Below are positions 1 through 64,000 of a stretch of DNA of 64,000 nt, one piece after another. Position 1 is the stretch's first letter, and the number at the start of each line of letters is the position of its first letter. Below the pieces are notes generated by a model. It worked only from the letters and a program-made list of their open reading frames with translations, did no database searches and was not told where the DNA came from. The translations under genes were made by a program, and so were the position numbers. Source of the stretch: Escherichia coli (GTDB lineage Bacteria; Pseudomonadota; Gammaproteobacteria; Enterobacterales; Enterobacteriaceae). Location: assembly GCF_051903065.1 (NCBI RefSeq), contig NZ_CP178438.1. The stretch is one strand, 5' to 3'.

Positions 1-1251
1 GTGGCTATTCTGGGTGACCTCCAGGGGCCCAAAATCCGTGTATCCACCTTTAAGGAAGGCAAAGTTTTCCTCAATATTGGGGATAAATTCCTGCTCGACG
101 CCAACCTGGGTAAAGGTGAAGGCGACAAAGAAAAAGTCGGTATCGACTACAAAGGCCTGCCTGCTGACGTCGTGCCTGGTGACATCCTGCTGCTGGACGA
201 TGGTCGCGTCCAGTTAAAAGTACTGGAAGTTCAGGGCATGAAAGTGTTCACCGAAGTCACCGTCGGTGGTCCCCTCTCCAACAATAAAGGTATCAACAAA
301 CTTGGCGGCGGTTTGTCGGCTGAAGCGCTGACCGAAAAAGACAAAGCAGACATTAAGACTGCGGCGTTGATTGGCGTAGATTACCTGGCTGTCTCCTTCC
401 CACGCTGTGGCGAAGATCTGAACTATGCCCGTCGCCTGGCACGCGATGCAGGATGTGATGCGAAAATTGTTGCCAAGGTTGAACGTGCGGAAGCCGTTTG
501 CAGCCAGGATGCAATGGATGACATCATCCTCGCCTCTGACGTGGTAATGGTTGCACGTGGCGACCTCGGTGTGGAAATTGGCGACCCGGAACTGGTCGGC
601 ATTCAGAAAGCGTTGATCCGTCGTGCGCGTCAGCTAAACCGAGCGGTAATCACGGCGACCCAGATGATGGAGTCAATGATTACTAACCCGATGCCGACGC
701 GTGCAGAAGTCATGGACGTAGCAAACGCCGTTCTGGATGGTACTGACGCTGTGATGCTGTCTGCAGAAACTGCCGCTGGGCAGTATCCGTCAGAAACTGT
801 TGCAGCCATGGCGCGCGTTTGCCTGGGTGCGGAAAAAATCCCGAGCATCAACGTTTCTAAACACCGTCTGGACGTTCAGTTCGACAATGTGGAAGAAGCT
901 ATTGCCATGTCAGCAATGTACGCAGCTAACCACCTGAAAGGCGTTACGGCGATCATTACCATGACCGAATCGGGTCGTACCGCGCTGATGACCTCCCGTA
1001 TCAGCTCTGGTCTACCAATTTTCGCCATGTCGCGCCATGAACGTACGCTGAACCTGACTGCTCTCTATCGTGGCGTTACGCCGGTGCACTTTGATAGCGC
1101 TAATGACGGCGTAGCAGCTGCCAGCGAAGCGGTTAATCTGCTGCGCGATAAAGGTTACTTGATGTCTGGTGACCTGGTGATTGTCACCCAGGGCGACGTG
1201 ATGAGTACCGTGGGTTCTACTAATACCACGCGTATTTTAACGGTAGAGTAA
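1..1251 (+). CDS. pykA: pyruvate kinase II (5' partial; window starts inside gene)
   Basis: ORF open from window start, stop at 1249-1251; translation matches PykA C-terminal 416 aa as recalled. Confidence 0.95.
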
Positions 1252-1255
1252 GTAC

Positions 1256-1294
1256 GTTGCCGGATGCGGCGAAAACGCCACATCCGGCCTACAG
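1256..1294. repeat. REP (repetitive extragenic palindromic) element
   Basis: gccggatgcggcg...cgccacatccggc palindrome typical of E. coli REP. Confidence 0.7.
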
Positions 1295-1356
1295 TTCAAT
1301 GATAGTTCAACAGATTTCGAATATTCTGAAGCAAACTTGAACTTATCATCAGGCGA

Positions 1357-1386
1357 AGGCCTCTCCTCGCGAGAGGCTTTTTTATT
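1357..1386 (+). terminator. rho-independent terminator downstream of pykA
   Basis: GC stem gcctctc/gagaggc followed by T-run. Confidence 0.75.
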
Positions 1387-2353
1387 TGATGGGATAAAGA
1401 TCTTTGCGCTTATACGGCTGGATTTCGCCCGGTTTGCGAGTTTTCAGCAATTTTAGTATCCAGGTGTATTGTTCTGGTCGCGGACCAACAAAAATCTCGA
1501 CTTCTTCATTCATCCGCCGCGCAATCGTATGATCATCCGCCTCTAACAGATCATCCATCGGTGGGCGCACCTGAATCATCAGACGATGCGTCTTGCCATC
1601 ATAAATCGGAAACAGCGGTACAACGCGCGCACGGCACACTTTCATCAAACGACCAATCGCGGGCAACGTCGCTTTATAGGTGGCAAAGAAATCCACAAAT
1701 TCGCTGTGCTCTGGGCCATGATCCTGATCGGGTAAATAATATCCCCAGTACCCCTGACGTACCGACTGGATGAATGGTTTAATACCGTCATTTCTCGCAT
1801 GCAGACGACCGCCAAAGCGACGACGCACCGTGTTCCAGACATAATCAAAAACCGGGTTGCCCTGATTATGGAACATCGCTGCCATTTTCTGCCCTTGCGA
1901 GGCCATCAGCATGGCAGGAATATCGACGGCCCAACCGTGCGGCACCAGAAAGATAACTTTCTCGTTATTACGCCGCATCTCTTCGATGATCTCCAGCCCT
2001 TGCCAGTCAACGCGCGGCTGAATTTTCTCCGGCCCGCGTATTGCCAACTCAGCCATCATTGCCATCGCTTGCGGCGCGGTGGCAAACATCTCATCAACAA
2101 TCGCTTCGCGTTCAGCTTCACTACGTTCTGGAAAGCAGAGCGACAGATTGATTAACGCACGACGGCGTGAGCTTTTTCCCAGTCGTCCGGCAAAACGTCC
2201 CAGCCGTGCCAGAATGGGATCACGGAACTTTGGCGGCGTTAAAGCGATACCCGCCATCGCTGCTACGCCCAGCCATGCTCCCCAGTAGCGCGGGTGGCGA
2301 AAGGATTTATCAAACTCAGGAATGTATTCGCTATTATTTTTTTTCGTTTCCAT
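1382..2353 (-). CDS. lpxM: lipid A biosynthesis myristoyltransferase
   Basis: 323-aa ORF matching LpxM/MsbB ([14 protein letters not shown]...). Confidence 0.95.
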
Positions 2354-2424
2354 GCTTTTCCAGTTTCGGATAAGGCAAAAATCAATCTGGTGATAGTGTA
2401 GCGGCGCAACTTGCCCCGCACCAA

Positions 2425-2456
2425 ATAAAAAAAGCCGGTACTGACTACGTACCGGC
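2425..2456 (-). terminator. rho-independent terminator downstream of mepM
   Basis: A-run then gccggtac/gtaccggc hairpin on plus strand, i.e. hairpin plus T-run on minus strand. Confidence 0.7.
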
Positions 2457-2472
2457 TGCGAATGGATGTTAA

Positions 2473-3795
2473 TTAATCAAACCGTAGCTGCGGCACAATC
2501 TCTTTGGCCTGCGCCAGGAATTCGCGACGATCGGAGCCGGTCAGCCCTTCGGTACGCGGCAGTTTTGCCGTCAGCGGGTTTACGGCCTGCTGGTTTATCC
2601 ATACTTCATAGTGCAGATGCGGCCCGGTTGAACGTCCGGTATTACCGGAAAGCGCGATACGGTCGCCACGTTTCACCTTCTGTCCCGGTTTCACCAGAAT
2701 CTTGCGCAAGTGCATATAACGCGTGGTGTAGCTGCGACCATGACGAATAGCCACATAATAACCTGCTGCGCCACTGCGTTTGGCAACCACCACTTCACCG
2801 TCACCCACTGAAAGCACTGGCGTACCCTGCGGCATGGCGAAATCAACACCTCTGTGTGGTGCAACGCGACCGGTCACCGGATTAGTACGACGCGGGTTAA
2901 AGTTAGACGAGATACGGAACTGTTTCGCCGTCGGGAATCGCAAGAATCCTTTCGCCAGACCAGTACCGTTACGATCGTAGAATTTGCCATCTTCAGCGCG
3001 GATAGCGTAATAATCTTTACCTTCTGAACGCAAACGTACGCCCAGCAGCTGGCTTTGCTCACGTTTACCATCAAGCATTTCTCGAGACATTAATACCGCA
3101 AATTCATCGCCTTTTTTCAGTTTGCGGAAATCCATTTGCCACTGCATGGCTTTAATCACTGCGCTCACTTCGGCGCTGGTTAAACCGGCGTTTCTGGCGC
3201 TGGCAACAAAGCTCCCCCCGACGGTACCTTTCAGCAGATTGTTAACCCACTCTCCTTGCTGCATTTCGCTGGTCATTTTAAAACCGTTAGCGGCAGTACG
3301 GTCATAGGTTCGGGTTTCACGACGAGACACTTCCCAGGTGAGGCGCTGCAGTTCGCCGTCCGCGGTTAATGTCCAGGAGAGTTGTTGACCGATTTTCAGG
3401 TTACGCAATTCTTTGTCGGCCGCAGCCAGTTGGGTGATATCACCCATATCAATACCATACTGATTGAGAATGCTGCTTAGCGTATCGCCAGTGGAAACAA
3501 CATATTCATGCACGCCCGCTTCACCGGCGATTTTGTCATCCAGTTCGTCCTGGGGAATGGCTTCATCTTCTTGTGCAGCTTGATCAATCGGCTCACTGGC
3601 TTCAGGCAAGAGCGAACGAATTTCGTTCTGTTCCAGCTCAATGGTTTTGACAATTGGCGTGGCATCGCGGTGATAAACATAGGGCCGCCAGACAGCGACG
3701 GCCAGAGTAAGAACGGTGAGCGACCCCAACATAACGCGGTGTGGTCGCGGTAAATTATTAAACGCCAGGGCGACAGAGCGGGCTATCTGTTGCAC
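2473..3795 (-). CDS. mepM: murein DD-endopeptidase MepM (LysM + M23 peptidase)
   Basis: 440-aa ORF matching YebA/MepM. Confidence 0.95.
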
Positions 3796-3810
3796 GTAAT
3801 CACTTCCTCA

Positions 3811-4743
3811 TTAATCTCCTTTCAGGCAGCTCGCATACTGGTTGGCTAATTGACTCAGGAATTCTGAATAGCTTGTTTTACCCAGTTTGATATTCGTCCC
3901 CAGGGGATCCAACGTTCCCATACGAACGGATGTCCCTCGTGCGACGCTCTCAACGACCGCTGGCCTGAACTGTGGCTCAGCAAAAACGCAGGTTGCTTTT
4001 TGCTCAACCAACTGTGTTCTTATTTCATGTAAACGCTGCGCGCCAGGTTGAATCTCAGGATTAACGGTAAAATGACCAAGCGGTGTCAGTCCGAACTGTT
4101 TTTCGAAATAGCCGTAAGCATCGTGAAAAACGAAATAACCTTTCCCCTTGAGCGGCGCGAGCTCGTTACCAACCTGCGTTTCGGTTGAGGCTAATTGTGC
4201 CTCAAAATCCTTCAGGTTGGCGTCAAGTTTGGCTCGACTTTGCGGCATAAGTTCCACTAATTTTCCATGGATTGCAACCGCTGTAGCCCGCGCTATCTCT
4301 GGGGAAAGCCAAAGATGCAGGTTGAAATCGCCGTGATGGTGATCTTCGTCACTTTTTTCCGCGTGGTCGTGATCATCATCATCGCCGTGAATACTTTTCA
4401 TCAGTAGCGGTTTCACATCTTCAAGCTGCGCAATCGTTACCTGCTTCGCTTCTGGTAATTTGCTTACCGGTTTTTGCATAAACGCTTCCATCTCCGGGCC
4501 AACCCAAACGACTAAGTCCGCGTTCTGTAAGCGTTTTACATCCGATGGACGCAGTGAATAATCATGTTCAGAGGCGCCATCAGGAAGTAATACCTCCGTC
4601 TCTGTTACCCCATCAGCAATAGCGGAAGCGATGAATCCAACAGGTTTAAGCGAAGCGACAACGGCGGCATCTGCGGCCTGTGTTGCACCTCCCCAGAGAG
4701 CGGCGGATAATGCTGCGAAAAGAAGCGTTTTTTTATGTAACAT
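3811..4743 (-). CDS. znuA: zinc ABC transporter periplasmic binding protein
   Basis: ORF track gives 352 aa; start trimmed to [14 protein letters not shown] (ATG at 4743..4741) for 310 aa; His/Asp-rich loop [19 protein letters not shown]. Confidence 0.93.
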
Positions 4744-4771
4744 AATGCGACCAATCATCGTAATGAATATG

Positions 4772-4796
4772 AGAAGTGTGATATTATAACATTTCA
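4772..4796. promoter_or_regulatory. Zur box in divergent znuA / znuCB promoter
   Basis: near-palindrome gtgatattataacatttcatg between divergent znuA and znuC starts; established Zur-regulated locus. Confidence 0.7.
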
Positions 4797-4821
4797 TGAC
4801 TACTGCAAGACTAAAATTAAC

Positions 4822-5577
4822 ATGACAAGTCTGGTTTCCCTGGAAAATGTCTCGGTTTCTTTTGGCCAACGCCGCGTCCTCTCTGATGTGTCGCTGGAAC
4901 TTAAACCTGGAAAAATTTTGACTTTACTTGGGCCAAATGGCGCAGGTAAGTCGACACTGGTACGGGTAGTGCTCGGGCTGGTAACACCCGATGAAGGGGT
5001 TATCAAGCGCAACGGAAAACTGCGCATCGGCTATGTACCGCAGAAGCTGTATCTCGACACCACGTTGCCACTGACCGTAAATCGTTTTTTACGCTTACGC
5101 CCTGGTACACATAAAGAAGATATTTTGCCTGCACTGAAACGTGTCCAGGCCGGGCACCTGATTAACGCACCGATGCAAAAGCTCTCTGGTGGCGAAACGC
5201 AGCGTGTACTGTTAGCGCGAGCATTGTTAAATCGCCCGCAATTATTAGTGCTGGATGAACCCACTCAAGGCGTGGATGTAAATGGCCAGGTGGCGTTATA
5301 TGACCTTATTGACCAACTGCGTCGTGAACTGGATTGTGGCGTTTTAATGGTTTCTCACGATCTGCATCTGGTGATGGCAAAAACCGATGAAGTGCTGTGC
5401 CTGAATCACCACATTTGTTGTTCCGGCACACCGGAAGTTGTTTCCCTGCATCCGGAGTTTATTTCAATGTTTGGTCCTCGTGGTGCTGAACAACTGGGTA
5501 TCTATCGCCATCATCATAATCATCGTCACGATTTACAGGGACGAATTGTTTTGCGTCGGGGAAATGATCGCTCATGA
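4822..5577 (+). CDS. znuC: zinc ABC transporter ATP-binding protein
   Basis: 251-aa ORF, Walker [13 protein letters not shown] signature LSGGETQR. Confidence 0.95.
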
Positions 5578-6359
5578 TTGAATTATTATTTCCCGGTTGG
5601 TTAGCCGGGATCATGCTCGCCTGTGCCGCGGGTCCGCTGGGTTCGTTTGTAGTCTGGCGTCGTATGTCTTATTTCGGTGATACGCTGGCTCATGCCTCAT
5701 TACTTGGTGTCGCGTTTGGTTTGTTGCTGGACGTGAATCCATTCTATGCGGTGATTGCCGTTACGCTGCTGCTGGCGGGCGGTCTGGTATGGCTGGAGAA
5801 GCGTCCACAGCTGGCGATCGACACGTTATTAGGGATTATGGCGCACAGTGCCCTGTCGCTGGGCCTGGTGGTCGTTAGTCTGATGTCTAACATTCGTGTT
5901 GATTTGATGGCTTACCTGTTCGGTGATTTACTGGCAGTGACGCCAGAAGATCTCATCTCTATTGCAATTGGCGTGGTCATCGTGGTGGCTATTTTGTTCT
6001 GGCAATGGCGCAATTTGCTGTCGATGACGATTAGCCCGGATCTGGCGTTTGTTGATGGTGTGAAATTACAGCGAGTGAAATTGTTGTTGATGCTGGTGAC
6101 GGCATTGACGATTGGTGTAGCGATGAAATTTGTCGGTGCGTTGATTATTACTTCGTTGCTGATTATTCCTGCAGCTACTGCGCGTCGCTTTGCCCGTACG
6201 CCGGAACAGATGGCTGGTATCGCTGTTTTGGTGGGGATGGTGGCAGTAACTGGCGGTTTAACCTTTTCCGCGTTTTACGATACACCGGCGGGTCCGTCGG
6301 TGGTGCTATGTGCGGCACTGTTATTTATTATCAGTATGATGAAAAAGCAGGCCAGCTAA
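5574..6359 (+). CDS. znuB: zinc ABC transporter permease
   Basis: 261-aa hydrophobic ORF, 4-nt overlap with znuC stop. Confidence 0.95.
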
Positions 6360-6371
6360 TCTATCGCTGAA

Positions 6372-7618
<1,247 letters not shown>

Positions 7619-7623
7619 TTACC

Positions 7624-8235
7624 TCATAACGCGGCGCGTAGGGCTTCGCGAATTAATGTTTCACTGCTGGCGTCAGGGCGAGCGATTTTGCTCACCATGC
7701 GGCTTGCTTCTTGTGGTTTATAGCCCAGCGCCACCAGCGCGGCAACCGCTTCTTGTTCAGCATCGTCGGTCGCCGGGCTGGCAGGAGACGTGAGTACCAG
7801 GTCGGCGGCTGGCGTAAAGAGATCGCCATGCAAACCTTTAAATCGGTCTTTCATTTCCACAATCAAGCGTTCGGCGGTTTTTTTGCCAATACCCGGCAGT
7901 TTCACCAGTGCCCCCACTTCTTCACGCTCAACGGCATTAACGAACTGCTGCGCTGACATTCCGGAGAGGATCGCCAGCGCCAACTTCGGGCCGACGCCGT
8001 TGGTTTTGATCAACTCTTTGAACAATGTGCGCTCTTGTTTATTGTTAAAACCGTACAGCAGTTGCGCGTCTTCACGCACCACAAAGTGGGTGAAAACGAT
8101 CGCTTCCTGACCCGCTTCAGGGAGTTCATAAAAACAGGTCATCGGCATATGCACTTCATAGCCTACGCCGCCCACTTCAATTAACACCAGCGGGGGTTGT
8201 TTTTCAATGATGATGCCTCTGAGTCTGCCTATCAC
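7624..8235 (-). CDS. ruvA: Holliday junction DNA helicase RuvA
   Basis: 203-aa ORF matching RuvA. Confidence 0.97.
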
Positions 8236-8284
8236 ATGACGCTCCTGCGTAATGAATCAAAGATAATGCTGTATGATAAAAAAA

Positions 8285-8304
8285 TGCTGGATAGATATCC
8301 AGCG
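8285..8304. promoter_or_regulatory. LexA (SOS) box upstream of ruvAB
   Basis: CTGG-N8-CCAG core (tgctggatagatatccagcg) upstream of ruvA start; fits LexA CTG-N10-CAG. Confidence 0.75.
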
Positions 8305-8509
8305 AAGGATGAAGAAAACTTGCGAGGTGTCTCGATGAACTGAAAAATGGCACAGTATAATTTATTCTACAGGTTATATTGGAAGCAAATATTTTAATAT
8401 TACATATTCAGTGAAGAAATGCGTAATAAAAATATACATTGCGCCTCCTGAAAAAATAAATTTTTTATGCTGTTACGTATATTCGTATCTATTTCAATGG
8501 AATGACAAC

Positions 8510-9112
8510 GTGAATATTAATTACCCTGCTGAATATGAAATTGGAGATATCGTCTTTACATGTATAGGTGCTGCCTTATTTGGTCAAATATCAGCTGCAT
8601 CAAATTGCTGGAGTAATCACGTCGGGATCATTATCGGTCATAACGGTGAAGACTTCCTGGTTGCAGAAAGCCGGGCTCCCCTTTCAACCATCACCACGCT
8701 ATCTCGTTTTATTAAACGTTCGTCTAATCAACGCTATGCTATAAAGCGATTAGACGCTGGGCTGACAGAACAACAAAAACAACGAATTGTTGAACAGGTT
8801 CCCTCCCGGCTACGCAAACTTTACCACACCGGTTTTAAATACGAATCTTCGCGCCAGTTCTGTTCAAAATTTGTTTTTGATATTTATAAAGAAGCGCTAT
8901 GTATTCCGGTGGGTGAAATAGAGACGTTTGGAGAATTGTTAAATAGCAATCCGAATGCAAAACTCACTTTCTGGAAATTCTGGTTCCTGGGTTCTATTCC
9001 GTGGGAGCGTAAAACCGTCACGCCAGCCAGTTTGTGGCATCATCCGGGTTTGGTGTTGATTCATGCGGAGGGAGTGGAAACGCCTCAGCCGGAACTGACC
9101 GAGGCGGTATAA
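8510..9112 (+). CDS. yebB: YebB, DUF830-family protein
   Basis: ORF track 233 aa from GTG 8411; trimmed to internal GTG at 8510 giving the 200-aa form [16 protein letters not shown]; AT-rich. Confidence 0.8.
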
Positions 9113-9113
9113 C

Positions 9114-9635
9114 TTAACGCAGTCGCCCTCTCGCCAGGTTCAGCCGCGATTCGCTCATCTGCATCGCATTCTGACTAACGTGGCAGTGGGTGATGGCAAT
9201 CGCCAGCGCATCGGCGGCATCCGCCTGTGGATTAGCGGGCAGTTTCAGCAAGGTGCGGACCATATGCTGCACCTGGCTTTTTTCGGCACTACCAATACCT
9301 ACCACCGTTTGTTTTACCTGACGTGCCGCGTATTCAAATACTGGCAACTCCTGATTCACCGCCGCCACAATCGCCACGCCGCGCGCCTGGCCCAGTTTCA
9401 GGGCTGAGTCAGCGTTCTTTGCCATAAAGACTTGTTCAATGGCGAAATAATCAGGCTGGAACTGGGTGATGATTTCCGTCACGCCCGCATAGATGAGTTT
9501 CAGACGAGACGGTAAATCATCCACTTTGGTGCGGATGCATCCGCTACCCAGGTAGGACAGTTGCCTACCTACCTGGCGGATGACGCCGTAGCCGGTCACG
9601 CGCGAACCCGGATCAATGCCGAGAATAATAGCCAT
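9114..9635 (-). CDS. ruvC: crossover junction endodeoxyribonuclease RuvC
   Basis: 173 aa from second Met ([12 protein letters not shown]...). Confidence 0.95.
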
Positions 9636-9669
9636 CACGCGTCTCCGTTTTGCTGTTTAGCAGGCCTCA

Positions 9670-10410
9670 TCAGAGAGTCGCTGCGACCTCATCAGAGATT
9701 TCACCGTTATGGTAAACTTCCTGCACGTCGTCGCAATCTTCCAGCATATCGATCAGACGCATCAGTTTCGGTGCGGTTTCTGCATCCATATCAGCTTTGG
9801 TAGACGGGATCATGGAAACTTCCGCGCTGTCTGCTTTCAGACCTGCCGCTTCCAGAGCGTCGCGCACTTTACCCATTTCTTCCCATGCAGTGTAGACATC
9901 AATCGCGCCGTCATCATAGGTCACAACGTCTTCAGCACCTGCTTCCAGTGCTGCTTCCATGATGGTGTCTTCATCGCCTTTCTCGAAGGAGATGACGCCT
10001 TTTTTGCTGAACAGATAGGCTACGGAACCATCAGTACCGAGGTTACCGCCACATTTGCTGAATGCATGACGCACTTCAGCAACGGTACGGTTGCGGTTGT
10101 CAGACAGACATTCAATCATGATTGCCGTGCCGCCAGGACCGTAACCTTCGTAGATGATGGTTTCCATGTTCGCATCATCATCACCGCCCACACCACGTGC
10201 AATTGCGCGGTTCAGAGTGTCACGGGTCATGTTGTTAGACAGCGCTTTATCCACCGCTGCACGCAGACGCGGGTTAGCGTCCGGATCGCCACCGCCCAGC
10301 TTAGCCGCGGTTACCAGCTCACGAATGATTTTAGTGAAGATTTTACCGCGCTTAGCATCCTGCGCAGCTTTACGATGTCTGGTGTTGGCCCATTTACTAT
10401 GACCTGCCAT
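9670..10410 (-). CDS. yebC: YebC/PmpR-family transcriptional regulator
   Basis: 246-aa [17 protein letters not shown]... Confidence 0.95.
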
Positions 10411-10438
10411 AAAAATATCTCCAGATAGCCCTGCCTGT

Positions 10439-10891
10439 TCAGGCAGCGTTAATTACAAACTGTTCAATCGCCTGCCGGTTGCTCCAGGACTTAGTGAGCG
10501 CTGCCGCAGCAGGCGCATCAAGCCACTTGTAAGCCAGATGTTCAGTGAAAACGATCTGCCGCTCGTGCGGAAGCGCAAGACAGAACCATGATTCCGTATT
10601 ACGCGTCACGCCCGGCGCATAGCGATGACGTAAATGTGAAAAAATTTCAAACTCTACCGTGCGCTGACAGTCAATTAAGGTCAGTTGTTCAGCGACAACA
10701 TCAATGGTGACCTCTTCCTTTACTTCGCGCATGGCAGCTTGCGGCGCGGTTTCACCCTCTTCCACGCTGCCGGTTACCGACTGCCAGAAATCGGGATCAT
10801 CACGCCGCTGCAACATCAGCACCCGTTTCGTATCTTGTGCGTAGATGACCACTAAGATCGAAACGGGACGCTTATACACTTTATCCTTCAC
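10439..10891 (-). CDS. nudB: dihydroneopterin triphosphate diphosphatase (Nudix)
   Basis: Nudix box [20 protein letters not shown]; start trimmed to GTG at 10891 (VKDKVYKRP) for 150 aa. Confidence 0.88.
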
Positions 10892-11008
10892 GCTGCCTCT
10901 TCGTTGACTGCCTTCGCTCATCCCATTCACATAGTTATCTATGCTCATGGGAGTTCACTCAGTTGCCGCCTCGATGCAACGCGAATGATTTCGTGTATTT
11001 GAGTCATA

Positions 11009-12781
11009 TCAGTTATTCTCAGCCTTCTTCACAACCTGAATGCTCAGCTCAGCCAGTGCAGCCGGGTTAGCAAAGCTCGGTGCTTCAGTCATCAGACACG
11101 CTGCCGCCGTGGTTTTCGGGAAGGCGATAACGTCACGGATATTGTCGGTGCCGGTCAGCAGCATGGTCAGACGGTCAAGACCGAATGCCAGACCTGCGTG
11201 CGGCGGAGTACCGTATTTCAGAGCGTCGAGCAGGAAGCCGAATTTCTCGCGCTGTTCCTCTTCGTTGATACCCAGAATACCAAACACCGTCTGCTGCATA
11301 TCACCATTATGGATACGTACTGAACCACCGCCCACTTCGTAACCATTGATGACCATATCGTAAGCGTTCGCCACCGCATTTTCCGGTGCAGCTTTCAGCT
11401 CTGCAGCCGTCATGTCTTTCGGTGAGGTGAACGGATGGTGCATTGCCGTCAGGCCGCCTTCACCGTCGTCTTCAAACATCGGGAAGTCGATAACCCACAG
11501 CGGTGCCCATTTGCTTTCGTCGGTCAGACCAAGGTCTTTACCCACTTTCAGGCGCAGTGCGCCCATCGCGTCGGCAACAATTTTCTTGTTGTCGGCACCG
11601 AAGAAAATCATATCGCCATCTTGCGCGGCAGTACGATCCAGGATGGCTTCGATGATTTCTGCATTAAGGAACTTCGCTACCGGGCTGTTGATACCTTCCA
11701 GACCTTTCGCGCGTTCGTTAACTTTGATGTAAGCCAAACCTTTCGCGCCGTAGATTTTAACGAAGTTACCGTATTCGTCGATCTGCTTACGGGTCAGCGA
11801 TGCGCCACCCGGAACACGCAGAGCGGCAACGCGACCTTTCGGATCGTTCGCCGGACCTGCAAATACTGCAAACTCAACAGATTTCAGCAGATCAGCAACG
11901 TCGGTCAGTTCCATCGGGTTACGCAGATCCGGTTTATCAGAACCATAACGGCGTTCGGCTTCCGCAAAGGTCATTACCGGGAAATCGCCCAGATCCACGC
12001 CCTTCACTTCCAGCCACAGATGGCGCACCAGCGCTTCCATCACTTCACGCACTTGCGGCGCGGTCATGAAAGAAGTTTCCACATCGATCTGAGTAAATTC
12101 AGGCTGACGATCAGCGCGCAGGTCTTCGTCACGGAAGCATTTAACGATCTGATAGTAGCGGTCAAAGCCGGACATCATCAGCAGCTGTTTGAACAACTGT
12201 GGGGATTGCGGCAGTGCGTAGAATTTACCTTTGTGCACACGAGAAGGCACCAGGTAGTCACGCGCGCCTTCCGGCGTGGCTTTGGTCAGCATCGGAGTTT
12301 CGATGTCGAGGAAGCCGTGGTCATCCATAAAACGGCGCACCAGGCTGGTGATTTTAGCGCGGGTTTTCAGGCGCTGAGCCATTTCCGGACGACGCAGGTC
12401 GAGGTAGCGGTATTTCAGACGCGCTTCTTCGGTGTTGACGTGGTTAGAGTCAAGCGGCAGAACATCTGCGCGGTTGATGATAGTCAGCGAGGACGCCAGC
12501 ACTTCGATTTCGCCGGTCGCCATATCGCGGTTAATATTTTTTTCGTCACGCGCACGTACGGTGCCCGTGACCTGAATGCAGAACTCATTACGCAGTTCAG
12601 AGGCCAGCTTTAACGCGTCCGCACGATCCGGATCGAAAAATACCTGCACGATACCTTCGCGGTCGCGCATATCGATGAAGATCAGGCTACCAAGATCACG
12701 ACGACGGTTGACCCAACCACACAGAGTCACCTGCTGCCCCACGTGGGACAAACGGAGCTGTCCACAATATTCTGTACGCAT
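11009..12781 (-). CDS. aspS: aspartate--tRNA ligase
   Basis: 590-aa class II aaRS matching AspRS. Confidence 0.97.
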
Positions 12782-13090
12782 GAGATATCCCTTAACTTAG
12801 CTGCCGGCGGATGCCCCCTGCTGCGCAGGTGACCAAGTCGCAGCGTTAGCTGTATGTCACAACTGAATGAAAAAAGGCGGCTATTATACTGGAAATTCTG
12901 CCGCACCGTAAGAGCCTGGCCCGCGCTGGAACGCCTCGTTACCACTTTATATCGGGCCTGAAATCAGACTCTACGCCAGTTTGCTATAAAGGTGTTGCCC
13001 GAACTCATAAAAATTAACAAAATTTGTCGTTCCGCCATCGGCTAATCGCATTAAGGTGTGAGGCACGATTTTGTTTTTTCAGGAGTCATC

Positions 13091-13657
13091 ATGCTTGAAC
13101 TTAATGCTAAAACCACTGCGCTGGTGGTGATCGATTTACAAGAAGGCATCTTACCTTTTGCCGGTGGTCCACATACTGCCGATGAGGTAGTTAATCGCGC
13201 CGGGAAGCTGGCGGCGAAATTTCGCGCCAGCGGTCAGCCCGTGTTTCTGGTGCGCGTTGGCTGGTCTGCCGATTACGCCGAAGCATTAAAACAGCCGGTT
13301 GATGCCCCTTCCCCCGCTAAAGTGTTGCCCGAAAACTGGTGGCAACATCCAGCTGCATTAGGTGCAACTGACAGTGATATCGAAATAATCAAACGTCAGT
13401 GGGGTGCGTTTTACGGTACGGATCTGGAGTTGCAATTACACCGCCGAGGTATCGATACAATAGTGTTATGTGGGATCTCGACCAATATCGGTGTTGAATC
13501 CACCGCCCGCAATGCCTGGGAACTTGGCTTTAATCTGGTGATTGCCGAAGACGCCTGTAGTGCCGCCAGCGCCGAGCAACACAATAACAGCATTAATCAT
13601 ATCTACCCGCGCATCGCCCGTGTGCGTAGCGTGGAAGAGATCCTTCACGCGTTATGA
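13091..13657 (+). CDS. yecD: isochorismatase-family hydrolase YecD
   Basis: 188 aa from [17 protein letters not shown]; ORF track has 11-codon N-terminal extension from GTG. Confidence 0.88.
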
Positions 13658-14472
13658 TTTACATCGGTCTACCGCAATGGTCGCATCCTAAATGGGTGCG
13701 GTTGGGGATCACCAGCCTTGAAGAGTATGCCCGCCACTTTAACTGCGTGGAGGGCAACACCACGCTTTACGCCCTGCCGAAACCCGAGGTTGTCCTGCGC
13801 TGGCGTGAGCAGACCACAGATGACTTCCGCTTCTGTTTTAAGTTTCCGGCGACCATTTCGCATCAGGCAGCATTACGGCATTGCGATGATTTAGTGACTG
13901 AATTTTTGACCCGCATGTCACCGTTGGCTCCGCGCATTGGGCAATACTGGCTGCAACTGCCTGCCACATTCGGCCCACGGGAGCTGCCTGCGCTTTGGCA
14001 TTTTCTCGATTCTCTCCCTGGCGAATTTAATTATGGTGTGGAAGTCCGCCATCCACAGTTTTTCGCCAAAGGGGAAGAGGAACAAACGCTTAATCGCGGT
14101 TTACATCAGCGCGGCGTTAATCGGGTGATTTTAGACAGCCGCCCGGTTCATGCAGCACGTCCACACAGTGAAGCTATTCGCGACGCTCAACGAAAAAAAC
14201 CTAAAGTTCCGGTACATGCTGTACTGACGGCGACAAATCCACTGATCCGTTTTATCGGTAGTGATGATATGACGCAAAACCGGGAATTATTTCAGGTCTG
14301 GTTACAAAAATTAGCGCAGTGGCATCAGACCACTACGCCTTATCTTTTTTTACATACGCCAGATATTGCCCAGGCCCCGGAACTGGTACATACCCTGTGG
14401 GAAGACTTACGTAAAACGCTTCCAGAGATCGGAGCAGTTCCGGCTATTCCACAGCAATCTTCTCTTTTCTGA
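13654..14472 (+). CDS. yecE: DUF72 family protein YecE
   Basis: 272-aa ORF; ATGA overlap with yecD stop. Confidence 0.92.
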
Positions 14473-14524
14473 ATTTGCCACCTATCATAGACAGGTGCCA
14501 TCGGCCATTTTAAAGGGAGTTTGT

Positions 14525-16672
<2,148 letters not shown>

Positions 16673-16680
16673 AGGTCTGG

Positions 16681-16800
16681 TATTACTGCCGGATGCGGCG
16701 TGAACGCCTTATCCAGCCTACAAAACCTTGCTAATTCAATATATTGCAGGGACTATGTAGGCCTGATAAGCATAGCGCATCAGGCAGCTTTATGTTTGCA
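16681..16800. repeat. REP elements between cmoB and torZ
   Basis: gccggatgcggcgtgaacgccttatcc... and gcctgataagcatagcgcatcaggc palindromes. Confidence 0.75.
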
Positions 16801-16836
16801 TAACCTCAGCGCCCGTTTCCGGGCGCTTTTCACGTC

Positions 16837-19266
16837 TTATGCCTGAACAGCTGGCTGATCAAACGCCGTTAACTTCGGTGCGTTACCCGTATATTTTTCG
16901 ATATACACCAGCGCAGAGTTACCGGCACAGGCATTTGCCAGCTGCGAGCTGGGGATATCCGCCGTTAACACGTTCGCACTGCCGTTTTTACACAAGCCAT
17001 TTTCCAGATCTGGCCATGCACCTTCATGCACGCATACCACGCCTTTTTTGATCCCGTCAGTCACCACAGCGCCTGTCAGGATCTGACCGCGTTTGTTCCA
17101 GACTCGCACCAGATCACCATTCGCAATACCAAAGCGGGCAGCATCTTCGGTGTGAATAGTGATTGGTTCACGATCGGCAACCGAATATTTTTTACGCAGT
17201 TCCGCATAGTTAAGCTGACTGTGTAAACGATGTGCCGGATGTGCGGTCAGAAGCTGCAACTGCTTCTCGTCGGCGGTACCTTTCCACTCATCAGGCGCAA
17301 GCCAGGTCGGGTGTGCCGGGCAATCCTTATAGCCAAATTTCTCCAGCGTTTTTGAGTAGATTTCAATTTTGCCACTTGGTGTACCCAGCGCATTTTTCAC
17401 CGGATCTGCGCGGAAATCGCCATAGCGAACGAACTGCTCATTCTTCTCGCTGCGGCGCATTTCAAGCAATTTATTTTGCTGCCAGAAGGCATTAAACATC
17501 GGCATGGTGACGCGTTGCGCACGCGCACCTTTCTGAGCGGCATCATAGAAAAATTTCAGCCACGCCATTTCATCTCTACCTTCGGTATAGATCTCTTTTC
17601 CGCCTGGTTTCAGTAATTCCGCAAGTTCGGCAAACACGTCAAAATCGTTTCGCGCTTCAAATTGCGGAGCGACAGCCTGCTTCATCGGCACAATATGCTG
17701 GTTGCTGTAATCACCGGTCATCGTCAAGTCATTGCGCTCAAACGATGTGGTGATCGGTAATACGATATCTGCATGTTTAGCAGCTGCGGTCCAGTAGCAT
17801 TCAGAAACGACGATCATCTCCGGTTTCTGCCATGCTTTGATCAGACGATTAGTATCCTGGTGATGGGTAAAGTTACCGCCACCCGCCCACCAGATCATTT
17901 TGATATTCGGATACGTTTGTTCTTTACCGTTATGCTGATATTTGCCACCAGGATTTTCCAGCGCATCGACGATACGGGCAACAGGAATCGCCGTCATTCC
18001 GCCATCATCAGCGGCCTCGCTGGCCTGTCCGGCAATCGCCGCAGACATTTCCGGCAGCACGCCGCCAACACGCGTCGGGTTGCCACCATTGGAGTAATGA
18101 TAAGAGAAACCAAAACCGCCGCCCGGTGTACCAATCTGCCCTAACATCGCCGCCAGCGTCACCAGCATCCAGTGTTTCTGTTCACCATATTGCTGGCGCT
18201 GAATTCCCCAGCCTGCCATCAGCATTGTGCGATTCGCCGCCATCAGTTCTGCGAGTTTGACTATCTGCGCTTCCGGTACGCCAGTAATTTCCGCCGCCCA
18301 GGCCGCACTCTTCGGAGTATTATCGCTCTTACCTGTCAGATATTCTTCAAACTGCGGATACCCGGTGGTGTATTTTTCAAGGAACACTTTATCGTGTTTG
18401 CCTTGTGTCATCAGGGTATGCGCAATCCCTAACATCAGTGCCACGTCGGTGCCCATATTCGGCGCGATCCAGGTGACATTATCGCCAAAGAACTCGATGG
18501 TTTCGGAGCGGATAGGATCAATGGCAATCACTGGTTTGCCAGATTTTTTCAGCTGATGGAAGTATTCCAGCCCTTGCTCATCGGTACTGCTCCAGGCAAT
18601 TTTTAAGGTATTCAGCGGGTTCATTCCCCACAGCACCACAACCTGGCTGTTTTCCAGAATCAGCGGCCAGGAGGTCTGCTGTTCATACACCTCTACAGAA
18701 CCGACCACATGCGGCATGATCACCTGTGCTGCCCCGGTTGAATAATCGCCGCTATGCCCGGAATAACCGCCCGCCAGGTTCATATAACGTTGCAGTAAGG
18801 TTTGCGCTTTATGCAACACGCCAGAAGAGCGCCAGCCGTAAGATCCGGCAAAAATGGCCGATGGTCCGTTAGCTTTACGAATACGCTCATGTTGCTCATG
18901 AATCAGTTTTAATGCCTGTTCCCAGCTCACCTGTACATAGGTATCTTCGCCACGACCTTTCGCCGGTTGCAGTGGATTGTCGAGATAGCTTTTTCTCACC
19001 ATCGGATGCTGAATACGCGCCGTGGTGTGTACCTGATCCGCCGCCGTAGACTGTAAGGAGTTCGGTATGGTTTTCGCCAGCGCGCCTGTCGAAGAAACAA
19101 TCTTGCCGTCCTTCACTTCTACGTTCATCGCTCCCCAACGTCCCGCGGTGAGGATTTTACCGCCCTTCTCTTCTGCCCATGCGGGTAGCGGTGTAGCCGA
19201 TGTCACCACCAGCGCCCCAGCGGCAATACTGCTGTGTTTAATAAATTCACGTCTTGTTAATGTCAT
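16837..19266 (-). CDS. torZ: trimethylamine N-oxide reductase 2 catalytic subunit (molybdoenzyme)
   Basis: Tat signal [10 protein letters not shown]...; ATG at 19266..19264 after gggagg RBS; 809 aa. Confidence 0.93.
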
Positions 19267-19290
19267 CACTTCCTCCCTGATCAACGAGGA

Positions 19291-20391
19291 TCACTGTTTC
19301 TCGGTAATATCTTTGGCGTTGTACTGGAAATACCGCGTTAAAATGTCCAGTTCGTTTTCGCTCATGCTGGTTCGTGCCCCCATTCCTTTGGCAATGGACG
19401 GCCACGCATTGACGGTGTAATGGTCGGCGGCAATAGGGGCATGACAACCAGCGCAATAGGTATCGTCAAGTTTTTCAGCGTATTGCCATAGCGGTTTACG
19501 GTCCGCTAATGCGGGATCGGTAAGCGCACCCTGTAAAGACGCCTGACGCCATTGATTGCCGTATTCGTCAGCCTGCCATTCCCCGTTTACCGTGAGCGCC
19601 TTGATACCTTCTTCACTTAATGTGGCTAGCGCCAGCCGTTGACCTGCCGCCAGGTAGAGCGTGTTTTCACTGCCCTGCATTTGATAACCCTGCAACAGAA
19701 CGATCGGCTGTTTGCCACTGGCATCAACGACGGTGAGATCGGTACCAGGATTCACGGTAGCCAGCTCGCCTATGCGAGAAGTTTTGAAAGGATAAATATG
19801 TGCGCCATTAGTCACTGAAGTAGCGGCCTGACTTTCCAGCTCATGCGCCGCGTTGTCATCCATTTTTATTTCTGGCGGAAAATGGGCAATGCCTTTATGA
19901 CAATCGATACAGGTTTCGCCGCCCTTTTGTGCTTTGTTATGCATTTTCTGCGCAGATTCACTTTGCGAGGCAATATCCATGGCATCAAAAGAATGGCAAC
20001 TACGGCACGTTGCAGAGTCAGTTGCTTTTAATTCTTTCCATACTGTTTCGGCCATTTCCTGGCGATGAGTTTCGAACTTATCGTCACTGTCTATTTTGCC
20101 GCTAACAAATTCATGATAAATATCTTTAGATGCTTTTAATTTAGCAAATAAATAATCCATCCCTGACTTTGGAATATGGCAATCGGCACATTCCGCACGT
20201 ATCCCTTTCTGGTTCGAAAAGTGGACAGTTCCCTGATATTCCTCAAAAGGTTTACTCATCGAGTGGCAGGAAAGGCAAAATGCTGTATCCGACGTTTTAT
20301 GTAAGGCTTTTTGCGCCAGCAATAACCCGCCGCCACCAACCACAACCGCTATCAGCAAAAACAATAACCCAATGCGTTTTTTCCCTCGCAT
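19291..20391 (-). CDS. torY: NapC/NirT-family pentahaem c-type cytochrome
   Basis: 366-aa ORF with five CxxCH motifs (CLSCH, CADCH, CRSCH, CIDCH, CAGCH). Confidence 0.95.
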
Positions 20392-20699
20392 AGATTCCTC
20401 TAATTAAATTCCAGAACACCGAAATCATTGTATAATTAAATATACAACGAATTAACCGCTTGCATAATTCGGCACAACACTGCCTGAAATAATCGATAAA
20501 GAATATGATTTATTACAATGTAATCATTAATTGCTAAGGAATAACCCAGTTGCTATTTAGAATATATATTTATCAGTTTTAGTAATTTAAATCCCATAAT
20601 TAATGTGAATATATAAAATATTTTTAGCACAACGCTATGTTCACTGTCACCCGCTCAACAGATCACGGTAATCGTTCGTTTTTTATACTGTTCAGGGAT

Positions 20700-20731
20700 A
20701 AAAAAAGGCCCCTGTTGAAATTGCAGGGGCC
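20700..20731 (-). terminator. rho-independent terminator downstream of cutC
   Basis: A-run + ggcccctg/caggggcc hairpin (plus-strand view). Confidence 0.7.
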
Positions 20732-20778
20732 TGGTACGAGCAAGCATCATATTGGGCGACATGATGCAACGGTAAAAA

Positions 20779-21534
<756 letters not shown>

Positions 21535-21538
21535 TTAA

Positions 21539-22105
21539 TTACGCCGACTGCTCGCTGGCAACGATCTCTTCAATGGACCACGGATGAAACTTAATAGTTG
21601 TTTTGCCATCGGTGACCGCCAGCGTCGGATTCGGTAATCGCTCATGCTCACCTTTTGGCGAACTGGTTTTAACTGAGATCCCCGGTAGGCTGAGTCCTTC
21701 ATCAGAAAGCAATGCCAGCGCACGGGCATTCAGCGTTTCTGGATCACCCGGCAGAACGATTTCAATATGTTCCCAACCTTCGTGTGGGTAACGTTTTTCC
21801 CCGGGCCACGGTAGCTCCACAATAGAAAACTGCCAGTGCGCAACCTGTACCGGTTCATGCAATTTAAACAGACAAATCGGTCTGCCATTGATCATATTTT
21901 CTGACAAAAGCTCGCCACACTGTTCAAACCCGCGACGCCAGCGTTCAGCAGTGGCGTTTTGATGGCAACGCAAAGAAATGTGATCGGCAGTCAGCGGAGT
22001 GATATTCAACCCCAGACGGCGGGAAAGTTCATCTAATGCGTGGGTAAATCGCGGTAAATCCGATGCAATATCCTGCAGCTCGTCGATAGATTGCCAGTTC
22101 GCCAT
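21539..22105 (-). CDS. yecM: YecM (VOC-fold protein)
   Basis: 188 aa from MANWQSIDELQ. Confidence 0.9.
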   Translation of the reverse strand: MANWQSIDELQDIASDLPRFTHALDELSRRLGLNITPLTADHISLRCHQNATAERWRRGFEQCGELLSENMINGRPICLFKLHEPVQVAHWQFSIVELPWPGEKRYPHEGWEHIEIVLPGDPETLNARALALLSDEGLSLPGISVKTSSPKGEHERLPNPTLAVTDGKTTIKFHPWSIEEIVASEQSA

Positions 22106-22320
22106 AATCACTCTTCGTCTTTCAGTAAAAGCGATAATTTACCCTGTTGCCCTGCGCCAACCAACCGCTGATTTCACGCCGCTTCTGATGCAATAGTGAA
22201 AACGGCAATACGCCACGCGCACGTTGCTGACGAAAACAGCCATTTGCAGTATACTCCCGCCCTAATTTCTTTAACTGGTGCGGGCAATTTTTGCTCGCTT
22301 CATCAATGTAAGGTATTCCG

Positions 22321-24054
22321 GTGAATATTCAGGCTCTTCTCTCAGAAAAAGTCCGTCAGGCCATGATTGCGGCAGGCGCGCCTGCGGATTGCGAACCGCA
22401 GGTTCGTCAGTCAGCAAAAGTTCAGTTCGGCGACTATCAGGCTAACGGCATGATGGCAGTTGCTAAAAAACTGGGTATGGCACCGCGACAATTAGCAGAG
22501 CAGGTGCTGACTCATCTGGATCTTAACGGTATCGCCAGCAAAGTTGAGATCGCCGGTCCAGGCTTTATCAACATTTTCCTTGATCCGGCATTCCTGGCTG
22601 AACATGTTCAGCAGGCGCTGGCGTCCGATCGTCTCGGTGTTGCTACGCCAGAAAAACAGACCATTGTGGTTGACTACTCTGCGCCAAACGTGGCGAAAGA
22701 GATGCACGTCGGTCACCTGCGCTCTACCATTATTGGTGACGCAGCAGTGCGTACTCTGGAGTTCCTCGGTCACAAAGTGATTCGCGCAAACCACGTCGGC
22801 GACTGGGGCACTCAGTTCGGTATGCTGATTGCATGGCTGGAAAAGCAGCAGCAGGAAAACGCCGGTGAAATGGAGCTGGCTGACCTTGAAGGTTTCTACC
22901 GCGATGCGAAAAAGCATTACGACGAAGATGAAGAGTTTGCCGAGCGTGCACGTAACTACGTGGTAAAACTGCAAAGCGGTGACGAATATTTCCGCGAGAT
23001 GTGGCGCAAACTGGTCGACATAACCATGACGCAGAACCAGATCACTTACGATCGTCTCAACGTGACGCTGACCCGTGATGACGTGATGGGCGAAAGCCTC
23101 TACAACCCAATGCTGCCAGGAATTGTGGCGGATCTCAAAGCCAAAGGTCTGGCAGTAGAAAGCGAAGGGGCGACCGTCGTATTCCTTGATGAGTTTAAAA
23201 ACAAGGAAGGCGAACCGATGGGCGTGATCATTCAGAAGAAAGATGGCGGCTATCTCTACACCACCACTGATATCGCCTGTGCGAAATATCGTTATGAAAC
23301 ACTGCATGCCGATCGCGTGCTGTATTACATCGACTCCCGTCAGCATCAACACCTGATGCAGGCATGGGCGATCGTCCGTAAAGCAGGCTATGTACCGGAA
23401 TCCGTACCGCTGGAACACCACATGTTCGGCATGATGCTGGGTAAAGACGGCAAACCGTTCAAAACCCGCGCGGGTGGTACAGTGAAACTGGCCGATCTGC
23501 TGGATGAAGCCCTGGAACGTGCACGCCGTCTGGTGGCAGAAAAGAACCCGGATATGCCAGCCGACGAGCTGGAAAAACTGGCTAACGCGGTTGGTATTGG
23601 TGCGGTGAAATATGCGGATCTCTCCAAAAACCGCACCACGGACTACATCTTCGACTGGGACAACATGCTGGCGTTTGAGGGTAATACCGCGCCATACATG
23701 CAGTATGCATACACGCGTGTATTGTCCGTGTTCCGTAAAGCAGAAATTAACGAAGAGCAACTGGCTGCAGCTCCGGTTATCATCCGTGAAGATCGTGAAG
23801 CGCAACTGGCAGCTCGCCTGCTGCAGTTTGAAGAAACCCTCACCGTGGTTGCCCGTGAAGGCACGCCGCATGTAATGTGTGCTTACCTGTACGATCTGGC
23901 CGGTCTGTTCTCTGGCTTCTACGAGCACTGCCCGATCCTCAGCGCAGAAAACGAAGAAGTGCGTAACAGCCGTCTGAAACTGGCACAACTGACGGCGAAG
24001 ACGCTGAAGCTGGGTCTGGATACGCTGGGTATTGAGACTGTAGAGCGTATGTAA
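22321..24054 (+). CDS. argS: arginine--tRNA ligase
   Basis: 577-aa ORF with GTG start; HVGH motif; matches ArgRS. Confidence 0.97.
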
Positions 24055-24073
24055 TCGATTTTTCGTGAGAGTG

Positions 24074-24110
24074 AAGCCTGATCAGGGTTAGCCGATCAGG
24101 CTTTTTTATT
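24074..24110 (+). terminator. rho-independent terminator downstream of argS
   Basis: gcctgatc...gatcaggc hairpin followed by TTTTTTATT. Confidence 0.8.
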
Positions 24111-24230
24111 GCCATCTAAATGTATTCTGAAAACGGACATGCCATCGTTTTCTCACTGTTGAGTAAGAGGCCAGAAGCGTAATATCCAGGCCCAGGAAAA
24201 CGATAACGGTTCAATTTAAGGAATACCGCA

Positions 24231-24719
24231 GTGTTTAAATTTCTTGTATTAACATTAGGCATTATCTCTTGCCAGGCTTACGCAGAAGATACGGTTATAG
24301 TAAATGATCATGACATTTCAGCCATCAAAGATTGTTGGCAAAAAAATTCAGATGATGATACTGACATTAACGTGATCAAATCATGTCTGCGACAAGAATA
24401 CAACCTCGTCGATGCGCAATTAAATAAAGCTTATGGTGAAGCTTATCGTTATATAGAACAAGTGCCACGCACAGGTGCAAAAAAACCTGATACCGAACAA
24501 CTTAACTTGCTTAAAAAATCACAACGAGCCTGGCTGGATTTTAGGGACAAAGAATGTGAATTAATCCTTTCAAATGAGGATGTTCAGGATTTAAGTGACC
24601 CTTATTCTGAATCAGAATGGCTATCATGTATGATCATACAGACCAATACGCGAACTCGCCAGTTGCAGCTATACCGTAACTCTGAAGATTTTTATCCAAG
24701 CCCTTTGACAAGAGGATAA
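24231..24719 (+). CDS. yecT: YecT (secreted protein of unknown function)
   Basis: 162-aa AT-rich ORF, GTG start, N-terminal signal peptide. Confidence 0.85.
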   Translation: MFKFLVLTLGIISCQAYAEDTVIVNDHDISAIKDCWQKNSDDDTDINVIKSCLRQEYNLVDAQLNKAYGEAYRYIEQVPRTGAKKPDTEQLNLLKKSQRAWLDFRDKECELILSNEDVQDLSDPYSESEWLSCMIIQTNTRTRQLQLYRNSEDFYPSPLTRG

Positions 24720-24840
24720 TTCACATCTTTTTGGCATGTTTTGTTGCAAGCTATTCCTGATAAATAATTGCAACAAAACATCGAGCCTTTTTCGCTGAGT
24801 TATTAAACATGCTCGCGAGCGCGTAATTTTTATTTGTCCT

Positions 24841-25233
24841 TCAGCGATAATTCACAATCACTTCATTCCGTTGTACCTTTAGCGGTGGAATTAACCGCCC
24901 ACCGCCAGGCACTTCCCAGATAAAGCGCAACGGTTCTGCTGCCGCTATACCGGAAAAGGCCACGGTGGTTCCGCTCTGCCCCTCTAATTCGACACAACGA
25001 GATTGCGAACACAAGCGAACCCGCAGTCCTGCAGGTGTCGGGCCGATAAGCTGATACCGCCACGCCACCAGCGTCATCAATCCTGAAGCAGGTTGTCGAG
25101 TAGAAAGAGGCGCTGACGACATCGACTCACCGCGATGATTTAGCGTAATTCCGACACTACTTGCCTGCCACATCCCCTCCCCGGCGGCTTGCACCAGCAG
25201 CGGAAACAATAATATTGCTAATAAGGTTCTCAT
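24841..25233 (-). CDS. flhE: flagellar protein FlhE
   Basis: 130 aa from MRTLLAILLFPLLVQA (signal peptide); start overlaps flhA stop. Confidence 0.9.
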   Translation of the reverse strand: MRTLLAILLFPLLVQAAGEGMWQASSVGITLNHRGESMSSAPLSTRQPASGLMTLVAWRYQLIGPTPAGLRVRLCSQSRCVELEGQSGTTVAFSGIAAAEPLRFIWEVPGGGRLIPPLKVQRNEVIVNYR

Positions 25234-27311
25234 CATTTACCGCCAATTGTCGCCGTCATGCGGATATGTCGGTTATCAGATAGTTCCAGATTCGACAGCA
25301 CCACTAACTGCGGCAAGCTGCGGCGCAGAAAGCGAGACAATAATGGTCGCAGCGCGTGGTTCACCAACAATACTGGCGGCGCACCCAACATCTCCTGACG
25401 GGATAGCGCTTCCTGAGTTTGCGCCAGTAAACGATCCGCCAGCCCTGGCTCCAGTCCGCCCCCGCCCTGCAACGCCTGTAGCAACAAACGTTCCAGCGGT
25501 GTATCGAGGCCAATAACATGGACTTCATCTTTGCCAGGAAACCACTGCTGGGTAATCGCCCGTCCCAACGCCACGCGCACGACGGCGGTTAATTCATGTG
25601 GATCGCTTTGGATGGGCGCATGTTCCGCCAGCGTTTCGAGAATAGTGCGCATATCGCGAATCGGCACTTTTTCATCGAGCAGATTTTGCAGCACTTTATG
25701 CAGTGTGGTGAGCGTGACGACGCCAGGAACGAGATCTTCCGTCAGCTTTGGCATCTCCTGGGCGACGCGATCCAGCAGCTGTTGCGCCTCCTGACGACCA
25801 AACAGCTCTGCGGCATGCTGGCTAATGAGGTGGTTAAGATGCGTTGCTACCACCGTGCTAGCCTCAACCACGGTGTACCCCTGAATCTGCGCCTGTTCTT
25901 TTAGCGCACTTTCAATCCAGATAGCATTCAGGCCAAATGCCGGATCGATGGTCGCCTCACCAGGTAACGTCCCGGCAGCGGTTCCAGGGTTAATCGCCAG
26001 CCAGCGCCCCGGATAAGCATCACCACTGCCTATCTCCACGCCTTTCATCAAAATGCGATAGCGGGCAGGTTGCAGATCCATATTGTCGCGAATGTGCACC
26101 ACCGGCGGCAAGAAGCCCATTTCCTGAGCAAATTTCTTACGAATACTACGAATACGGCCCAGCAACTCGCCATCTTGTTGGAAATCAACCATCGGGATCA
26201 ATCGATAACCCACTTCCATTCCCAGAGAATCTTCCAGTTGTACATCGTTCCACGTCGCTTCGACAACGGTATTATTCTCTGCCATTTTTACCGGTTTGGG
26301 TTCGGCAGGCGCTTTTTGTTCGCGTCCGCGTATCCACCAGGCCAGCCCGAGCAATCCGGCAGTGAACAGCAAAAATACCAGGTTCGGCATTCCAGGCACC
26401 AGGCCGAGTAAACCGAGCACGGCGGCGCTTAACAACATAACGCTTGGGTTACTGAAAAGCTGATTCACCATCTGCTCGCCAACATCCTGATCGGTGCTGA
26501 CACGCGTAACGATGACCCCCGCGGCGGTAGAAATCACCAGCGCCGGGATTTGTGCCACCAGACCGTCACCAATGGTCAAGAGCGTATAACTTTCCGCCGC
26601 GTGTCCCATGCTCATGCCATGTTGCAGCACGCCGACCAGCAACCCGCCGACAACGTTAATGACCATGATGAGGATCCCGGCGATGGCATCGCCGCGAACA
26701 AACTTACTTGCCCCGTCCATTGAGCCGTAAAAATCGGCTTCCTGAGTCACTTCGGAGCGACGTTTTTTCGCCTCATCTTCACCAATCAATCCGGCGTTAA
26801 GGTCGGCGTCAATCGCCATCTGCTTACCCGGCATACCATCGAGAACAAAGCGCGCACCCACTTCTGCGATACGTCCGGCACCTTTGGTAATGACCATAAA
26901 GTTGATGATCACGAGAATGACGAACACCACGATACCGATAGCGAAATTGCCACCAACGAGGAAGTGACCGAACGCTTCGACCACCTTCCCAGCCGCCGCT
27001 GCGCCGGTATGCCCTTCCATCAAAATGATACGGGTTGAAGCCACGTTAAGTGCCAGACGCAACAGCGTGGTAAACAACAGAATGGTCGGAAACGCAGCAA
27101 ACTCAAGCGTGCGCTGGGTAAACATCGCCACCAGCAACACCATGATCGACAAGGCAATATTGAAGGTAAACAACAGGTCGAGTATGAATGCGGGCAGTGG
27201 CAGCACCATCATCGACAAGATCAACAGGATCAAAATCGGTCCGGCAAGGATCTGCCATTGTGTCGATTTCAGGTTTGCGGGCAGGCGCAGCATCGCGGCC
27301 AGATTACTCAT
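25233..27311 (-). CDS. flhA: flagellar export apparatus protein FlhA
   Basis: 692 aa from MSNLAAMLRLPANL; ORF track has 25-codon upstream extension. Confidence 0.93.
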   Translation of the reverse strand: MSNLAAMLRLPANLKSTQWQILAGPILILLILSMMVLPLPAFILDLLFTFNIALSIMVLLVAMFTQRTLEFAAFPTILLFTTLLRLALNVASTRIILMEGHTGAAAAGKVVEAFGHFLVGGNFAIGIVVFVILVIINFMVITKGAGRIAEVGARFVLDGMPGKQMAIDADLNAGLIGEDEAKKRRSEVTQEADFYGSMDGASKFVRGDAIAGILIMVINVVGGLLVGVLQHGMSMGHAAESYTLLTIGDGLVAQIPALVISTAAGVIVTRVSTDQDVGEQMVNQLFSNPSVMLLSAAVLGLLGLVPGMPNLVFLLFTAGLLGLAWWIRGREQKAPAEPKPVKMAENNTVVEATWNDVQLEDSLGMEVGYRLIPMVDFQQDGELLGRIRSIRKKFAQEMGFLPPVVHIRDNMDLQPARYRILMKGVEIGSGDAYPGRWLAINPGTAAGTLPGEATIDPAFGLNAIWIESALKEQAQIQGYTVVEASTVVATHLNHLISQHAAELFGRQEAQQLLDRVAQEMPKLTEDLVPGVVTLTTLHKVLQNLLDEKVPIRDMRTILETLAEHAPIQSDPHELTAVVRVALGRAITQQWFPGKDEVHVIGLDTPLERLLLQALQGGGGLEPGLADRLLAQTQEALSRQEMLGAPPVLLVNHALRPLLSRFLRRSLPQLVVLSNLELSDNRHIRMTATIGGK

Positions 27312-28452
27312 GGGTCGGTTTCTCGTTAATAAAATCCAGGGCTTCCGGCACCGGAAGATGAGTAGGTTGTACAGGGCGCTGTCCACCAGCCAGACGCCAG
27401 CGTTTTAGTTGCCAGACCCAGGCCAGCACTTCCGCCACCGCGGCGTACAGTTGACCCGGGATTTGTTGACCAATCTCCGCATGTCGATACAGCGCTCGCG
27501 CCAGCGGCGGCGCTTCAAGCGTCGGGACGTTATTTTCAGCGCCAATTTCACGAATGCGCAGCGCGACCAGCCCTGCACCTTTAGCGACCACTTTCGGTGC
27601 GCTCATTTTGTTTTCGTCATACTGCAACGCTACCGAATAGTGGGTCGGGTTATTGACAATGACATCCGCTTTCGGCACATCGGCCATCATCCGACGCCGT
27701 GCGGCAGCTCGCTGCATCTGACGGATCCGTCCTTTAACATGGGGGTCGCCTTCGCTTTGTTTGAACTCATCACGAATATCCTGCCGCGACATTCGCAGCT
27801 TTTTCAGGTGGCTGAAGATTTGGAAAAAGACGTCAAATCCCACCATTGGAATGACACCAAGCACCACCAGCAGTGCGCATAGCCCTACCAAATCCATCGC
27901 ATTACCCATGGCGGTAATCGGAGACTCGGCCATTAAGCGCATCATCTGCGGCCAGTGATGCCAGAGAAAAAACCCCGTCACGCTGCCAACCAGGATGGTT
28001 TTCAAAATTGCTTTAAGCAACTCCGCGCCAGTCTGTGCCGAGAACATCCGTTTTATGCCCGGTAGCGGGTTGAGTTTGGAAAACTTCGGCTGCAAGGATT
28101 TTCCGCTAAATACCAGCCCCCCCAGCATAACCGGAGAAATGAGCGCCACCAGCACCACGCCGCTAATCAGCGGTAGCAGCGCCAGCATGGCTTCTCTGAT
28201 CAGCAGAATAATTTGCCCGAGGATCAGATTCGGGTCTTTGATAATACTGTGATCAAAATGCAGCCCAGCGGAGAGCATGCCCGACAATCGACGGGCCAGC
28301 GACACACCGCCAAACCAGATAACACTAACGCCCACCAGCAAAATCAGCAGTGAGGTCAGTTCACGGGAACGCGGGATTTGCCCCTCTTCCCGCGCTTTTT
28401 CTAGTCGGTGAGGTGTGGGGGCTTCTGTTTTGTCGTCGCTCTCGTCAGACAC
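27304..28452 (-). CDS. flhB: flagellar export apparatus protein FlhB
   Basis: 382-aa ORF with NPTH autocleavage motif (VIVNNPTHYSVAL). Confidence 0.96.
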   Translation of the reverse strand: MSDESDDKTEAPTPHRLEKAREEGQIPRSRELTSLLILLVGVSVIWFGGVSLARRLSGMLSAGLHFDHSIIKDPNLILGQIILLIREAMLALLPLISGVVLVALISPVMLGGLVFSGKSLQPKFSKLNPLPGIKRMFSAQTGAELLKAILKTILVGSVTGFFLWHHWPQMMRLMAESPITAMGNAMDLVGLCALLVVLGVIPMVGFDVFFQIFSHLKKLRMSRQDIRDEFKQSEGDPHVKGRIRQMQRAAARRRMMADVPKADVIVNNPTHYSVALQYDENKMSAPKVVAKGAGLVALRIREIGAENNVPTLEAPPLARALYRHAEIGQQIPGQLYAAVAEVLAWVWQLKRWRLAGGQRPVQPTHLPVPEALDFINEKPTHE

Positions 28453-28559
28453 GTCGCCAATCCTGGAAAGAGTATTAAGCGTAAATGATGCCAGAGCGCA
28501 AAGCGTTCAATGGTTTGAGTAAGGGGCAAAACAGGCGGGATTTAGGGCTTTTGCTGCCA

Positions 28560-28650
28560 CACATCAAGCATAGTGTGCGTTTGTCGGATGCGGCGTCATC
28601 GCCTTATCAGACCGCCTGATATGACGTGGTCACGCCACATCAGGCAATAC
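28560..28650. repeat. REP element between flhB and cheZ
   Basis: tgtcggatgcggcgtcatcgccttatcagaccgcctgatatgacg... palindromic units. Confidence 0.7.
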
Positions 28651-28653
28651 AAA

Positions 28654-29298
28654 TCAAAATCCAAGACTATCCAACAAATCGTCCACCTGATCCTGACTGG
28701 CTACCACACCGGCTTTGCTGGTATCGACCTGAGGTCCATTAAGCAAACTCTGGTTTTCACGTTTTGGACGCGACTCCTGTTCCGGGATGTTTTCCAACAG
28801 CACCATCAGCAACTGGCGTTCGATCTCCTGAATGACATCCATCATCCGCTTAATGACCTGCCCGGTGAGATCCTGAAAATCCTGCGCCATCATGATTTCC
28901 AGCAGTTGCGCGTTAGTAAAGCTGGTATGCGCGGGTACATCTGCCAGAAATTGTCGTGTATCTGTTACCAGTTCACGGGCGTCGGCAAGGTCAATCGGAT
29001 CGGCAAACCAGTCATCCCAACGTTGGGTTAACGCTTTTGCTGATTTCTCCATTTGATCCTGATGCGGTTGTGACGCCTCAACACTGTTCAGCGCCCGCTC
29101 CGCAGCCTGGGCGGTCATCTGCACAACATAGTACAAACGATCGCGCGCATCCGGGATGGCTTCCGCCGCTTCGGCAATGGCCTGATCCAGCCCCAGTTCC
29201 CGCAAACTGTCGCGCAGCATACGCGTCAGGCTGCCGATGCGCGCAATGATATCGCCAGCTGAATGCTCGTCAGCAGGTTTGATTGATGGTTGCATCAT
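28654..29298 (-). CDS. cheZ: chemotaxis phosphatase CheZ
   Basis: 214 aa from [12 protein letters not shown]. Confidence 0.93.
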
Positions 29299-29308
29299 AG
29301 TCGCATCC

Positions 29309-30762
<1,454 letters not shown>

Positions 30763-30764
30763 CG

Positions 30765-31625
30765 TTAATCCTTACTTAGCGCATACACCGTCTGACCACG
30801 CAGCGTGAAGCGGCGCTCAAGGTGGCTAAAGTTTTCAGAGTGACCCGCAAACAGCAATCCGTCGGGTTTAAGGAGCGGAACAAAGCGGCGCAAAATCTCC
30901 TGCTGGGTAGTTTGATCGAAGTAGATCATGACGTTACGACAGAAGATCGCATCAAACGGCCCCGGCACGGTGTACTGTTTCGCCAGTAGATTCAGCGGGG
31001 CAAAATCAACATAGTTCGCCAGCTCCTGACGCACGCGTACCAGCCCTTCATGCGGTCCCGTCCCTCGCATGAAATACCGTTGCAGTTGCTGCGGCGTCAG
31101 GTTTTTCAACTCTTCATGGCGATAGATACCGCTTCTGGCTTTTTCCAGCACTTCGGTGTCGATATCACTGGCAAACACTTTCCAGCGTCCGGGCGCGGTG
31201 CCCAATGTGTCAGCCAGCGTCATCGCAATGCTGTACGGCTCTTCGCCGGTCGAAGCCGCCGCGCTCCATACGCGATACTCGCCAGAACGGCGACGTGCGT
31301 GATCCGCGAGCAGAGGGAAATGATGTGCCTCACGGAAAAATGCCGTCAGATTCGTGGTCAGCGAATTGATAAACGCCTGCCACTCACGGCTGTGCTGATT
31401 AGATTCCAGCAAGTTCAGATAATGACCGAAATCCGTCAGTCCCAGCGAACGCAAACGACGAACCAGTCGGTTGTAAACCATGTCGCGTTTATGGTCAGCC
31501 AGAACGATCCCGGCTCGTTGATAGATCAATTGACTTATCCGCCGAAAATGCGCGTCGGAAAGCGCCAGGCGCTCGGTCATCTGTAACAATAAAGACGTTT
31601 GCCCACAGGGCAGAGATGAAGTCAT
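30765..31625 (-). CDS. cheR: chemotaxis methyltransferase CheR
   Basis: 286-aa ORF matching CheR. Confidence 0.97.
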
Positions 31626-31643
31626 AGCGCCTTCTCAATCACT

Positions 31644-33245
31644 TCAGGATACCACTGGCGCAATTTGTAACTGCGCCGACTCATGTCGTGCTACTTCATG
31701 TTCTTCAAGGGTAAATACCGCCACACGCGACGAAAGATGGTCGGCCTGATTCGCCAGTTGTTCCGTTGCCACCGCCGCTTCTTCTACCAGCGAGGCGTTC
31801 TGCTGAGTCACCTGATCCATCTGGCTGACAGCCTGTGCAACCTGCTCAATCCCCCGCCGTTGTTCTTCCGACGCCGAAGCAATTTCTCCCATAATGTCGT
31901 TCACGCGGGTCACCGAACTGACAATATCGGTCATGGTCGCGGCGGCGTTATTCACCAGTTTCGAACCCTGCTGGACACGATTGACTGACTCTTCGATCAG
32001 CCCTTTGATCTCTTTTGCTGCCTGCGCGCTACGGCTGGCAAGATTGCGCACTTCACCTGCCACTACCGCAAAACCACGCCCCTGCTCTCCGGCGCGAGCC
32101 GCTTCCACTGCCGCATTCAGGGCCAGAATATTGGTCTGGAAAGCAATTCCGTCGATAACGCTGATAATGTCGCCAATTTTTTGCGAGCTGGTGGCGATCC
32201 CCTGCATGGTGTGAGTCATGGTACTGACCTGAACACCGCCCGCCTGCGCCGTTGTCGCGGCATTTTTTGCCAGTTCCGACGCCTGTCGTGCGTTATCGGC
32301 GTTTTGCCCTACCGTGGCGGTTAATTGCTCCATACTGGCGGCCGTTTGTGCCAGCGATGCCGCCTGCTGTTCGGTACGACTTGAGAGATCGTTATTGCCT
32401 GCGACAATCTCCGCGATCCCAATGTGCATCTCCTGGCTTCCCTTACGCACATCACTCACCGTCCCACGCAAAGCCTGCTGCATGGTCTTCAGGCTGGCAA
32501 AAATGGCGGTGATCTCATTACGACCATATACCGCAATCGGACGCGCCAGATTACCCGCAGCAATGCTGTCAAAATGGCTACCGATAATGGCCAGTGGTTG
32601 AACAATCATCTTGCGCGTCCACCACAGCGCACTGCTGATGTAGATCGCCGCAACAATAATCATGCTGATAAACACCAGCGCCGAAATCTGATAGTTACGC
32701 TGGCTTTGCGCACTGGCGGCTTCCAGCACATGGTTGATCTCCAGCTGCCAGGCCTCAAAGTTAACGTCAAACGCATTCTGTGATCCCTGCACCGGCGCAG
32801 TGAGGAAATCCGAAAGTTGATTACTTTCAAGCCAGGTCGCCTGATGTTCGAGATCGTTGTGCCAGCGGGCAAAACTTTTCTCCGTCTCTTTTTGCAATGC
32901 CCTGACGTGCTCGTTGCCCGCAGTCATCGCCATAAAACTTTTAAACAGCGTGGTGGATTGCGTCAGACTGGCGCGCGCCGTCGTCATCAACGTTTTAATG
33001 TCATCCGCCGGATAGCTAAGCGCTGTCAGAGTGCCTGCTTTGTTCAGCGCGGTACTGGCCTGTAACATTACCGCCCGAGTTTGCGCTAATGCCGCACGTT
33101 GCTGATTGCTCTGCTCGACCTGATTCAGTCGTTGCAAATCGTCGCGAAATGCCCAAAAAGACATGCCGTTACTGCCAATCTGCAAGATCCCGCAGAGAAT
33201 CAAAATTAAAAACAGCGTGGTCGAAATTCGAATACGATTAAACAT
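31644..33245 (-). CDS. tap: methyl-accepting chemotaxis protein IV (dipeptide/pyrimidine)
   Basis: 533 aa from MFNRIRISTTLF; conserved MCP signalling domain. Confidence 0.94.
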   Translation of the reverse strand: MFNRIRISTTLFLILILCGILQIGSNGMSFWAFRDDLQRLNQVEQSNQQRAALAQTRAVMLQASTALNKAGTLTALSYPADDIKTLMTTARASLTQSTTLFKSFMAMTAGNEHVRALQKETEKSFARWHNDLEHQATWLESNQLSDFLTAPVQGSQNAFDVNFEAWQLEINHVLEAASAQSQRNYQISALVFISMIIVAAIYISSALWWTRKMIVQPLAIIGSHFDSIAAGNLARPIAVYGRNEITAIFASLKTMQQALRGTVSDVRKGSQEMHIGIAEIVAGNNDLSSRTEQQAASLAQTAASMEQLTATVGQNADNARQASELAKNAATTAQAGGVQVSTMTHTMQGIATSSQKIGDIISVIDGIAFQTNILALNAAVEAARAGEQGRGFAVVAGEVRNLASRSAQAAKEIKGLIEESVNRVQQGSKLVNNAAATMTDIVSSVTRVNDIMGEIASASEEQRRGIEQVAQAVSQMDQVTQQNASLVEEAAVATEQLANQADHLSSRVAVFTLEEHEVARHESAQLQIAPVVS

Positions 33246-33290
33246 CAACGCTCCCCATCAGGCGGCAATGACCGCGTTAGTAAATACTCG

Positions 33291-34952
33291 TCAAAATGTT
33301 TCCCAGTTTGGATCTTGTTCAGCAATTCGCAGTCGTGGCTGTGCCGGTGGTTGCTCACTAGCAGGACGGGATGGTGTTTGCGGTTTATTGGTGAGTGGGC
33401 TGGCTGCCAGACGAAACGCGGAAACCGCTTGCGTTAAACGACTTGCCTGTTCTTCCAGCGCAGCTGCGGCGGCAGCTGATTCCTGCACCAGCGATGCGTT
33501 CTGTTGCGTGACGCGATCCATTTCCGAAACCGCCAATGCGACTTGATCGATGCCACGGCTCTGTTCATCCGATGCCGATGCAATCTCGCCCATAATGTCA
33601 GTCACGCGAGTGACAGCATTGACGATATTGTTCATTGTTTCCCCGGCGCTTTCGACCAGCACCGAACCGGTATCAACGCGCGAGACGGAGTCTTCAATGA
33701 GAGCTTTGATCTCTTTTGCCGCCTGGGCGCTACGACTGGCAAGATTACGCACTTCGCCCGCCACCACGGCAAAACCACGGCCCTGTTCACCCGCTCGCGC
33801 GGCTTCAACCGCGGCATTCAGCGCGAGGATATTAGTCTGGAAGGCAATACCGTCGATAACGCTGATAATGTCGGCAATTTTCTTCGAACTATCGGCGATC
33901 TCATGCATCGTTTTCACTACGCCATCCACCACTTTGCCGCCGTGCTGGGCGGTGTCGGAGGCACTTTGCGCCAGTTGCGAGGCCTGGCGGGCGTTATCGG
34001 CATTTTGCTTCACTGTCGCGGTGAGCTGCTCCATGCTGGCGGCAGTTTCTTCCAGCGCGGATGCCTGCTGTTCAGTACGGGAGGAAAGATCGGTGTTGCC
34101 CGCCGCAATTTCACGGGTACCGGCATAGATGGCATCTGAACCTTCGCGGACATGAGTGACGGTGTCAGTCAAAGAGCGTTGCATATGTGAAACGCTCTGC
34201 GCCAGGTCGCCCATTTCACTGCGCCCGTCAATGGTCAGGGTATTCGCCAGGTTACCACCGGCGATTTCGCGAATGTGAGCAATAATTTTTGCCAGCGGTG
34301 TAAGCAACATACGGCGAATGCCGTACCACGCCACCAGCAGAATCAATACTACCACCAGCGCGATAACCGCCAGTTGCCACTGGGCAAATCGGTAATCATC
34401 TGCGTTGTCAGTGACGATATCGCGATACAGTTTTTCACTGCTGAGGGCGTACTGAGCAAACGCTTCGCCCATTGCATTTTGCATTCCCTGGGTTGGCTGA
34501 GCGAAATAAGCTCCAGTATTGCCATAATCAAGATAATCAATCAGCTCAGTTAACGCTGTGTAATAGTTTTTATATTTTTCATCAATATTACGACTGGTAG
34601 CGACCATTTCAGGTAACGGTGCCATGCTTTTGAATTTTTTATAATGAGTCGCGGCCTGGGCCAATGTTTTCCTGGCGCTATCGAGCAATTCAACTTTGGC
34701 ATTACTTTGTTGATTGGAGGAATCCATCATCATCCGCACCGCTGAACGACTCAGGTTAATGCGCGTTTGCAGCATTAAATCCCAGGTTGACGTCAGCTCG
34801 CCCTGCTGTTCCCGTAATTGATTGGAAACCACAAAGCTCTTCTGGCTATGGTGAAGGGAAGAAAAAAACAGACTGCCGGAAATAAGCTGTAACAGTGCGA
34901 ATACCCCCAGCACCATTACCAACAGCGTGACTACGCGGATACGGTTAATCAT
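33291..34952 (-). CDS. tar: methyl-accepting chemotaxis protein II (aspartate/maltose), NWETF C-terminus
   Basis: 553 aa from [11 protein letters not shown]; C-terminal NWETF pentapeptide. Confidence 0.95.
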
Positions 34953-34983
34953 AAGGCACCTTCCTGAAAACAAGTTGATCTCG

Positions 34984-35010
34984 TTATCGGCAAGAAGGGG
35001 GGAAACTTTA
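34984..35010 (-). promoter_or_regulatory. sigma-28 (FliA) class 3 promoter of tar operon
   Basis: minus strand reads TAAAGTTT-N11-GCCGATAA, consensus FliA promoter, just upstream of tar. Confidence 0.8.
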
Positions 35011-35036
35011 TTGCTGATGCCACCCGCCGCGAAATT

Positions 35037-35067
35037 GAAATAAAACCCGATGCGCAGATCATCGGGT
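35037..35067 (-). terminator. rho-independent terminator after cheW
   Basis: cccgatg...catcggg hairpin followed by TTTTATTT on minus strand. Confidence 0.8.
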
Positions 35068-35094
35068 TCATTTCAATTGAGGAAATCGGGAGAA

Positions 35095-35598
35095 TTACGC
35101 CACTTCTGACGCCGCGCTATCTAACAGCGCCATCTCTTCGCTGTTCAGCAGTTTTTCGATGTTCACCAGAATCAACATCCGGTCGCCCAGTGCGCCCAGT
35201 CCAGTGAGATATTCTGTTGAAAGCGTCACGGCAAATTCCGGTGCCGGACGAATTTGCTCCGCCGTCAATGAAAGCACGTCTGAAACGCCGTCAACCACGA
35301 TGCCGACCACCCGCTGTCCGAGATTCAGGACGATAACTACCGTGTTGTCGTTATAGTCCACATCCACCTGGCTGAACTTAATTCGTAAGTCAACAATCGG
35401 CACAATAACGCCGCGCAGATTCGTGACGCCTTTGATAAACGCTGGCGTGTTCGCAATCCGTGTTACCTGATCGTAGCCACGGATCTCCTGCACTTTCAGG
35501 ATATCAATACCGTACTCTTCATCACCAAGGGTAAATACCAGAAATTCCTGGCCTGACGGCTCGCTGGCCAGCTTTGTTACATTCGTCATACCGGTCAT
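35095..35598 (-). CDS. cheW: chemotaxis coupling protein CheW
   Basis: 167-aa ORF matching CheW. Confidence 0.97.
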
Positions 35599-35618
35599 AT
35601 TGTTACCTTTTTACTCAT

Positions 35619-38510
<2,892 letters not shown>

Positions 38511-38514
<4 letters not shown>

Positions 38515-39398
38515 GCTTCCTCGGTTGTCGTCTGTTGTTGCGGATTTTTCACCGCACGCACATGCTCTTCCAGTTCAATAAACGACGGACGTTCGCTGGA
38601 ATAGAGCGTTTTGCGACCAAACTCAACGGCGATAGGCGGTGCGTAACCGTTCAGATTAGAAAGCAGTGTGACTTTGACGCACTGCATCATTTTGCTGGTT
38701 TCGGCGCTTTTCTGACGTAAAACACTCGCTAATGGGGAAATAAATCCGTAAGCCAATAAAATGCCGAGGAAAGTCCCCACCATCGCATGTGCGATAAGCG
38801 CCCCCAGCTCGGCGGCAGGACGATCGGCTGAACCTAACGCGTGAACGACCCCCATTACAGCCGCGACAATACCAAACGCCGGAAGTGAGTCCCCGACCAG
38901 CGCCAGACTGTTCGCCGGGACTTCTGCCTCGCTTTCGTGCGTCTCAATCTCTTCATCCATCAGGGCTTCGATTTCGAAGGTGTTCATGTGACCGCTGATA
39001 ATCAGGCGCAGATAATCGACGATAAAATCAAGCATGACGCTATCCGCGATGATGCGTGGGTAGCTGGCGAAGATCTCGCTCTCACGGGGATTTTCAATAT
39101 CACGTTCCAGCGAAAACATCCCCATCTGCCGCGATTTCGCCATCAACCGATAAAGCAGAGCCAGCAGATCCATATACATTGCTTTGGTGTATTTGGAGCG
39201 ACGAAACAGCAATGGCAGCGCTTTAAGCGTGCCTTTAATCGCTTTGCCATTATTGCCGACGATAAACGACCCAATCCCTGCACCGGCAATAATCACCAGT
39301 TCAGCGGGTTGATAGAGTGCTCCAAGGCTTCCACCGGTCATCAAATAACCGCCGAAAACTGTACCGAGAACAACCAGGTAACCTAATAAGATAAGCAC
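38511..39398 (-). CDS. motA: flagellar motor stator protein MotA
   Basis: 295-aa ORF, 4-nt overlap with motB. Confidence 0.97.
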
Positions 39399-39466
39399 GA
39401 CATCATCCTTCCACTGTTGACCATGACAGGATGTTCAGTCGTCAGGCGTTAACGCGCGATTGGGGC

Positions 39467-39499
39467 AAAAAAAAGCAGCGGTACGTCGTTACCGCTGCT
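39467..39499 (-). terminator. rho-independent terminator after flhC
   Basis: agcagcggtac...gtaccgctgct hairpin with T8 on minus strand. Confidence 0.8.
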
Positions 39500-39524
39500 G
39501 GAATGTTGCGCCACACCGTATCAG

Positions 39525-40103
39525 TTAAACAGCCTGTACTCTCTGTTCATCCAGCAATTGTGGGATAATATCGGCAGGATTCTGGGAAAGTTTACGTCTT
39601 TTTACTGCCCGGGATGGCGGTTGACATAAGCTGCAGGCAAAGCTGCCAACAGGCTGGTGAGCGTGGGTAATAAAATTGCCGCCGCAGCAGTTGCAGCTGG
39701 AAAGTTGCAGTAATCCACTTTCAACAAACCGCACCAATGTCCAGGCACGGGTTAATGCCAGCAGCGGTCCTTCTTCTGCTTGCGGGCACTGTTCGAGGTA
39801 TAAACGGTAGGCTTTGATCACCGCATCGACGCCATTACACAAACCGGTTTTCAGTAAAAACTGCCATGCATTACAGAACATCGAAGCATGAACGTTTTGT
39901 TCCCAGGTCATAAACCAGTCGGTTGAAAATGGCAGCATGCCTTTCGGCGGTGGGCTTCCGCGCAGTTCTTTATAAAGTTTTATCAGGCGTCCGCGACTTA
40001 ACTGTGTTTCGCTTTCCAGCATCTGCAAACGAGCGCCCAGGGTGATCAATTCCATTGCCAGCTGAATATCCCGCGCTTCCTGAACAATGCTTTTTTCACT
40101 CAT
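39525..40103 (-). CDS. flhC: flagellar master regulator FlhC
   Basis: 192-aa ORF with Cys4 zinc site. Confidence 0.97.
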
Positions 40104-40105
40104 GA

Positions 40106-40456
40106 TCAGGCCCTTTTCTTGCGCAGCGCTTCTTCAGGCTGATTAACATCATTCAGCAAGCGTGTTGAGAGCATGATGCCGGTATGAATTTGCTGGAGAT
40201 CGTCAACGCGGGAATCTTGCGTCAACTGAGTAATCGTCTGGTGGCTGTCAAAACGGAAGTGACAAACCAGCTGATTGGTTTCTGCCAGCTTAACCATTTG
40301 CGGAAGAGTCAGTGCCGCTAATGTTGTCGCCATTTCTTCATTTATGCCGAGACGAAACATAGCGGACGCTTTGTCCTGAACAATCAGACGCTGTGCAAGT
40401 AGTAAATATGACAAGTTGATGTCATAAATGTGTTTCAGCAACTCGGAGGTATGCAT
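40106..40456 (-). CDS. flhD: flagellar master regulator FlhD
   Basis: 116 aa from [17 protein letters not shown]. Confidence 0.94.
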
Positions 40457-40717
40457 TATTCCCACCCAGAATAACCAACTTTATTTTTATGCGGTTTCAC
40501 CGCACCCCGTGATGTCGCCGGGAAGCCCCGGTAAAAAATAATTAGCATTAGAATAGTTGCGATAAGCTGCAATAAGCAGAGCCACCTTTTTGGTTTAATA
40601 AGTCCTTACAAATAGAAGGGGGTCTTTACACTTATCTAAGATTATTCCTAAATCGACGCAACTGTACTCGTCACTACACGCACATACAACGGAGGGGGGC
40701 TGCGATTTTCATTAATG

Positions 40718-40733
40718 TGTGATGCAGATCACA
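40718..40733. promoter_or_regulatory. CRP binding site in flhDC promoter
   Basis: TGTGATgcagaTCACA, perfect CRP half-sites, about 265 bp upstream of flhD ATG. Confidence 0.8.
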
Positions 40734-41235
40734 CAAATCACTCAATTACTTAACATAAATGTATAAGTCATACTTTTGTTTTGGGTGTATTTCAATCTGT
40801 TAAAAAGTTTTTCGCTACGCTAGCAAGCAAAAATGAAACAGGAATAATCGAAATGGGATGTTGCGCACAGTTAAAATAACTCACCGTAAATAATCATCTG
40901 CTATAAATAATCACTTTCATGCAATACCAGATAAGCTATTTTTAAACAGACACTTACCGCACAACAAACTAATTAAATACAAAGAAAGGCAACAATCAAC
41001 TTAATGTTAATAAAATGTTTTGCATATATTAACCACTTGTTTAATGCGGGGAATCAGTACATTATTTTCTTATAATTACAGTTGAAATCATATGATCACC
41101 GAGAGTGATTGATTAATTGTCTTTACTAATAATCAGACTAATATTTACCTGTTTGACTGAGTTGGGATTGCGTCGTTTCTCCATTAGGAGTAAAGCTTTA
41201 ATGTCACCTGAAGTTCACAGAATAAGGAACAGGTT

Positions 41236-41664
41236 ATGAGCTATAGCAATATTCTTGTCGCCGTTGCGGTTACACCGGAAAGTCAGCAACTGCTGGCAAA
41301 AGCGGTATCTATCGCCAGGCCAGTAAAGGGACACATCAGTTTAATTACTCTCGCTTCCGACCCAGAAATGTACAATCAATTAGCTGCGCCGATGCTTGAA
41401 GATTTACGCAGCGTGATGCAGGAAGAAACGCAAAGCTTTCTTGATAAGTTAATTCAGGATGCGGGGTATCCCGTTGACAATACGTTTATTGCCTACGGTG
41501 AGTTAAGCGAACATATTCTGGAAGTTTGTCGCAAATATCATTTCGATTTGGTGATTTGCGGTAATCACAATCACAGTTTCTTTTCGCGAGCATCCTGCTC
41601 GGCGAAAAGAGTGATTGCCTCAAGTGAGGTCGATGTGCTGTTAGTTCCACTTACGGGAGATTAA
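41236..41664 (+). CDS. uspC: universal stress protein C
   Basis: 142-aa ORF matching UspC/YecG. Confidence 0.93.
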   Translation: MSYSNILVAVAVTPESQQLLAKAVSIARPVKGHISLITLASDPEMYNQLAAPMLEDLRSVMQEETQSFLDKLIQDAGYPVDNTFIAYGELSEHILEVCRKYHFDLVICGNHNHSFFSRASCSAKRVIASSEVDVLLVPLTGD

Positions 41665-41670
41665 CCGCTC

Positions 41671-45023
<3,353 letters not shown>

Positions 45024-45037
45024 CATACTCTCCTTAC

Positions 45038-46552
45038 TCAGGCAACTGCCTGGCTGACTTTAGGCATCGCAAGGCTCAGTGCCTGACGCTCATCTGCCTG
45101 CTCGTGTAACAATTCACCGGCGATTTCACCTTCCCGCATCACCACAATCCGGTCGGCAACGCCGAGGACTTCAGGTAAGTCGCTGGAGGCAAACAGCACC
45201 GCCACGCCCTGCGCCGCCAGCGCATAAATTACGTTATATATTTCGTGCTTAGCGCCAACATCAATGCCGCGCGTAGGTTCATCCAGCAAAATGACCTTCA
45301 TCTCTTCCGATAACCAGCGGCCCAGAATGGCTTTTTGCTGATTTCCACCTGAGAGATTCATAATCAGTTGCTCAGCGCCCGGCGTTTTGATGTTGAGCGA
45401 ACGAATGTGGTGATCGGCATTGTTTTCTTCCCAACCGTTGTTGATTACACAACCGCCGAGCACATGTTTACGTCTGGCACTGATGTTGATATTGTCGCGA
45501 ACGGAGTGCACAGGAATAATGCCTTCCGCTTTGCGATCTTCCGGGCAGAGCATCATGCCTGCGGCAATGGCGTGGCTCGGTTTACGAATATCGATCGGCT
45601 GTTGGTCGATATAAACCTGACCGGCGGTGATTTGCGTCCCGCCAAACATGCCTTTCATTAATTCGCTACGCCCCGCCCCTACCAGACCAAACAGCCCAAC
45701 AATTTCACCACTGCGAACCGCCAGACTTATTGGCGTACGCACGCCTGGTGCTTTCACAGCATCAAGACGCAGGCGCTCCTCGCCATAACTACGCGGTTGC
45801 CAGCCGTAGATATCGCCAATGTCGCGCCCGACCATCGCCTGCACCAGCGCGTCGTGGTCAACCTGCTGCATATCGGTAAAGGTTTTGACATAACGTCCAT
45901 CTTTAAAGACAGTGATGGCATCGCTGAGGGCAAATATTTCTTCCATACGGTGAGAAACGTATAAGATCACCCGCCCCTCTTTTCGCAGTTCACGAATAAC
46001 GCTGAAAAGATTGTCGATTTCGCGGGCAGAAAGGGAGCTGGTTGGCTCATCAAAGGCGATAATTTTAGCGTTACGCGCCAGCGCCTTGGCGATTTCAACC
46101 ATCTGCCACTGACCAATGGAGAGATATTTCAGCGGCGTGTCCGGGTCAATATCCATACCAAGATGTTTAAGTTGTAAACCCGCCTCATAATTCAGCAATG
46201 AGCGATTCACAATGCCGCCTTTATGCGGCAGCTGGCCGAGATAGATGTTTTCCGCGACGGTCATTTCCGGCACGAGATGCAGTTCCTGGTAAATAATCGC
46301 CACACCCGCGTTAAGTGCTGCGGTCGTGTCGGAAAAGGACATTTCCTGCCCATTAATCACTACAGAACCCGTGGTTGGCGCATAGTTGCCGCTGAGGATT
46401 TTTAAGAGAGTTGATTTTCCTGCGCCATTTTCACCCATCAACGCATGAACCTGACCGGCATAGCAGTCAAAACTAATATCCGTCAGCGCCTTAACGCCGG
46501 GAAACGTTTTACCGATGCCGCGAAATGAGAGATACGGGGTAGACTGTTGCAT
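45038..46552 (-). CDS. araG: L-arabinose ABC transporter ATP-binding protein
   Basis: 504 aa from [10 protein letters not shown]; two ABC cassettes. Confidence 0.94.
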
Positions 46553-46621
46553 AACGTCTCCGTGAATCACTGGTCGTTCACACCCCCTCTGCATCATGCA
46601 GAGGGGAATTTTTCCGGCAAA

Positions 46622-47611
46622 TTACTTACCGCCTAAACCTTTTTTCTCCAGTTCTTCTTTAAAGTTGTCACGCGTGATCAGCACCACGTCGGTAACTTCG
46701 GTGAATTTGGTCGGTTCAACACCTTTTGCTACCCAGTTGTAAAGCATTTCGCTGGACTTATAACCATGTACGTCCGGGCTTGGCAACAGGGAACCGTAGA
46801 AGCCGGTTGCCTGTGCCTTAGACAGTTCGCTCACCGCATCCACACCGTTAATACCGATACCGATGATATCGGCCGCTTTAAAGCCCTGACCTTCCGTCGC
46901 GCGTACGCCGCCCAGCACGGTGCTGTCGTTCATACCGACGATCAGCCAATGTTTAACTTCCGGATGTTGAACCAGCATTGAGTTGGCAGCGTCAAATGCC
47001 CCGGGGATGTCGTTAGATTTGGTAGGTACCTGATAAATTTGTTTTTCCGGGAATCCTGCAGCTTTCAGCGCATCCATAGAACCCGTAGTACGGCGACGAG
47101 CCGTATCCAGTTCGTTGGAGGTAATCGCCATCACCGCGCTTTCTTTGACATCCCAGCCACGTTTCTGCATCTCTTTATACAGTTCCTGGCCCTGACGTTC
47201 GCCAATTTTGGTCGCCGCCATCATCACCAGAGGAACGGTATCCATTGGCTTACCTTTGGCGTTAACAAACTGGTCATCCACGGCAATGACTTTCATATCG
47301 TAGCCACGCGCTTTCGCCACGATGGCAGAGCCGAGTTTCGGGTCCGGAGTACAAATAACGAAACCTTTTGCGCCACTGGCGGCCAGGCTATCGATCGCGT
47401 TCAATGTTTTTTCGCCATCCGGCACGGCAATCTTAATAACCTCAAACCCTAAATCCTTCCCGGCTTTATCGGCAAACTTCCATTCGGTCTGGAACCACGG
47501 CTCTTCCGGTTGCTTCACCAGGAAACCGAGCTTCAGGTTCTCCGCCATAGCGGATTGTGACATAACGGCTGCCAGACCAATGGCTGCCAGGGCTTTAGTA
47601 AATTTGTGCAT
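46622..47611 (-). CDS. araF: L-arabinose ABC transporter periplasmic binding protein
   Basis: 329 aa from MHKFTKALAAIGLAAVMSQSAMA (signal peptide). Confidence 0.94.
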   Translation of the reverse strand: MHKFTKALAAIGLAAVMSQSAMAENLKLGFLVKQPEEPWFQTEWKFADKAGKDLGFEVIKIAVPDGEKTLNAIDSLAASGAKGFVICTPDPKLGSAIVAKARGYDMKVIAVDDQFVNAKGKPMDTVPLVMMAATKIGERQGQELYKEMQKRGWDVKESAVMAITSNELDTARRRTTGSMDALKAAGFPEKQIYQVPTKSNDIPGAFDAANSMLVQHPEVKHWLIVGMNDSTVLGGVRATEGQGFKAADIIGIGINGVDAVSELSKAQATGFYGSLLPSPDVHGYKSSEMLYNWVAKGVEPTKFTEVTDVVLITRDNFKEELEKKGLGGK

Positions 47612-48406
47612 GGTTCTCTCCAGCTTTAGTGTCGTTTTGTGTAGGGCAAAAACGAATGACATTCGTTAAATTAATCGGAAAACAAAGCATTACCTTTTAA
47701 CTAAAAGATAAGTGACTGTGTTGACATAGTTTTAGCGAGAAATTAATTCTCCATAGGAGAGCAATATCACATCGCAGAATTACAGTGAGAACGTGCATAA
47801 ATTTAGCGGGAAAAGACATAAGGAAAGCCAATTTGTCAGACAAATTGTTGAATGCACAGCAGATTAATCCATAAGATTAGCCTGGAAATCCTTGTTGTCT
47901 TTGGTACCCATGCGGGATGTCTTCTTTGTAACCAGTCAATAGGCCGCATTACCTGGCGTTGAGTTTTTGAAATGGTGTAATAACCGCAACTCAAAGATGT
48001 GGAAAATGCACGTCATTCATTTCGTCATTAATTATCACTGTGCTCATTAATTAACAGAACACGTATAATGAGAGCCATCTCGCAAAAATGAAAAAACGTT
48101 TTATAAAATCATCACTTCATCATGAATTCAAATTCATTGATTAATATCAACAAGATACAAAAAGCACTATCATTAAAATTCATTGCAGTTACATTGATTT
48201 CATCAATGAAATGTAAAAATATATAAACTTGATGATTTAAGCATTTTCTTATACCCGTTCAGACGTTATTCTTATTTCAGATCATCGTCAGAATTGACTC
48301 CACGATCACATTTCGGACCGGCAGAAAGGAATTATTCTGCAAACAGTAATTATGGTGTTTTGATTTATCTTGCACCTCTCCACTTCTGGATATAAGGATA
48401 TTAGGT

Positions 48407-48910
48407 ATGGCAACCGCTGGAATGCTTCTCAAACTCAACTCTCAAATGAACCGCGAGTTTTACGCATCCAATCTCTACCTTCACCTGAGTAACTGGTGTT
48501 CTGAACAGAGTCTGAACGGCACCGCCACTTTCCTTCGCGCCCAGGCACAGAGTAATGTGACCCAAATGATGCGCATGTTTAACTTTATGAAGAGTGTCGG
48601 CGCTACCCCCATCGTTAAAGCCATTGATGTTCCCGGTGAAAAACTGAACTCTCTGGAAGAACTGTTCCAAAAAACGATGGAAGAATACGAGCAACGTTCT
48701 AGTACGTTGGCACAGTTAGCCGATGAAGCGAAAGAACTGAATGATGATTCAACCGTCAATTTCCTGCGCGATCTGGAAAAAGAACAGCAGCATGATGGCC
48801 TGTTGCTGCAAACCATTCTTGATGAAGTGCGCAGTGCGAAACTTGCGGGTATGTGCCCAGTGCAGACCGACCAACATGTTCTGAATGTCGTGTCGCATCA
48901 GCTGCATTGA
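48407..48910 (+). CDS. ftnB: ferritin-like protein FtnB
   Basis: 167-aa ORF, ferritin-like. Confidence 0.93.
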
Positions 48911-48988
48911 TCATACATCGGCGCTAATGCATTGCGCCGATGAAGTTTTTGAGAAACCGCTGCCTCATCTTTTTGAAGCAGCGGTTTT

Positions 48989-49240
48989 TTAATGGGATTC
49001 GCCTTGTGGGGTAAACTTGAGTTCAATCAGCGCGATGGCTTTTTGGATTGCCCGCATGGTGACCGGGTCTGCGGCGGCGGGATGGTTAGTAAAGTCGATA
49101 TTCTTCAGCTGGCTGGACATTTTTTCGCGAACTTCAACGGGCGCGATTACATCGAGAACATCCAGAATTTGTTTGATAACCAACTGGCAAGCAACCACAT
49201 CAGAAACCAGTTCCTGATCGGCATTCAGCGGCTGGGACAT
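48989..49240 (-). CDS. yecJ: YecJ (DUF2766)
   Basis: 83-aa ORF matching YecJ. Confidence 0.88.
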
Positions 49241-49325
49241 CGTAAACTCCTGATAGCATTTTGAAAGCCGTTATAGTAGCGGCTTCACATCTTCAGCGAT
49301 AGTCACATCCACCGTCATCAGGACA

Positions 49326-49354
49326 CAAAAAAACCTGCCGGAGCAGGTTTTTTG
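49326..49354 (-). terminator. rho-independent terminator downstream of azuC
   Basis: acctgc-cgga-gcaggt hairpin flanked by A-run and T-run (potentially bidirectional). Confidence 0.7.
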
Positions 49355-49441
49355 TTATCGGAACATATTGCCTGGCGGTACGTCTTTGAACGTCTTGCAA
49401 TAGTTATTGAACATACTTTTCAGGATTTTGCGCAGTTTCAT
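49355..49441 (-). CDS. azuC: small protein AzuC (28 aa)
   Basis: minus strand translates to MKLRKILKSMFNNYCKTFKDVPPGNMFR; not in the 60-aa ORF track. Confidence 0.85.
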   Translation of the reverse strand: MKLRKILKSMFNNYCKTFKDVPPGNMFR

Positions 49442-49523
49442 CGCGGCACTCCGACCATTTGTTATACAGGTGTTATTGTCTTTGCGCTTATAATATGACA
49501 ACCATCACAAAAATCAATCTTTA

Positions 49524-49539
49524 TGTGATGCAAATCACA
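49524..49539. promoter_or_regulatory. CRP binding site upstream of azuC
   Basis: TGTGATgcaaaTCACA about 85 bp upstream of azuC start. Confidence 0.75.
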
Positions 49540-49702
49540 TAAATACCCCTTTAATGTTATAAAAATGATAATCAAAAAGCAGCCCCCCCTTTCTGACACC
49601 TACAGATGGCGAGAAATAGCGCCTGCCAGGCGTCTTTTCCGGCCATTGTCGCAGCGCTGTAACGCGTAAAATACTGCTTTCTTTTACTCTTCTGGCTGGA
49701 CC

Positions 49703-50026
49703 ATGAGACTTCTGATTCTGACTCTTTCATTAATAACGCTGGCGGGGTGTACGGTTACTCGCCAGGCCCATGTGAGCGAAGTTGACGCGGCAACAGGTAT
49801 TGTACGGTTGGTTTATGACCAGGCTTTTTTGCAGCATGCCCATACCGATCGTTATGTCAGTCGCGGGATCGCCGATCGCGCATGCCAGCAGGAAGGCTAT
49901 ACCCACGCGATCCCCTTTGGTCAGCCAGTAGGCAACTGTGGCCTTTTTGCGGGTTCCTTATGTTTGAATACGGAATTCACTTTGTCATATCAGTGCCATC
50001 ATTCCGCCTTCCCTGTCTTTCTCTAA
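49703..50026 (+). CDS. yecR: lipoprotein YecR
   Basis: 107-aa ORF with lipobox LAGC. Confidence 0.9.
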   Translation: MRLLILTLSLITLAGCTVTRQAHVSEVDAATGIVRLVYDQAFLQHAHTDRYVSRGIADRACQQEGYTHAIPFGQPVGNCGLFAGSLCLNTEFTLSYQCHHSAFPVFL

Positions 50027-50196
50027 ATATTTTAATCAGCGAGGGGATCTTCGCTGATTAAAGAAATAGCGGTAATGCGTTTTATTCCCATTCGTATTTT
50101 TAATAATTGAAGTTTATATTTTACCTTTTGCAAATAATAAAATAACAAATTATAGTGACGCCACAGCAACAAATATAACCTTTGTGGAGCACTATC

Positions 50197-50694
50197 ATGC
50201 TGAAACCAGAAATGATTGAAAAACTTAATGAGCAGATGAACCTGGAACTGTACTCTTCACTGCTTTATCAGCAAATGAGCGCCTGGTGCAGCTATCATAC
50301 CTTCGAAGGTGCTGCCGCGTTCCTGCGCCGTCACGCCCAGGAAGAGATGACGCATATGCAGCGTCTGTTTGATTACCTGACTGATACCGGCAATTTACCG
50401 CGTATTAATACCGTTGAATCTCCGTTTGCTGAATATTCCTCACTTGATGAATTATTCCAGGAAACCTATAAACACGAACAATTAATCACCCAGAAAATTA
50501 ACGAACTGGCTCATGCTGCAATGACCAATCAGGACTACCCAACATTTAATTTCCTGCAGTGGTATGTTTCTGAGCAGCATGAAGAAGAGAAACTGTTCAA
50601 ATCGATTATTGATAAATTAAGCCTGGCAGGCAAAAGCGGCGAAGGTCTGTATTTTATCGACAAAGAACTCTCTACCCTCGACACACAAAACTAA
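50197..50694 (+). CDS. ftnA: ferritin FtnA
   Basis: 165 aa from [13 protein letters not shown]. Confidence 0.95.
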
Positions 50695-50700
50695 TGCTCT

Positions 50701-50728
50701 CCGGCGGCAGGTTTCTGCCGCCGTTTCA
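50701..50728. terminator. terminator hairpin between convergent ftnA and yecH
   Basis: ggcggcag-gttt-ctgccgcc hairpin followed by T-rich tract. Confidence 0.7.
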
Positions 50729-50730
50729 AA

Positions 50731-50970
50731 TCAGTGACGGCAAATCTTACTCTGATCGGTCGAAAAACCGTATTCTGAAGGTATAAATTTGCCTTTTGCT
50801 GCCAGAAACGCTACCAGCTCTCCCGCTGTCATCCCTTCTGCCGAGCAAGTGTGAAAACGTGCCTGTTCACCAAAACGCGCTTTAATCGCAGCTTCCAGAC
50901 TGGCATGCGTATATTGCTCGCCTGATTCAATCATCATATTTAACACTTCATGACCGTGAATAGAGTCCAT
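50731..50970 (-). CDS. yecH: YecH (DUF2492)
   Basis: 79-aa ORF matching YecH. Confidence 0.9.
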   Translation of the reverse strand: MDSIHGHEVLNMMIESGEQYTHASLEAAIKARFGEQARFHTCSAEGMTAGELVAFLAAKGKFIPSEYGFSTDQSKICRH

Positions 50971-51052
50971 CGTTCCTCCTCAAAAAAAGCCTAGCGTAGC
51001 GATTGCCGCTTATGAAGACTTTGCGCCAGCGCAGGACTGAATGCTTTTTATT

Positions 51053-51092
51053 GTACATTTATATTTACACCATATGTAACGTCGGTTTGACG
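51053..51092. promoter_or_regulatory. TyrR boxes in tyrP promoter
   Basis: TGTACAtttataTTTACA strong box plus adjacent weaker TGTAACgtcggtTTGACG. Confidence 0.75.
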
Positions 51093-51160
51093 AAGCAGCC
51101 GTTATGCCTTAACCTGCGCCGCAGATATCACTCATAAAGATCGTCAGGACAGAAGAAAGC

Positions 51161-52372
51161 GTGAAAAACAGAACCCTGGGAAGTGTTTTTATCGTGGCGG
51201 GAACCACAATTGGCGCAGGCATGCTGGCAATGCCGCTGGCTGCGGCAGGTGTTGGTTTTAGCGTCACGTTAATCTTGTTGATTGGGCTTTGGGCGTTGAT
51301 GTGCTACACGGCGCTATTACTGCTGGAGGTGTACCAGCATGTTCCGGCAGATACCGGCCTGGGCACGCTGGCAAAACGCTATCTGGGACGCTACGGTCAG
51401 TGGCTGACGGGCTTCAGTATGATGTTCTTAATGTATGCTCTGACTGCGGCATACATCAGCGGTGCTGGTGAATTGTTGGCTTCCAGCATCAGCGACTGGA
51501 CAGGTATTTCAATGTCGGCAACCGCTGGCGTGCTGTTGTTCACTTTTGTTGCCGGTGGCGTGGTTTGTGTCGGGACATCGCTGGTCGATTTATTTAACCG
51601 TTTTCTGTTCAGCGCCAAAATTATTTTTCTGGTGGTAATGCTGGTACTACTGCTACCGCATATTCACAAAGTGAATCTTTTAACCCTGCCGTTGCAACAG
51701 GGGCTGGCACTGTCTGCAATCCCGGTGATTTTTACGTCGTTTGGTTTTCACGGTAGTGTGCCGAGTATTGTCAGCTATATGGATGGCAACATTCGTAAGC
51801 TACGCTGGGTGTTTATAACCGGTAGTGCGATCCCCCTGGTGGCATATATTTTCTGGCAGGTGGCGACGCTTGGCAGCATTGATTCAACAACCTTTATGGG
51901 ATTGCTGGCTAATCATGCCGGATTAAACGGGCTGCTACAGGCGTTACGCGAAATGGTGGCCTCTCCGCATGTTGAACTGGCGGTGCATTTATTTGCTGAT
52001 TTAGCCCTCGCCACGTCATTTCTCGGCGTTGCGTTAGGCTTATTTGATTATCTGGCTGATTTGTTTCAGCGTTCAAATACCGTTGGTGGAAGATTGCAAA
52101 CGGGTGCAATTACCTTTCTGCCGCCGTTGGCGTTTGCACTGTTTTATCCACGAGGATTTGTGATGGCGCTGGGTTACGCCGGTGTGGCGCTGGCGGTACT
52201 GGCATTGATTATCCCTTCACTATTGACCTGGCAAAGCAGAAAGCACAATCCTCAGGCGGGTTACCGGGTCAAAGGTGGTCGTCCGGCGCTGGTGGTGGTG
52301 TTTCTCTGTGGTATTGCTGTGATTGGCGTGCAATTTTTGATTGCGGCAGGGTTGTTACCAGAAGTGGGGTGA
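51161..52372 (+). CDS. tyrP: tyrosine-specific permease
   Basis: 403-aa ORF with GTG start ([14 protein letters not shown]). Confidence 0.95.
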
Positions 52373-52433
52373 TTAGATAGCCTCAAATTCCTTATTGGGT
52401 GCCAGAATTAACGCTGACACCCAATTTGACTTC

Positions 52434-53099
52434 TTAATGCAGGCAGCACTGCTTAAATTTCTTACCACTACCGCACGGGCAAGGATCGTTACGCCCCGGT
52501 TTCTCTTCTGCTATGATCGGTTGCTGAACAGCTTTTTCCTGCGGATGCGCCATCCAGTATGCATGTAAATCAAGCGCCGCCAGTCGAATGGCATCTACGC
52601 TCTCTTCAAACGCTTCTGGCGACATCTTCTCTACCCGCTCGAAGTTTTCCTGAGTACCGTGCAGCGCTATCGCCTCCAGCGCTGGTTTTAACGAATCGGG
52701 CAATGTTGACCAGTCAGAAAGTGCCACGCCCCGCATATAGCCAAAGCACCACTCCTCAACAATCGTCAGCTCGCTGCCATCAACTTCTCGCAAGCCGAAT
52801 AACGGCTCAAACTGCTCCGGGAATTCGTTCAGACGCTCTGCGGTATCGGCCATATGTTGAAAAGCCAGGTTCATAAAGCGCGTCATCTCTTTCTCTGACG
52901 CCCAGCGCGGCACATAGTCAGCCCCACCCCACACGGCAACCAGCCACTGTGCCGGTTCAATCTCTTGCGGAGAACTCAACACCGCCGTCAATAAACCGTC
53001 CAGCTCCGCCACATCAAGGATGGCGTGGTCAGTGTTGTATTTGGTCAGAATATCGTCCAGCCATTCCAACTCACTTTCGTTTAACGGTCCCGTTTTCAT
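52434..53099 (-). CDS. yecA: YecA (UPF0149, C-terminal SEC-C metal-binding motif)
   Basis: 221-aa ORF ending [15 protein letters not shown]. Confidence 0.93.
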
Positions 53100-53227
53100 A
53101 CGCTTTTCCTTGTGGATCTCAACTCGCCAGCACCTATCTTACATGCCGGTCCGTATCAGAGATACTTTTTGAGTGGCTTTGCCGGTGATTAAAAATCAAG
53201 GAGGGTGTAACGACAAGTTGCAGGCAC

Positions 53228-53250
53228 AAAAAAACCACCCGAAGGTGGTT
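53228..53250 (-). terminator. rho-independent terminator (tRNA-operon terminator homologue), repeat copy 1
   Basis: minus strand ccacc-ttcg-ggtgg hairpin + T7. Confidence 0.75.
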
Positions 53251-53294
53251 TCACGACACTGCTTATTGCTTTGATTTTATTCTTATCTTTCCCA

Positions 53295-53350
53295 TGGTAC
53301 CCGGAGCGGGACTTGAACCCGCACAGCGCGAACGCCGAGGGATTTTAAAT
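53295..53350 (-). other. 3' fragment (56 nt) of tRNA-Leu(UAA), att-site remnant
   Basis: revcomp ATTTAAAATCCCTCGGCGTTCGCGCTGTGCGGGTTCAAGTCCCGCTCCGGGTACCA = 3' part of leuZ from anticodon loop to CCA; 5' half absent. Confidence 0.85.
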
Positions 53351-53529
53351 TCTACGCAGGATCAATGAGTTACATAGCAGTGCATTGCGAAACTTTGCTG
53401 TAATTGTTTACTCATTTTACTGTAATTGGCAGTAAATAGATAGACTTGGATAACTTTGAGCACAGAATCTGCACAGGTAAGTCCCCTCTCACGGAGGCCT
53501 ACCTGTGCTATATCTATATGACTGCAAAG

Positions 53530-54171
53530 TTACGAGTTTGACTGGAAATCTTCAATTATCTTCTGATTGTAATCATCCAGATACTTTTGCAGTTCATCCC
53601 TGTCGATCAGACGTACCAAGGCTGATTCAGCTAACTCTTTCGCAGAGCGAGTGAGTAGGAATTAGTCACAACCATCGCCTCATCACAACCATAGAATGTT
53701 TTAGCAGAGATCACCTGCTGCACCGCCGAGTTACCTACAGAACCAGAATAATTTTTCGCCTGAATAACCATATCCTTACCAAATCGAGTGACGAAGAGAT
53801 CTGCCCCCTGATCTTGCGTTCTCTTGGTTTCTTTGACGTCATAGCCCATAGTCTGGAATACTTCCACAAGGAAATCTTCAAACTGGAAACCGTCCATTGC
53901 ATCAACTAAATACATGGTGACGAATTTGTTAGGGTTAAAATGTTCGAGCCGTGTAGCTAATCTATCAACCAGAATATCAAAATAAATATGTTCGCACACA
54001 GCTAAGTATTTTTTAACTTCATCAAATGAAACTAAAGGAACACCAGGCGTAGCCTCCACTTTTTCATTGAACTCTACTGATGAGAACTCTATTTTATTGC
54101 TCCATATATAGAATAGAAACAATGAAAGATCTGCCCTAAAAGTGGTACCCGCTTCCTCAATCCATGACTTC
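53530..54171 (-). pseudogene. Mrr-like (PD-(D/E)xK) restriction endonuclease pseudogene: 5' truncated by IS1, frameshift near 3' end
   Basis: ORF 53631..54185 has Mrr_cat-like ...GADLFVTRFGKDMVIQAKNYSGSVGNSAVQQV...; its apparent TTG start lies inside the IS1 end; -1 frame past the stop reads AKELAESALVRLIDRDELQKYLDDYNQKIIEDFQSNS. Confidence 0.7.
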
Positions 54172-54226
54172 GGTGATGCTGCCAACTTACTGATTTAGTG
54201 TATGATGGTGTTTTTGAGGTGCTCCA

Positions 54227-54502
54227 GTGGCTTCTGTTTCTATCAGCTGTCCCTCCTGTTCAGCTACTGACGGGGTGGTGCGTAACGGCAAAAGCACCGC
54301 CGGACATCAGCGCTATCTCTGCTCTCACTGCCGTAAAACATGGCAACTGCAGTTCACTTACACCGCTTCTCAACCCGGTACGCACCAGAAAATCATTGAT
54401 ATGGCCATGAATGGCGTTGGATGCCGGGCAACAGCCCGCATTATGGGCGTTGGCCTCAACACGATTTTACGTCACTTAAAAAACTCAGGCCGCAGTCGGT
54501 AA
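54227..54502 (+). CDS. insA: IS1 InsA
   Basis: 91-aa [25 protein letters not shown]... Confidence 0.95.
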
Positions 54503-54924
54503 CCTCGCGCATACAGCCGGGCAGTGACGTCATCGTCTGCGCGGAAATGGACGAACAGTGGGGCTATGTCGGGGCTAAATCGCGCCAGCGCTGGCTGTTT
54601 TACGCGTATGACAGGCTCCGGAAGACGGTTGTTGCGCACGTATTCGGTGAACGCACTATGGCGACGCTGGGGCGTCTTATGAGCCTGCTGTCACCCTTTG
54701 ACGTGGTGATATGGATGACGGATGGCTGGCCGCTGTATGAATCCCGCCTGAAGGGAAAGCTGCACGTAATCAGCAAGCGATATACGCAGCGAATTGAGCG
54801 GCATAACCTGAATCTGAGGCAGCACCTGGCACGGCTGGGACGGAAGTCGCTGTCGTTCTCAAAATCGGTGGAGCTGCATGACAAAGTCATCGGGCATTAT
54901 CTGAACATAAAACACTATCAATAA
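54421..54924 (+). CDS. insB: IS1 InsB (expressed as InsAB' by -1 frameshift at A6C, 54476..54484)
   Basis: 167-aa [19 protein letters not shown]...; slippery TTAAAAAAC present. Confidence 0.93.
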
Positions 54925-55001
54925 GTTGGAGTCATTACCGCCGCTTCACGCAATATCATTTCAGGCTGGCCCGGGAGCTTAATATTCCTCCCCAGGCAAT
55001 C

Positions 55002-55364
55002 GTGTATGCCAATCTACTGGCGTGGGATTACGACGGACTGACCCCTCTCAATCGCCCTCAAAATGAAGTGCAGGAAGTTATATTAGCCTCGCTGAAGCTG
55101 CTGGCGGTACAAATTAAACACCTTGAGCCTGATTTCATCATCTTTGCATCTGGAGCCCGGAGAACAGACTACATCATAAAACAGGTGCTTACTGAGCTGG
55201 GCGGCTATGAGACTTCTGCAGTCATTCCGGGGAAGCTATGGGAGTTCAAAACAGGTAATGCAATCTGTTTCAGAATTGCCCATCCAAGGGCTATGCGCGG
55301 ACACAAGAAGTACAGAGATGAGGTGATTGCACGAATTAAGCAACTTTGTACTCAGGGTGGCTAG
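55002..55364 (+). CDS. hypothetical protein, possibly 5'-truncated gene remnant
   Basis: 120-aa ORF from GTG; frame stays open back to the IS1 junction (54942), so likely a C-terminal fragment. Confidence 0.4.
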   Translation: MYANLLAWDYDGLTPLNRPQNEVQEVILASLKLLAVQIKHLEPDFIIFASGARRTDYIIKQVLTELGGYETSAVIPGKLWEFKTGNAICFRIAHPRAMRGHKKYRDEVIARIKQLCTQGG

Positions 55365-55541
55365 AGCATTACAGTTTGCTCAGCAGGCCCCCCCTTCCCG
55401 GAAGAGTACCGGAAAACAGGCAAAGCGGCCTGGTTCTCTATGCTGGAGGCGACACGTTCAATTCGGCATTGCCAGGCTGTAGATTGCAGCTCATTGCACC
55501 CCGTGAGCACAGGATATGCACAGGGCGTGAATTGCATGCAC

Positions 55542-55567
55542 AAAAAAACCACCCGGAGGTGGTTTCA
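55542..55567 (-). terminator. rho-independent terminator, repeat copy 2
   Basis: A7 + ccaccc-gga-ggtgg hairpin, homologous to 53228..53250. Confidence 0.7.
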
Positions 55568-55606
55568 CGACACTGCTTATTGCTTTGATTATTCTGATGT
55601 TTCCCA

Positions 55607-55662
55607 TGGTACCCGGAGTGGGACTTGAACCCACACAGCGCGAACGCCGAGGGATTTTAAAT
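55607..55662 (-). other. second 3' fragment of tRNA-Leu(UAA), diverged
   Basis: same 56-nt fragment with two substitutions (gagTggg / cccAcac) that stay base-paired in the T-stem. Confidence 0.85.
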
Positions 55663-55938
55663 TCTACGTAGGATCAATGAGTTACATAGCAGTGCATTGC
55701 GAAACTTTGCTGACGTTGAATGGTCGTCTTTGCAACCACTGGCAGAAAATGGATAGCCGTAGATTGCGTTGAGCACAGAAACAGCACAGGGTAATCGTCT
55801 ACCTGGTCCTGTAAAGGAGGTTGTTGCCACACAAGCTAAAGCGCTTGACCTGCCCCCAGTATTCGGTACAACTGTCAGTTAGTAATGGACTGACCCCACC
55901 CCGGTAGACGATCCTGCCCTATAGTTACCTTTAACTAA

Positions 55939-58900
55939 TTATGCCAATTCAGACTCAAACGCTGCATCATTCGCTTCAGCCTCTGCGCCATCAATTAATG
56001 CCAAGACTCGGTCAAGAAAGCGTTGCGCTTCGTATACATCTGTTGCTTGCCGCAGATAATGAGGTATTCGTTCAACAAACTCGGAACGTGATAAAGGCTG
56101 ATGTTCCAGCAAAGCCTCAAGCATTGCGGGCCGCAACAAACGACGATCAGCATCAACATTAGGAAGCTCAACCTCAATGACATGTGTGGCAAAATACTTA
56201 AGTTGCTCCTTAAGCCCCAAATTGGGCATAAGAGAATCAATTGAGTCAGACGCCACTTCAGCGCTTGACTCAATCGTTTCTACATATTCATAGGAAGGTA
56301 CAACAACGTCTGGAGCCAATGTTTTAAGCTCATGGAGTTTACGGATAATCGGAGATAGAACCTCATCAGGATTACTGAACCAATCAGTGGACCAAATGCG
56401 GCTAATTCTCCAACCCAAACGCTCCAGAACCTCTTGACGCAAACGGTCACGATCACGAGCAGATTTAGCTGAGTGATAAGCCGCACCATCACACTCTATG
56501 CCCATTAAGTAACGGCCAGGACAACCTGGATCTTTCACAGCTAGATCAATAAAGAATCCTGCAACCCCTACCTGAGGTTCACACTCAAACCCAGCGTGAT
56601 TGAGTGCTTCCATTACAGCAACCTCAAAGTCACTATCTGGAGCCCTGCCGGTATGCGTTGTGAGGGAATCTAGTTTGCCACTTTCGGCAAACTGTAAAAA
56701 ACCTTTCAACGAAATAACACCAAGTTTACTGATTTCACTCGTCAATACATCTTCAGAACGCATTGAACTAAACACATGCATCCGTTTTTTTGATCGAGTG
56801 AAAAGCACATTCAAGCGACGCCAGCCAACATCGGAATTGATAGGTCCAAAGCGTTGATAAACCTTTCCACCATGCTCAGAAGGTCCATAGGTAAAGGAAA
56901 TAAAGATTACATCACGCTCATCCCCTTGAACGTTCTCAAGGTTTTTCACAAAAAGTGGCTCTTCCATGGCATATAAGCCATCGATTGCATCGTTAAATTC
57001 AGGGCGATTTCGGCGCAATTCATCGATAGCGCGCTCAATTTGATCGCGTTGCTTGGAACTCATGGCCACTACCCCGAGTGACTCACCCGGCCGGTGTTGC
57101 GCATGATGAAGTACGGCCTCAGCAACTGCTTGGGCTTCTTCAATATTGTGTTGATTGGAGAACCGACCTTTTGACACATAGGTAAATTTAATCCCATACT
57201 CTGGAGACTCAGCATTTGGGGAAGGGAATATCACCAAATCACTGTTATAAAAATGGCGGTTAGAGTATGCAATCAACTTTTCATGTCGTGAACGATAGTG
57301 CCAACGCAAACGTCTCATAGGAAACAGTGGCAAAGCAGCATCCAAAATGCTGTCAGTATCACTTAAAGCCGCGGCATCATCGTCATCTTCTCCGTCGGCA
57401 CTTCGATCAAAGAAACTGGTTGGTGGTAGCTGTTTCGGGTCACCAACGACCACTAGTTGCTTGCCCCTCGCGATGACACCCAATGCATCCTCTGGCTTCA
57501 CCTGAGACGCTTCGTCCATCACCACCAGATCAAATTCCATTCGTCCAGGTTCTAGGTAATGAGCTGCTGACATTGGCCCCATCATGAAACAAGGTTTAAT
57601 TGCAACCAGCGCATTACATGCACGGTTAACCAATTGCCTAATTGGAATATGTCTGGTTTTTTTACCCAACTCATTTTTGATCAAAGCTAGTTCTGTATAT
57701 TCACTTTTCTTACCACCAGAATTCCCTTCTGGTATATTTCGGCAAGCAATTTTTGCTGCAATCCGCTGACGTTGTAATTCAATCAGTTTTTTATCGTAAT
57801 CTTTAAATGACTTCTGCAAAGCATTGCGCTGTGAGCCGGAAACTCTCATCAATTCAGGGTGGATGTGAATAACCTCCCGCGCCAGCTGGTCATGAATTGC
57901 TAATGCTAAACCCAATTCAACTTTTTCAATCGGGAGCGAGCCCGCAAGTACAGCACTCCAGATTCGCTGCAATCCATTTTCATGCATCTGCTCGTAACAA
58001 CGAATAAAGTTAACCCACCCGTTCAACCAACGGGGTTGCTGTATTGCTCTTTCGTTGCGCTCGATTAATGTATTAAGAGAACCATCAGTCGACTTGAGCC
58101 ACTGACTCCGCTCTAACTTTGTTTCTAGCGCATATAACTCAGCATTTTTAATCTGTTCATTCCATTTCGAAACTATTTCCCCACCATCACGACATAGTAA
58201 ATCGTAATCACTACCACTAGCCAAATGTCTGATCTGGGTAGCCAAGGATACGCAATTTATCTTATCAACCAGTTGCTCGGCAAAATTCAGCGTGTCGTTA
58301 ATAGTGTCTAACGTCAGTTGATTATTTTTATACGCACCGCAAGCCAATGGGGTTAATTGTAAAAACGCCCCTAACTGTAACGAGTCATTTTCAAGGGATA
58401 TCTGAAGATCGTTTATGTTTTGCAAAATCTCGGAGGAATGAGTCATCTGCTCTAATGATATATCTGGATTGATAAACCATCCCTGCAAGGCAATGAGAGT
58501 ATTCCGCACCTGTCGGTAAGATTGCATCAATACACCTTGCTCACCTAACCAAGATGCATGTTCTTCCAACAAGCTAGAAATACGCGGTAATAACTTAGCC
58601 TCGTGCTCGACCCGTTTAACCAAAGTCATTAATCTTGAGCTAATCTGCGATTTCTCGATTAAATGCACACCTTTGATAATCTCACCATCTAGGTTAAATA
58701 ATCCAGAGCCTATCGCAACTCGCTTTCCAAAACCTATCCCGTAACAAGCTCGGACCTTCTTGTACCAATCACGCAATAACATGAGTTGTTCACAGTCGGT
58801 GTCCAACCCTCGGAATGCATTACCAAGTTGATTACCAAAGTCACTTTGTTCAAACCGTTGTAACAGCTCCGAATACTTGAGCAAATCAGCTGAGCAGCGT

Positions 58901-61686
58901 TTTAACTCAGCAAACTTAGTGTCAGGCTTACGAGATTGCGCCATGAGCAGTGCCTTGGCACTACGCCAATCACTCTTAAACCATGCAAATAATCCCCCTT
59001 GCTGGATAACAGCAACGGCATGCGCGAGCATCTCTTGGGAAGGCAACTGGTCCAATTGATACAAAGTAGATAGACCATCTCTTAAAGGACGCAATGTTTC
59101 GATTTGACACATTAAGTCGCGCAATACTGCATCGATATCATCATCATCAAAAAGAGGATCTCGAACTCTAATAAGCTCAGTCGGTAAAGCACCCAGAATC
59201 GACAACAACTCAGAGCAGAATAGCAATCCAGCTTGCGAATCATCGATATACGAAGCAATACCATCTGGCAAAGCATTTTTGAAATCGTTTAATTGCGCAT
59301 AAATAGATGATAACTCATCATGAATTGATTGGATGGATTCAAGCCACCTGACCAAATCACGTAAAGTGAAATCCTCTGCTGCACCATATTTTTCCAGCTC
59401 TTCACGAGGAAAGTCACACGATTGTCCTTGTTCTAAAAGTCGTAGCTTTTGAGGCTCGATAACCTGGCTCAAGGCCACATAATGACCTTGTAGCAACTCG
59501 AACCTATCTAAATAGTGACGCACCCGTGCAATGGCATCGGGTGAATCTAGCTCACTAAGTGCTGGGAAATGCTCTGAACCACACAACACTGGAAGATTCG
59601 ACTGATCTTCTACCAATTGCTCAATATATTGAAGCGTATTAAGGCTTTCGCCTTCTAACGCCCACTTATCTACATATTCTTGATAGCTATGTTGAAAGTC
59701 GATAATTGATGTCTGCCAAGTTTGTAGCAAATCGACTATACGAGCGCTGTCAAACAATTGAATTTGTGTGTTATTCACACCGCTCCAAGGGTGCTCATAT
59801 ATTTCTGCATTAGCCCCCACCTGCTCACGAACCTCTTTGTAGATGCGGCTAAACTCTACTATTTGGTCACGCAGCCGTAATTGGGTCACTTTATCCAACT
59901 GCTTCCCGGAAAGGTTTTCGATATGAAGTGCTGTTGCATCAATATCTAATTTGTGACGATAACGGGTTGCACCACTCAAAATCTGATGGATCGTTTTGCC
60001 TGTTTGCGCCCATTGGTTATTGATCAATGCGGCATATTCATTGAGCTGCTGCTTAAGATCTTCATAACGCAAAATCTGAGCATCAATCTCTTCCATAGTA
60101 GGCATGGTCGCCTGACTCACCAAGCGAGCATTAATATCATCCAGCACCTTGCGCTTATGAGTTTTATGACTGTGCAACTCTAAGCAAAATTGACCTAGCC
60201 CCGCACGATCCAAGCGACGTTTGACGACCTCCAGTGCAGCCATCTTCTCTGCCACAAACAGGACTTTCTTACCGTTGAGCAGAGCTGCTGCAATCAAGTT
60301 GGTGATCGTTTGTGATTTGCCACTACCAGGAGGGCCCTCAATGACTAAGTTTTGACCACGGATAGCATCGATCAACGCACTGTGCTGCGAGCTATCCGCA
60401 TCATCGATTAGTGGAACCTTGTCATGAATATCAGGGTAACTATCGATGCAGTACTCATGCTGACCGAAGCCACCAGGTAAGCCGGAATTCTCTTGACCAC
60501 AGCTCTGACTGGTGAAAAAGCGACGAATTACTTCATGAGACAATATATTGCGCTTGTCACAAGGCCAGCGGGCAGGATCGAGGTCAAGATACATCATCAT
60601 CTTGCCAAAATTGAGCAAGCTAAGTGCACCATAACGTTTCACAGACCATTTAGGTTTGTGCTGCTCTACAACCTTCTTCACCGAAGCAAAATAAGACTCT
60701 GGAGTTTCCTCTTCATTGAACAAAGGAAGAGCGAGGCCAAAGTCAGCCTGAAGTTTTTCCTTCAAAGAGAGATTGGGCAAAATATCTTCACCCGTGTAAT
60801 AAAGTTGAAACTTGTAAAGACCATCCTTCGGATCTAATTTTCCTCGTTCACATCTCACCGGAATTGTAAATAACGGTGCATAACGTGCCTTTTCAGAGGA
60901 ATCGCTTTCATACCACTCAAGGAACCCTAACGCCAAATACAAGATGTTGGCGCCACTCTCCTCCAAAGCAGTTTGAGCCTTACCATAGATGGCGCGCAAA
61001 CAAGCTTCCAGTTCATTTGGATAAAGCAGAGCCTGTATCCGATTATCGTCATGAGAGGGATTGGAAGAAGATATACTAATCTCATTCCCAGCCTTTGCCT
61101 GTCGTTCAAAATCCTCAAGCCCTTCATAGCCTGCTAAGCAGCACGCCTCCTTCAACGCTGACAAAGCTATACCTTGATTAACGTATTCAGAACGAATCCC
61201 TGTTAATTTTCCATTCTGGCCTTGGGCATATTGCAAGATAAACTGATGGGCTTTTTCCAGCAACTCTCTATCTGAATCAGAAACAACCGTTTTATGGCTA
61301 TCTGGTAAATCAAAATCTGTACGGATTCCTAAGACGTGCGCCCAATCCTTAGCGCTAGGATGAGCTCTTAACTGTATATCTTTACCATCTGGCCCAACTT
61401 TGAGATAGCCATGCTCTAACAGCTGCGCTCTAGTTGGATCGGGCACAGGAGCAAATTCCATCGGGATTTCCGAGCAAAGGGTTTCATAAAGCTGTTCTGG
61501 TAATTCATCAACAATACGTAGTGAAGACCCTTTTTGAGTGATAGGGAAATTCAAAAGTCGATTTCGAGACGTAAGGTCCAATAACTTCTTACGCATAGCC
61601 TCGAGGGAAGTCAGAATAAAATCTGAGCCTCCTTGATTGAGTTCCTCTGCTGTAGAGGTATCTACAGTCGACATAATGTTCTCCAT
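55939..61686 (-). CDS. giant helicase-nuclease (1915 aa): DUF4011-like N-terminus, Upf1-like SF1 helicase with ~940-aa insertion, C-terminal Vsr/DUF559-like nuclease domain
   Basis: LLDLTSRNRLLNF and LALGFLEWYE near N-terminus; Walker A GPPGSGKS (res 451-458, nt 60313..60336); DEAS (res 1391-1394, nt 57505..57516); VVVGDPKQLPP; GDERDVIFIS; GWRRLNVLFTRSKKRMHVF; C-terminal FFIDLA...IECDGAAYHSAKSARDRDRLRQEVLERLGWRISRIW (nt about 56377..56628). Confidence 0.85.
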   Translation of the reverse strand: MENIMSTVDTSTAEELNQGGSDFILTSLEAMRKKLLDLTSRNRLLNFPITQKGSSLRIVDELPEQLYETLCSEIPMEFAPVPDPTRAQLLEHGYLKVGPDGKDIQLRAHPSAKDWAHVLGIRTDFDLPDSHKTVVSDSDRELLEKAHQFILQYAQGQNGKLTGIRSEYVNQGIALSALKEACCLAGYEGLEDFERQAKAGNEISISSSNPSHDDNRIQALLYPNELEACLRAIYGKAQTALEESGANILYLALGFLEWYESDSSEKARYAPLFTIPVRCERGKLDPKDGLYKFQLYYTGEDILPNLSLKEKLQADFGLALPLFNEEETPESYFASVKKVVEQHKPKWSVKRYGALSLLNFGKMMMYLDLDPARWPCDKRNILSHEVIRRFFTSQSCGQENSGLPGGFGQHEYCIDSYPDIHDKVPLIDDADSSQHSALIDAIRGQNLVIEGPPGSGKSQTITNLIAAALLNGKKVLFVAEKMAALEVVKRRLDRAGLGQFCLELHSHKTHKRKVLDDINARLVSQATMPTMEEIDAQILRYEDLKQQLNEYAALINNQWAQTGKTIHQILSGATRYRHKLDIDATALHIENLSGKQLDKVTQLRLRDQIVEFSRIYKEVREQVGANAEIYEHPWSGVNNTQIQLFDSARIVDLLQTWQTSIIDFQHSYQEYVDKWALEGESLNTLQYIEQLVEDQSNLPVLCGSEHFPALSELDSPDAIARVRHYLDRFELLQGHYVALSQVIEPQKLRLLEQGQSCDFPREELEKYGAAEDFTLRDLVRWLESIQSIHDELSSIYAQLNDFKNALPDGIASYIDDSQAGLLFCSELLSILGALPTELIRVRDPLFDDDDIDAVLRDLMCQIETLRPLRDGLSTLYQLDQLPSQEMLAHAVAVIQQGGLFAWFKSDWRSAKALLMAQSRKPDTKFAELKRCSADLLKYSELLQRFEQSDFGNQLGNAFRGLDTDCEQLMLLRDWYKKVRACYGIGFGKRVAIGSGLFNLDGEIIKGVHLIEKSQISSRLMTLVKRVEHEAKLLPRISSLLEEHASWLGEQGVLMQSYRQVRNTLIALQGWFINPDISLEQMTHSSEILQNINDLQISLENDSLQLGAFLQLTPLACGAYKNNQLTLDTINDTLNFAEQLVDKINCVSLATQIRHLASGSDYDLLCRDGGEIVSKWNEQIKNAELYALETKLERSQWLKSTDGSLNTLIERNERAIQQPRWLNGWVNFIRCYEQMHENGLQRIWSAVLAGSLPIEKVELGLALAIHDQLAREVIHIHPELMRVSGSQRNALQKSFKDYDKKLIELQRQRIAAKIACRNIPEGNSGGKKSEYTELALIKNELGKKTRHIPIRQLVNRACNALVAIKPCFMMGPMSAAHYLEPGRMEFDLVVMDEASQVKPEDALGVIARGKQLVVVGDPKQLPPTSFFDRSADGEDDDDAAALSDTDSILDAALPLFPMRRLRWHYRSRHEKLIAYSNRHFYNSDLVIFPSPNAESPEYGIKFTYVSKGRFSNQHNIEEAQAVAEAVLHHAQHRPGESLGVVAMSSKQRDQIERAIDELRRNRPEFNDAIDGLYAMEEPLFVKNLENVQGDERDVIFISFTYGPSEHGGKVYQRFGPINSDVGWRRLNVLFTRSKKRMHVFSSMRSEDVLTSEISKLGVISLKGFLQFAESGKLDSLTTHTGRAPDSDFEVAVMEALNHAGFECEPQVGVAGFFIDLAVKDPGCPGRYLMGIECDGAAYHSAKSARDRDRLRQEVLERLGWRISRIWSTDWFSNPDEVLSPIIRKLHELKTLAPDVVVPSYEYVETIESSAEVASDSIDSLMPNLGLKEQLKYFATHVIEVELPNVDADRRLLRPAMLEALLEHQPLSRSEFVERIPHYLRQATDVYEAQRFLDRVLALIDGAEAEANDAAFESELA

Positions 61687-61860
61687 TTCTTAGGGTCCAC
61701 AAGTAAAACGTTTTATGCTGATGCATCACAAAAAGACCGCAGTAAACTGCTGCAAAGAAGAGGAGATTTTTAGTCTCCCCTTCTTTATCAATCAGATCAT
61801 ACAATCAACTTAACGCCCATTAGTTGATAGCAGCCAAATTTCATAAACAGATTCAATCCG

Positions 61861-63903
61861 TTATTGCTGAATTTGATTGGATAGTAAGACCTGCAACATA
61901 TCTTGTTGATGCACAGCTATCTCATCTTCCAGCCAACGACCTTTATCTTTCATCAGCCGAATCATAGCAAGCAATTTAAGACTATCAGTCTGGTTATTGG
62001 CAAGGCTTGCTTCAAAGTGCTCCTGCTTCTGTTGCGGCTGGAAGTTACTCAAGCGCGAGTTCTTGCTGTGGCTGATAAGGCAAAGGTTGCCAAACGAATG
62101 GAGTGCACTCTGCTCAACCGGTTTATAGCCATCCATCGGATGCTGGGGTGAGAAGTGCTCCACCGAGCTGCGGAAAGTGAACTCAAAGGAGCCAGCAACT
62201 TTGTCGCTATTCCGATCTCGTACCCACAGCAGATAGTCGAGGAAGTTGAAGACAAAGTTGTTCTCGATATGACCGAAGCGAAGTTTGGATGTAATCACCT
62301 TGTGCCAACTCTCATCCACATTGATGGCGGGCAACAGGGCGTTATCAAGGTAGAGCATCTGGTAATAGGAAGCCCCTTCACCAGGCGCCAAAAAGCGCTG
62401 GAAGACAAAGCGGCGAGCCTGACTCTCCAGATAGGACAGATAAGCCCCGGCATCCACCGGTTGATCAGGGTGACAATTGTCGAACAGATATCTCAGTGCA
62501 CCATTCAGCCAATGTTTGTAAACCAGGGTCGGGGTCGACACATGAAACGCCGACAGCAACATCAGGACCCGCCGGTTAACACCAGAGAAACCATTCTCAT
62601 TTTCATCCTTGTCAAAGGTATTGATGTAACTGACGCTCTTTTCCGAATACCAGTGCAGCCGCTTCAGACTCCAACTATCCTTGCCATCGGCAAACTCGCG
62701 CTTGATGATGAACTGATCAAACAGATACTTGCTCTTTAACAGGCCATAGATAAAACGCTGAACTGCCGCTACTGGATCCGGTTGCCTTATCACTCGCAGC
62801 TCAAACTGATCGACCAGTTGTTTATCATCAAGCGGCACCCCCTCCGTATCACCCGGGTCGCGGCTCACGAGTCGCAGCACATGGAGCAAGAAGTTGGAGA
62901 AGTTGATGACGCTGTTAAAGCGCTCGGAGCCTGCGCTCTCCTCCTCCACCGTCTGCTCACCATCAAGCTTGTCATCCTGCAAAATGGCCAACAAGGTGCG
63001 CCCTTGGCTACCGGCAGCTGCACGGCTTTTATCGGCAGCGTCGGCCGTGTTTGGGGATCCTAGCAGATCAAGCAGATGGGCAAAGTCACGGGGCACAAAC
63101 TGACCCCAGTCGCTCTCACCAAACAGACGGTGGCGCTCTTGCGGGGTAAAGCCGTACTGGATATAGCGCTCCATATTGGCGCAGGCATCCCATACCCGGG
63201 TCAGGATATGAATACTTTGGCGACGATGCTCTTCCTCGGGTATCTGGTTCAGCGTCTCCATCAGCCGCGCCTTGATCACTTCATGCTTTTCCAACTGCTC
63301 GCCGCGATTGTTCATCGCCTCGAAGAAGTGATTGAGATCGGTATCCTTGGGTACTTCGATACGAGAGATCTGCACATGCTTGAAGAGGTAGTCGCAAAAG
63401 GTCGTCAGTTTAGCCCCTACCAAACCAAGATCCGCCATTGCCTTGCCAATCAGCTCAAAACCGTTCACCAAACCTTCATTGAAGGTACTCCCCCGCAAAT
63501 CGTAGGGGGCAACACCCTGCCATAAGCGCTCGAAGGTATGGCTCGATATCGGGCGACTCTCAAAAGCGAGGTTGATGGTCTGATACCAGCTCATATCCAC
63601 CGAATCTATCGCGTGATGTTTGAGCCAATTGGCCAGCAGAGAGAGGGTAGTAAAGCGCTGCTGGCCATCGATTACCTCGAAACTGCCATCGTCCCGGGCA
63701 AACACCACCAGGGTGCCGATATAGTAGGTTTGCGGCCCCTTACCACTGACCAATTTTTGCTGATAATCCAGCACATCCTGCAGCAGCTGGGTGATCTCTC
63801 CCTCACCCCAGGCATAGTTGCGCTGGTACATGGGCACCAGATAGCGGGCGCGATCTTCAAGCAGTGCACGAATGGAAAAGGGGCGAACGCCTGCATCATT
63901 CAT
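61861..63903 (-). CDS. DUF262 (ParB-like NTPase/nuclease) + DUF1524 (His-Me finger) protein, GmrSD-like putative type IV restriction enzyme
   Basis: N-terminal [16 protein letters not shown] and [12 protein letters not shown] (res 79-83); C-terminal [12 protein letters not shown]...[18 protein letters not shown]. Confidence 0.85.
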
Positions 63904-64000
63904 AATATTTCATCTCCCGAAACAGCCCGACCAGCTCATCTTCGGCACCATTGCGATTGTTCTTGTTCTCTCGACTGCTCATGCTAGGCAAAGGGAAGCC
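63896..64000 (-). CDS. 3' end of an upstream ORF running off the window (partial)
   Basis: minus-strand frame open from 64000 to TGA at 63898..63896 (...[28 protein letters not shown]); ATGAATGA overlap with the DUF262 start. Confidence 0.4.

What the first reader, a model, noticed from the sequence alone, without database searches (positions are those of the whole stretch)
55939..61686. Giant single-protein helicase-nuclease as the top candidate defence effector
A 1915-aa ORF combines (i) an N-terminal region with DUF4011-type signatures (LLDLTSRNRLLNF, LALGFLEWYE), (ii) an Upf1-like SF1 helicase core whose Walker A (GPPGSGKS) and DEAS motifs are about 940 residues apart, followed by motifs III (VVVGDPKQLPP), V (GDERDVIFIS) and VI (GWRRLNVLFTRSKKRMHVF), and (iii) a C-terminal Vsr/DUF559-like nuclease-fold segment (IECDGAAYHSAKSARDRDRLRQEVLERLGWRISRIW). 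It sits in an island at a tRNA-associated hotspot beside another nuclease gene. The layout resembles what I recall of Hhe-type (helicase + Vsr endonuclease) antiphage proteins, but the long insertion and 145-aa C-terminal tail may mark a distinct variant.
Basis: partly seen in the sequence, partly recalled or inferred. Interest (0 to 1): 0.9.

Follow-up and report, generated by a model that had tools for sequence, protein, structure and literature searches.

The report
Known anti-phage helicase-nuclease gene hhe

Summary

It is 100% identical in DNA to the RefSeq gene "hhe: DUF4011 domain-containing anti-phage protein Hhe". It passes the curated NCBIfam Hhe equivalog end to end (2736 bits, cut-off 2000) and the PADLOC Hhe model (4303 bits).

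Pfam gives this layout:
- DUF4011 at the N-terminus
- an Upf1-like SF1 helicase whose first RecA domain is split by about 760 residues
- AAA_12
- a Vsr/DUF559-type nuclease (MTES_1575)

The long insertion and the C-terminal tail are not a variant. Both are present without gaps in 39 homologues down to 43% identity.

Published work on E. coli hhe reports defence against lambda, T3, T7 and PhiV-1, and loss of defence in E1731A. That residue number fits this ORF.

The gene is the last cargo gene of a pipolin at leuZ. The intact tRNA lies outside the window, but two tRNA-Leu 3' fragments in att-like repeats lie inside it. A GmrSD-like gene pair sits next to hhe.

Verdict: already known, low interest. 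How Hhe is triggered remains open. The N-terminal domain and the helical insertion have no relative among solved structures.

The parts
55939..61686 (-). hhe ORF (1915 codons plus stop). The probable real start is ATG at 61674, giving 1911 aa.
   Evidence: It is 100% identical to RefSeq hhe WP_065944754.1. NCBIfam NF042953 scores 2735.9 bits against a cut-off of 2000. PADLOC Hhe scores 4302.8 bits.
60397..61686 (-). N-terminal region, residues 1-430. It contains DUF4011 (residues 34-312) with a lineage-variable helical insert at about 121-200.
59821..60396 (-). First half of helicase RecA1, residues 431-622, with Walker A GPPGSGKS (K457).
   Evidence: Pfam AAA_11 model positions 3-184. Motif position. 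At least 90% conserved in the family.
57544..59820 (-). All-alpha insertion of about 760 residues (623-1381) inside RecA1.
57415..57543 (-). Second half of RecA1, residues 1382-1424, with motif II DEAS and motif III VVVGDPKQLPP.
   Evidence: Pfam AAA_11 model positions 212-254. Motif positions.
56764..57312 (-). Helicase RecA2 domain, residues 1459-1641, with motifs V and VI.
   Evidence: Pfam AAA_12, E 2e-11. Motif positions.
56335..56628 (-). Vsr/DUF559-type endonuclease domain, residues 1687-1784, with D1714, E1731, D1733 and H1738.
   Evidence: Pfam MTES_1575 E 8.6e-37 and DUF559 E 3.9e-5. These residues are at least 90% conserved. E1731A abolishes defence in bioRxiv 10.1101/2022.06.16.496414.
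55942..56334 (-). C-terminal tail, residues 1785-1915: a variable acidic linker followed by a conserved helical module of about 75 aa (RLLRPAMxEAL...EF.E.IP.YLR).
   Evidence: No Pfam family matched, and no significant PDB sequence match (best hit ZNFX1, E 0.03).
54940..55662 (.). att-like direct repeat of the island. It is 97.2% identical to the 723 bp next to and inside leuZ in the reference genome, and ends with the 3' 56 nt of tRNA-Leu(UAA) at 55607-55662.
53218..53350. Second, shorter att-like repeat beside yecA, with the same tRNA-Leu 3' fragment at 53295-53350.
61861..63903 (-). Neighbouring gene, not part of hhe: a 680-aa GmrSD-type (DUF262 + DUF1524-like) predicted restriction endonuclease. 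It is the second gene of a DUF262 pair; the first gene starts beyond the window.
   Evidence: Pfam GmrSD_N E 4.7e-29 and GmrSD_C E 4.4e-11. PADLOC hits are partial only. RefSeq annotation.

Best explanation
This is hhe, the known single-gene anti-phage system first described, from my own knowledge, by Gao et al. 2020 as 'helicase + Vsr endonuclease'. The copy is intact and is carried as cargo in a pipolin-type island integrated at the leuZ tRNA-Leu gene of E. coli.

Shown here: the identity, the domain layout, conservation of the ATPase and nuclease catalytic residues, the stand-alone genetics, and the mobile context.

Taken from the literature: E. coli hhe protects against lambda, T3, T7 and PhiV-1, and needs the nuclease residue E1731. 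It does not restrict T4. A Bas63 gene (g40) is toxic only when hhe is present. Knock-outs of a block of T7 class II DNA-metabolism genes behave as if those genes were triggers.

Inferred mechanism: the protein is quiescent in uninfected cells. A consequence of phage DNA metabolism activates it, most likely abnormal replication or recombination intermediates rather than one phage protein. The Upf1-like SF1B motor then loads on single-stranded or forked DNA and moves 5'->3' using ATP. This brings the fused Vsr-type endonuclease along the DNA, which it nicks or cuts, and phage replication stops. Because a trigger gene alone is toxic with hhe, the cutting is probably not confined to phage DNA, so the outcome resembles abortive infection.

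The DUF4011 N-terminal domain, the 760-residue helical insertion in RecA1 and the conserved C-terminal helical module are the candidate sensing, autoinhibition or oligomerisation parts. Their roles are not known.
For: Identity:
- 100% DNA identity to RefSeq hhe; the gene is found in 308 of 5426 complete E. coli genomes.
- The exact 1911-aa protein is in public databases as 'MULTISPECIES ... anti-phage protein Hhe'.
- NCBIfam Hhe equivalog: 2735.9 bits against a cut-off of 2000, covering model positions 1-1797.
- PADLOC Hhe: 4302.8 bits over positions 1-1911.

Architecture: Pfam domains; closest solved helicases are IGHMBP2, Sen1, DNA2 and Upf1.

Conservation: Walker A, DEAS, motifs III, V and VI, and D1714/E1731/D1733/H1738 are at least 90% conserved across 39 homologues.

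Stand-alone gene: homologues in Shewanella, Tatumella, Thioalkalivibrio and Alcanivorax have no shared neighbour.

Function from the literature:
- Phage spectrum, and E1731A abolishing defence (bioRxiv 10.1101/2022.06.16.496414). The residue number fits this ORF.
- Described as a single-gene system; g40 toxic with hhe; T7 g1.4-g2 and g2.8 as putative triggers; NAD+-synthesis genes g79/g80 as weak counters (bioRxiv 10.1101/2024.10.10.617714).
- A DruSM1 ORF65 deletion lowers plating on hhe cells 1000-fold (bioRxiv 10.1101/2024.04.14.589459).

Mobile context:
- The reference genome carries piPolB, two integrases and DUF2787 in an island at leuZ, with att-like repeats.
- hhe is named as exchangeable pipolin cargo in PMC11551731.
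- The same allele is on 212 plasmids, mostly conjugative Klebsiella plasmids.
Against: - No biochemical or structural study of Hhe was found in the searchable library. Substrate, polarity, the trigger, and whether host DNA is cut are therefore all inferred.
- The Gao 2020 paper could not be read here. That this allele is the tested one rests on the matching E1731 numbering and on the 1911-position PADLOC model.
- Upf1-like helicases include RNA helicases, so an RNA or R-loop substrate is not excluded.
- The PhageMaP authors suggest a link to NAD+ or adenine depletion. A pure DNA-cutting model does not explain that.
- Defence against T7 was described as very weak in one study.
Confidence: 0.9

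Rival explanations
1. It is a distinct structural variant of Hhe, defined by the long insertion in the helicase core and an extra C-terminal tail.
For: The Walker A and DEAS motifs are 940 residues apart. The tail matches no Pfam family.
Against: The curated Hhe models cover the protein end to end. All 39 homologues, at 43-89% identity and 1700-2000 aa long, carry the insertion and the tail without gaps. Tail residues 1841-1880 are 69% identical on average. The only lineage-variable piece is residues ~121-200 inside DUF4011.
Confidence: 0.02
2. hhe works together with the two upstream DUF262/GmrSD-like genes as a three-gene defence module in Enterobacteriaceae.
For: The three genes lie in the same order and strand, with a 174-bp gap, both in the E. 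coli island and on the Klebsiella plasmid pKLZT-2. On the plasmid the block is bounded by IS110 and IS3.
Against: More distant Hhe homologues have no DUF262 neighbours. The literature treats hhe as a single-gene system. A terminator-like hairpin lies between the DUF262 stop and the hhe start, at 61755-61737. GmrSD-type enzymes are self-sufficient type IV restriction enzymes (established knowledge).
Confidence: 0.07
3. It is a housekeeping DNA-repair or RNA-surveillance helicase and not a defence gene.
For: DUF4011 proteins can be core genes. One flanks defence hotspot cDHS1 in every P. aeruginosa isolate (PMC10250203). The helicase core resembles Upf1, Sen1 and IGHMBP2.
Against: The gene is present in only 308 of 5426 E. 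coli genomes. Its GC content is 43-45%, against 51-53% in the flanking core. It sits in a pipolin beside restriction systems and on conjugative plasmids. It passes the Hhe equivalog threshold. Published phage assays exist.
Confidence: 0.01

Closest known systems
Hhe (hhe; DefenseFinder/PADLOC 'Hhe', NCBIfam NF042953 Hhe_antiphage)
   Same: Everything tested matches: full-length sequence, domain order, catalytic residues, single-gene organisation and a mobile-island context. The exact protein is already named Hhe in RefSeq.
   Different: Nothing of substance. The ORF has four extra possible N-terminal codons (MENI) upstream of the RefSeq start.
ProA (NCBIfam NF058533 antiphage_ProA) and PADLOC candidate PDC-S37
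   Same: These are sister families of giant DUF4011-type helicase-nuclease proteins. They share similarity over residues ~198-1798 (1133 bits) and 1028-1877 (1267 bits).
   Different: The ProA score of 1133 bits is below its curated cut-off of 1500, and the Hhe model scores far higher. No paper on ProA was found.
Upf1-like SF1B helicases (IGHMBP2, Sen1, DNA2, Upf1)
   Same: The Walker A, motif II/III and motif V/VI regions align (TIGR00376). As in Upf1, accessory domains are inserted into RecA1 (established knowledge).
   Different: Similarity is limited to the motif regions (E 1e-7 to 1e-3). The insertion here is about 760 residues, all-helical, and has no solved relative. The protein also has a fused Vsr-type nuclease and an N-terminal DUF4011.
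Vsr / DUF559 / MTES_1575 endonuclease fold
   Same: The D...IE.DG..YH signature is present, and Pfam MTES_1575 (E 8.6e-37) and DUF559 match.
   Different: It is not the stand-alone very-short-patch repair enzyme. Here the fold is a C-terminal effector domain of a helicase. No G:T mismatch role is implied.
Helicase-nuclease defence systems such as Hachiman (HamAB), Gabija and Mokosh MkoA/MkoC
   Same: The logic is the same: a helicase that surveys nucleic acid, coupled to a nuclease. Weak PADLOC hits to MkoA and MkoC fall on the helicase motifs. Hhe is grouped with these in the helicase phylogeny methods of PMC12278908.
   Different: The helicase clade differs from HamB (SF1B Upf1-like here, versus SF2), and the system is one polypeptide instead of two. 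Whether Hhe senses DNA damage as Hachiman does is untested.

Membership tests
Hhe | Full-length match to the curated family model, above its cut-off | tested here: met
   NF042953 equivalog scores 2735.9 bits against a cut-off of 2000, covering model positions 1-1797 of 1797. PADLOC PDLC02194 scores 4302.8 bits over positions 1-1911 of 1911.
Hhe | Architecture: DUF4011, then an SF1 helicase (AAA_11 + AAA_12), then a Vsr-like endonuclease, in one polypeptide | tested here: met
   Pfam results.
Hhe | Intact ATPase and nuclease catalytic residues | tested here: met
   K457, D1391/E1392, D1714, E1731, D1733 and H1738 are present and at least 90% conserved in the family.
Hhe | Single-gene system with no conserved partner gene | tested here: met
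   Four distant homologues have unrelated neighbours. The DUF262 pair co-occurs only in the enterobacterial module.
Hhe | Protects cells from phage, dependent on the nuclease | not testable with these tools
   Literature only. E. coli hhe is active against lambda, T3, T7 and PhiV-1, and E1731A abolishes defence. The numbering fits this ORF.
ProA (NF058533) | Score above the curated cut-off of 1500 bits | tested here: not met
   1133.1 bits, with partial coverage 198-1798.
[quoted passage not shown] | Match to the Vsr family itself, as a stand-alone repair enzyme | tested here: not met
   Only the related MTES_1575 and DUF559 families match, and only as a domain of a 1915-aa protein.
Pipolin (island that carries the gene) | piPolB gene, tyrosine recombinases, and att-like direct repeats at a tRNA gene | tested here: met
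   In the 99.99%-identical reference genome the island has a DNA polymerase B, two integrases and DUF2787, and is integrated at tRNA-Leu. Repeats with tRNA-Leu fragments lie in the window at 54940-55662 and 53218-53350. piPolB and the intact tRNA lie outside the window.

The most novel reading that the evidence does not exclude
The gene is known, but how Hhe senses infection is not. The DUF4011 N-terminal domain and the 760-residue all-helical insertion in RecA1 both give confident AlphaFold2 models with no solved-structure relative. Together with the conserved C-terminal helical module, they may form a sensing or autoinhibition apparatus of a kind not yet described for helicase-nuclease immune proteins.
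Probability: 0.3. Interest if true: 0.45.

Novelty: already known. Interest (0 to 1): 0.12.

Why it matters
For the scan, this finding can be closed. It is a correct recognition of an already named, already phage-tested defence gene, not a discovery.

Three points have some residual value:
- It gives a clean example of hhe as the terminal cargo gene of a leuZ pipolin. The identical allele also sits on conjugative Klebsiella plasmids, which documents recent exchange of a defence gene between element types.
- Hhe's trigger and its large non-catalytic parts remain mechanistically open.
- The adjacent GmrSD-like gene pair matches no complete system model in PADLOC and could be tested on its own.

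Tried and rejected
- **tRNA search in the window.** ARAGORN found none. The tRNA link had to be recovered from the reference genome and by BLAST of the tRNA region.
- **Vassallo et al. 2022 as the source of Hhe.** The paper does not mention Hhe. The name comes from Gao et al. 2020 (my own knowledge), which is not held in the library.
- **Solved structure of Hhe.** None found by sequence.
- **C-terminal tail.** The profile search against PDB and Pfam gave ZNFX1 at E 0.03 and response-regulator wHTH at E 0.68, and no DUF3320. None is significant.
- **Literature on 'ProA' and on an Hhe mechanism.** Nothing relevant found.
- **gp130 as an Hhe counter.** The PhageMaP discussion line naming gp130 in connection with hhe conflicts with that paper's own results, where gp130 counters ppl. 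I did not use it.
- **Promoter and terminator scan around hhe.** No more sites than expected from shuffles. I note only the hairpin at 61755-61737.

Full report
**Observation.** The window has an uninterrupted ORF at 55939-61686 on the minus strand, 1915 codons from the first ATG.
- Walker A GPPGSGKS at 451-458 (K457)
- DEAS at 1391-1394, 940 residues later
- motif III at 1412-1422
- motif V at 1588-1597
- motif VI at 1621-1639
- the IECDG...SRIW segment at 1730-1765

A second ATG four codons downstream (61674) is preceded by GGAG with a 6-nt spacer. It is the start used by RefSeq and by the 1911-position PADLOC model, so the native protein is probably 1911 aa.

**What it is.** Megablast against 5,426 complete E. 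coli genomes found the gene in 308 of them. It is 100% identical in two, and there it is annotated "hhe: DUF4011 domain-containing anti-phage protein Hhe". Further evidence of identity:
- The exact 1911-aa sequence is in public protein collections under that name, for Enterobacteriaceae, in a 90%-identity cluster of 4,010 member sequences.
- The curated NCBIfam equivalog NF042953 (Hhe_antiphage) matches from model position 1 to 1797 with 2735.9 bits, against a cut-off of 2000.
- The PADLOC Hhe model matches positions 1-1911 with 4302.8 bits.

The related ProA model scores 1133 bits, below its cut-off of 1500.

Pfam gives these domains:

| Domain | Residues |
|---|---|
| DUF4011 | 34-312 |
| AAA_11, first part | 431-622 |
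| AAA_11, second part | 1382-1424 |
| AAA_12 | 1459-1641 |
| MTES_1575 (restriction-endonuclease fold) | 1687-1784 |
| DUF559, overlapping MTES_1575 | 1728-1784 |

By sequence, the nearest solved structures are the Upf1-like SF1B helicases IGHMBP2, Sen1, DNA2 and Upf1. They match only on the motif regions, and no Hhe structure is deposited.

**Is it a distinct variant?** No. A search of 5.8 billion proteins gave thousands of relatives. The best 120 are 1700-2000 aa long with the same Pfam set. Many are named Hhe, in Aeromonas, Shewanella, Klebsiella, Tatumella, Pantoea, Cobetia, Thioalkalivibrio and others.

In BLASTP and in a MAFFT alignment of 39 homologues (43-89% identity), residues 441-1800 of the query have essentially no gaps. 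The roughly 760-residue insertion is therefore a family feature, at 22-58% identity. The tail is too: a variable acidic linker followed by a conserved module of about 75 residues, with 69% mean identity over residues 1841-1880. The only lineage-variable piece is residues ~121-200 inside DUF4011. The ATPase motifs and D1714, E1731, D1733 and H1738 are at least 90% conserved.

**Anatomy of the unknown parts.**
- *Tail.* The profile finds nothing significant in PDB or Pfam, and no DUF3320.

These parts are the likely regulatory or sensing apparatus, but that is an inference.

**Context.** Window 35939-64000 is 99.993% identical to E. coli 23CRST027. In that genome, hhe lies at the yecA-proximal end of an island about 37.6 kb long that runs from yecA to the tRNA cluster Leu-Cys-Gly (leuZ-cysT-glyW) and pgsA. 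The island carries:
- a B-family DNA polymerase
- two tyrosine recombinases
- DUF2787
- a type I restriction-modification system
- IS fragments
- two DUF262 genes
- hhe

This is the gene set of a pipolin, and a survey of pipolins names hhe as an exchangeable cargo gene (PMC11551731).

The window has no tRNA gene. It does hold a 723-bp copy (54940-55662, 97.2% identical) and a 133-bp copy (53218-53350) of the sequence at leuZ. Each copy ends with the 3' 56 nt of tRNA-Leu(UAA). These are att-like direct repeats, and hhe ends 277 bp from the inner one. Between the two repeats lie IS1A and a truncated Mrr-like nuclease gene.

hhe has 43-45% GC, against 51-53% in the neighbouring core genes. The same allele, at 99.8% identity, is on 212 plasmids, of which 210 are from Klebsiella and 186 are conjugative.

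**Partners.** The upstream neighbour (61861-63903) has GmrSD_N and GmrSD_C domains. The gene before it has GmrSD_N and DUF7834. On plasmid pKLZT-2 the two genes and hhe form one block between IS elements. However, Hhe homologues in Shewanella, Tatumella, Thioalkalivibrio and Alcanivorax have no such neighbours and no shared neighbour at all. The literature also treats hhe as a single gene. I therefore take the DUF262 pair to be an independent, co-travelling system.

**Mechanism.** From the literature:
[quoted passage not shown] E1731A abolishes its (weak) defence against T7, and it does not restrict T4 with any cytosine modification (bioRxiv 10.1101/2022.06.16.496414). E1731 is the Glu of GIECDG in this ORF.
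- In a phage knock-out screen, Bas63 g40 was toxic only in hhe cells. T7 genes 1.4-2 and 2.8, in the class II DNA-metabolism cluster, scored as putative triggers, which the authors read as sensing of a function rather than of one protein. The NAD+-synthesis genes g79 and g80 were mild counters (bioRxiv 10.1101/2024.10.10.617714).
- A DruSM1 ORF65 deletion lost 1000-fold plating on hhe cells (bioRxiv 10.1101/2024.04.14.589459).

From these results and the anatomy, I infer the following. Hhe is autoinhibited and is activated by a consequence of phage DNA metabolism. The SF1B motor then moves along single-stranded or forked DNA and delivers the Vsr-type nuclease, which nicks or cuts it. Collateral damage to the host probably follows, giving an abortive-infection-like outcome. 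Substrate, polarity, trigger and the NAD+ link are all untested. No mechanistic paper on Hhe was found.

**Comparison and novelty.** All testable defining features of Hhe are met. ProA membership and Vsr-proper membership are not. A core DUF4011 gene in P. aeruginosa shows that the DUF4011 superfamily is wider than Hhe (PMC10250203), but this protein passes the Hhe equivalog threshold. The finding is already known.

Noticed in passing
window 61861-63903 (-) and the gene upstream of it, beyond the window end (L002 2392-3843): A two-gene DUF262 pair with overlapping stop and start. The 483-aa protein has GmrSD_N + DUF7834 and the 680-aa protein has GmrSD_N + GmrSD_C. PADLOC and NCBIfam give only partial domain hits (HEC-06, Orf5, SspE). 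The pair may be an undescribed two-gene type IV restriction-like system. It travels with hhe on Klebsiella plasmids.
   Followed up: partly
window 54940-55662 and 53218-53350: Two att-like direct repeats of the leuZ region, each ending in the 3' 56 nt of tRNA-Leu(UAA). With the copy at the intact tRNA outside the window, the island has three repeats and hence two nested or adjacent segments.
   Followed up: yes
window 53351-54939: The segment between the two repeats holds IS1A (54228-54925, +) and a truncated restriction-endonuclease gene (53530-54177, -). The C-terminus of that gene resembles the Mrr-like nuclease of ZorD. It looks like the decayed remnant of other cargo.
   Followed up: partly
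window 55939-61686, compared with plasmid records (e.g. NZ_CP147516.1 39429-45176): The same hhe allele, 99.8% identical in DNA, occurs on 212 plasmids. Of these, 210 are from Klebsiella and 186 are predicted conjugative. This points to recent transfer between pipolins and plasmids.
   Followed up: partly
window 61674-61686: There are two in-frame ATGs. The second (61674) has a GGAG Shine-Dalgarno sequence 6 nt upstream and is the RefSeq start. Published residue numbers (E1731) use the longer 1915-aa form, so RefSeq numbering is lower by 4.
   Followed up: yes
window 25233-27311 (-): flhA is an intact ORF in the window but is annotated as frameshifted in the otherwise near-identical genome NZ_AP045789.1. 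The window therefore comes from a different, closely related strain or assembly.
   Followed up: partly
outside the window: L002 4501-12061 (NZ_AP045789.1 2357500-2365060): The island's type I restriction-modification operon has a YecA/YgfB-family gene inserted between hsdS and hsdR, and an M48 metallopeptidase gene overlapping the end of hsdR. The arrangement is unusual and I did not examine it.
   Followed up: no
[not shown]
   Followed up: partly

What the first reader, a model, noticed from the sequence alone, without database searches (positions are those of the whole stretch)
55939..56628. C-terminal nuclease-like domain plus uncharacterised 145-aa tail
Residues about 1687-1770 carry a D...ExD...H...R...GW pattern typical of Vsr/DUF559-type endonuclease folds. 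The final 145 aa (LPNVDADRRLLRPAMLEALLEHQPLSRSEF...) match nothing I recognise and could be a targeting or autoinhibitory module.
Basis: inference. Interest (0 to 1): 0.55.

Follow-up and report, generated by a model that had tools for sequence, protein, structure and literature searches.

The report
Hhe defence protein's nuclease and tail
This stretch is the C-terminal end of Hhe, an already catalogued single-gene anti-phage helicase-nuclease of E. coli: a Vsr/DUF559-type nuclease domain, a floppy acidic linker, and a small helical domain that looks like the HRDC accessory domain of RecQ helicases, so the gene is ordinary and only the tail's fold assignment is new.

Summary
Window 55939-56628 (-) encodes residues 1687-1915 of a 1915-codon ORF (55939-61686, -). 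That ORF is the known anti-phage protein Hhe. It scores 2735.9 bits against NCBIfam NF042953 (cut-off 2000) and 4302.8 bits full-length against PADLOC Hhe. It is 100% identical to a RefSeq gene annotated hhe.

The nuclease reading is correct. Residues 1687-1784 match Pfam MTES_1575 over the whole model (E 7.5e-38) and DUF559 in part. D1714, E1731, D1733, H1738 and G1758-W1759 are invariant or nearly so in 40 homologues. The AlphaFold2 model resembles I-Bth0305I, a DUF559 protein and RAP domains. It is not Vsr proper.

The "145-aa tail" has four parts:
- the last nuclease helix (to 1787);
- a disordered, acidic, length-variable linker (1788-1823);
- a conserved five-helix domain (1824-1899);
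- a variable acidic end.

I infer that it works as a substrate-targeting or self-regulating module. This is untested. Overall the gene is already known, with a modest annotation gain.

The parts
55939..61686 (-). hhe gene: a 1915-codon ORF. RefSeq starts it at codon 5 (window 61674), giving 1911 aa. It is a single-gene anti-phage helicase-nuclease.
   Evidence: NCBIfam NF042953 Hhe_antiphage scores 2735.9 bits against a cut-off of 2000. PADLOC Hhe scores 4302.8 bits over 1-1911 of 1911. The DNA is 100% identical to a RefSeq gene annotated hhe, WP_065944754.1.
60751..61587 (-). N-terminal DUF4011 domain (residues 34-312).
   Evidence: Pfam PF13195, E 3.3e-37, whole model.
56764..60396 (-). Split SF1 (Upf1/Dna2-like) helicase core. 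AAA_11 covers 431-622 with Walker A GPPGSGKS. AAA_11 also covers 1382-1424 and AAA_12 covers 1459-1641. A roughly 760-residue unannotated insertion (623-1381) lies between them.
   Evidence: Pfam hits.
56326..56628 (-). MTES_1575/DUF559-type (Vsr-like, PD-(D/E)xK superfamily) endonuclease domain, residues 1687-1787. The predicted catalytic residues are D1714 (56545-56547), E1731 (56494-56496), D1733 (56488-56490) and H1738 (56473-56475).
   Evidence: Pfam MTES_1575 at E 7.5e-38 and DUF559 at E 3.9e-6. The residues are invariant in 40 homologues. AlphaFold2 pLDDT is above 90 except for one loop block at 70. Foldseek finds 3r3p at TM 0.78, 3hrl at TM 0.70 and RAP domains.
56218..56325 (-). Disordered acidic linker, residues 1788-1823 (KTLAPDVVVPSYEYVETIESSAEVASDSIDSLMPNL).
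   Evidence: pLDDT is about 50. In the family its length runs from 30 to 71 residues, with median 27% acidic and 3% basic residues. The mean top-residue frequency is 0.29, against 0.81 in the nuclease domain.
55990..56217 (-). Conserved HRDC-like five-helix domain, residues 1824-1899. Its motifs are R1849-L-L-R1852-P and I-P1875-x-Y1877-L-R1879.
55942..55989 (-). Variable acidic C-terminal end, residues 1900-1915 (GAEAEANDAAFESELA). The stop codon is at 55939-55941.
   Evidence: pLDDT is about 56-66. It is not conserved: 3-20 residues in homologues, top-residue frequency 0.25. The NCBIfam Hhe model ends at residue 1898.

Best explanation
The region is the effector end of Hhe, a known single-polypeptide anti-phage helicase-nuclease. 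It has three elements.

(1) A metal-dependent endonuclease domain of the MTES_1575/DUF559 branch of the Vsr-like restriction-endonuclease fold (residues 1687-1787). Its acidic triad D1714/E1731/D1733 plus H1738 is intact and invariant, so it is most likely the catalytic effector.

(2) A disordered acidic tether of about 36 residues.

(3) A C-terminal 76-residue domain with the HRDC fold. This is a divergent relative of the accessory domain that follows the helicase core in RecQ, BLM, WRN and Sgs1, and that also occurs in RNase D and Rrp6.

Shown here: the identity as Hhe, the nuclease family and its conserved residues, the domain boundaries, the family-wide conservation of the tail, and the predicted HRDC-like fold.

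Inferred: the tethered HRDC-like domain works as HRDC domains do elsewhere. It would either hold the enzyme on a particular nucleic-acid structure (single strands, forks or replication intermediates made by the phage), or dock back on the ATPase or nuclease to keep the enzyme quiet until such a substrate appears. The SF1 motor then feeds nucleic acid to the nuclease. I put about 0.9 on the identity and the nuclease assignment, about 0.8 on the HRDC-like fold, and about 0.4 and 0.35 on targeting and autoregulation as the tail's main job.
For: Identity. NCBIfam Hhe equivalog scores 2735.9 bits against a cut-off of 2000. PADLOC Hhe matches full-length. RefSeq annotates the identical gene as hhe, and it occurs in 308 of 5426 complete E. 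coli genomes. hhe is used as a working single-gene 'helicase and nuclease' defence in two phage-genetics preprints.

Nuclease. MTES_1575 matches at E 7.5e-38 over the whole model, and DUF559 matches in part. D1714, E1731, D1733, H1738 and W1759 are invariant in 40 homologues. Foldseek finds I-Bth0305I 3r3p (TM 0.78), DUF559 protein 3hrl (TM 0.70) and RAP domains. E. coli Vsr itself finds 3r3p by sequence (E 4e-4) and shares the RDR...LGW...W segment with Hhe.

Standalone module. Homologues have unrelated neighbours.

Context for sensing DNA metabolism. T7 class II DNA-metabolism genes were flagged as hhe triggers.
Against: The HRDC assignment rests mainly on a predicted structure. Pfam HRDC is below threshold in every member. 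hhalign probability is only 4-16%. Foldseek E-values are 1.3-2.6.

The domain is mildly acidic (net -3; family median -2; 71% of members negative). That argues against a generic DNA-binding surface and fits a protein-docking role at least as well.

No biochemical data on this domain or on Hhe's substrate were found in the held literature. The founding paper (Gao et al. 2020) could not be read.

DNA versus RNA as substrate is open. The best sequence and Foldseek hits of the nuclease are RAP domains of mitoribosomal proteins, and the helicase core resembles Mokosh/Upf1-like helicases.
Confidence: 0.75

Rival explanations
1. The HRDC-like tail is mainly an intramolecular brake or a protein-protein interface, not a nucleic-acid-targeting module. 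It would dock on the ATPase cleft or the nuclease, with help from the acidic linker. Release by a phage cue would switch the enzyme on.
Against: Three basic positions (R1849, R1852, R1879) and Y1877 are among the best-conserved polar residues. R1848/R1849 align with the E. coli RecQ segment that contains Y555, which I recall as a DNA-binding residue. The two-domain AlphaFold2 model gives no confident docking (pTM 0.54 with a low-confidence linker). That model covered only residues 1675-1915, not the helicase.
Confidence: 0.35
2. The tail is not HRDC-related at all. It would be a family-specific helical bundle, or a divergent DUF3320 or winged-helix module of the kind found after the nuclease in other helicase/MTES_1575 proteins. 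The HRDC resemblance would then be a coincidence of small helical folds or a bias of the structure predictor.
For: No significant sequence match to HRDC in Pfam or PDB. Foldseek E-values exceed 1. There is a weak OmpR-type winged-helix hit at E 0.17 and one Trans_reg_C member hit. From my recollection of Pfam architectures, related helicase-nucleases carry DUF3320 at this position.
Confidence: 0.15
3. The C-terminal nuclease-fold domain acts on or binds RNA, like eukaryotic RAP domains, rather than cutting phage DNA. Hhe would then be an RNA-directed helicase-nuclease.
For: The best PDB sequence hits and the top Foldseek hit are RAP domains of mitoribosomal proteins. RAP is a sub-threshold Pfam hit in 39 of 40 members at E<=0.1. 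The helicase core is closest to Mokosh MkoA/MkoC and IGHMBP2-type Upf1-like helicases. HRDC domains also serve the RNases RNase D and Rrp6.
Against: The closest catalytic relatives with known substrates cut DNA: I-Bth0305I, Vsr and TnsA. The reported T7 trigger candidates are DNA-metabolism genes. Nothing here tests substrate choice.
Confidence: 0.2
4. The nuclease-like domain is a degenerate, non-catalytic fold used only for binding.
For: RAP-type relatives in mitoribosomes are structural RNA binders. No assay exists for this protein in the literature I could read.
Against: All predicted catalytic residues and the surrounding motifs are invariant across 40 homologues at 46-69% identity. The domain is the most conserved part of the C-terminus, with top-residue frequency 0.81.
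Confidence: 0.07

Closest known systems
Hhe (hhe), a single-gene anti-phage system. From my own knowledge it was first reported by Gao et al. 2020, Science 369:1077; that paper is not held in the library. It is catalogued as NCBIfam NF042953 and PADLOC PDLC02194.
   Same: It is this protein. The match is full-length above the curated cut-off, and the DNA is 100% identical to genes that RefSeq annotates as hhe. It has the same DUF4011, split SF1 helicase and Vsr-type nuclease architecture.
   Different: Nothing differs at the gene level. The databases and the papers I could read do not name the last ~130 residues, which are here split into a linker plus an HRDC-like domain.
PADLOC candidate PDC-S37 and NCBIfam ProA (anti-phage protein ProA).
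   Same: They are paralogous DUF4011/SF1-helicase/MTES_1575 proteins. The window protein scores 1267 bits against PDC-S37 and 1133 bits against ProA. Some PDC-S37-like proteins carry the same tail.
   Different: The ProA score is below its cut-off of 1500, and the match stops at residue 1798, so ProA's C-terminus differs. The PDC-S37 profile does not cover the first ~1000 residues well.
MTES_1575 (PF18741), DUF559 (PF04480), I-Bth0305I (3r3p), NGO0050 (3hrl), RAP domain and E. coli Vsr: the Vsr-like branch of the PD-(D/E)xK fold.
   Same: They share the fold and the core motifs: D on the second strand, E-x-D-G, H, R-D-R...L-G-W and R-x-W. TM-scores are 0.70-0.78 to 3hrl and 3r3p.
   Different: Compared with Vsr proper, there is no Pfam Vsr match and only 23 alignable columns. 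From motif alignment (inference), Hhe has acidic E1731/D1733 where Vsr has F62/H64. Hhe has none of Vsr's Zn-binding Cys/His (and direct reading of the sequence). Unlike the free-standing enzymes, this domain is fused to a helicase.
HRDC domain (PF00570) of RecQ, Sgs1, BLM and WRN helicases and of RNase D and Rrp6.
   Different: It fails the Pfam HRDC threshold. The host helicase is SF1 (Upf1/Dna2-like) rather than SF2 RecQ. The domain follows a nuclease domain rather than an RQC domain. The Gly-rich turn of RecQ HRDCs (GVG) is replaced by the conserved I-P-x-Y-L-R motif.
Other helicase-plus-nuclease anti-phage systems, such as Hachiman HamAB, Nhi, Hna, Gabija and Mokosh.
   Same: The general logic is the same: a helicase that surveys nucleic acid is coupled to a nuclease effector. 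Hachiman, for example, is described as a sensor helicase restraining a nuclease (abstract listed; Hhe is grouped with these helicases).
   Different: The helicase families, nuclease folds and subunit organisation differ. Apart from the helicase motifs, only Mokosh MkoA/MkoC match, and only at the helicase core.

Membership tests
Hhe anti-phage protein (NCBIfam NF042953 equivalog; PADLOC PDLC02194) | Whole-protein score above the curated cut-off, with end-to-end coverage of the model. | tested here: met
   2735.9 bits against a cut-off of 2000, covering residues 27-1898 on model positions 1-1797. PADLOC scores 4302.8 bits, covering 5-1915 on 1-1911 of 1911.
Hhe anti-phage protein (NCBIfam NF042953 equivalog; PADLOC PDLC02194) | Architecture of DUF4011, split AAA_11/AAA_12 SF1 helicase and C-terminal Vsr-type nuclease, in a single gene with no conserved partner. 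| tested here: met
   Pfam hits. Homologues have the same Pfam series and unrelated neighbours.
Hhe anti-phage protein (NCBIfam NF042953 equivalog; PADLOC PDLC02194) | Protection against phage when expressed. | not testable with these tools
   There are only literature statements on hhe-bearing strains. Whether the same allele was used is unknown.
MTES_1575 restriction-endonuclease-like domain (PF18741) | Full-length, significant match to the family HMM. | tested here: met
   E 7.5e-37 to 7.5e-38 on model positions 1-96 of 96. All 40 homologues match at E<=0.001.
MTES_1575 restriction-endonuclease-like domain (PF18741) | Conserved acidic and His active-site residues on the PD-(D/E)xK-type core. 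| tested here: met
   D1714, E1731, D1733 and H1738 are invariant in 40 homologues. Catalysis itself was not tested.
DUF559 (PF04480) | Significant match to the family HMM. | tested here: inconclusive
   Only the C-terminal half of the model matches (positions 55-108 of 109), at E 3.4e-5 to 3.9e-6. 38 of 40 members match at E<=0.001. The DUF559 structure 3hrl superposes at TM 0.70.
Vsr very-short-patch-repair endonuclease proper (E. coli Vsr, 1cw0/1vsr) | Sequence membership: a Pfam Vsr hit or an end-to-end alignment to Vsr. | tested here: not met
   No Vsr family appears among Pfam hits at E<=10. hhalign to E. coli Vsr aligns only 23 columns, P 0.008. Vsr chains are absent from the 50 best Foldseek hits.
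Vsr very-short-patch-repair endonuclease proper (E. coli Vsr, 1cw0/1vsr) | Vsr-specific His residues and Zn-binding Cys/His cluster (from my recollection of the Vsr structures). | tested here: not met
   Reading the sequence directly, Hhe has IECDGAAYHSAKS where Vsr has IFTHGCFWHHHHC. The Cys ligands are absent.
HRDC domain (PF00570) | Significant match to the Pfam HRDC HMM. | tested here: not met
   No hit in the query or in the first 40 members. 3 of 94 diverse members hit at E<=0.1 (best 8.1e-3) and none at E<=0.001. HRDC is nevertheless the family hit by the most members.
HRDC domain (PF00570) | Five-helix HRDC fold. | tested here: met
HRDC domain (PF00570) | Profile-profile homology to RecQ/BLM HRDC sequences. 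| tested here: inconclusive
   hhalign gives P 0.0016-0.011 and probability 4-16% over 50-74 columns. 0 of 200 column shuffles reach the observed score. The HRDC side of the comparison had only 4 sequences.
HRDC domain (PF00570) | Binding of single-stranded or structured nucleic acid, or regulatory docking on the helicase core. | not testable with these tools
   The only indirect data are the conserved residues R1849, R1852, Y1877 and R1879 and a net charge of about -2 to -3.
DUF3320 (PF11784), the usual C-terminal domain of other helicase/MTES_1575 proteins | Match to the family HMM. | tested here: not met
   No hit at E<=10 in the query, and none at E<=0.1 in 40 and 94 members. It is also absent from the precomputed Pfam lists of homologues.

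The most novel reading that the evidence does not exclude
The last 76 structured residues of Hhe are a previously unannotated, highly divergent HRDC domain grafted onto an SF1 helicase-nuclease. This tethered domain would be the switch of the system. It would recognise a phage-made DNA structure, or release the ATPase and nuclease when that structure appears. That would explain why phage DNA-metabolism functions rather than single proteins trigger Hhe. It would also extend the HRDC regulatory principle from RecQ-type genome maintenance to bacterial immunity.
Probability: 0.3. Interest if true: 0.45.

Novelty: already known. Interest (0 to 1): 0.25.

Why it matters
The gene itself adds nothing new. 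It is a textbook copy of hhe sitting in a defence island next to yecA.

What is useful is a cleaner map of its effector end. The map gives exact boundaries and candidate catalytic residues for the nuclease. It shows that the tail is a tether plus a conserved HRDC-like domain. HRDC domains are the parts of RecQ-family helicases that decide which DNA structures are acted on and that restrain the motor. So this gives a concrete, cheap handle on how Hhe, whose mechanism is still undescribed in the literature I could search, is targeted or kept off. The handle consists of a tail deletion and R1849/R1852/R1879 substitutions.

Tried and rejected
- **DUF3320 as the tail's identity.** This was expected from the usual architecture of helicase/MTES_1575 proteins. 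No hit was found in the query or in 40 and 94 homologues.
- **Vsr proper as the nuclease family.** Only a 23-column local similarity was found.
- **Sequence searches of the tail** against PDB, NCBIfam and PHROGs gave nothing except the Hhe model itself.
- **A conserved partner gene.** The upstream DUF262/HEC-06-like gene is not conserved next to homologues.
- **Literature on mechanism.** No held paper links Hhe with HRDC or describes its biochemistry. Vassallo et al. 2022 does not mention Hhe, so my first guess at its origin was wrong. Gao et al. 2020 is not held under its DOI or its PMC id.
- **Terminator scan downstream of the stop codon.** Nothing was found on the minus strand.
- **Weak ZNFX1 sequence hits to the tail** (E about 0.4) were treated as chance.
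Full report
**What is at the coordinates.** The window is E. coli chromosome, covering the otsBA, araFGH, ftnB, ftnA, tyrP and yecA region. The finding, 55939-56628 on the minus strand, is the last 229 codons plus the stop of one long ORF, 55939-61686 (-), 1915 codons.

**Identity of the protein.** The ORF is the known anti-phage protein Hhe.
- It scores 2735.9 bits on the NCBIfam equivalog NF042953, "DUF4011 domain-containing anti-phage protein Hhe" (cut-off 2000), covering residues 27-1898.
- It scores 4302.8 bits on the PADLOC Hhe model end to end.
- The DNA is 100% identical to genes annotated hhe in RefSeq. It occurs in 308 of 5426 complete E. coli genomes.

From my own knowledge, hhe was introduced by Gao et al. 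2020 as a helicase plus Vsr-endonuclease single-gene system. I could not read that paper, but a 2025 review attributes hhe to it. Two preprints use hhe as a working single-gene "helicase and nuclease" defence in E. coli. They report phage counters (DruSM1 ORF65; Bas63 g79, g80 and gp130) and triggers (Bas63 g40; several T7 class II DNA-metabolism genes).

Pfam gives DUF4011 (34-312), a split SF1 core (AAA_11 at 431-622 and 1382-1424, AAA_12 at 1459-1641) and MTES_1575 (1687-1784).

Homologues in other organisms sit among unrelated genes. One lies beside hflKC. Another is cargo of an integrase/AlpA/DnaB-type island. This fits a self-contained module.

**The nuclease domain.**
- MTES_1575 matches over its whole length at E 7.5e-38. 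DUF559 matches over its C-terminal half at E 3.9e-6. RAP gives weak hits.
- In 40 homologues at 46-69% identity, D1714, E1731, D1733, H1738 and W1759 are invariant and G1758 is nearly so. The domain is the most conserved part of the C-terminus.
- The alignment-based AlphaFold2 model (pLDDT above 90 in this domain apart from one loop) is closest to apicomplexan RAP domains, the I-Bth0305I catalytic domain (3r3p, TM 0.78) and the DUF559 protein 3hrl (TM 0.70), with TnsA weaker.
- E. coli Vsr itself aligns only over 23 columns (RDR...LGW...W). Vsr does find 3r3p by sequence.

So "Vsr-like" holds at the superfamily level, and the precise family is MTES_1575/DUF559. By motif alignment (inference), D1714 corresponds to Vsr D51, D1733 to H64 and H1738 to H69. 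Hhe keeps a classical acidic triad where Vsr uses histidines. The domain ends at about residue 1787, not 1770.

**The tail.** Family alignments and the model divide it as follows.
- A linker at 1788-1823. It has low confidence, runs 30-71 residues in relatives, and is about 27% acidic and 3% basic.
- A well-conserved module at 1824-1899.
- A variable acidic end.

The conserved module has the signature L-x3-L-x2-F-x3-V-I...P-x-T...R-L-L-R-P-x-M-L-E-A-L...P-x-S-K-x-E-F-x-E-x-I-P-x-Y-L-R...E-G-x-Y-L-x2-V-L-x-I-I.

No sequence library names it. Pfam finds nothing in the query or in 40 members. PDB sequence searches find nothing significant. NCBIfam returns only the last 75 positions of the Hhe model, and PHROGs returns nothing.

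A profile of the module finds 734 clusters among 1.84 billion representatives. In the full-length proteins among the 150 best hits (1550-1970 aa, Hhe or PDC-S37-like), the domain sits at the C-terminus, with one exception that continues for about 116 residues.

**HRDC-like fold.** Reading the alignment, I suspected an HRDC domain (note). Four tests followed.
2. Foldseek independently ranks 2rhf, 1wud and 1d8b first, at TM 0.52-0.62. Its E-values are not significant, at 1.3-2.6.
3. I checked my recalled RecQ HRDC sequence against PDB and it was identical to 1wud. I then aligned four HRDC sequences. hhalign between the tail profiles and these gives a collinear alignment over 72-74 columns, with P 0.0016-0.002 and probability 13-16%. 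None of 200 column-shuffled controls reaches the score: 20.0 observed, against a mean of 9.45, standard deviation 2.04 and maximum 17.8.
4. When 94 diverse tails are scanned one by one against Pfam, HRDC is the family hit by the most members: 3 at E<=0.1, best 8.1e-3. Every other family is hit by one or two.

None of the sequence tests reaches a formal threshold, but all four lines point the same way. I rate the HRDC-like fold at about 0.8. True homology remains unproven. No held paper mentions Hhe together with HRDC.

**How it most likely works.** What is shown: a conserved, apparently catalytic nuclease is tethered by a flexible acidic linker to a conserved HRDC-like domain, at the end of an SF1 helicase known to defend against phage.

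What is inferred from established knowledge of HRDC domains: in RecQ and Sgs1 the domain binds single-stranded or branched DNA and sets substrate preference. In BLM and bacterial RecQ it also docks on the ATPase core and modulates activity. In RNase D and Rrp6 it helps hold RNA.

By analogy, the Hhe tail either anchors the enzyme on phage replication or recombination intermediates or acts as a releasable brake. The conserved R1849, R1852, Y1877 and R1879 favour a phosphate-binding patch. R1848/R1849 align with the RecQ segment containing Y555, which I recall as a DNA-binding residue. The overall negative charge (median -2; 71% of members negative) and the acidic linker favour a protein-docking or DNA-mimicking brake. 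The report that several T7 DNA-metabolism genes, rather than one protein, trigger hhe fits sensing of a nucleic-acid state.

Whether the substrate is DNA or RNA is open, because the nearest folds include RAP domains and the motor is Upf1/Mokosh-like.

**Comparison and novelty.** The gene is already known, and its nuclease is part of its published description. It is not ProA (1133 bits against a cut-off of 1500), although it is related to ProA and to PDC-S37. The only new element is the dissection of the tail and its HRDC-like assignment, which current Pfam and NCBIfam annotation does not carry. That is a modest but testable annotation gain.

**Verdict.**
The nuclease call is right. The tail has been resolved into parts, but its role is untested.
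- Novelty: already known.
- Interest: 0.25.

Noticed in passing
window 61861-63903 (-), continuing beyond the window end (L001 14923-18409): Directly upstream of hhe lie two DUF262 genes. The first (680 aa) matches PADLOC HEC-06, Orf5, SspE and type IV methyl-directed restriction models, so it is a GmrSD/SspE-like candidate restriction enzyme. It is not a conserved neighbour of Hhe homologues elsewhere. A pipolin study lists hhe and HEC-06 together among rarely exchanged defence cargo.
   Followed up: partly
window 53631-55364: Downstream of hhe there is a decayed stretch. It holds an N-terminally truncated Mrr-like restriction endonuclease (matching the ZorD nuclease end and PDC-S02), an IS1A copy (about 54227-54924) and a truncated hypothetical gene (55002-55364). 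RefSeq marks the first and last as pseudogenes.
   Followed up: partly
window 56001-62000: G+C falls to 0.43-0.45 across hhe, against about 0.50-0.54 in most of the window. This fits horizontal acquisition of the island beside yecA.
   Followed up: no
L001 18434-23748 (beyond the window): The same island continues with IS remnants, an M48 metallopeptidase, a type I restriction R subunit and a second YecA/YgfB-family gene. The defence island is therefore bracketed by yecA-like genes, which may mark a recurrent integration hotspot.
   Followed up: no
window 61674-61686: The ORF's first ATG (MENIM...) lies four codons upstream of the start used by RefSeq and by the PADLOC model (MSTVD...). Residue numbers in the finding are therefore RefSeq numbers plus 4.
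   Followed up: yes
window 57544-59820 (-), residues about 623-1381: A roughly 760-residue stretch with no Pfam match splits the helicase core between the Walker A half and the motif II/AAA_12 half. It is conserved enough to be part of the Hhe models, but its role is unknown.
   Followed up: no
window 55990-56217 (-), tail profiles A2 and A4: Both tail profiles give weak, non-significant hits (E about 0.4) to the N-terminal region of human ZNFX1, an innate-immunity Upf1-like helicase. This is probably chance but was seen twice.
   Followed up: no
L003-L005 1-5268: A 1905-aa Hhe homologue is carried just after an integrase, an AlpA-like regulator and a DnaB-type helicase gene. That suggests it is cargo of a satellite or integrative element. 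Another homologue (L002) sits alone between hflKC/DUF2065 and a resolvase remnant.
   Followed up: partly

Follow-up and report, generated by a model that had tools for sequence, protein, structure and literature searches.

The junction between a TgvAB-type gene pair and the Hhe defence gene on an Escherichia coli chromosome

The spacer that separates a pair of DUF262 genes from a long helicase-nuclease gene on an E. coli chromosome is an ordinary junction between two already known defence modules, TgvAB and Hhe, which are well supported as two autonomous systems, not one. The reading that we favour, and consider reasonably probable, is that this seam carries a decayed terminator followed by a strong ribosome-binding site, and that hhe mRNA arises mostly by read-through from upstream. 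The practical value of the analysis lies in annotation: the start codon of hhe is corrected, the DUF262 pair is identified as TgvAB-type, and TgvAB and Hhe are recognised as separable cargo of type I restriction-modification clusters. Coordinates refer to the window, that is, the whole 64,000-nucleotide stretch of DNA that was analysed, and are collected in Table 1.

Table 1. Positions of genes, signals and structures in and around the tgvB-hhe junction
Feature	Position	Strand	Remarks
tgvA-like gene, 3' end	63896..64000	-	DUF262 + DUF7834; 483 aa in full; runs off the window
tgvB-like gene, 680 aa	61861..63903	-	Stop TAA 61863..61861; N-terminal DUF262 (GmrSD_N), C-terminal DUF1524 His-Me nuclease (GmrSD_C)
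Candidate sigma-70-like site, CTGATA, 16 nt, TGcTATGAT (extended -10)	61961..61988	-	Within the coding sequence of the tgvB-like gene; hhe ATG 286 nt downstream
Intergenic spacer, 186 bp	61675..61860	-	From the tgvB-like stop to the corrected hhe start
Inverted repeat ATCAACT-N11-AGTTGAT	61804..61828	-	With the adjacent GTATGAT, the most conserved block of the spacer
Invariant TATGAT (-10-like hexamer)	61796..61801	-	Poor -35 (CTAATG); PWM 6.2, about the 99.0th percentile, not significant
Hairpin 1, AAAGAAGGGGAGA / loop CUAAAAA / UCUCCUCUUCUUU	61754..61786	-	Followed by UUCUUU; putative decayed intrinsic-terminator hairpin
Hairpin 2, UUGCAGCAG-UUUA-CUGCGG + UCUUUUU run	61730..61755	-	Sole minus-strand terminator-like match of the scan
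Shine-Dalgarno GGAG	61681..61684	-	6 nt upstream of ATG 61674; overlaps ATG 61686..61684
hhe, 1911 aa	55939..61674	-	DUF4011 + SF1 (Upf1-like) helicase + MTES_1575/Vsr-like nuclease
Strong terminator, CCACCUCCGGGUGG + U7	55534..55562	-	d=30.6, among the best six sites of the window

Identity of the flanking genes

The two genes that border the spacer, the tgvB-like gene and hhe, are both encoded on the minus strand of the chromosome. Pfam places GmrSD_N in both proteins of the DUF262 pair, whose genes are adjacent and co-oriented, and a DGQQR motif is found at residue 75 of the A protein and residue 79 of the B protein. GmrSD_C is present in the B protein only, at residues 555-671, with DUF7834 in the A protein instead; the B protein also gives PADLOC matches of the HEC-06/Orf5/SspE type. 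The first 60 residues of the pair proteins are those of the matches to Vibrio cholerae VC1767 (TgvA) and VC1766 (TgvB) in Table S5 of PMC11411939, a link made through these N-terminal residues and the Table S5 entries. In the published system, tgvA carries DUF262 only and tgvB carries DUF262 plus DUF1524, in the order hsdM-hsdS-tgvA-tgvB-hsdR (PMC11411939), and the pair described here resembles it in having two overlapping genes, an N-terminal DUF262 domain with DGQQR in both products, and DUF1524 in the second. The 8-nt overlap between the two genes, already noted in the original prediction, recurs in the complete genome of strain A65EC and in every relative examined. By domain content and sequence match, the formerly unnamed DUF262 pair is a TgvAB homologue of the GmrSD-like type IV restriction type.

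The assignment of the helicase gene as hhe is equally direct at the level of sequence families. DUF4011 is matched by PF13195 at residues 34-312 of the long open reading frame (E=1.6e-37), the helicase core exceeds the cut-offs of PF13086 (AAA_11) and PF13087 (AAA_12), and the C-terminal nuclease is matched by PF18741 (E=4e-37) and also by PF04480. The PADLOC model is covered over positions 1-1911 of 1911 with 4303 bits, and the NCBIfam equivalog NF042953 (Hhe_antiphage) scores 2736 bits against a cut-off of 2000. The protein thus agrees with Hhe (Gao et al. 2020; NF042953, PADLOC PDLC02194) in full length, in architecture and in its 1911 residues, with no difference at the protein level. What is added to knowledge of Hhe is its context, nested behind TgvAB or DarTG inside type I restriction-modification (R-M) clusters; PMC11411939 makes no mention of Hhe or DUF4011.

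The wider gene order is seen in A65EC, a complete genome with an identical island. There hsdM, hsdS, two cargo genes, hsdR, an M48 peptidase gene and IS remnants come first, followed by the two DUF262 genes (483 aa, then 680 aa with the 8-nt overlap), hhe, yecA and tyrP. Of 5426 complete E. coli genomes, 274 contain a match to a 1-kb junction sequence at 99% identity or higher, and hhe is named by RefSeq in 274 of the same 5426; the co-occurrence of the modules is 271 against 274 genomes. The approximately 270 island copies in E. coli are at least 99% identical, with both modules in every copy, and are uninformative for variation.

Start codon and spacer length

Where does hhe begin? The long helicase reading frame opens with an ATG at 61686, with a second in-frame ATG at 61674, and it was from the first of these that a spacer of 174 bp (61687..61860) had been measured. 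That length is right from the tgvB-like stop to ATG 61686, but this ATG is not the start of hhe. RefSeq/PGAP places the start at the second ATG, giving 1911 residues; the PADLOC model has 1911 positions, and its alignment with the long reading frame spans residues 5-1915; Hhe homologues at 65-100% identity are 1909-1914 residues long; and the GGAG is kept at equal distance in relatives that lack the upstream ATG. Sequence comparison thus places the start at 61674, and the spacer is therefore 186 bp. The weak ribosome-binding site ascribed to hhe disappears with this correction, the strong GGAG lying 6 nt before 61674: the apparent weakness was an artefact of choosing the wrong ATG, the earlier AUG itself being part of AUGGAG.

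Hairpins in the spacer

A short hairpin, ggagac-taaaaa-tctcc, had been recognised in the spacer, and it does exist, at 61778..61762, although it is merely the tip of a longer stem. The core stem of hairpin 1, GAAGGGGAGA/UCUCCUCUUC, comprises 10 bp at 61783..61757 with a predicted energy of -13.3 kcal/mol, and A/U pairs lengthen it to 13 bp (61786..61754). In E. coli the stem includes A-U and G-U pairs, the loop is of 7 nt and the U-tract is short and interrupted. Hairpin 2, which is followed by TCTTTTT, had been overlooked. One compensatory pair in hairpin 2 distinguishes E. coli from L002 (a related locus) and Aeromonas; its stem is broken in the metagenomic variant L106 and its U-run is absent in Aeromonas.

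The significance of the folding depends on the background used. A 40-nt fold of the spacer at -18.6 kcal/mol was equalled in none of 300 dinucleotide shuffles of the spacer, and an equally stable fold occurred in 28 of 300 (9%) random 186-mers from the same, GC-richer window; the whole-spacer fold has z=-2.5 against shuffles. A scan of 55000..64000 against Rfam at E<=1 gave no match in the spacer.

Terminator strength was expressed as d, the d'Aubenton-Carafa function, with ViennaRNA energies and calibration on the window. On this scale the obvious gene-end terminators of the window score +15 to +43; d is 0 or greater at 14 sites in 128 kb, and about 95 window sites reach -25 or better. The E. 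coli hairpins score poorly, hairpin 1 at -24 and hairpin 2 at about -31 to -39. The homologous hairpin of Aeromonas veronii, GGGGGGC-UAAAC-GCCCCCC followed by UUCUUU, reaches +15. Pairs of the stem differ between the two organisms yet stay paired, GAAGGGGAGA/UCUCCUCUUC in E. coli against GAAGGGGGGC/GCCCCCCUUC in Aeromonas, and RNAalifold, applied to four spacer variants, keeps the helix with three pairs altered on both sides. As these four are the only distinct variants, the covariation is thin, and it is suggestive of a conserved stem.

The structure shares with Rho-independent terminators and intercistronic attenuators its A-tract, its GC-containing stem and its U-rich tail. In score the Aeromonas orthologue resembles the bona fide terminators of the window; the E. 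coli copy, at d=-24, does not. For hairpin 1 the best reading is a terminator of canonical form in Aeromonas that has eroded in E. coli and is probably leaky there. The case for insulation is weakened because the E. coli hairpins score so poorly (-24 and -31), and partial insulation with read-through between the tgvB-like gene and hhe is at most what the evidence allows. The strong terminator at 55534..55562 is likely to mark the 3' end of the hhe transcript.

Origin of the junction

In two Aeromonas loci, A. veronii L004 and L123, the order is hsdM-hsdS-tgvA-tgvB-hhe-hsdR, with 182 or 253 bp between tgvB and hhe and 17-18 nt between hhe and hsdR; ygjP follows hsdR in L004, and L123 ends within hsdR. 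Between E. coli and Aeromonas L004 the tgvAB DNA is about 96% identical (90% at fourfold sites), compared with about 80% for hhe (51% at fourfold sites), and the switch in identity, a recombination breakpoint, is located at about 62000..62030, some 150 nt ahead of the stop codon of the tgvB-like gene. This switch and the unequal divergence on its two sides indicate that the modules have been exchanged independently.

The spacer itself is 78.5% identical to both the Aeromonas (L004) and the L002 spacers. Its conservation exceeds the neutral level clearly in the comparison with Aeromonas but barely in that with L002, for which third positions are 73% identical, and from this uneven excess we take the constraint on the spacer to be local, not general. 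Across hhe loci as a whole the spacers take four unrelated forms, of 90, 120, 186 and 253 bp. A terminator-like hairpin is seen in the 186-bp form only; the other three forms have no terminator, and insulation is therefore not a conserved feature. When metagenomes were searched with the inverted repeat as a pattern, 33 loci matched, most of which (nearly all) had the E. coli sequence; only one new spacer variant (L106) emerged, with two loci disrupted by IS elements or deletion (L109 and L117).

In A65EC about 185 nt of the 5' end of an hsdR gene, homologous to the Aeromonas hsdR, stand directly after hhe, and by this homology they are a relic of an ancestral hhe-hsdR linkage. The hsdR remnant is absent after hhe in the window strain, which at 55925/55926 lacks about 233 nt of A65EC (18377..18609 of that locus), including the stretch of about 185 nt.

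The published TgvAB operons provide the closest comparison. The Aeromonas and Klebsiella relatives of the pair sit, like the V. cholerae pair, between hsdS and hsdR. The pair in the window differs in lying outside the R-M cluster, behind a complete type I R-M system and IS remnants, and in that hhe, with its own spacer, is inserted between tgvB and the former position of hsdR. Placement between hsdS and hsdR is typical and not obligatory, with 1,341 stand-alone operons counted against 79 embedded ones (PMC11411939).

The source of hhe transcripts

It had been proposed that the helicase-nuclease gene might be transcribed independently from the spacer. This was not borne out, neither of two scans finding a convincing sigma-70 promoter there. 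A consensus scan of the spacer gave no sigma-70-like site with at least 9 of 12 matches. The best score with a position weight matrix (PWM), built by us from approximate frequencies and calibrated on all window positions, was 6.9; this is the 99.3rd percentile, and about 1.3 such scores are expected by chance in 186 nt. In the 330 nt that precede the hhe start, the best site is the candidate at 61988..61961, upstream of both hairpins, with a PWM score of 11.8 (99.99th percentile of the window). Its motif is encoded by a conserved peptide, (I/T)DSLKLLAMI, and we rejected it as an hhe-specific promoter: the motif is found equally in homologues with no hhe downstream, and coding constraint explains it fully.

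In the favoured reading, the ancestral arrangement would be that still intact in Aeromonas, with both modules nested in a type I R-M system as hsdM-hsdS-tgvA-tgvB-[spacer]-hhe-hsdR-ygjP. Hairpin 1, canonical as a terminator in Aeromonas and weakened in E. coli, would end or attenuate the upstream transcript, and the spacer would hold in addition the second weak hairpin with its U-run and the strong GGAG for the start at 61674. Most hhe mRNA in E. coli would then come from transcripts that are initiated ahead of the hairpins and continue through them, supplied by the tgvAB transcript, by the extended -10 promoter-like site at 61988..61961, or by both, and the outcome would be a lower, partly insulated expression of Hhe. 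A strong promoter inside the spacer is an unlikely source. That hhe depends on read-through and not on an internal start is something we infer from sequence features.

A plain polycistronic operon is possible, though we regard it as doubtful. The spacer would then be a scar of the insertion of hhe between tgvB and hsdR, hhe would be expressed solely by read-through from tgvAB, and the hairpins would have no role in transcription or would just stabilise the 3' end of a processed upstream mRNA. This agrees with the overlap of tgvB and hsdR, with no spacer, where hhe is absent, with the four unrelated hhe spacers of 90 to 253 bp, and with the weakness of the E. coli hairpins as terminators and of any promoter in the spacer. 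It fits poorly with the compensatory substitutions that have kept hairpin 1 and with its canonical form in Aeromonas. Moreover, clones that contain hhe as the sole gene, together with the DNA natively upstream of it, are reportedly active, and if that activity holds, there should be a promoter close to hhe.

Could the promoter instead be a regulated one within the spacer? The TATGAT at 61801..61796 would serve as the -10 element, with the inverted repeat at 61828..61804, over the -35 region, as the site of an activator or repressor; transcription would start near 61789, hairpin 1 would be a stabilising 5' stem-loop of the hhe mRNA, and hhe would be transcribed independently. The block concerned is the most conserved of the spacer, with about 30 of 35 positions invariant in the four variants, the hexamer matches at 5 of 6 positions, the DNA upstream is AT-rich, and the Aeromonas hsdR, lying behind a good terminator, needs some source of transcription. 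The -35 element is nevertheless very poor (CTAATG), a PWM score of 6.2 is expected by chance roughly once in 100 nt, no gene for a regulator is evident beside the locus, and the other three types of hhe spacer lack the block. We consider such a promoter unlikely.

The conservation of this block, ATCAACT-N11-AGTTGAT-nn-GTATGAT, is above expectation, and read-through past a decayed terminator, our preferred explanation, leaves it unaccounted for. The pairs of the inverted repeat are invariant across the four sequences, save L002, and are uninformative for covariation. It is improbable, in our judgement, that the inverted repeat, the TATGAT and the two hairpins together form a dedicated leader, a factor-controlled promoter and/or a conditional terminator that gates Hhe and, ancestrally, HsdR. 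If they did, defence cassettes stacked within a type I R-M operon would be separately switchable. A regulated leader would also be relevant to how cells hold toxic defence nucleases at a low level, and no result demands that reading.

A conditional attenuator seems to us quite improbable. An upstream promoter would feed a leader whose terminator hairpin or hairpins are read through only on a signal such as infection or stress, so that the toxic helicase-nuclease, and in the ancestral cluster HsdR, would stay at a low level until required. The order of promoter-like sites, conserved hairpins and gene is as such a device would have it, and the spacer folds better than its shuffles (z=-2.5). Against it stand the lack of an Rfam match, of an alternative antiterminator pairing with covariation and of a leader peptide with a Shine-Dalgarno sequence, and the restriction of the element to a few close relatives.

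Small open reading frames in the spacer were considered and rejected as genes: one of 15 codons is not conserved, one of 7 codons has no Shine-Dalgarno sequence, and indels exclude anything longer. The 7-codon frame (61797..61820, minus strand; ATG GGC GTT AAG TTG ATT GTA TGA) is uninterrupted in the spacers of E. coli, Aeromonas and L002.

On the opposite strand, a promoter-like sequence, TCGACA-17-TAGGGT (61668..61696, plus strand; 99.86th percentile), faces hairpin 1, with a score not above chance. Read on the plus strand (61762..61788), hairpin 1 is itself terminator-like, as GGAGATTTTTAGTCTCC followed by CCTTCTTTAT. The two elements could specify an antisense transcript, about 90 nt long, that covers the hhe leader.

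Two separable modules

Whether the two nucleases form one system or two had been tied to the transcription of the spacer. Two systems is the correct inference, on grounds other than a spacer promoter: domain and family assignments support it well, as do published work and comparisons among genomes. The V. cholerae genes tgvA and tgvB are mutually dependent (Vizzarro et al. 2024, PMC11411939), and TgvAB alone is sufficient to protect E. coli from T-even phages (PMC11411939). In the panel of Gao et al., hhe appears as a single-gene defence system.

Each module is also found without the other. TgvAB occurs without hhe in Aeromonas salmonicida, where it stands alone (L124), in Enterobacter, ahead of unrelated genes (L125 and L126), and in Klebsiella pneumoniae, in the order hsdM-hsdS-tgvA-tgvB-hsdR with tgvB overlapping hsdR by 4 nt and no spacer (L127 and L128). 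Conversely, hhe occurs without tgvAB, alone in an integrase island (L005) and behind DarT-DarG in a type I R-M cluster, hsdS-DarT-DarG-hhe-hsdR (L009). Among 80 distant Hhe loci none has a TgvA- or TgvB-like gene nearby, and hsdM is nearby in 8. About 400 Klebsiella IncF plasmids keep tgvAB intact with an identical spacer and an hhe cut by IS5, and in the metagenomic L106 the pair and spacer are present and hhe is deleted.

A composite system, in which TgvA, TgvB and Hhe act jointly and the spacer only tunes stoichiometry, would fit the strict co-occurrence in E. coli genomes and the retention of the trio in Aeromonas and in relatives from metagenomes whose Hhe is as little as 65% identical, but it is highly improbable given that each part is, in the accounts just cited, reported active alone, that each is found without the other, and that their divergence histories differ. 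The strict co-occurrence in E. coli fits clonal descent, although by itself it cannot exclude co-operation.

TgvAB and Hhe are separable cargo stacked in the hsdS-hsdR slot of type I R-M clusters, another case of defence genes inside defence operons. The prr locus, with PrrC between hsdS and hsdR, has the same arrangement. In EPEC, DarTG2 lies between hsdS and hsdR and is driven from one RptR-repressed promoter (PMC12255303). The present locus resembles this in having defence cargo in the hsdS-hsdR slot, and L009, with DarT-DarG-hhe, has it in the same slot; it differs in that two cargo modules are stacked here, with a terminator-like hairpin between them. No RptR operator (TAGCTA repeats) is present in the spacer, nor is an RptR gene evident there.

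Mobile elements and cargo around the junction

Several mobile-element events cluster at the junction. In L109 a 1.33-kb insertion follows spacer nt 34; in L117 the break lies 11 nt before the hhe ATG, at the hhe ribosome-binding site; and in the Klebsiella IncF plasmids mentioned above (about 400) IS5 lies in codon 70 of hhe (L129, 11187..12366). In the window, 54170..54547 matches, with 98.7% identity, the IS1-like remnant which A65EC carries upstream of the DUF262 pair; by this comparison the island is rearranged between the two strains.

About 390 nt downstream of the hhe stop (55534..55625, minus strand) there is a fragment like a tRNA 3' end, GGGTTCAAGTCCCACTCCGGGTACCA, followed by a terminator, CCACCTCCGGGTGG with T7 (d=30.6), and a near-duplicate, CCACCTTCGGGTGG with T7, lies at about 53234 (53220..53300, minus strand). 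ARAGORN found no intact tRNA in 52000..57000. The duplicated fragment and terminator look like att-type island ends.

More distant Hhe relatives, at 41-62% identity (L046, L017, L029, L061 and L009), lie in or right behind type I R-M clusters, in L046 in the order hsdM-hsdS-x-hhe-hsdR, and from these placements Hhe appears to be a recurrent cargo of the hsdS-hsdR slot. The type I R-M system of A65EC (1700..4190 of that locus) carries hsdS-hsdR cargo of its own, a YecA-family protein and a 620-aa cold-shock-domain protein.

What the first reader, a model, noticed from the sequence alone, without database searches (positions are those of the whole stretch)
61861..63903. GmrSD-like DUF262/DUF1524 protein next to the helicase-nuclease
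The 680-aa ORF has the DGQQR motif of the DUF262 (ParB-like) domain and a C-terminal His-Me finger (VEH...NL...N) typical of DUF1524. This two-domain fusion characterises GmrSD/SspE/BrxU-type modification-dependent nucleases. Its co-orientation with the helicase-nuclease 174 bp downstream makes this a multi-system defence island, or possibly one cooperative system.
Basis: partly seen in the sequence, partly recalled or inferred. Interest (0 to 1): 0.75.

Follow-up and report, generated by a model that had tools for sequence, protein, structure and literature searches.

The report
Known two-gene GmrSD restriction enzyme, half-seen
[quoted passage not shown] Its obligatory partner gene is cut off by the window edge, and the neighbouring Hhe helicase-nuclease is a separate, already known defence gene.

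Summary
ORF 61861..63903 (-) encodes 680 aa with Pfam GmrSD_N/DUF262 (DGQQR at aa 79-83) and GmrSD_C/DUF1524 (His-Me finger E582-H583...N606...N615...N620).

It is not a stand-alone GmrSD. The window ends 97 nt upstream of its start. In a 100%-identical E. coli genome a 483-aa DUF262+DUF7834 gene lies directly upstream and overlaps it by 8 bp.

The pair is already characterised. The ORF is 678/680 identical to GmrSD2 of 'GmrSD_ECOR17', and the partner is 482/483 identical to GmrS1 (Nat Commun 2025, PMC12373910). In that work:
- both genes are required;
- the pair restricts T2, T6 and T4Δip2Δip3, but not hmC or unmodified T4;
- T4 Ip3 blocks it;
- E582A/H583A kills it.

The same E. coli pair is listed as a V. 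cholerae TgvAB homologue (PMC11411939, Table S5).

The downstream 1911-aa gene is Hhe, a known single-gene system. Deleting hhe in ECOR17 did not relieve the Ip3-sensitive defence. Six of eight GmrSD2 lineages lack Hhe, and 31 of about 32 Hhe lineages lack the pair. 'Multi-system island' therefore holds and 'one cooperative system' does not.

Novelty: already known. Interest: low.

The parts
61861..63903 (-). gmrSD2 (tgvB-type) gene, 680 aa: DUF262 NTPase/sensor domain, helical linker, DUF1524 His-Me nuclease
   Evidence: ORF. Pfam GmrSD_N aa 12-215 and GmrSD_C aa 555-671. 678/680 identical to ECOR17 GmrSD2, APT18_07335. RefSeq WP_032636150.1 in the 100%-identical genome is listed in cluster CLS_003 of PMC12373910.
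63896..64000 (-). 3' end (last 34 codons plus stop) of gmrS1 (tgvA-type), the obligatory partner. The rest lies beyond the window edge.
   Evidence: The translation of 63896..64000 equals the C-terminus of the 483/484-aa DUF262+DUF7834 protein of L001. The two genes overlap by 8 bp (ATGAATGA). The partner is 482/483 identical to ECOR17 GmrS1.
63259..63870 (-). DUF262 / GmrSD_N domain of GmrSD2, including the QR motif (aa 27-28), DGQQR (aa 79-83 = 63655..63669) and [12 protein letters not shown] (aa 193-204)
   Evidence: motif residues invariant in 12 homologues.
61891..62241 (-). DUF1524 / GmrSD_C His-Me finger nuclease domain. The catalytic core E582-H583...N606...N615...N620 lies at 62044..62163.
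   Evidence: E582A/H583A abolishes defence in the ECOR17 protein (PMC12373910).
61675..61860 (-). AT-rich spacer (GC 0.376) between gmrSD2 and hhe, with two terminator-like hairpins at about 61737..61785
   Evidence: Sequence. Terminator-like site at 61755..61737. 14-bp hairpin, region MFE z = -3.4. GC. Function as a terminator is inferred, not shown.
55939..61674 (-). hhe, a neighbouring and separate single-gene anti-phage system (DUF4011, SF1 helicase, Vsr/MTES_1575-like nuclease). Not part of the GmrS1/GmrSD2 enzyme.
   Evidence: PADLOC Hhe model matched end to end, 4302.8 bits. NCBIfam NF042953 Hhe_antiphage, 2735.9 bits against a cutoff of 2000. Described as a single-gene system in 10.1101/2024.10.10.617714.

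Best explanation
The ORF encodes GmrSD2, the nuclease-bearing subunit of a two-gene type IV (modification-dependent) restriction enzyme of the TgvAB / GmrSD_ECOR17 type.

The operon is gmrS1 (DUF262 + DUF7834, 483 aa, almost entirely outside the window) followed by gmrSD2 (DUF262 + linker + DUF1524 His-Me nuclease). The two genes overlap by 8 bp.

Shown by others for proteins 99.7-99.8% identical:
- Neither gene protects alone.
- Together, at leaky expression, they restrict T-even phages carrying glucosyl-hydroxymethylcytosine DNA (T2, T6, T4 lacking Ip3). They do not restrict hmC-only or unmodified T4.
- The injected T4 protein Ip3 blocks them.
- E582A/H583A in the nuclease abolishes defence.
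- Co-overexpression is toxic.

Inferred:
- The two paralogous DUF262 (ParB-like NTPase) domains form a hetero-oligomer that senses glucosylated hmC DNA.
- NTP binding or hydrolysis by that assembly licenses the single His-Me finger of GmrSD2 to cut the incoming DNA.

The downstream Hhe helicase-nuclease is an independent defence gene that travels in the same mobile block. That block derives from a type I R-M operon in which both were embedded.
For: Domains and motifs.

Partner gene and the 8-bp overlap: seen in a 100%-identical genome and conserved in 8 lineages down to 63% identity.

Identity to the characterised ECOR17 proteins: 678/680 and 482/483. The exact RefSeq accessions WP_032636150.1 and WP_000443937.1 are listed in clusters CLS_003 and CLS_004 of that paper.

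Published phenotypes: PMC12373910.

TgvAB link:
- The E. coli pair is listed as a TgvAB homologue in PMC11411939 Table S5.
- Co-linear homology to V. cholerae TgvB (24% over about 400 aa, E 8e-21) and TgvA (25%, E 1e-21).
- V. cholerae TgvA also has GmrSD_N + DUF7834.
- TgvAB genetics show both genes are needed, as are the DGQQR motifs of both proteins and H571/N602 of TgvB.

Independence from Hhe:
- ECOR17 Δhhe does not restore T4ΔipIII infection (PMC9391042).
- The two-gene clone is sufficient.
- 6 of 8 GmrSD2 lineages lack Hhe.
- Only 1 of about 32 species-level Hhe loci with at least 4 kb of upstream sequence has the pair.
- GC is 0.57/0.52 for the pair against 0.44 for hhe.
- The spacer carries terminator-like hairpins.
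Against: - No experiment was done on this exact allele. It differs from ECOR17 GmrSD2 at T168A and R348C and from GmrS1 at R294S. None of these is at a conserved motif, but an effect cannot be excluded.
- The partner gene is not in the window. Its presence here is inferred from the 105 nt that are in the window and from a genome 100% identical over 61600..64000.
- In E. coli the sequence just upstream of gmrS1 is an IS remnant, so the promoter is unknown.
- A physical GmrS1-GmrSD2 complex and its NTP-dependent mechanism have not been shown for any family member.
- My AlphaFold models were too poor to add anything.
Confidence: 0.93

Rival explanations
1. One reading: a stand-alone single-chain GmrSD/BrxU/SspE-like enzyme that works by itself.
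For: The two-domain DUF262+DUF1524 architecture equals that of single-chain GmrSD. The best PADLOC hits are HEC-06, SspE and mREase_IV, and HEC-06 is reported to act alone.
Against: - The PADLOC matches cover mainly aa 10-104, not the whole profile.
- A DUF262+DUF7834 partner with an 8-bp overlap is present in all 8 lineages examined.
- GmrSD2 alone, even overexpressed, gives no protection, and truncating gmrS1 abolishes defence (PMC12373910).
- The same holds for TgvB alone.
Confidence: 0.03
2. GmrS1, GmrSD2 and Hhe form one cooperative three-gene system. The DUF262 proteins sense the phage DNA and the helicase-nuclease executes, or the reverse.
For: - The genes are co-oriented with a short spacer.
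- The order gmrS1-gmrSD2-hhe recurs in E. coli, on Klebsiella plasmids and in two Aeromonas species. Hhe has diverged to 79-84% there, so the linkage is older than a recent clonal event.
- In Aeromonas all three sit between hsdS and hsdR.
Against: - The two DUF262 genes alone suffice in a lab strain.
- ECOR17 Δhhe keeps the Ip3-sensitive defence.
- Hhe is used and annotated as a single-gene system.
- Six of eight GmrSD2 lineages lack Hhe.
- Hhe relatives at 88% (Edwardsiella) and about 30 more distant ones lack the pair.
- GC composition differs and the spacer has terminator-like hairpins.
- IS1 removes hhe and leaves the pair on some plasmids.
Confidence: 0.04
3. The locus in this particular genome is an inactive relic: not expressed because of the IS remnant upstream, or disabled by its private substitutions.
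For: - IS fragments lie about 25 bp upstream of gmrS1 in the identical genome.
- Some E. coli genomes carry truncated copies annotated only as 'HNH endonuclease family protein' (H44, H46, H59, H61).
- The alleles differ from ECOR17 at 2 + 1 residues.
Against: - Both reading frames are intact.
- All catalytic and NTPase motifs are intact.
- The block is at least 99% identical in 275 complete E. coli genomes, and ECOR17's native copy is functional (Tn-seq hit).
Confidence: 0.06

Closest known systems
GmrSD_ECOR17 (GmrS1 APT18_07330 + GmrSD2 APT18_07335), E. coli ECOR17; Nat Commun 2025, PMC12373910
   Same: Essentially the same proteins: 678/680 and 482/483 identical. Same gene order, same 8-bp overlap, same E582/H583 catalytic pair. 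The RefSeq accessions of this locus are listed in that paper's clusters CLS_003/CLS_004.
   Different: Three substitutions in total (T168A and R348C in GmrSD2, R294S in GmrS1). The phenotype of this allele has not been tested.
TgvAB (VC1767/VC1766) of Vibrio cholerae VPI-2; PMC11411939 and bioRxiv 10.1101/2024.04.05.588314
   Same: - Same two-gene architecture: TgvA is DUF262+DUF7834, TgvB is DUF262+DUF1524.
- Same 8-bp overlap.
- Both genes are required.
- Both target glucosylated hmC T-even phages.
- Embedded between hsdS and hsdR in relatives of this locus.
- This E. coli pair is in their homologue table.
   Different: Only 24-25% identity over the first ~400 residues. In this genome the pair sits beside, not inside, a type I R-M operon and is followed by hhe.
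Single-chain GmrSD enzymes: Eco94GmrSD / GmrSD_CT596, BrxU (= HEC-05, GmrSD_ECOR21), HEC-06, SspE
   Same: DUF262 with DGQQR, a helical linker, and a DUF1524 His-Me nuclease. They are modification-dependent, and GmrSD is specific for glc-hmC.
   Different: - Those enzymes act as single proteins. This one needs a second DUF262 protein.
- Sequence similarity is limited to the DUF262 core: PDB SspE E 9e-4 and partial PADLOC matches.
- No BREX or ssp/dnd genes lie nearby.
- The inhibitor is different: Ip3 rather than Ip1 or Ip2.
Hhe (PADLOC PDLC02194; NCBIfam NF042953), for the neighbouring gene
   Same: Full-length match above the curated cutoff.
   Different: It is a neighbour, not a component. 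Its frequent position next to this pair in Aeromonas, E. coli and Klebsiella plasmids is not described in the papers I read.

Membership tests
GmrSD family (type IV restriction, DUF262+DUF1524) | N-terminal DUF262/ParB-like domain with the DGQQR motif | tested here: met
   Pfam GmrSD_N E 4.7e-29. DGQQR at aa 79-83, invariant in homologues.
GmrSD family (type IV restriction, DUF262+DUF1524) | C-terminal DUF1524 His-Me finger with a catalytic His and Asn residues | tested here: met
   Pfam GmrSD_C E 4.4e-11. E582-H583, N606, N615 and N620 are invariant.
GmrSD family (type IV restriction, DUF262+DUF1524) | Restriction depends on modified (glc-hmC) DNA | not testable with these tools
   Published for the 99.7%-identical ECOR17 enzyme: only g-hmC T4 is restricted (PMC12373910).
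Two-gene TgvAB / GmrS1-GmrSD2 type | An upstream partner with DUF262 but no nuclease (DUF262+DUF7834) | tested here: met
   Only the last 34 codons lie in the window. The full 483-aa gene is in a 100%-identical genome. Pfam GmrSD_N + DUF7834, E 2e-76. V. cholerae TgvA has the same two domains.
Two-gene TgvAB / GmrS1-GmrSD2 type | Overlapping reading frames (8 bp), which suggest translational coupling | tested here: met
   ATGAATGA overlap in the window. The same 8-bp overlap is in 7 other lineages and is reported for tgvAB.
Two-gene TgvAB / GmrS1-GmrSD2 type | Sequence homology to the characterised members | tested here: met
   678/680 and 482/483 identical to ECOR17 GmrSD2 and GmrS1. 24-25% co-linear identity to V. 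cholerae TgvB and TgvA, E 8e-21 and 1e-21. Listed in Table S5 of PMC11411939.
Two-gene TgvAB / GmrS1-GmrSD2 type | Embedded in a type I R-M operon (hsdM-hsdS-A-B-hsdR) | tested here: inconclusive
   Met in Klebsiella, Morganella and Aeromonas relatives. In this genome the pair lies next to a type I R-M operon but is separated from it by IS remnants. The TgvAB authors also found most homologues outside T1RM, so embedding is typical rather than defining.
Two-gene TgvAB / GmrS1-GmrSD2 type | Both genes are required for defence | not testable with these tools
   Published for ECOR17 and V. cholerae.
Single-chain GmrSD / BrxU / HEC-06 / SspE | Acts as a single protein; SspE is linked to sspABCD and BrxU to BREX | tested here: not met
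   A partner is conserved in every lineage. No ssp, dnd or BREX genes lie within 12 kb in the identical genome. PADLOC profile matches are partial. Published genetics show GmrSD2 alone is inactive.
Hhe as a component of the same system | Obligate co-occurrence and mutual dependence | tested here: not met
   Hhe is absent from 6 of 8 GmrSD2 lineages. The pair is absent from about 31 of 32 Hhe loci. ECOR17 Δhhe shows no effect.

The most novel reading that the evidence does not exclude
The gmrS1-gmrSD2-hhe order is a selected functional pairing rather than chance island packing. It is kept in E. coli, on Klebsiella IncF plasmids and in two Aeromonas species. Hhe has diverged to 79-84% in those Aeromonas species, while the pair stays at 91-97%. 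In Aeromonas all three genes are nested inside a type I R-M operon. One possible logic: Hhe covers T-even phages that escape the glc-hmC-specific enzyme through Ip3 or loss of glucosylation. Another: read-through from the pair tunes hhe expression.
Probability: 0.1. Interest if true: 0.4.

Novelty: already known. Interest (0 to 1): 0.12.

Why it matters
It matters mainly as a correction. A sequence-only reader, and also PADLOC 2.0 and NCBIfam (which return only partial HEC-06/SspE hits or nothing), would file this gene as a generic single-protein GmrSD. In fact it is one half of a two-subunit type IV restriction enzyme whose target (glucosyl-hmC T-even DNA) and phage inhibitor (T4 Ip3) are published.

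The block is common: 275 of 5,426 complete E. coli genomes, and 187 plasmid records, mostly Klebsiella conjugative plasmids, carry at least 80% of the gmrS1-gmrSD2-hhe block. Correct annotation is therefore relevant to T-even-like phage host range and to phage therapy. No new biology is revealed.

Tried and rejected
- AlphaFold2 of GmrSD2 with a 12-sequence alignment gave mean pLDDT 46.8. For GmrS1 with 8 sequences it gave 54.2, with only the DUF262 domain confident and DUF7834 below 50. Both are too poor for fold searches, so none were run.
- A PDB sequence search found only weak DUF262-core hits (unnamed DUF262 proteins, SspE) for GmrSD2 and nothing for GmrS1. No solved TgvAB-type structure turned up.
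- NCBIfam has no model for either DUF262 protein.
- I first assumed Hhe came from Vassallo et al. 2022. That paper does not contain it. From memory it is from Gao et al. 2020, which I could not read here.
- Co-occurrence within E. coli is uninformative, because all 275 genomes carry one block that is at least 99% identical.
- Plasmids that carry the pair alone turned out, in the one record inspected (H72), to reflect a secondary loss of hhe with an IS1 next to the pair, not an ancestral arrangement.
- No tRNA gene flanks the island inside the window.
- The promoter scan found nothing convincing for hhe in the spacer.

Full report
**Observation.** The window carries an ATG-initiated ORF at 61861..63903 on the minus strand, 680 aa. 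Pfam finds GmrSD_N (PF03235, formerly DUF262) at aa 12-215 (E 4.7e-29) and GmrSD_C (PF07510, formerly DUF1524) at aa 555-671 (E 4.4e-11). DGQQR lies at aa 79-83. The His-Me finger reads V581-E582-H583 ... G605-N606-L607 ... N615 ... N620. All of these residues are invariant in an alignment of 12 homologues reaching down to 63% identity.

**What the window hides.** The window is E. coli chromosome (tyrP, yecA, IS1). Megablast of 61600..64000 finds the segment in 275 of 5,426 complete E. coli genomes, all but one at 99% identity or more, and RefSeq annotates two 'DUF262 domain-containing proteins' under it. In strain 23CRST027, which is 100% identical over the query, a 483-aa gene (WP_000443937.1) lies immediately upstream of the 680-aa gene (WP_032636150.1) and overlaps it by 8 bp. 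The window ends 97 nt upstream of the ORF's start. Positions 63896..64000 encode exactly the last 34 residues of that partner, and the junction reads ATGAATGA. The partner has its own DGQQR motif and the Pfam architecture GmrSD_N (E 4e-28) + DUF7834 (E 2e-76), with no nuclease domain. The two proteins are paralogous only in the DUF262 domain (24% over 205 aa).

**Identity with a characterised enzyme.**
- Silas et al. [quoted passage not shown]
- Neither gene protects alone, even when overexpressed, and truncating GmrS1 abolishes defence.
- The uninduced two-gene construct restricts T2, T6 and T4Δip2Δip3, but not Ip3-encoding T4.
- Ip3 alone restores plaquing.
- An E582A/H583A nuclease mutant is dead.
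- Co-induction of both genes is toxic.
- Hypo-modified T4 (hmC-only or unmodified C) is not restricted; among the variants tested, only GmrSD_ECOR21 restricted it.
- I rebuilt both protein sequences from their Supplementary Dataset 5. GmrSD2 differs from the window ORF at 2 of 680 residues (T168A, R348C). GmrS1 differs from the partner at 1 of 483 (R294S).
- The exact RefSeq accessions of this locus appear in their clusters CLS_003 and CLS_004, which the paper equates with GmrSD_ECOR17.
- The ECOR17 Tn-seq hit is a 2,043-nt 'DUF262 domain-containing protein' gene.

**Relation to TgvAB.**
- Two groups described TgvAB (VC1767/VC1766) in V. cholerae VPI-2.
- TgvA has DUF262 only, TgvB has DUF262+DUF1524, and the ORFs overlap by 8 bp.
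- The pair is embedded as hsdM-hsdS-tgvA-tgvB-hsdR.
- Both genes are required, and the system targets glucosylated 5hmC.
- Mutations in the DUF262 motifs of either protein, or H571A/N602A in TgvB, abolish defence.
- Table S5 of PMC11411939 lists E. coli (FORC31, BSG22) and Klebsiella plasmid pairs whose sequences match this locus's proteins over the ~400 residues shown, apart from a few substitutions, as MacSyFinder TgvAB hits.
- Using the first 399 residues given there, TgvB aligns co-linearly with the window ORF (24% identity, aa 9-399, E 8e-21). TgvA aligns with the partner (25%, E 1e-21).
- V. cholerae TgvA also scores GmrSD_N + DUF7834.
- The locus is therefore a distant sequence relative, but an exact architectural match, of TgvAB.

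**Conservation of the pair.**
- Full-length homologues are abundant.
- In eight lineages the DUF262+DUF7834 gene is always directly upstream. In the seven whose junctions were read the overlap is the same 8 bp.
- The lineages, by identity to the window ORF:
  - E. coli and Klebsiella plasmids, about 100%
  - Aeromonas caviae, 91%
  - Vogesella, 86%
  - Enterobacter, 76%
  - Zobellella, 75%
  - Paraburkholderia, 67%
  - Klebsiella chromosome, 63%
  - Morganella, 63%
- In Klebsiella and Morganella the arrangement is hsdM-hsdS-A-B-hsdR-YgjP, exactly the VPI-2 layout.

**The helicase-nuclease neighbour.**
- The downstream gene matches the PADLOC Hhe model end to end (4302.8 bits) and NCBIfam 'anti-phage protein Hhe' above its cutoff. 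RefSeq places its start at 61674.
- Hhe is treated in the literature as a single-gene system.
- Three lines of evidence argue against a joint system:
  1. Genetics. The two DUF262 genes suffice in a lab strain. Srikant et al. deleted hhe (as well as T1RM, T3RM, abi2, dsr1 and cas3) in ECOR17 without restoring infection by Ip3-less T4 (PMC9391042).
  2. Distribution. Hhe follows the pair in only 2 of the 8 lineages above. In a scan of one genome per species for Hhe relatives I found 56 loci, about 32 of them with at least 4 kb upstream. Only Aeromonas australiensis has the pair upstream. Edwardsiella Hhe, at 88% identity, has none.
  3. Sequence. GC is 0.568 and 0.519 for gmrS1 and gmrSD2, 0.376 for the spacer and 0.443 for hhe. 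The spacer folds into a 14-bp hairpin followed by a second terminator-like element.
- On some Klebsiella plasmids hhe is missing from the match just inside its start codon, and in the one record inspected an IS1 lies next to the intact pair.

**Origin of the block.**
- In Aeromonas caviae the order is hsdM-hsdS-gmrS1-gmrSD2-hhe-hsdR.
- Klebsiella IncFIB/IncFII conjugative plasmids carry gmrS1-gmrSD2-hhe at 99.8% identity. Directly after hhe comes a 54-codon remnant that is 83% identical to the Aeromonas hsdR N-terminus. Another E. coli contig shows the same remnant.
- The block therefore looks like a fragment of a type I R-M operon in which both systems were embedded. It later landed beside a different type I R-M system.
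- Aeromonas Hhe is 79% identical to the E. coli protein while GmrSD2 is 91% identical. The linkage is thus not merely recent, which leaves a small chance of selected complementarity.

**Mechanism.**
- Shown for near-identical proteins:
  - two-subunit requirement
  - dependence on the His-Me residues
  - glc-hmC specificity
  - inhibition by Ip3
- Shown for TgvAB: the DGQQR-type motifs of both subunits are needed.
- Inferred from the GmrSD/BrxU/SspE literature quoted:
  - the DUF262 domains bind or hydrolyse NTP and sense the modification
  - a GmrS1-GmrSD2 hetero-oligomer licenses the single nuclease
- No structure exists, and my AF2 models were uninformative.

**Verdict.** The feature is already known and experimentally characterised, so interest is low.

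Noticed in passing
window 53631..54185 (-), 54227..54924 (+), 55002..55364 (+): Between yecA and hhe lie three items. The first is a truncated Mrr-like restriction endonuclease gene (PADLOC ZorD Mrr-like nuclease region, E 3.6e-14; RefSeq marks it a pseudogene missing its N-terminus). The second is an IS1 element. The third is a truncated hypothetical gene. Together they look like debris marking the edge of the island.
   Followed up: partly
L010 7831..7992; L043 1918..2079 (absent from the window): Directly after hhe, Klebsiella plasmids and another E. coli contig keep a 54-codon remnant 81-83% identical to the N-terminus of Aeromonas hsdR. This implies that gmrS1-gmrSD2-hhe was excised from a type I R-M operon of the Aeromonas type. 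In the window this remnant has been replaced (homology to the plasmids stops at about 55925).
   Followed up: partly
L001 20495..21178; L009 17637..20127: The adjacent type I R-M operon has its own embedded genes between hsdS and hsdR. One is a YecA/YgfB-family protein. On the Klebsiella plasmid there is also a 615-aa cold-shock-domain protein. These could be further embedded defence candidates.
   Followed up: no
E. coli genomes H44, H46, H59, H61: In several pig/ETEC and donkey isolates the gene under the gmrSD2 match is annotated only as 'HNH endonuclease family protein'. This suggests that gmrSD2 is truncated or frameshifted in some lineages.
   Followed up: no
L009 8248..8945: On some Klebsiella plasmids the match to the window stops about 10 bp inside the hhe start codon. 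In the one record inspected (pDA33144-220) an IS1 lies next to the pair, hhe is gone, and gmrS1-gmrSD2 and the spacer are intact.
   Followed up: partly
window 61674 vs 61686: The first in-frame ATG of hhe (61686) adds 4 residues (MENI) upstream of the start that RefSeq and the PADLOC profile use (61674, preceded by GGAG). The true spacer is probably 186 bp rather than 174 bp.
   Followed up: partly
L025 15609..25419: In Mangrovitalea sediminis hhe is followed by a type I R-M operon (hsdM-hsdS-...-hsdR) that contains a distant DUF262 gene. This is a second, independent case of Hhe, a DUF262 protein and T1RM in one cluster, but in a different order.
   Followed up: no
window 8001-9000, 20001-21000, 24001-25000, 40001-42000, 48001-51000: Low-GC patches (0.40-0.44 against a window mean of 0.50) lie elsewhere in the window. 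They may be further horizontally acquired segments. I did not examine them.
   Followed up: no

Follow-up and report, generated by a model that had tools for sequence, protein, structure and literature searches.

The open reading frame (ORF) that runs off the end of the window (i.e., the whole 64,000-nucleotide stretch of the Escherichia coli contig NZ_CP178438.1 that was analyzed) is almost certainly the terminal part of gmrS1. This gene is the upstream member of a probably translationally coupled two-gene system for modification-dependent (type IV) restriction (gmrS1-gmrSD2), of the GmrSD_ECOR17 type in the TgvAB family. In terms of annotation, the DUF262 gene at 61861..63903 is therefore best read not as a stand-alone GmrSD, but as the nuclease-bearing subunit of a type IV enzyme encoded by two genes, the other of which (gmrS1) is truncated by the end of the window; the adjoining hhe gene is best read as a separate system. 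Translation of the minus strand confirmed the initial annotation in that the frame stays open for 34 codons between the window edge (64000) and a TGA stop codon (63898..63896), which overlaps the start of the 680-aa ORF (ATG at 63903..63901). The two frames have eight bases in common (ATGAATGA, 63903..63896), and this overlap is likely the translational coupling site of gmrS1 and gmrSD2 (features are listed in Table 1). Taken by themselves, the window letters provided weak evidence for the edge frame: a 34-codon open stretch has a probability of about 0.20 in random sequence, and an internal ATG at 63982 makes an alternative 28-codon peptide conceivable. Extension of the sequence was therefore needed to decide.

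The reference for the region past position 64000 was E. coli NZ_AP045789.1 (strain 23CRST027), which is identical to the last 12 kb of the window (megablast, complete E. coli genomes) and differs from its last 30.5 kb by 0 mismatches and 2 gaps (blastn). The edge frame runs upstream in this genome into a 483-aa annotated CDS (WP_000443937.1) whose final 34 residues equal the window translation, so that gmrS1 spans window-equivalent positions 63896..65347 with 7% of the gene lying within the window. The overlap had initially been taken to suggest an operon partner outside the window, and gmrS1 is this partner: in the matching genome, no early stop was encountered beyond 64000 and 483 codons are open, and the protein has >5000 homologues. 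A chance open frame, or a 28–34-codon peptide with no partner gene, would be compatible with the chance probability of about 0.20 and with the ATG inside the frame, but it is ruled out by the 483 open codons in the matching genome, and the number of GmrS1 homologues and the conservation of the C-terminal tail of GmrS1 leave it practically no probability. This tail, including the part encoded in the window, is conserved family-wide, with L475, F476, and Y482 invariant in 17 sequences. The exact sequence of the 680-aa protein is encoded by hundreds of assemblies. Among the contexts returned, the 483-aa gene (Pfam GmrSD_N + DUF7834) overlaps the start of the 680-aa gene by 8 nt in 6/6, and the next gene after the latter is a 1911-aa DUF4011 helicase gene, also in 6/6, interrupted by mobile-element insertions in one of them.

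Table 1 Features of the gmrS1-gmrSD2 locus and its island. Positions are those of the window unless stated otherwise; L007 is the NZ_AP045789.1 locus.
Feature	Position	Strand	Evidence or remark
gmrS1 3' end (last 34 codons + TGA)	63896..64000	-	Translation equals C-terminus of WP_000443937.1
8-nt stop/start overlap of gmrS1 and gmrSD2	63896..63903	-	Read from sequence
Shine-Dalgarno-like GGGAG	63918..63914	-	10 nt upstream of gmrSD2 ATG
gmrSD2, 680 aa (DUF262 NTPase/sensor, helical linker, DUF1524 His-Me finger nuclease with E582, H583)	61861..63903	-	Pfam and ECOR17 identity
Two terminator-like hairpins in the 186-bp gmrSD2-hhe spacer	61737..61779	-	Consensus scan and sequence
hhe, 1911 aa, DUF4011 SF1 helicase-nuclease	55939..61674	-	PADLOC, NCBIfam, RefSeq annotation
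Antisense shadow ORF, 149 codons, ATG start, not a gene	63538..63987	+	Stops in homologous loci
Antisense ORFs in L007	L007 18514..18963 and 18354..18629	-	Relative to GmrSD2 ATG at L007 18598
att-like repeat (3' ~56 nt of tRNA-Leu + flank), proximal boundary of the hhe-gmrSD2-gmrS1 segment	55314..55662	.	97% identity to the region beside the intact tRNA-Leu (L008)
Second tRNA-Leu 3' fragment (att repeat) adjoining yecA, outer end of the composite island	53218..53350	.	
Chromosomal yecA flanking the island integration site	52434-53099		
Site-specific integrase	Window-equivalent about 88435..89634, ~24.4 kb past 64000		NZ_AP045789.1
Intact tRNA-Leu(UAA)	Window-equivalent about 90697..90783, ~26.7 kb past 64000		NZ_AP045789.1

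The gmrS1-gmrSD2 system is already known: GmrSD_ECOR17 (GmrS1 + GmrSD2) has been described and experimentally characterized as a two-gene E. coli type IV restriction enzyme (Nat Commun 2025;16:7828, PMC12373910). Compared to the full ECOR17 proteins (taken from the supplementary alignments of PMC12373910), GmrS1 is identical to APT18_07330 at 482/483 positions, including the 34 window-encoded residues (the difference is R294S), and GmrSD2 to APT18_07335 at 678/680 positions (T168A, R348C). The E582/H583 nuclease-site motif is present in GmrSD2 of this locus, the two antisense ORFs of the NZ_AP045789.1 locus extend 84 and 244 bp beyond the GmrSD2 ATG on its upstream side, exactly as in the published locus, and WP_000443937 and WP_032636150 are members of clusters CLS_004 and CLS_003 in that paper. 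The ECOR17 genome also contains hhe, a likeness that refers to presence and not to adjacency. Differences from the characterized system comprise three substitutions in total, a different host strain, and the island, which here is a pipolin at tRNA-Leu.

Published experiments showed that the ECOR17 enzyme is specific for T-even phages: T2, T6, and T4 without ip2 and ip3 are restricted when GmrS1 and GmrSD2 are both present, neither protein restricts by itself, so that both genes are required, and the T4 protein Ip3 blocks the enzyme (PMC12373910). A GmrSD2 E582A/H583A mutation abolishes defence, and the two-gene construct by itself protects a lab strain (PMC12373910). The adjacent partner seen here is consistent with the published report that GmrSD2 by itself gives no defence. 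Given that the proteins of this strain are 99.7–99.8% identical to those of ECOR17, the pair is predicted to have the same restriction function.

Based on Pfam, the two proteins share the N-terminal domain and differ in the remainder. GmrS1 (483 aa) comprises GmrSD_N (residues 20-207) and DUF7834 (219-464) and showed no nuclease domain, and GmrSD2 (680 aa) comprises GmrSD_N (12-215) and GmrSD_C (DUF1524, His-Me finger; 555-671), with the DGQQR motif found in both. Profile-profile comparison (hhalign) detected no homology between the two families beyond DUF262 and gave no basis for matching DUF7834 to the linker of GmrSD2. The AlphaFold model of GmrS1 (pLDDT 90.2, pTM 0.81) has the GmrSD-family protein DndI (9jfl_A, E = 7e-8) as its best structural match, followed weakly by BrxU, such that the predicted GmrS1 fold resembles that of DndI and, to a lesser degree, BrxU. 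A sequence search of the PDB returned no match for GmrS1 and only weak N-terminal matches for GmrSD2. The single-chain enzymes GmrSD, BrxU, and SspE likewise combine DUF262 with DUF1524 and carry out modification-dependent restriction; however, they consist of one polypeptide (acting as homodimers), whereas the present system needs an additional DUF262 paralogue that lacks a nuclease.

RefSeq names both genes only 'DUF262 domain-containing protein', NCBIfam has no family for either GmrS1 or GmrSD2, and neither NCBIfam nor PADLOC (2023) has a model for the pair. Membership of either DUF262 protein in HEC-06, Orf5, or SspE was rejected, because these PADLOC models, which are 530–790 residues long, gave no full-length match, the best-scoring stretches being confined to the DUF262 core in their N-terminal ~100 residues. 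A dedicated pair model would correct the annotation of about 5% of complete E. coli genomes and hundreds of Klebsiella plasmids. The practical value of the present locus is this correct annotation and not new biology, given that it combines a known system (GmrSD_ECOR17, TgvAB family), a known Hhe, and a known kind of island (pipolin at leuZ).

A further related system is Vibrio cholerae TgvAB (VC1767/VC1766, VPI-2), a two-gene GmrSD-like system located within a type I R-M operon, both genes of which are required and which targets T-even phages with glucosyl-hmC (Vizzarro et al. J Bacteriol 2024, PMC11411939; bioRxiv preprint 2024, PMC11014532). The E. coli pair is a distant homologue of TgvAB according to protein comparisons (BLASTP), with GmrS1 showing 25% identity to TgvA (E = 1e-21, along the whole ~399 residues available) and GmrSD2 24% identity to TgvB (E = 8e-21, along the first ~399 residues available). 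Even though identity between the E. coli and V. cholerae proteins is only 24–25%, the two systems share adjacent genes, a DUF262 protein A with no nuclease, a DUF262 + DUF1524 protein B, the DGQQR motif, and an overlap of 8 bp (reported for the tgvA/tgvB ORFs in PMC11014532). Table S5 of Vizzarro et al. contains, among the hits of the TgvAB model, the E. coli pair FORC31_2075/2076, which has the same N-termini, as well as copies from C. freundii B38 and Klebsiella plasmids. One feature of TgvAB, embedding within the type I R-M operon, was not found here: the E. coli pair does not lie between hsdS and hsdR, but after hsdR and an M48 peptidase gene, behind IS scars. Because the TgvAB authors also count non-embedded pairs as homologues, embedding is a typical rather than an obligatory feature of the family.

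To determine how widely the pair is conserved, we scanned one genome per species and obtained 80 loci with GmrS1 relatives (38–97% identity) from Gamma-, Beta-, and Alphaproteobacteria, Bacteroidota, Verrucomicrobiota, Spirochaetota, and Campylobacterota, as well as one actinobacterial metagenome-assembled genome (MAG) and one Methanobrevibacter MAG. A usable GmrS1 homologue was available in 79 of the 80 loci. It is directly followed by a GmrSD2 homologue in 76/79, and the other three loci end at a contig edge. Stop and start codons overlap at 69 of the 76 junctions, most often by 8 nt (n = 43), followed by 11 nt (n = 9), 4 nt (n = 8), 17 nt (n = 7), 14 nt (n = 1), and 1 nt (n = 1). The VPI-2 arrangement, in which the pair is embedded as hsdM-hsdS-[A-B]-hsdR-M48, was present in 29/76 pairs.

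The pair on the Methanobrevibacter MAG contig (locus L078, 8039-11288; 41% and 39% identity to GmrS1 and GmrSD2, 17-nt overlap) suggests either transfer into archaea or a binning contaminant.

We propose that the 8-nt overlap probably couples translation of gmrS1 and gmrSD2, so that both proteins would be made together, and that GmrS1 and GmrSD2 probably act as a hetero-oligomer; a report of a physical interaction between the two was not found in the literature. GmrS1 would contribute a ParB-like DUF262 NTPase/sensor domain (DGQQR) and the helical DUF7834, with no nuclease, and the two DUF262 NTPase/sensor domains of the complex would gate a single His-Me nuclease, with NTP gating proposed from the homodimers of BrxU and SspE. 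The pair would then recognize the glucosyl-hydroxymethylcytosine DNA of T-even phages, which the GmrSD2 nuclease would cut, and the injected T4 protein Ip3 would block the pair. In terms of expression, fragments of IS1 and of an IS3-family integrase core end no more than 25 bp from the gmrS1 start (L007 16583-17150; window-equivalent about 65351-65918), and these IS remnants replace the hsdS-proximal context found in other species. A promoter scan upstream of gmrS1 returned counts not above the shuffled expectation, and the sole candidate overlaps the start codon, so that no convincing promoter was found. Transcripts reading through from hsdR and the M48 gene, or an outward-facing promoter within the IS remnant, may drive expression of gmrS1.

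The 1911-aa gene downstream of the pair is a full-length Hhe, reportedly a single-gene system in Gao et al. 2020 (HheA in DefenseFinder). Its product matched the PADLOC Hhe model over the full length (4302.8 bits) and the NCBIfam Hhe_antiphage equivalog (2735.9 bits; cutoff 2000), and DefenseFinder, PADLOC, and NCBIfam all class it as a system of one gene. Vassallo et al. 2022, in which the term Hhe has 0 occurrences, was rejected as its source. At least part of the module was found in 313/5426 complete E. coli genomes, 242 of which contain all three genes at ≥99% identity, and in 422 plasmid records (404 from Klebsiella, mostly conjugative), 189 of which contain all three. The three genes are co-linear at ≥99% identity on chromosomes, pipolins, and Klebsiella conjugative plasmids.

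This distribution, the co-linearity of the three genes on one strand, and their joint occurrence in Aeromonas australiensis could be taken to mean that gmrS1, gmrSD2, and hhe form one three-component system. However, the Aeromonas locus (L009) is the only one of the 76 other-species loci in which Hhe adjoins the pair, the remaining 75 having no Hhe beside it. The pair is also kept without hhe on many Klebsiella plasmids in the listed sample (IS1 replaces hhe in the one inspected), and between gmrSD2 and hhe there are 186 bp of spacer that contain terminator-like hairpins. These hairpins are only suggestive as terminators, and the count of terminator-like sites in the scanned region was not above chance. 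Experimental results point in the same direction, given that the two-gene construct suffices in a lab strain (PMC12373910) and that ECOR17 with hhe deleted still blocks T4 lacking ipIII (PMC9391042). Together with the single-gene classification of Hhe, these results largely refute a three-component system, which we consider highly unlikely. The three-gene arrangement raised by the initial annotation was therefore conserved in part: the pair stood (76/79 loci), and the third gene, hhe, did not (1/76 loci). Because the pair is conserved and experimentally sufficient and Hhe is rarely adjacent, the functional unit is the two-gene pair, and the three-gene order is a recent, mobile co-location. Hhe lies outside the gmrS1-gmrSD2 system and is a frequent neighbour only in Enterobacteriaceae.

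Two further explanations for these linkage and conservation patterns, unlikely even when taken jointly, are functional layering of hhe and the pair in Enterobacteriaceae, as opposed to hitch-hiking, or a dual purpose of the GmrS1 tail. In the first case, Hhe could, for example, target phages or DNA ends evading the type IV enzyme or generated by it (e.g., Ip3-carrying T4), and in the second the conserved tail (…LFREMKYYE) would possibly combine two roles, forming a protein interface and providing the site at which GmrSD2 translation is coupled.

A 71-bp segment just upstream of the hhe start (L007 20754-20824; window 61677-61747) is also found by itself, at 100% identity, on unrelated plasmids of E. 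coli and Enterobacter, and forms the end of the match in many pair-only Klebsiella plasmids; it may be a relic or a site at which recombination or insertion recurs. One genome has a group II intron reverse transcriptase gene (RVT_1 + GIIM) directly downstream of hhe (L001 18557-20065), and in another hhe is broken by IS elements and a group II intron (L004 12230-18700). The hhe gene appears to be a frequent insertion target.

The plus-strand ORF at 63538..63987 had initially been regarded as the probable antisense shadow of the edge frame, and this view was supported by comparison with homologous loci. The frame is intact in just two relatives, the nearest ones (97% and 90% identity), and contains 2–9 stops in each of 18 homologous loci at ≤70% identity, and other antisense frames are likewise closed in homologous loci. 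The same ORF corresponds to the 'antisense small ORF' reaching 84 bp upstream of GmrSD2 in PMC12373910, in which truncations keeping only 84 or 244 bp upstream (the reach of the two antisense small ORFs) were inactive, i.e., constructs that retain the antisense ORF but truncate gmrS1 gave no defence. Because of the closed frames in relatives and the published truncation result, we favor the shadow interpretation. The reverse assignment, which makes the plus-strand ORF a real gene or regulatory element with the minus-strand edge frame as shadow, would draw on an ATG-initiated ORF of 149 codons that spans the gmrS1/gmrSD2 junction; it is vanishingly unlikely in view of the broken frames, the inactive constructs, and the strong Pfam hits and homologues of the minus-strand frames.

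The island that carries the module is of the pipolin type and lies at tRNA-Leu (leuZ), flanked by pgsA and yecA. Moving away from the window in NZ_AP045789.1, gmrS1 is followed by the IS1 and IS3 fragments, an M48 peptidase gene, hsdR, a yecA-like SEC-C gene, hsdS, and hsdM (i.e., a locus order of hsdM-hsdS-yecA-like-hsdR-M48, IS remnants, gmrS1-gmrSD2-hhe), then by a tyrosine recombinase gene, IS5, and piPolB, and then by WYL, DUF726, and DUF2787 genes. Farther out come a site-specific integrase gene, intact tRNA-Leu(UAA), tRNA-Cys, and tRNA-Gly, and pgsA, so that both the integrase and the intact tRNA anticipated beyond position 64000 were located. The piPolB gene encodes a primer-independent family-B polymerase that is a hallmark of pipolins. 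Based on the presence of piPolB, two tyrosine recombinases, and WYL and DUF2787 genes beyond the window (L007 1-2397; L008 600-3200), the island is a pipolin, and the window holds only its defence-cargo end. The direct repeats at 53218-53350 and 55314-55662 are 96–97% identical to the sequence by the intact tRNA ~27 kb beyond the window, and both include the downstream hairpin region of tRNA-Leu(UAA). Given these two copies of the tRNA-Leu 3' end in the window, the island at leuZ is composite and consists of tandem elements.

Between the two repeats lie 2 kb with an IS1 and two truncated genes, one for a restriction endonuclease and one hypothetical. Within the type I R-M operon, the yecA-like SEC-C/UPF0149 gene between hsdS and hsdR (L007 11724-12407) is 57% identical to the chromosomal yecA. 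Other contexts (L001-L005) contain an extra gene of 594–620 aa with no Pfam hit between the yecA-like gene and hsdR, and this may represent an uncharacterized system embedded in the type I R-M operon.
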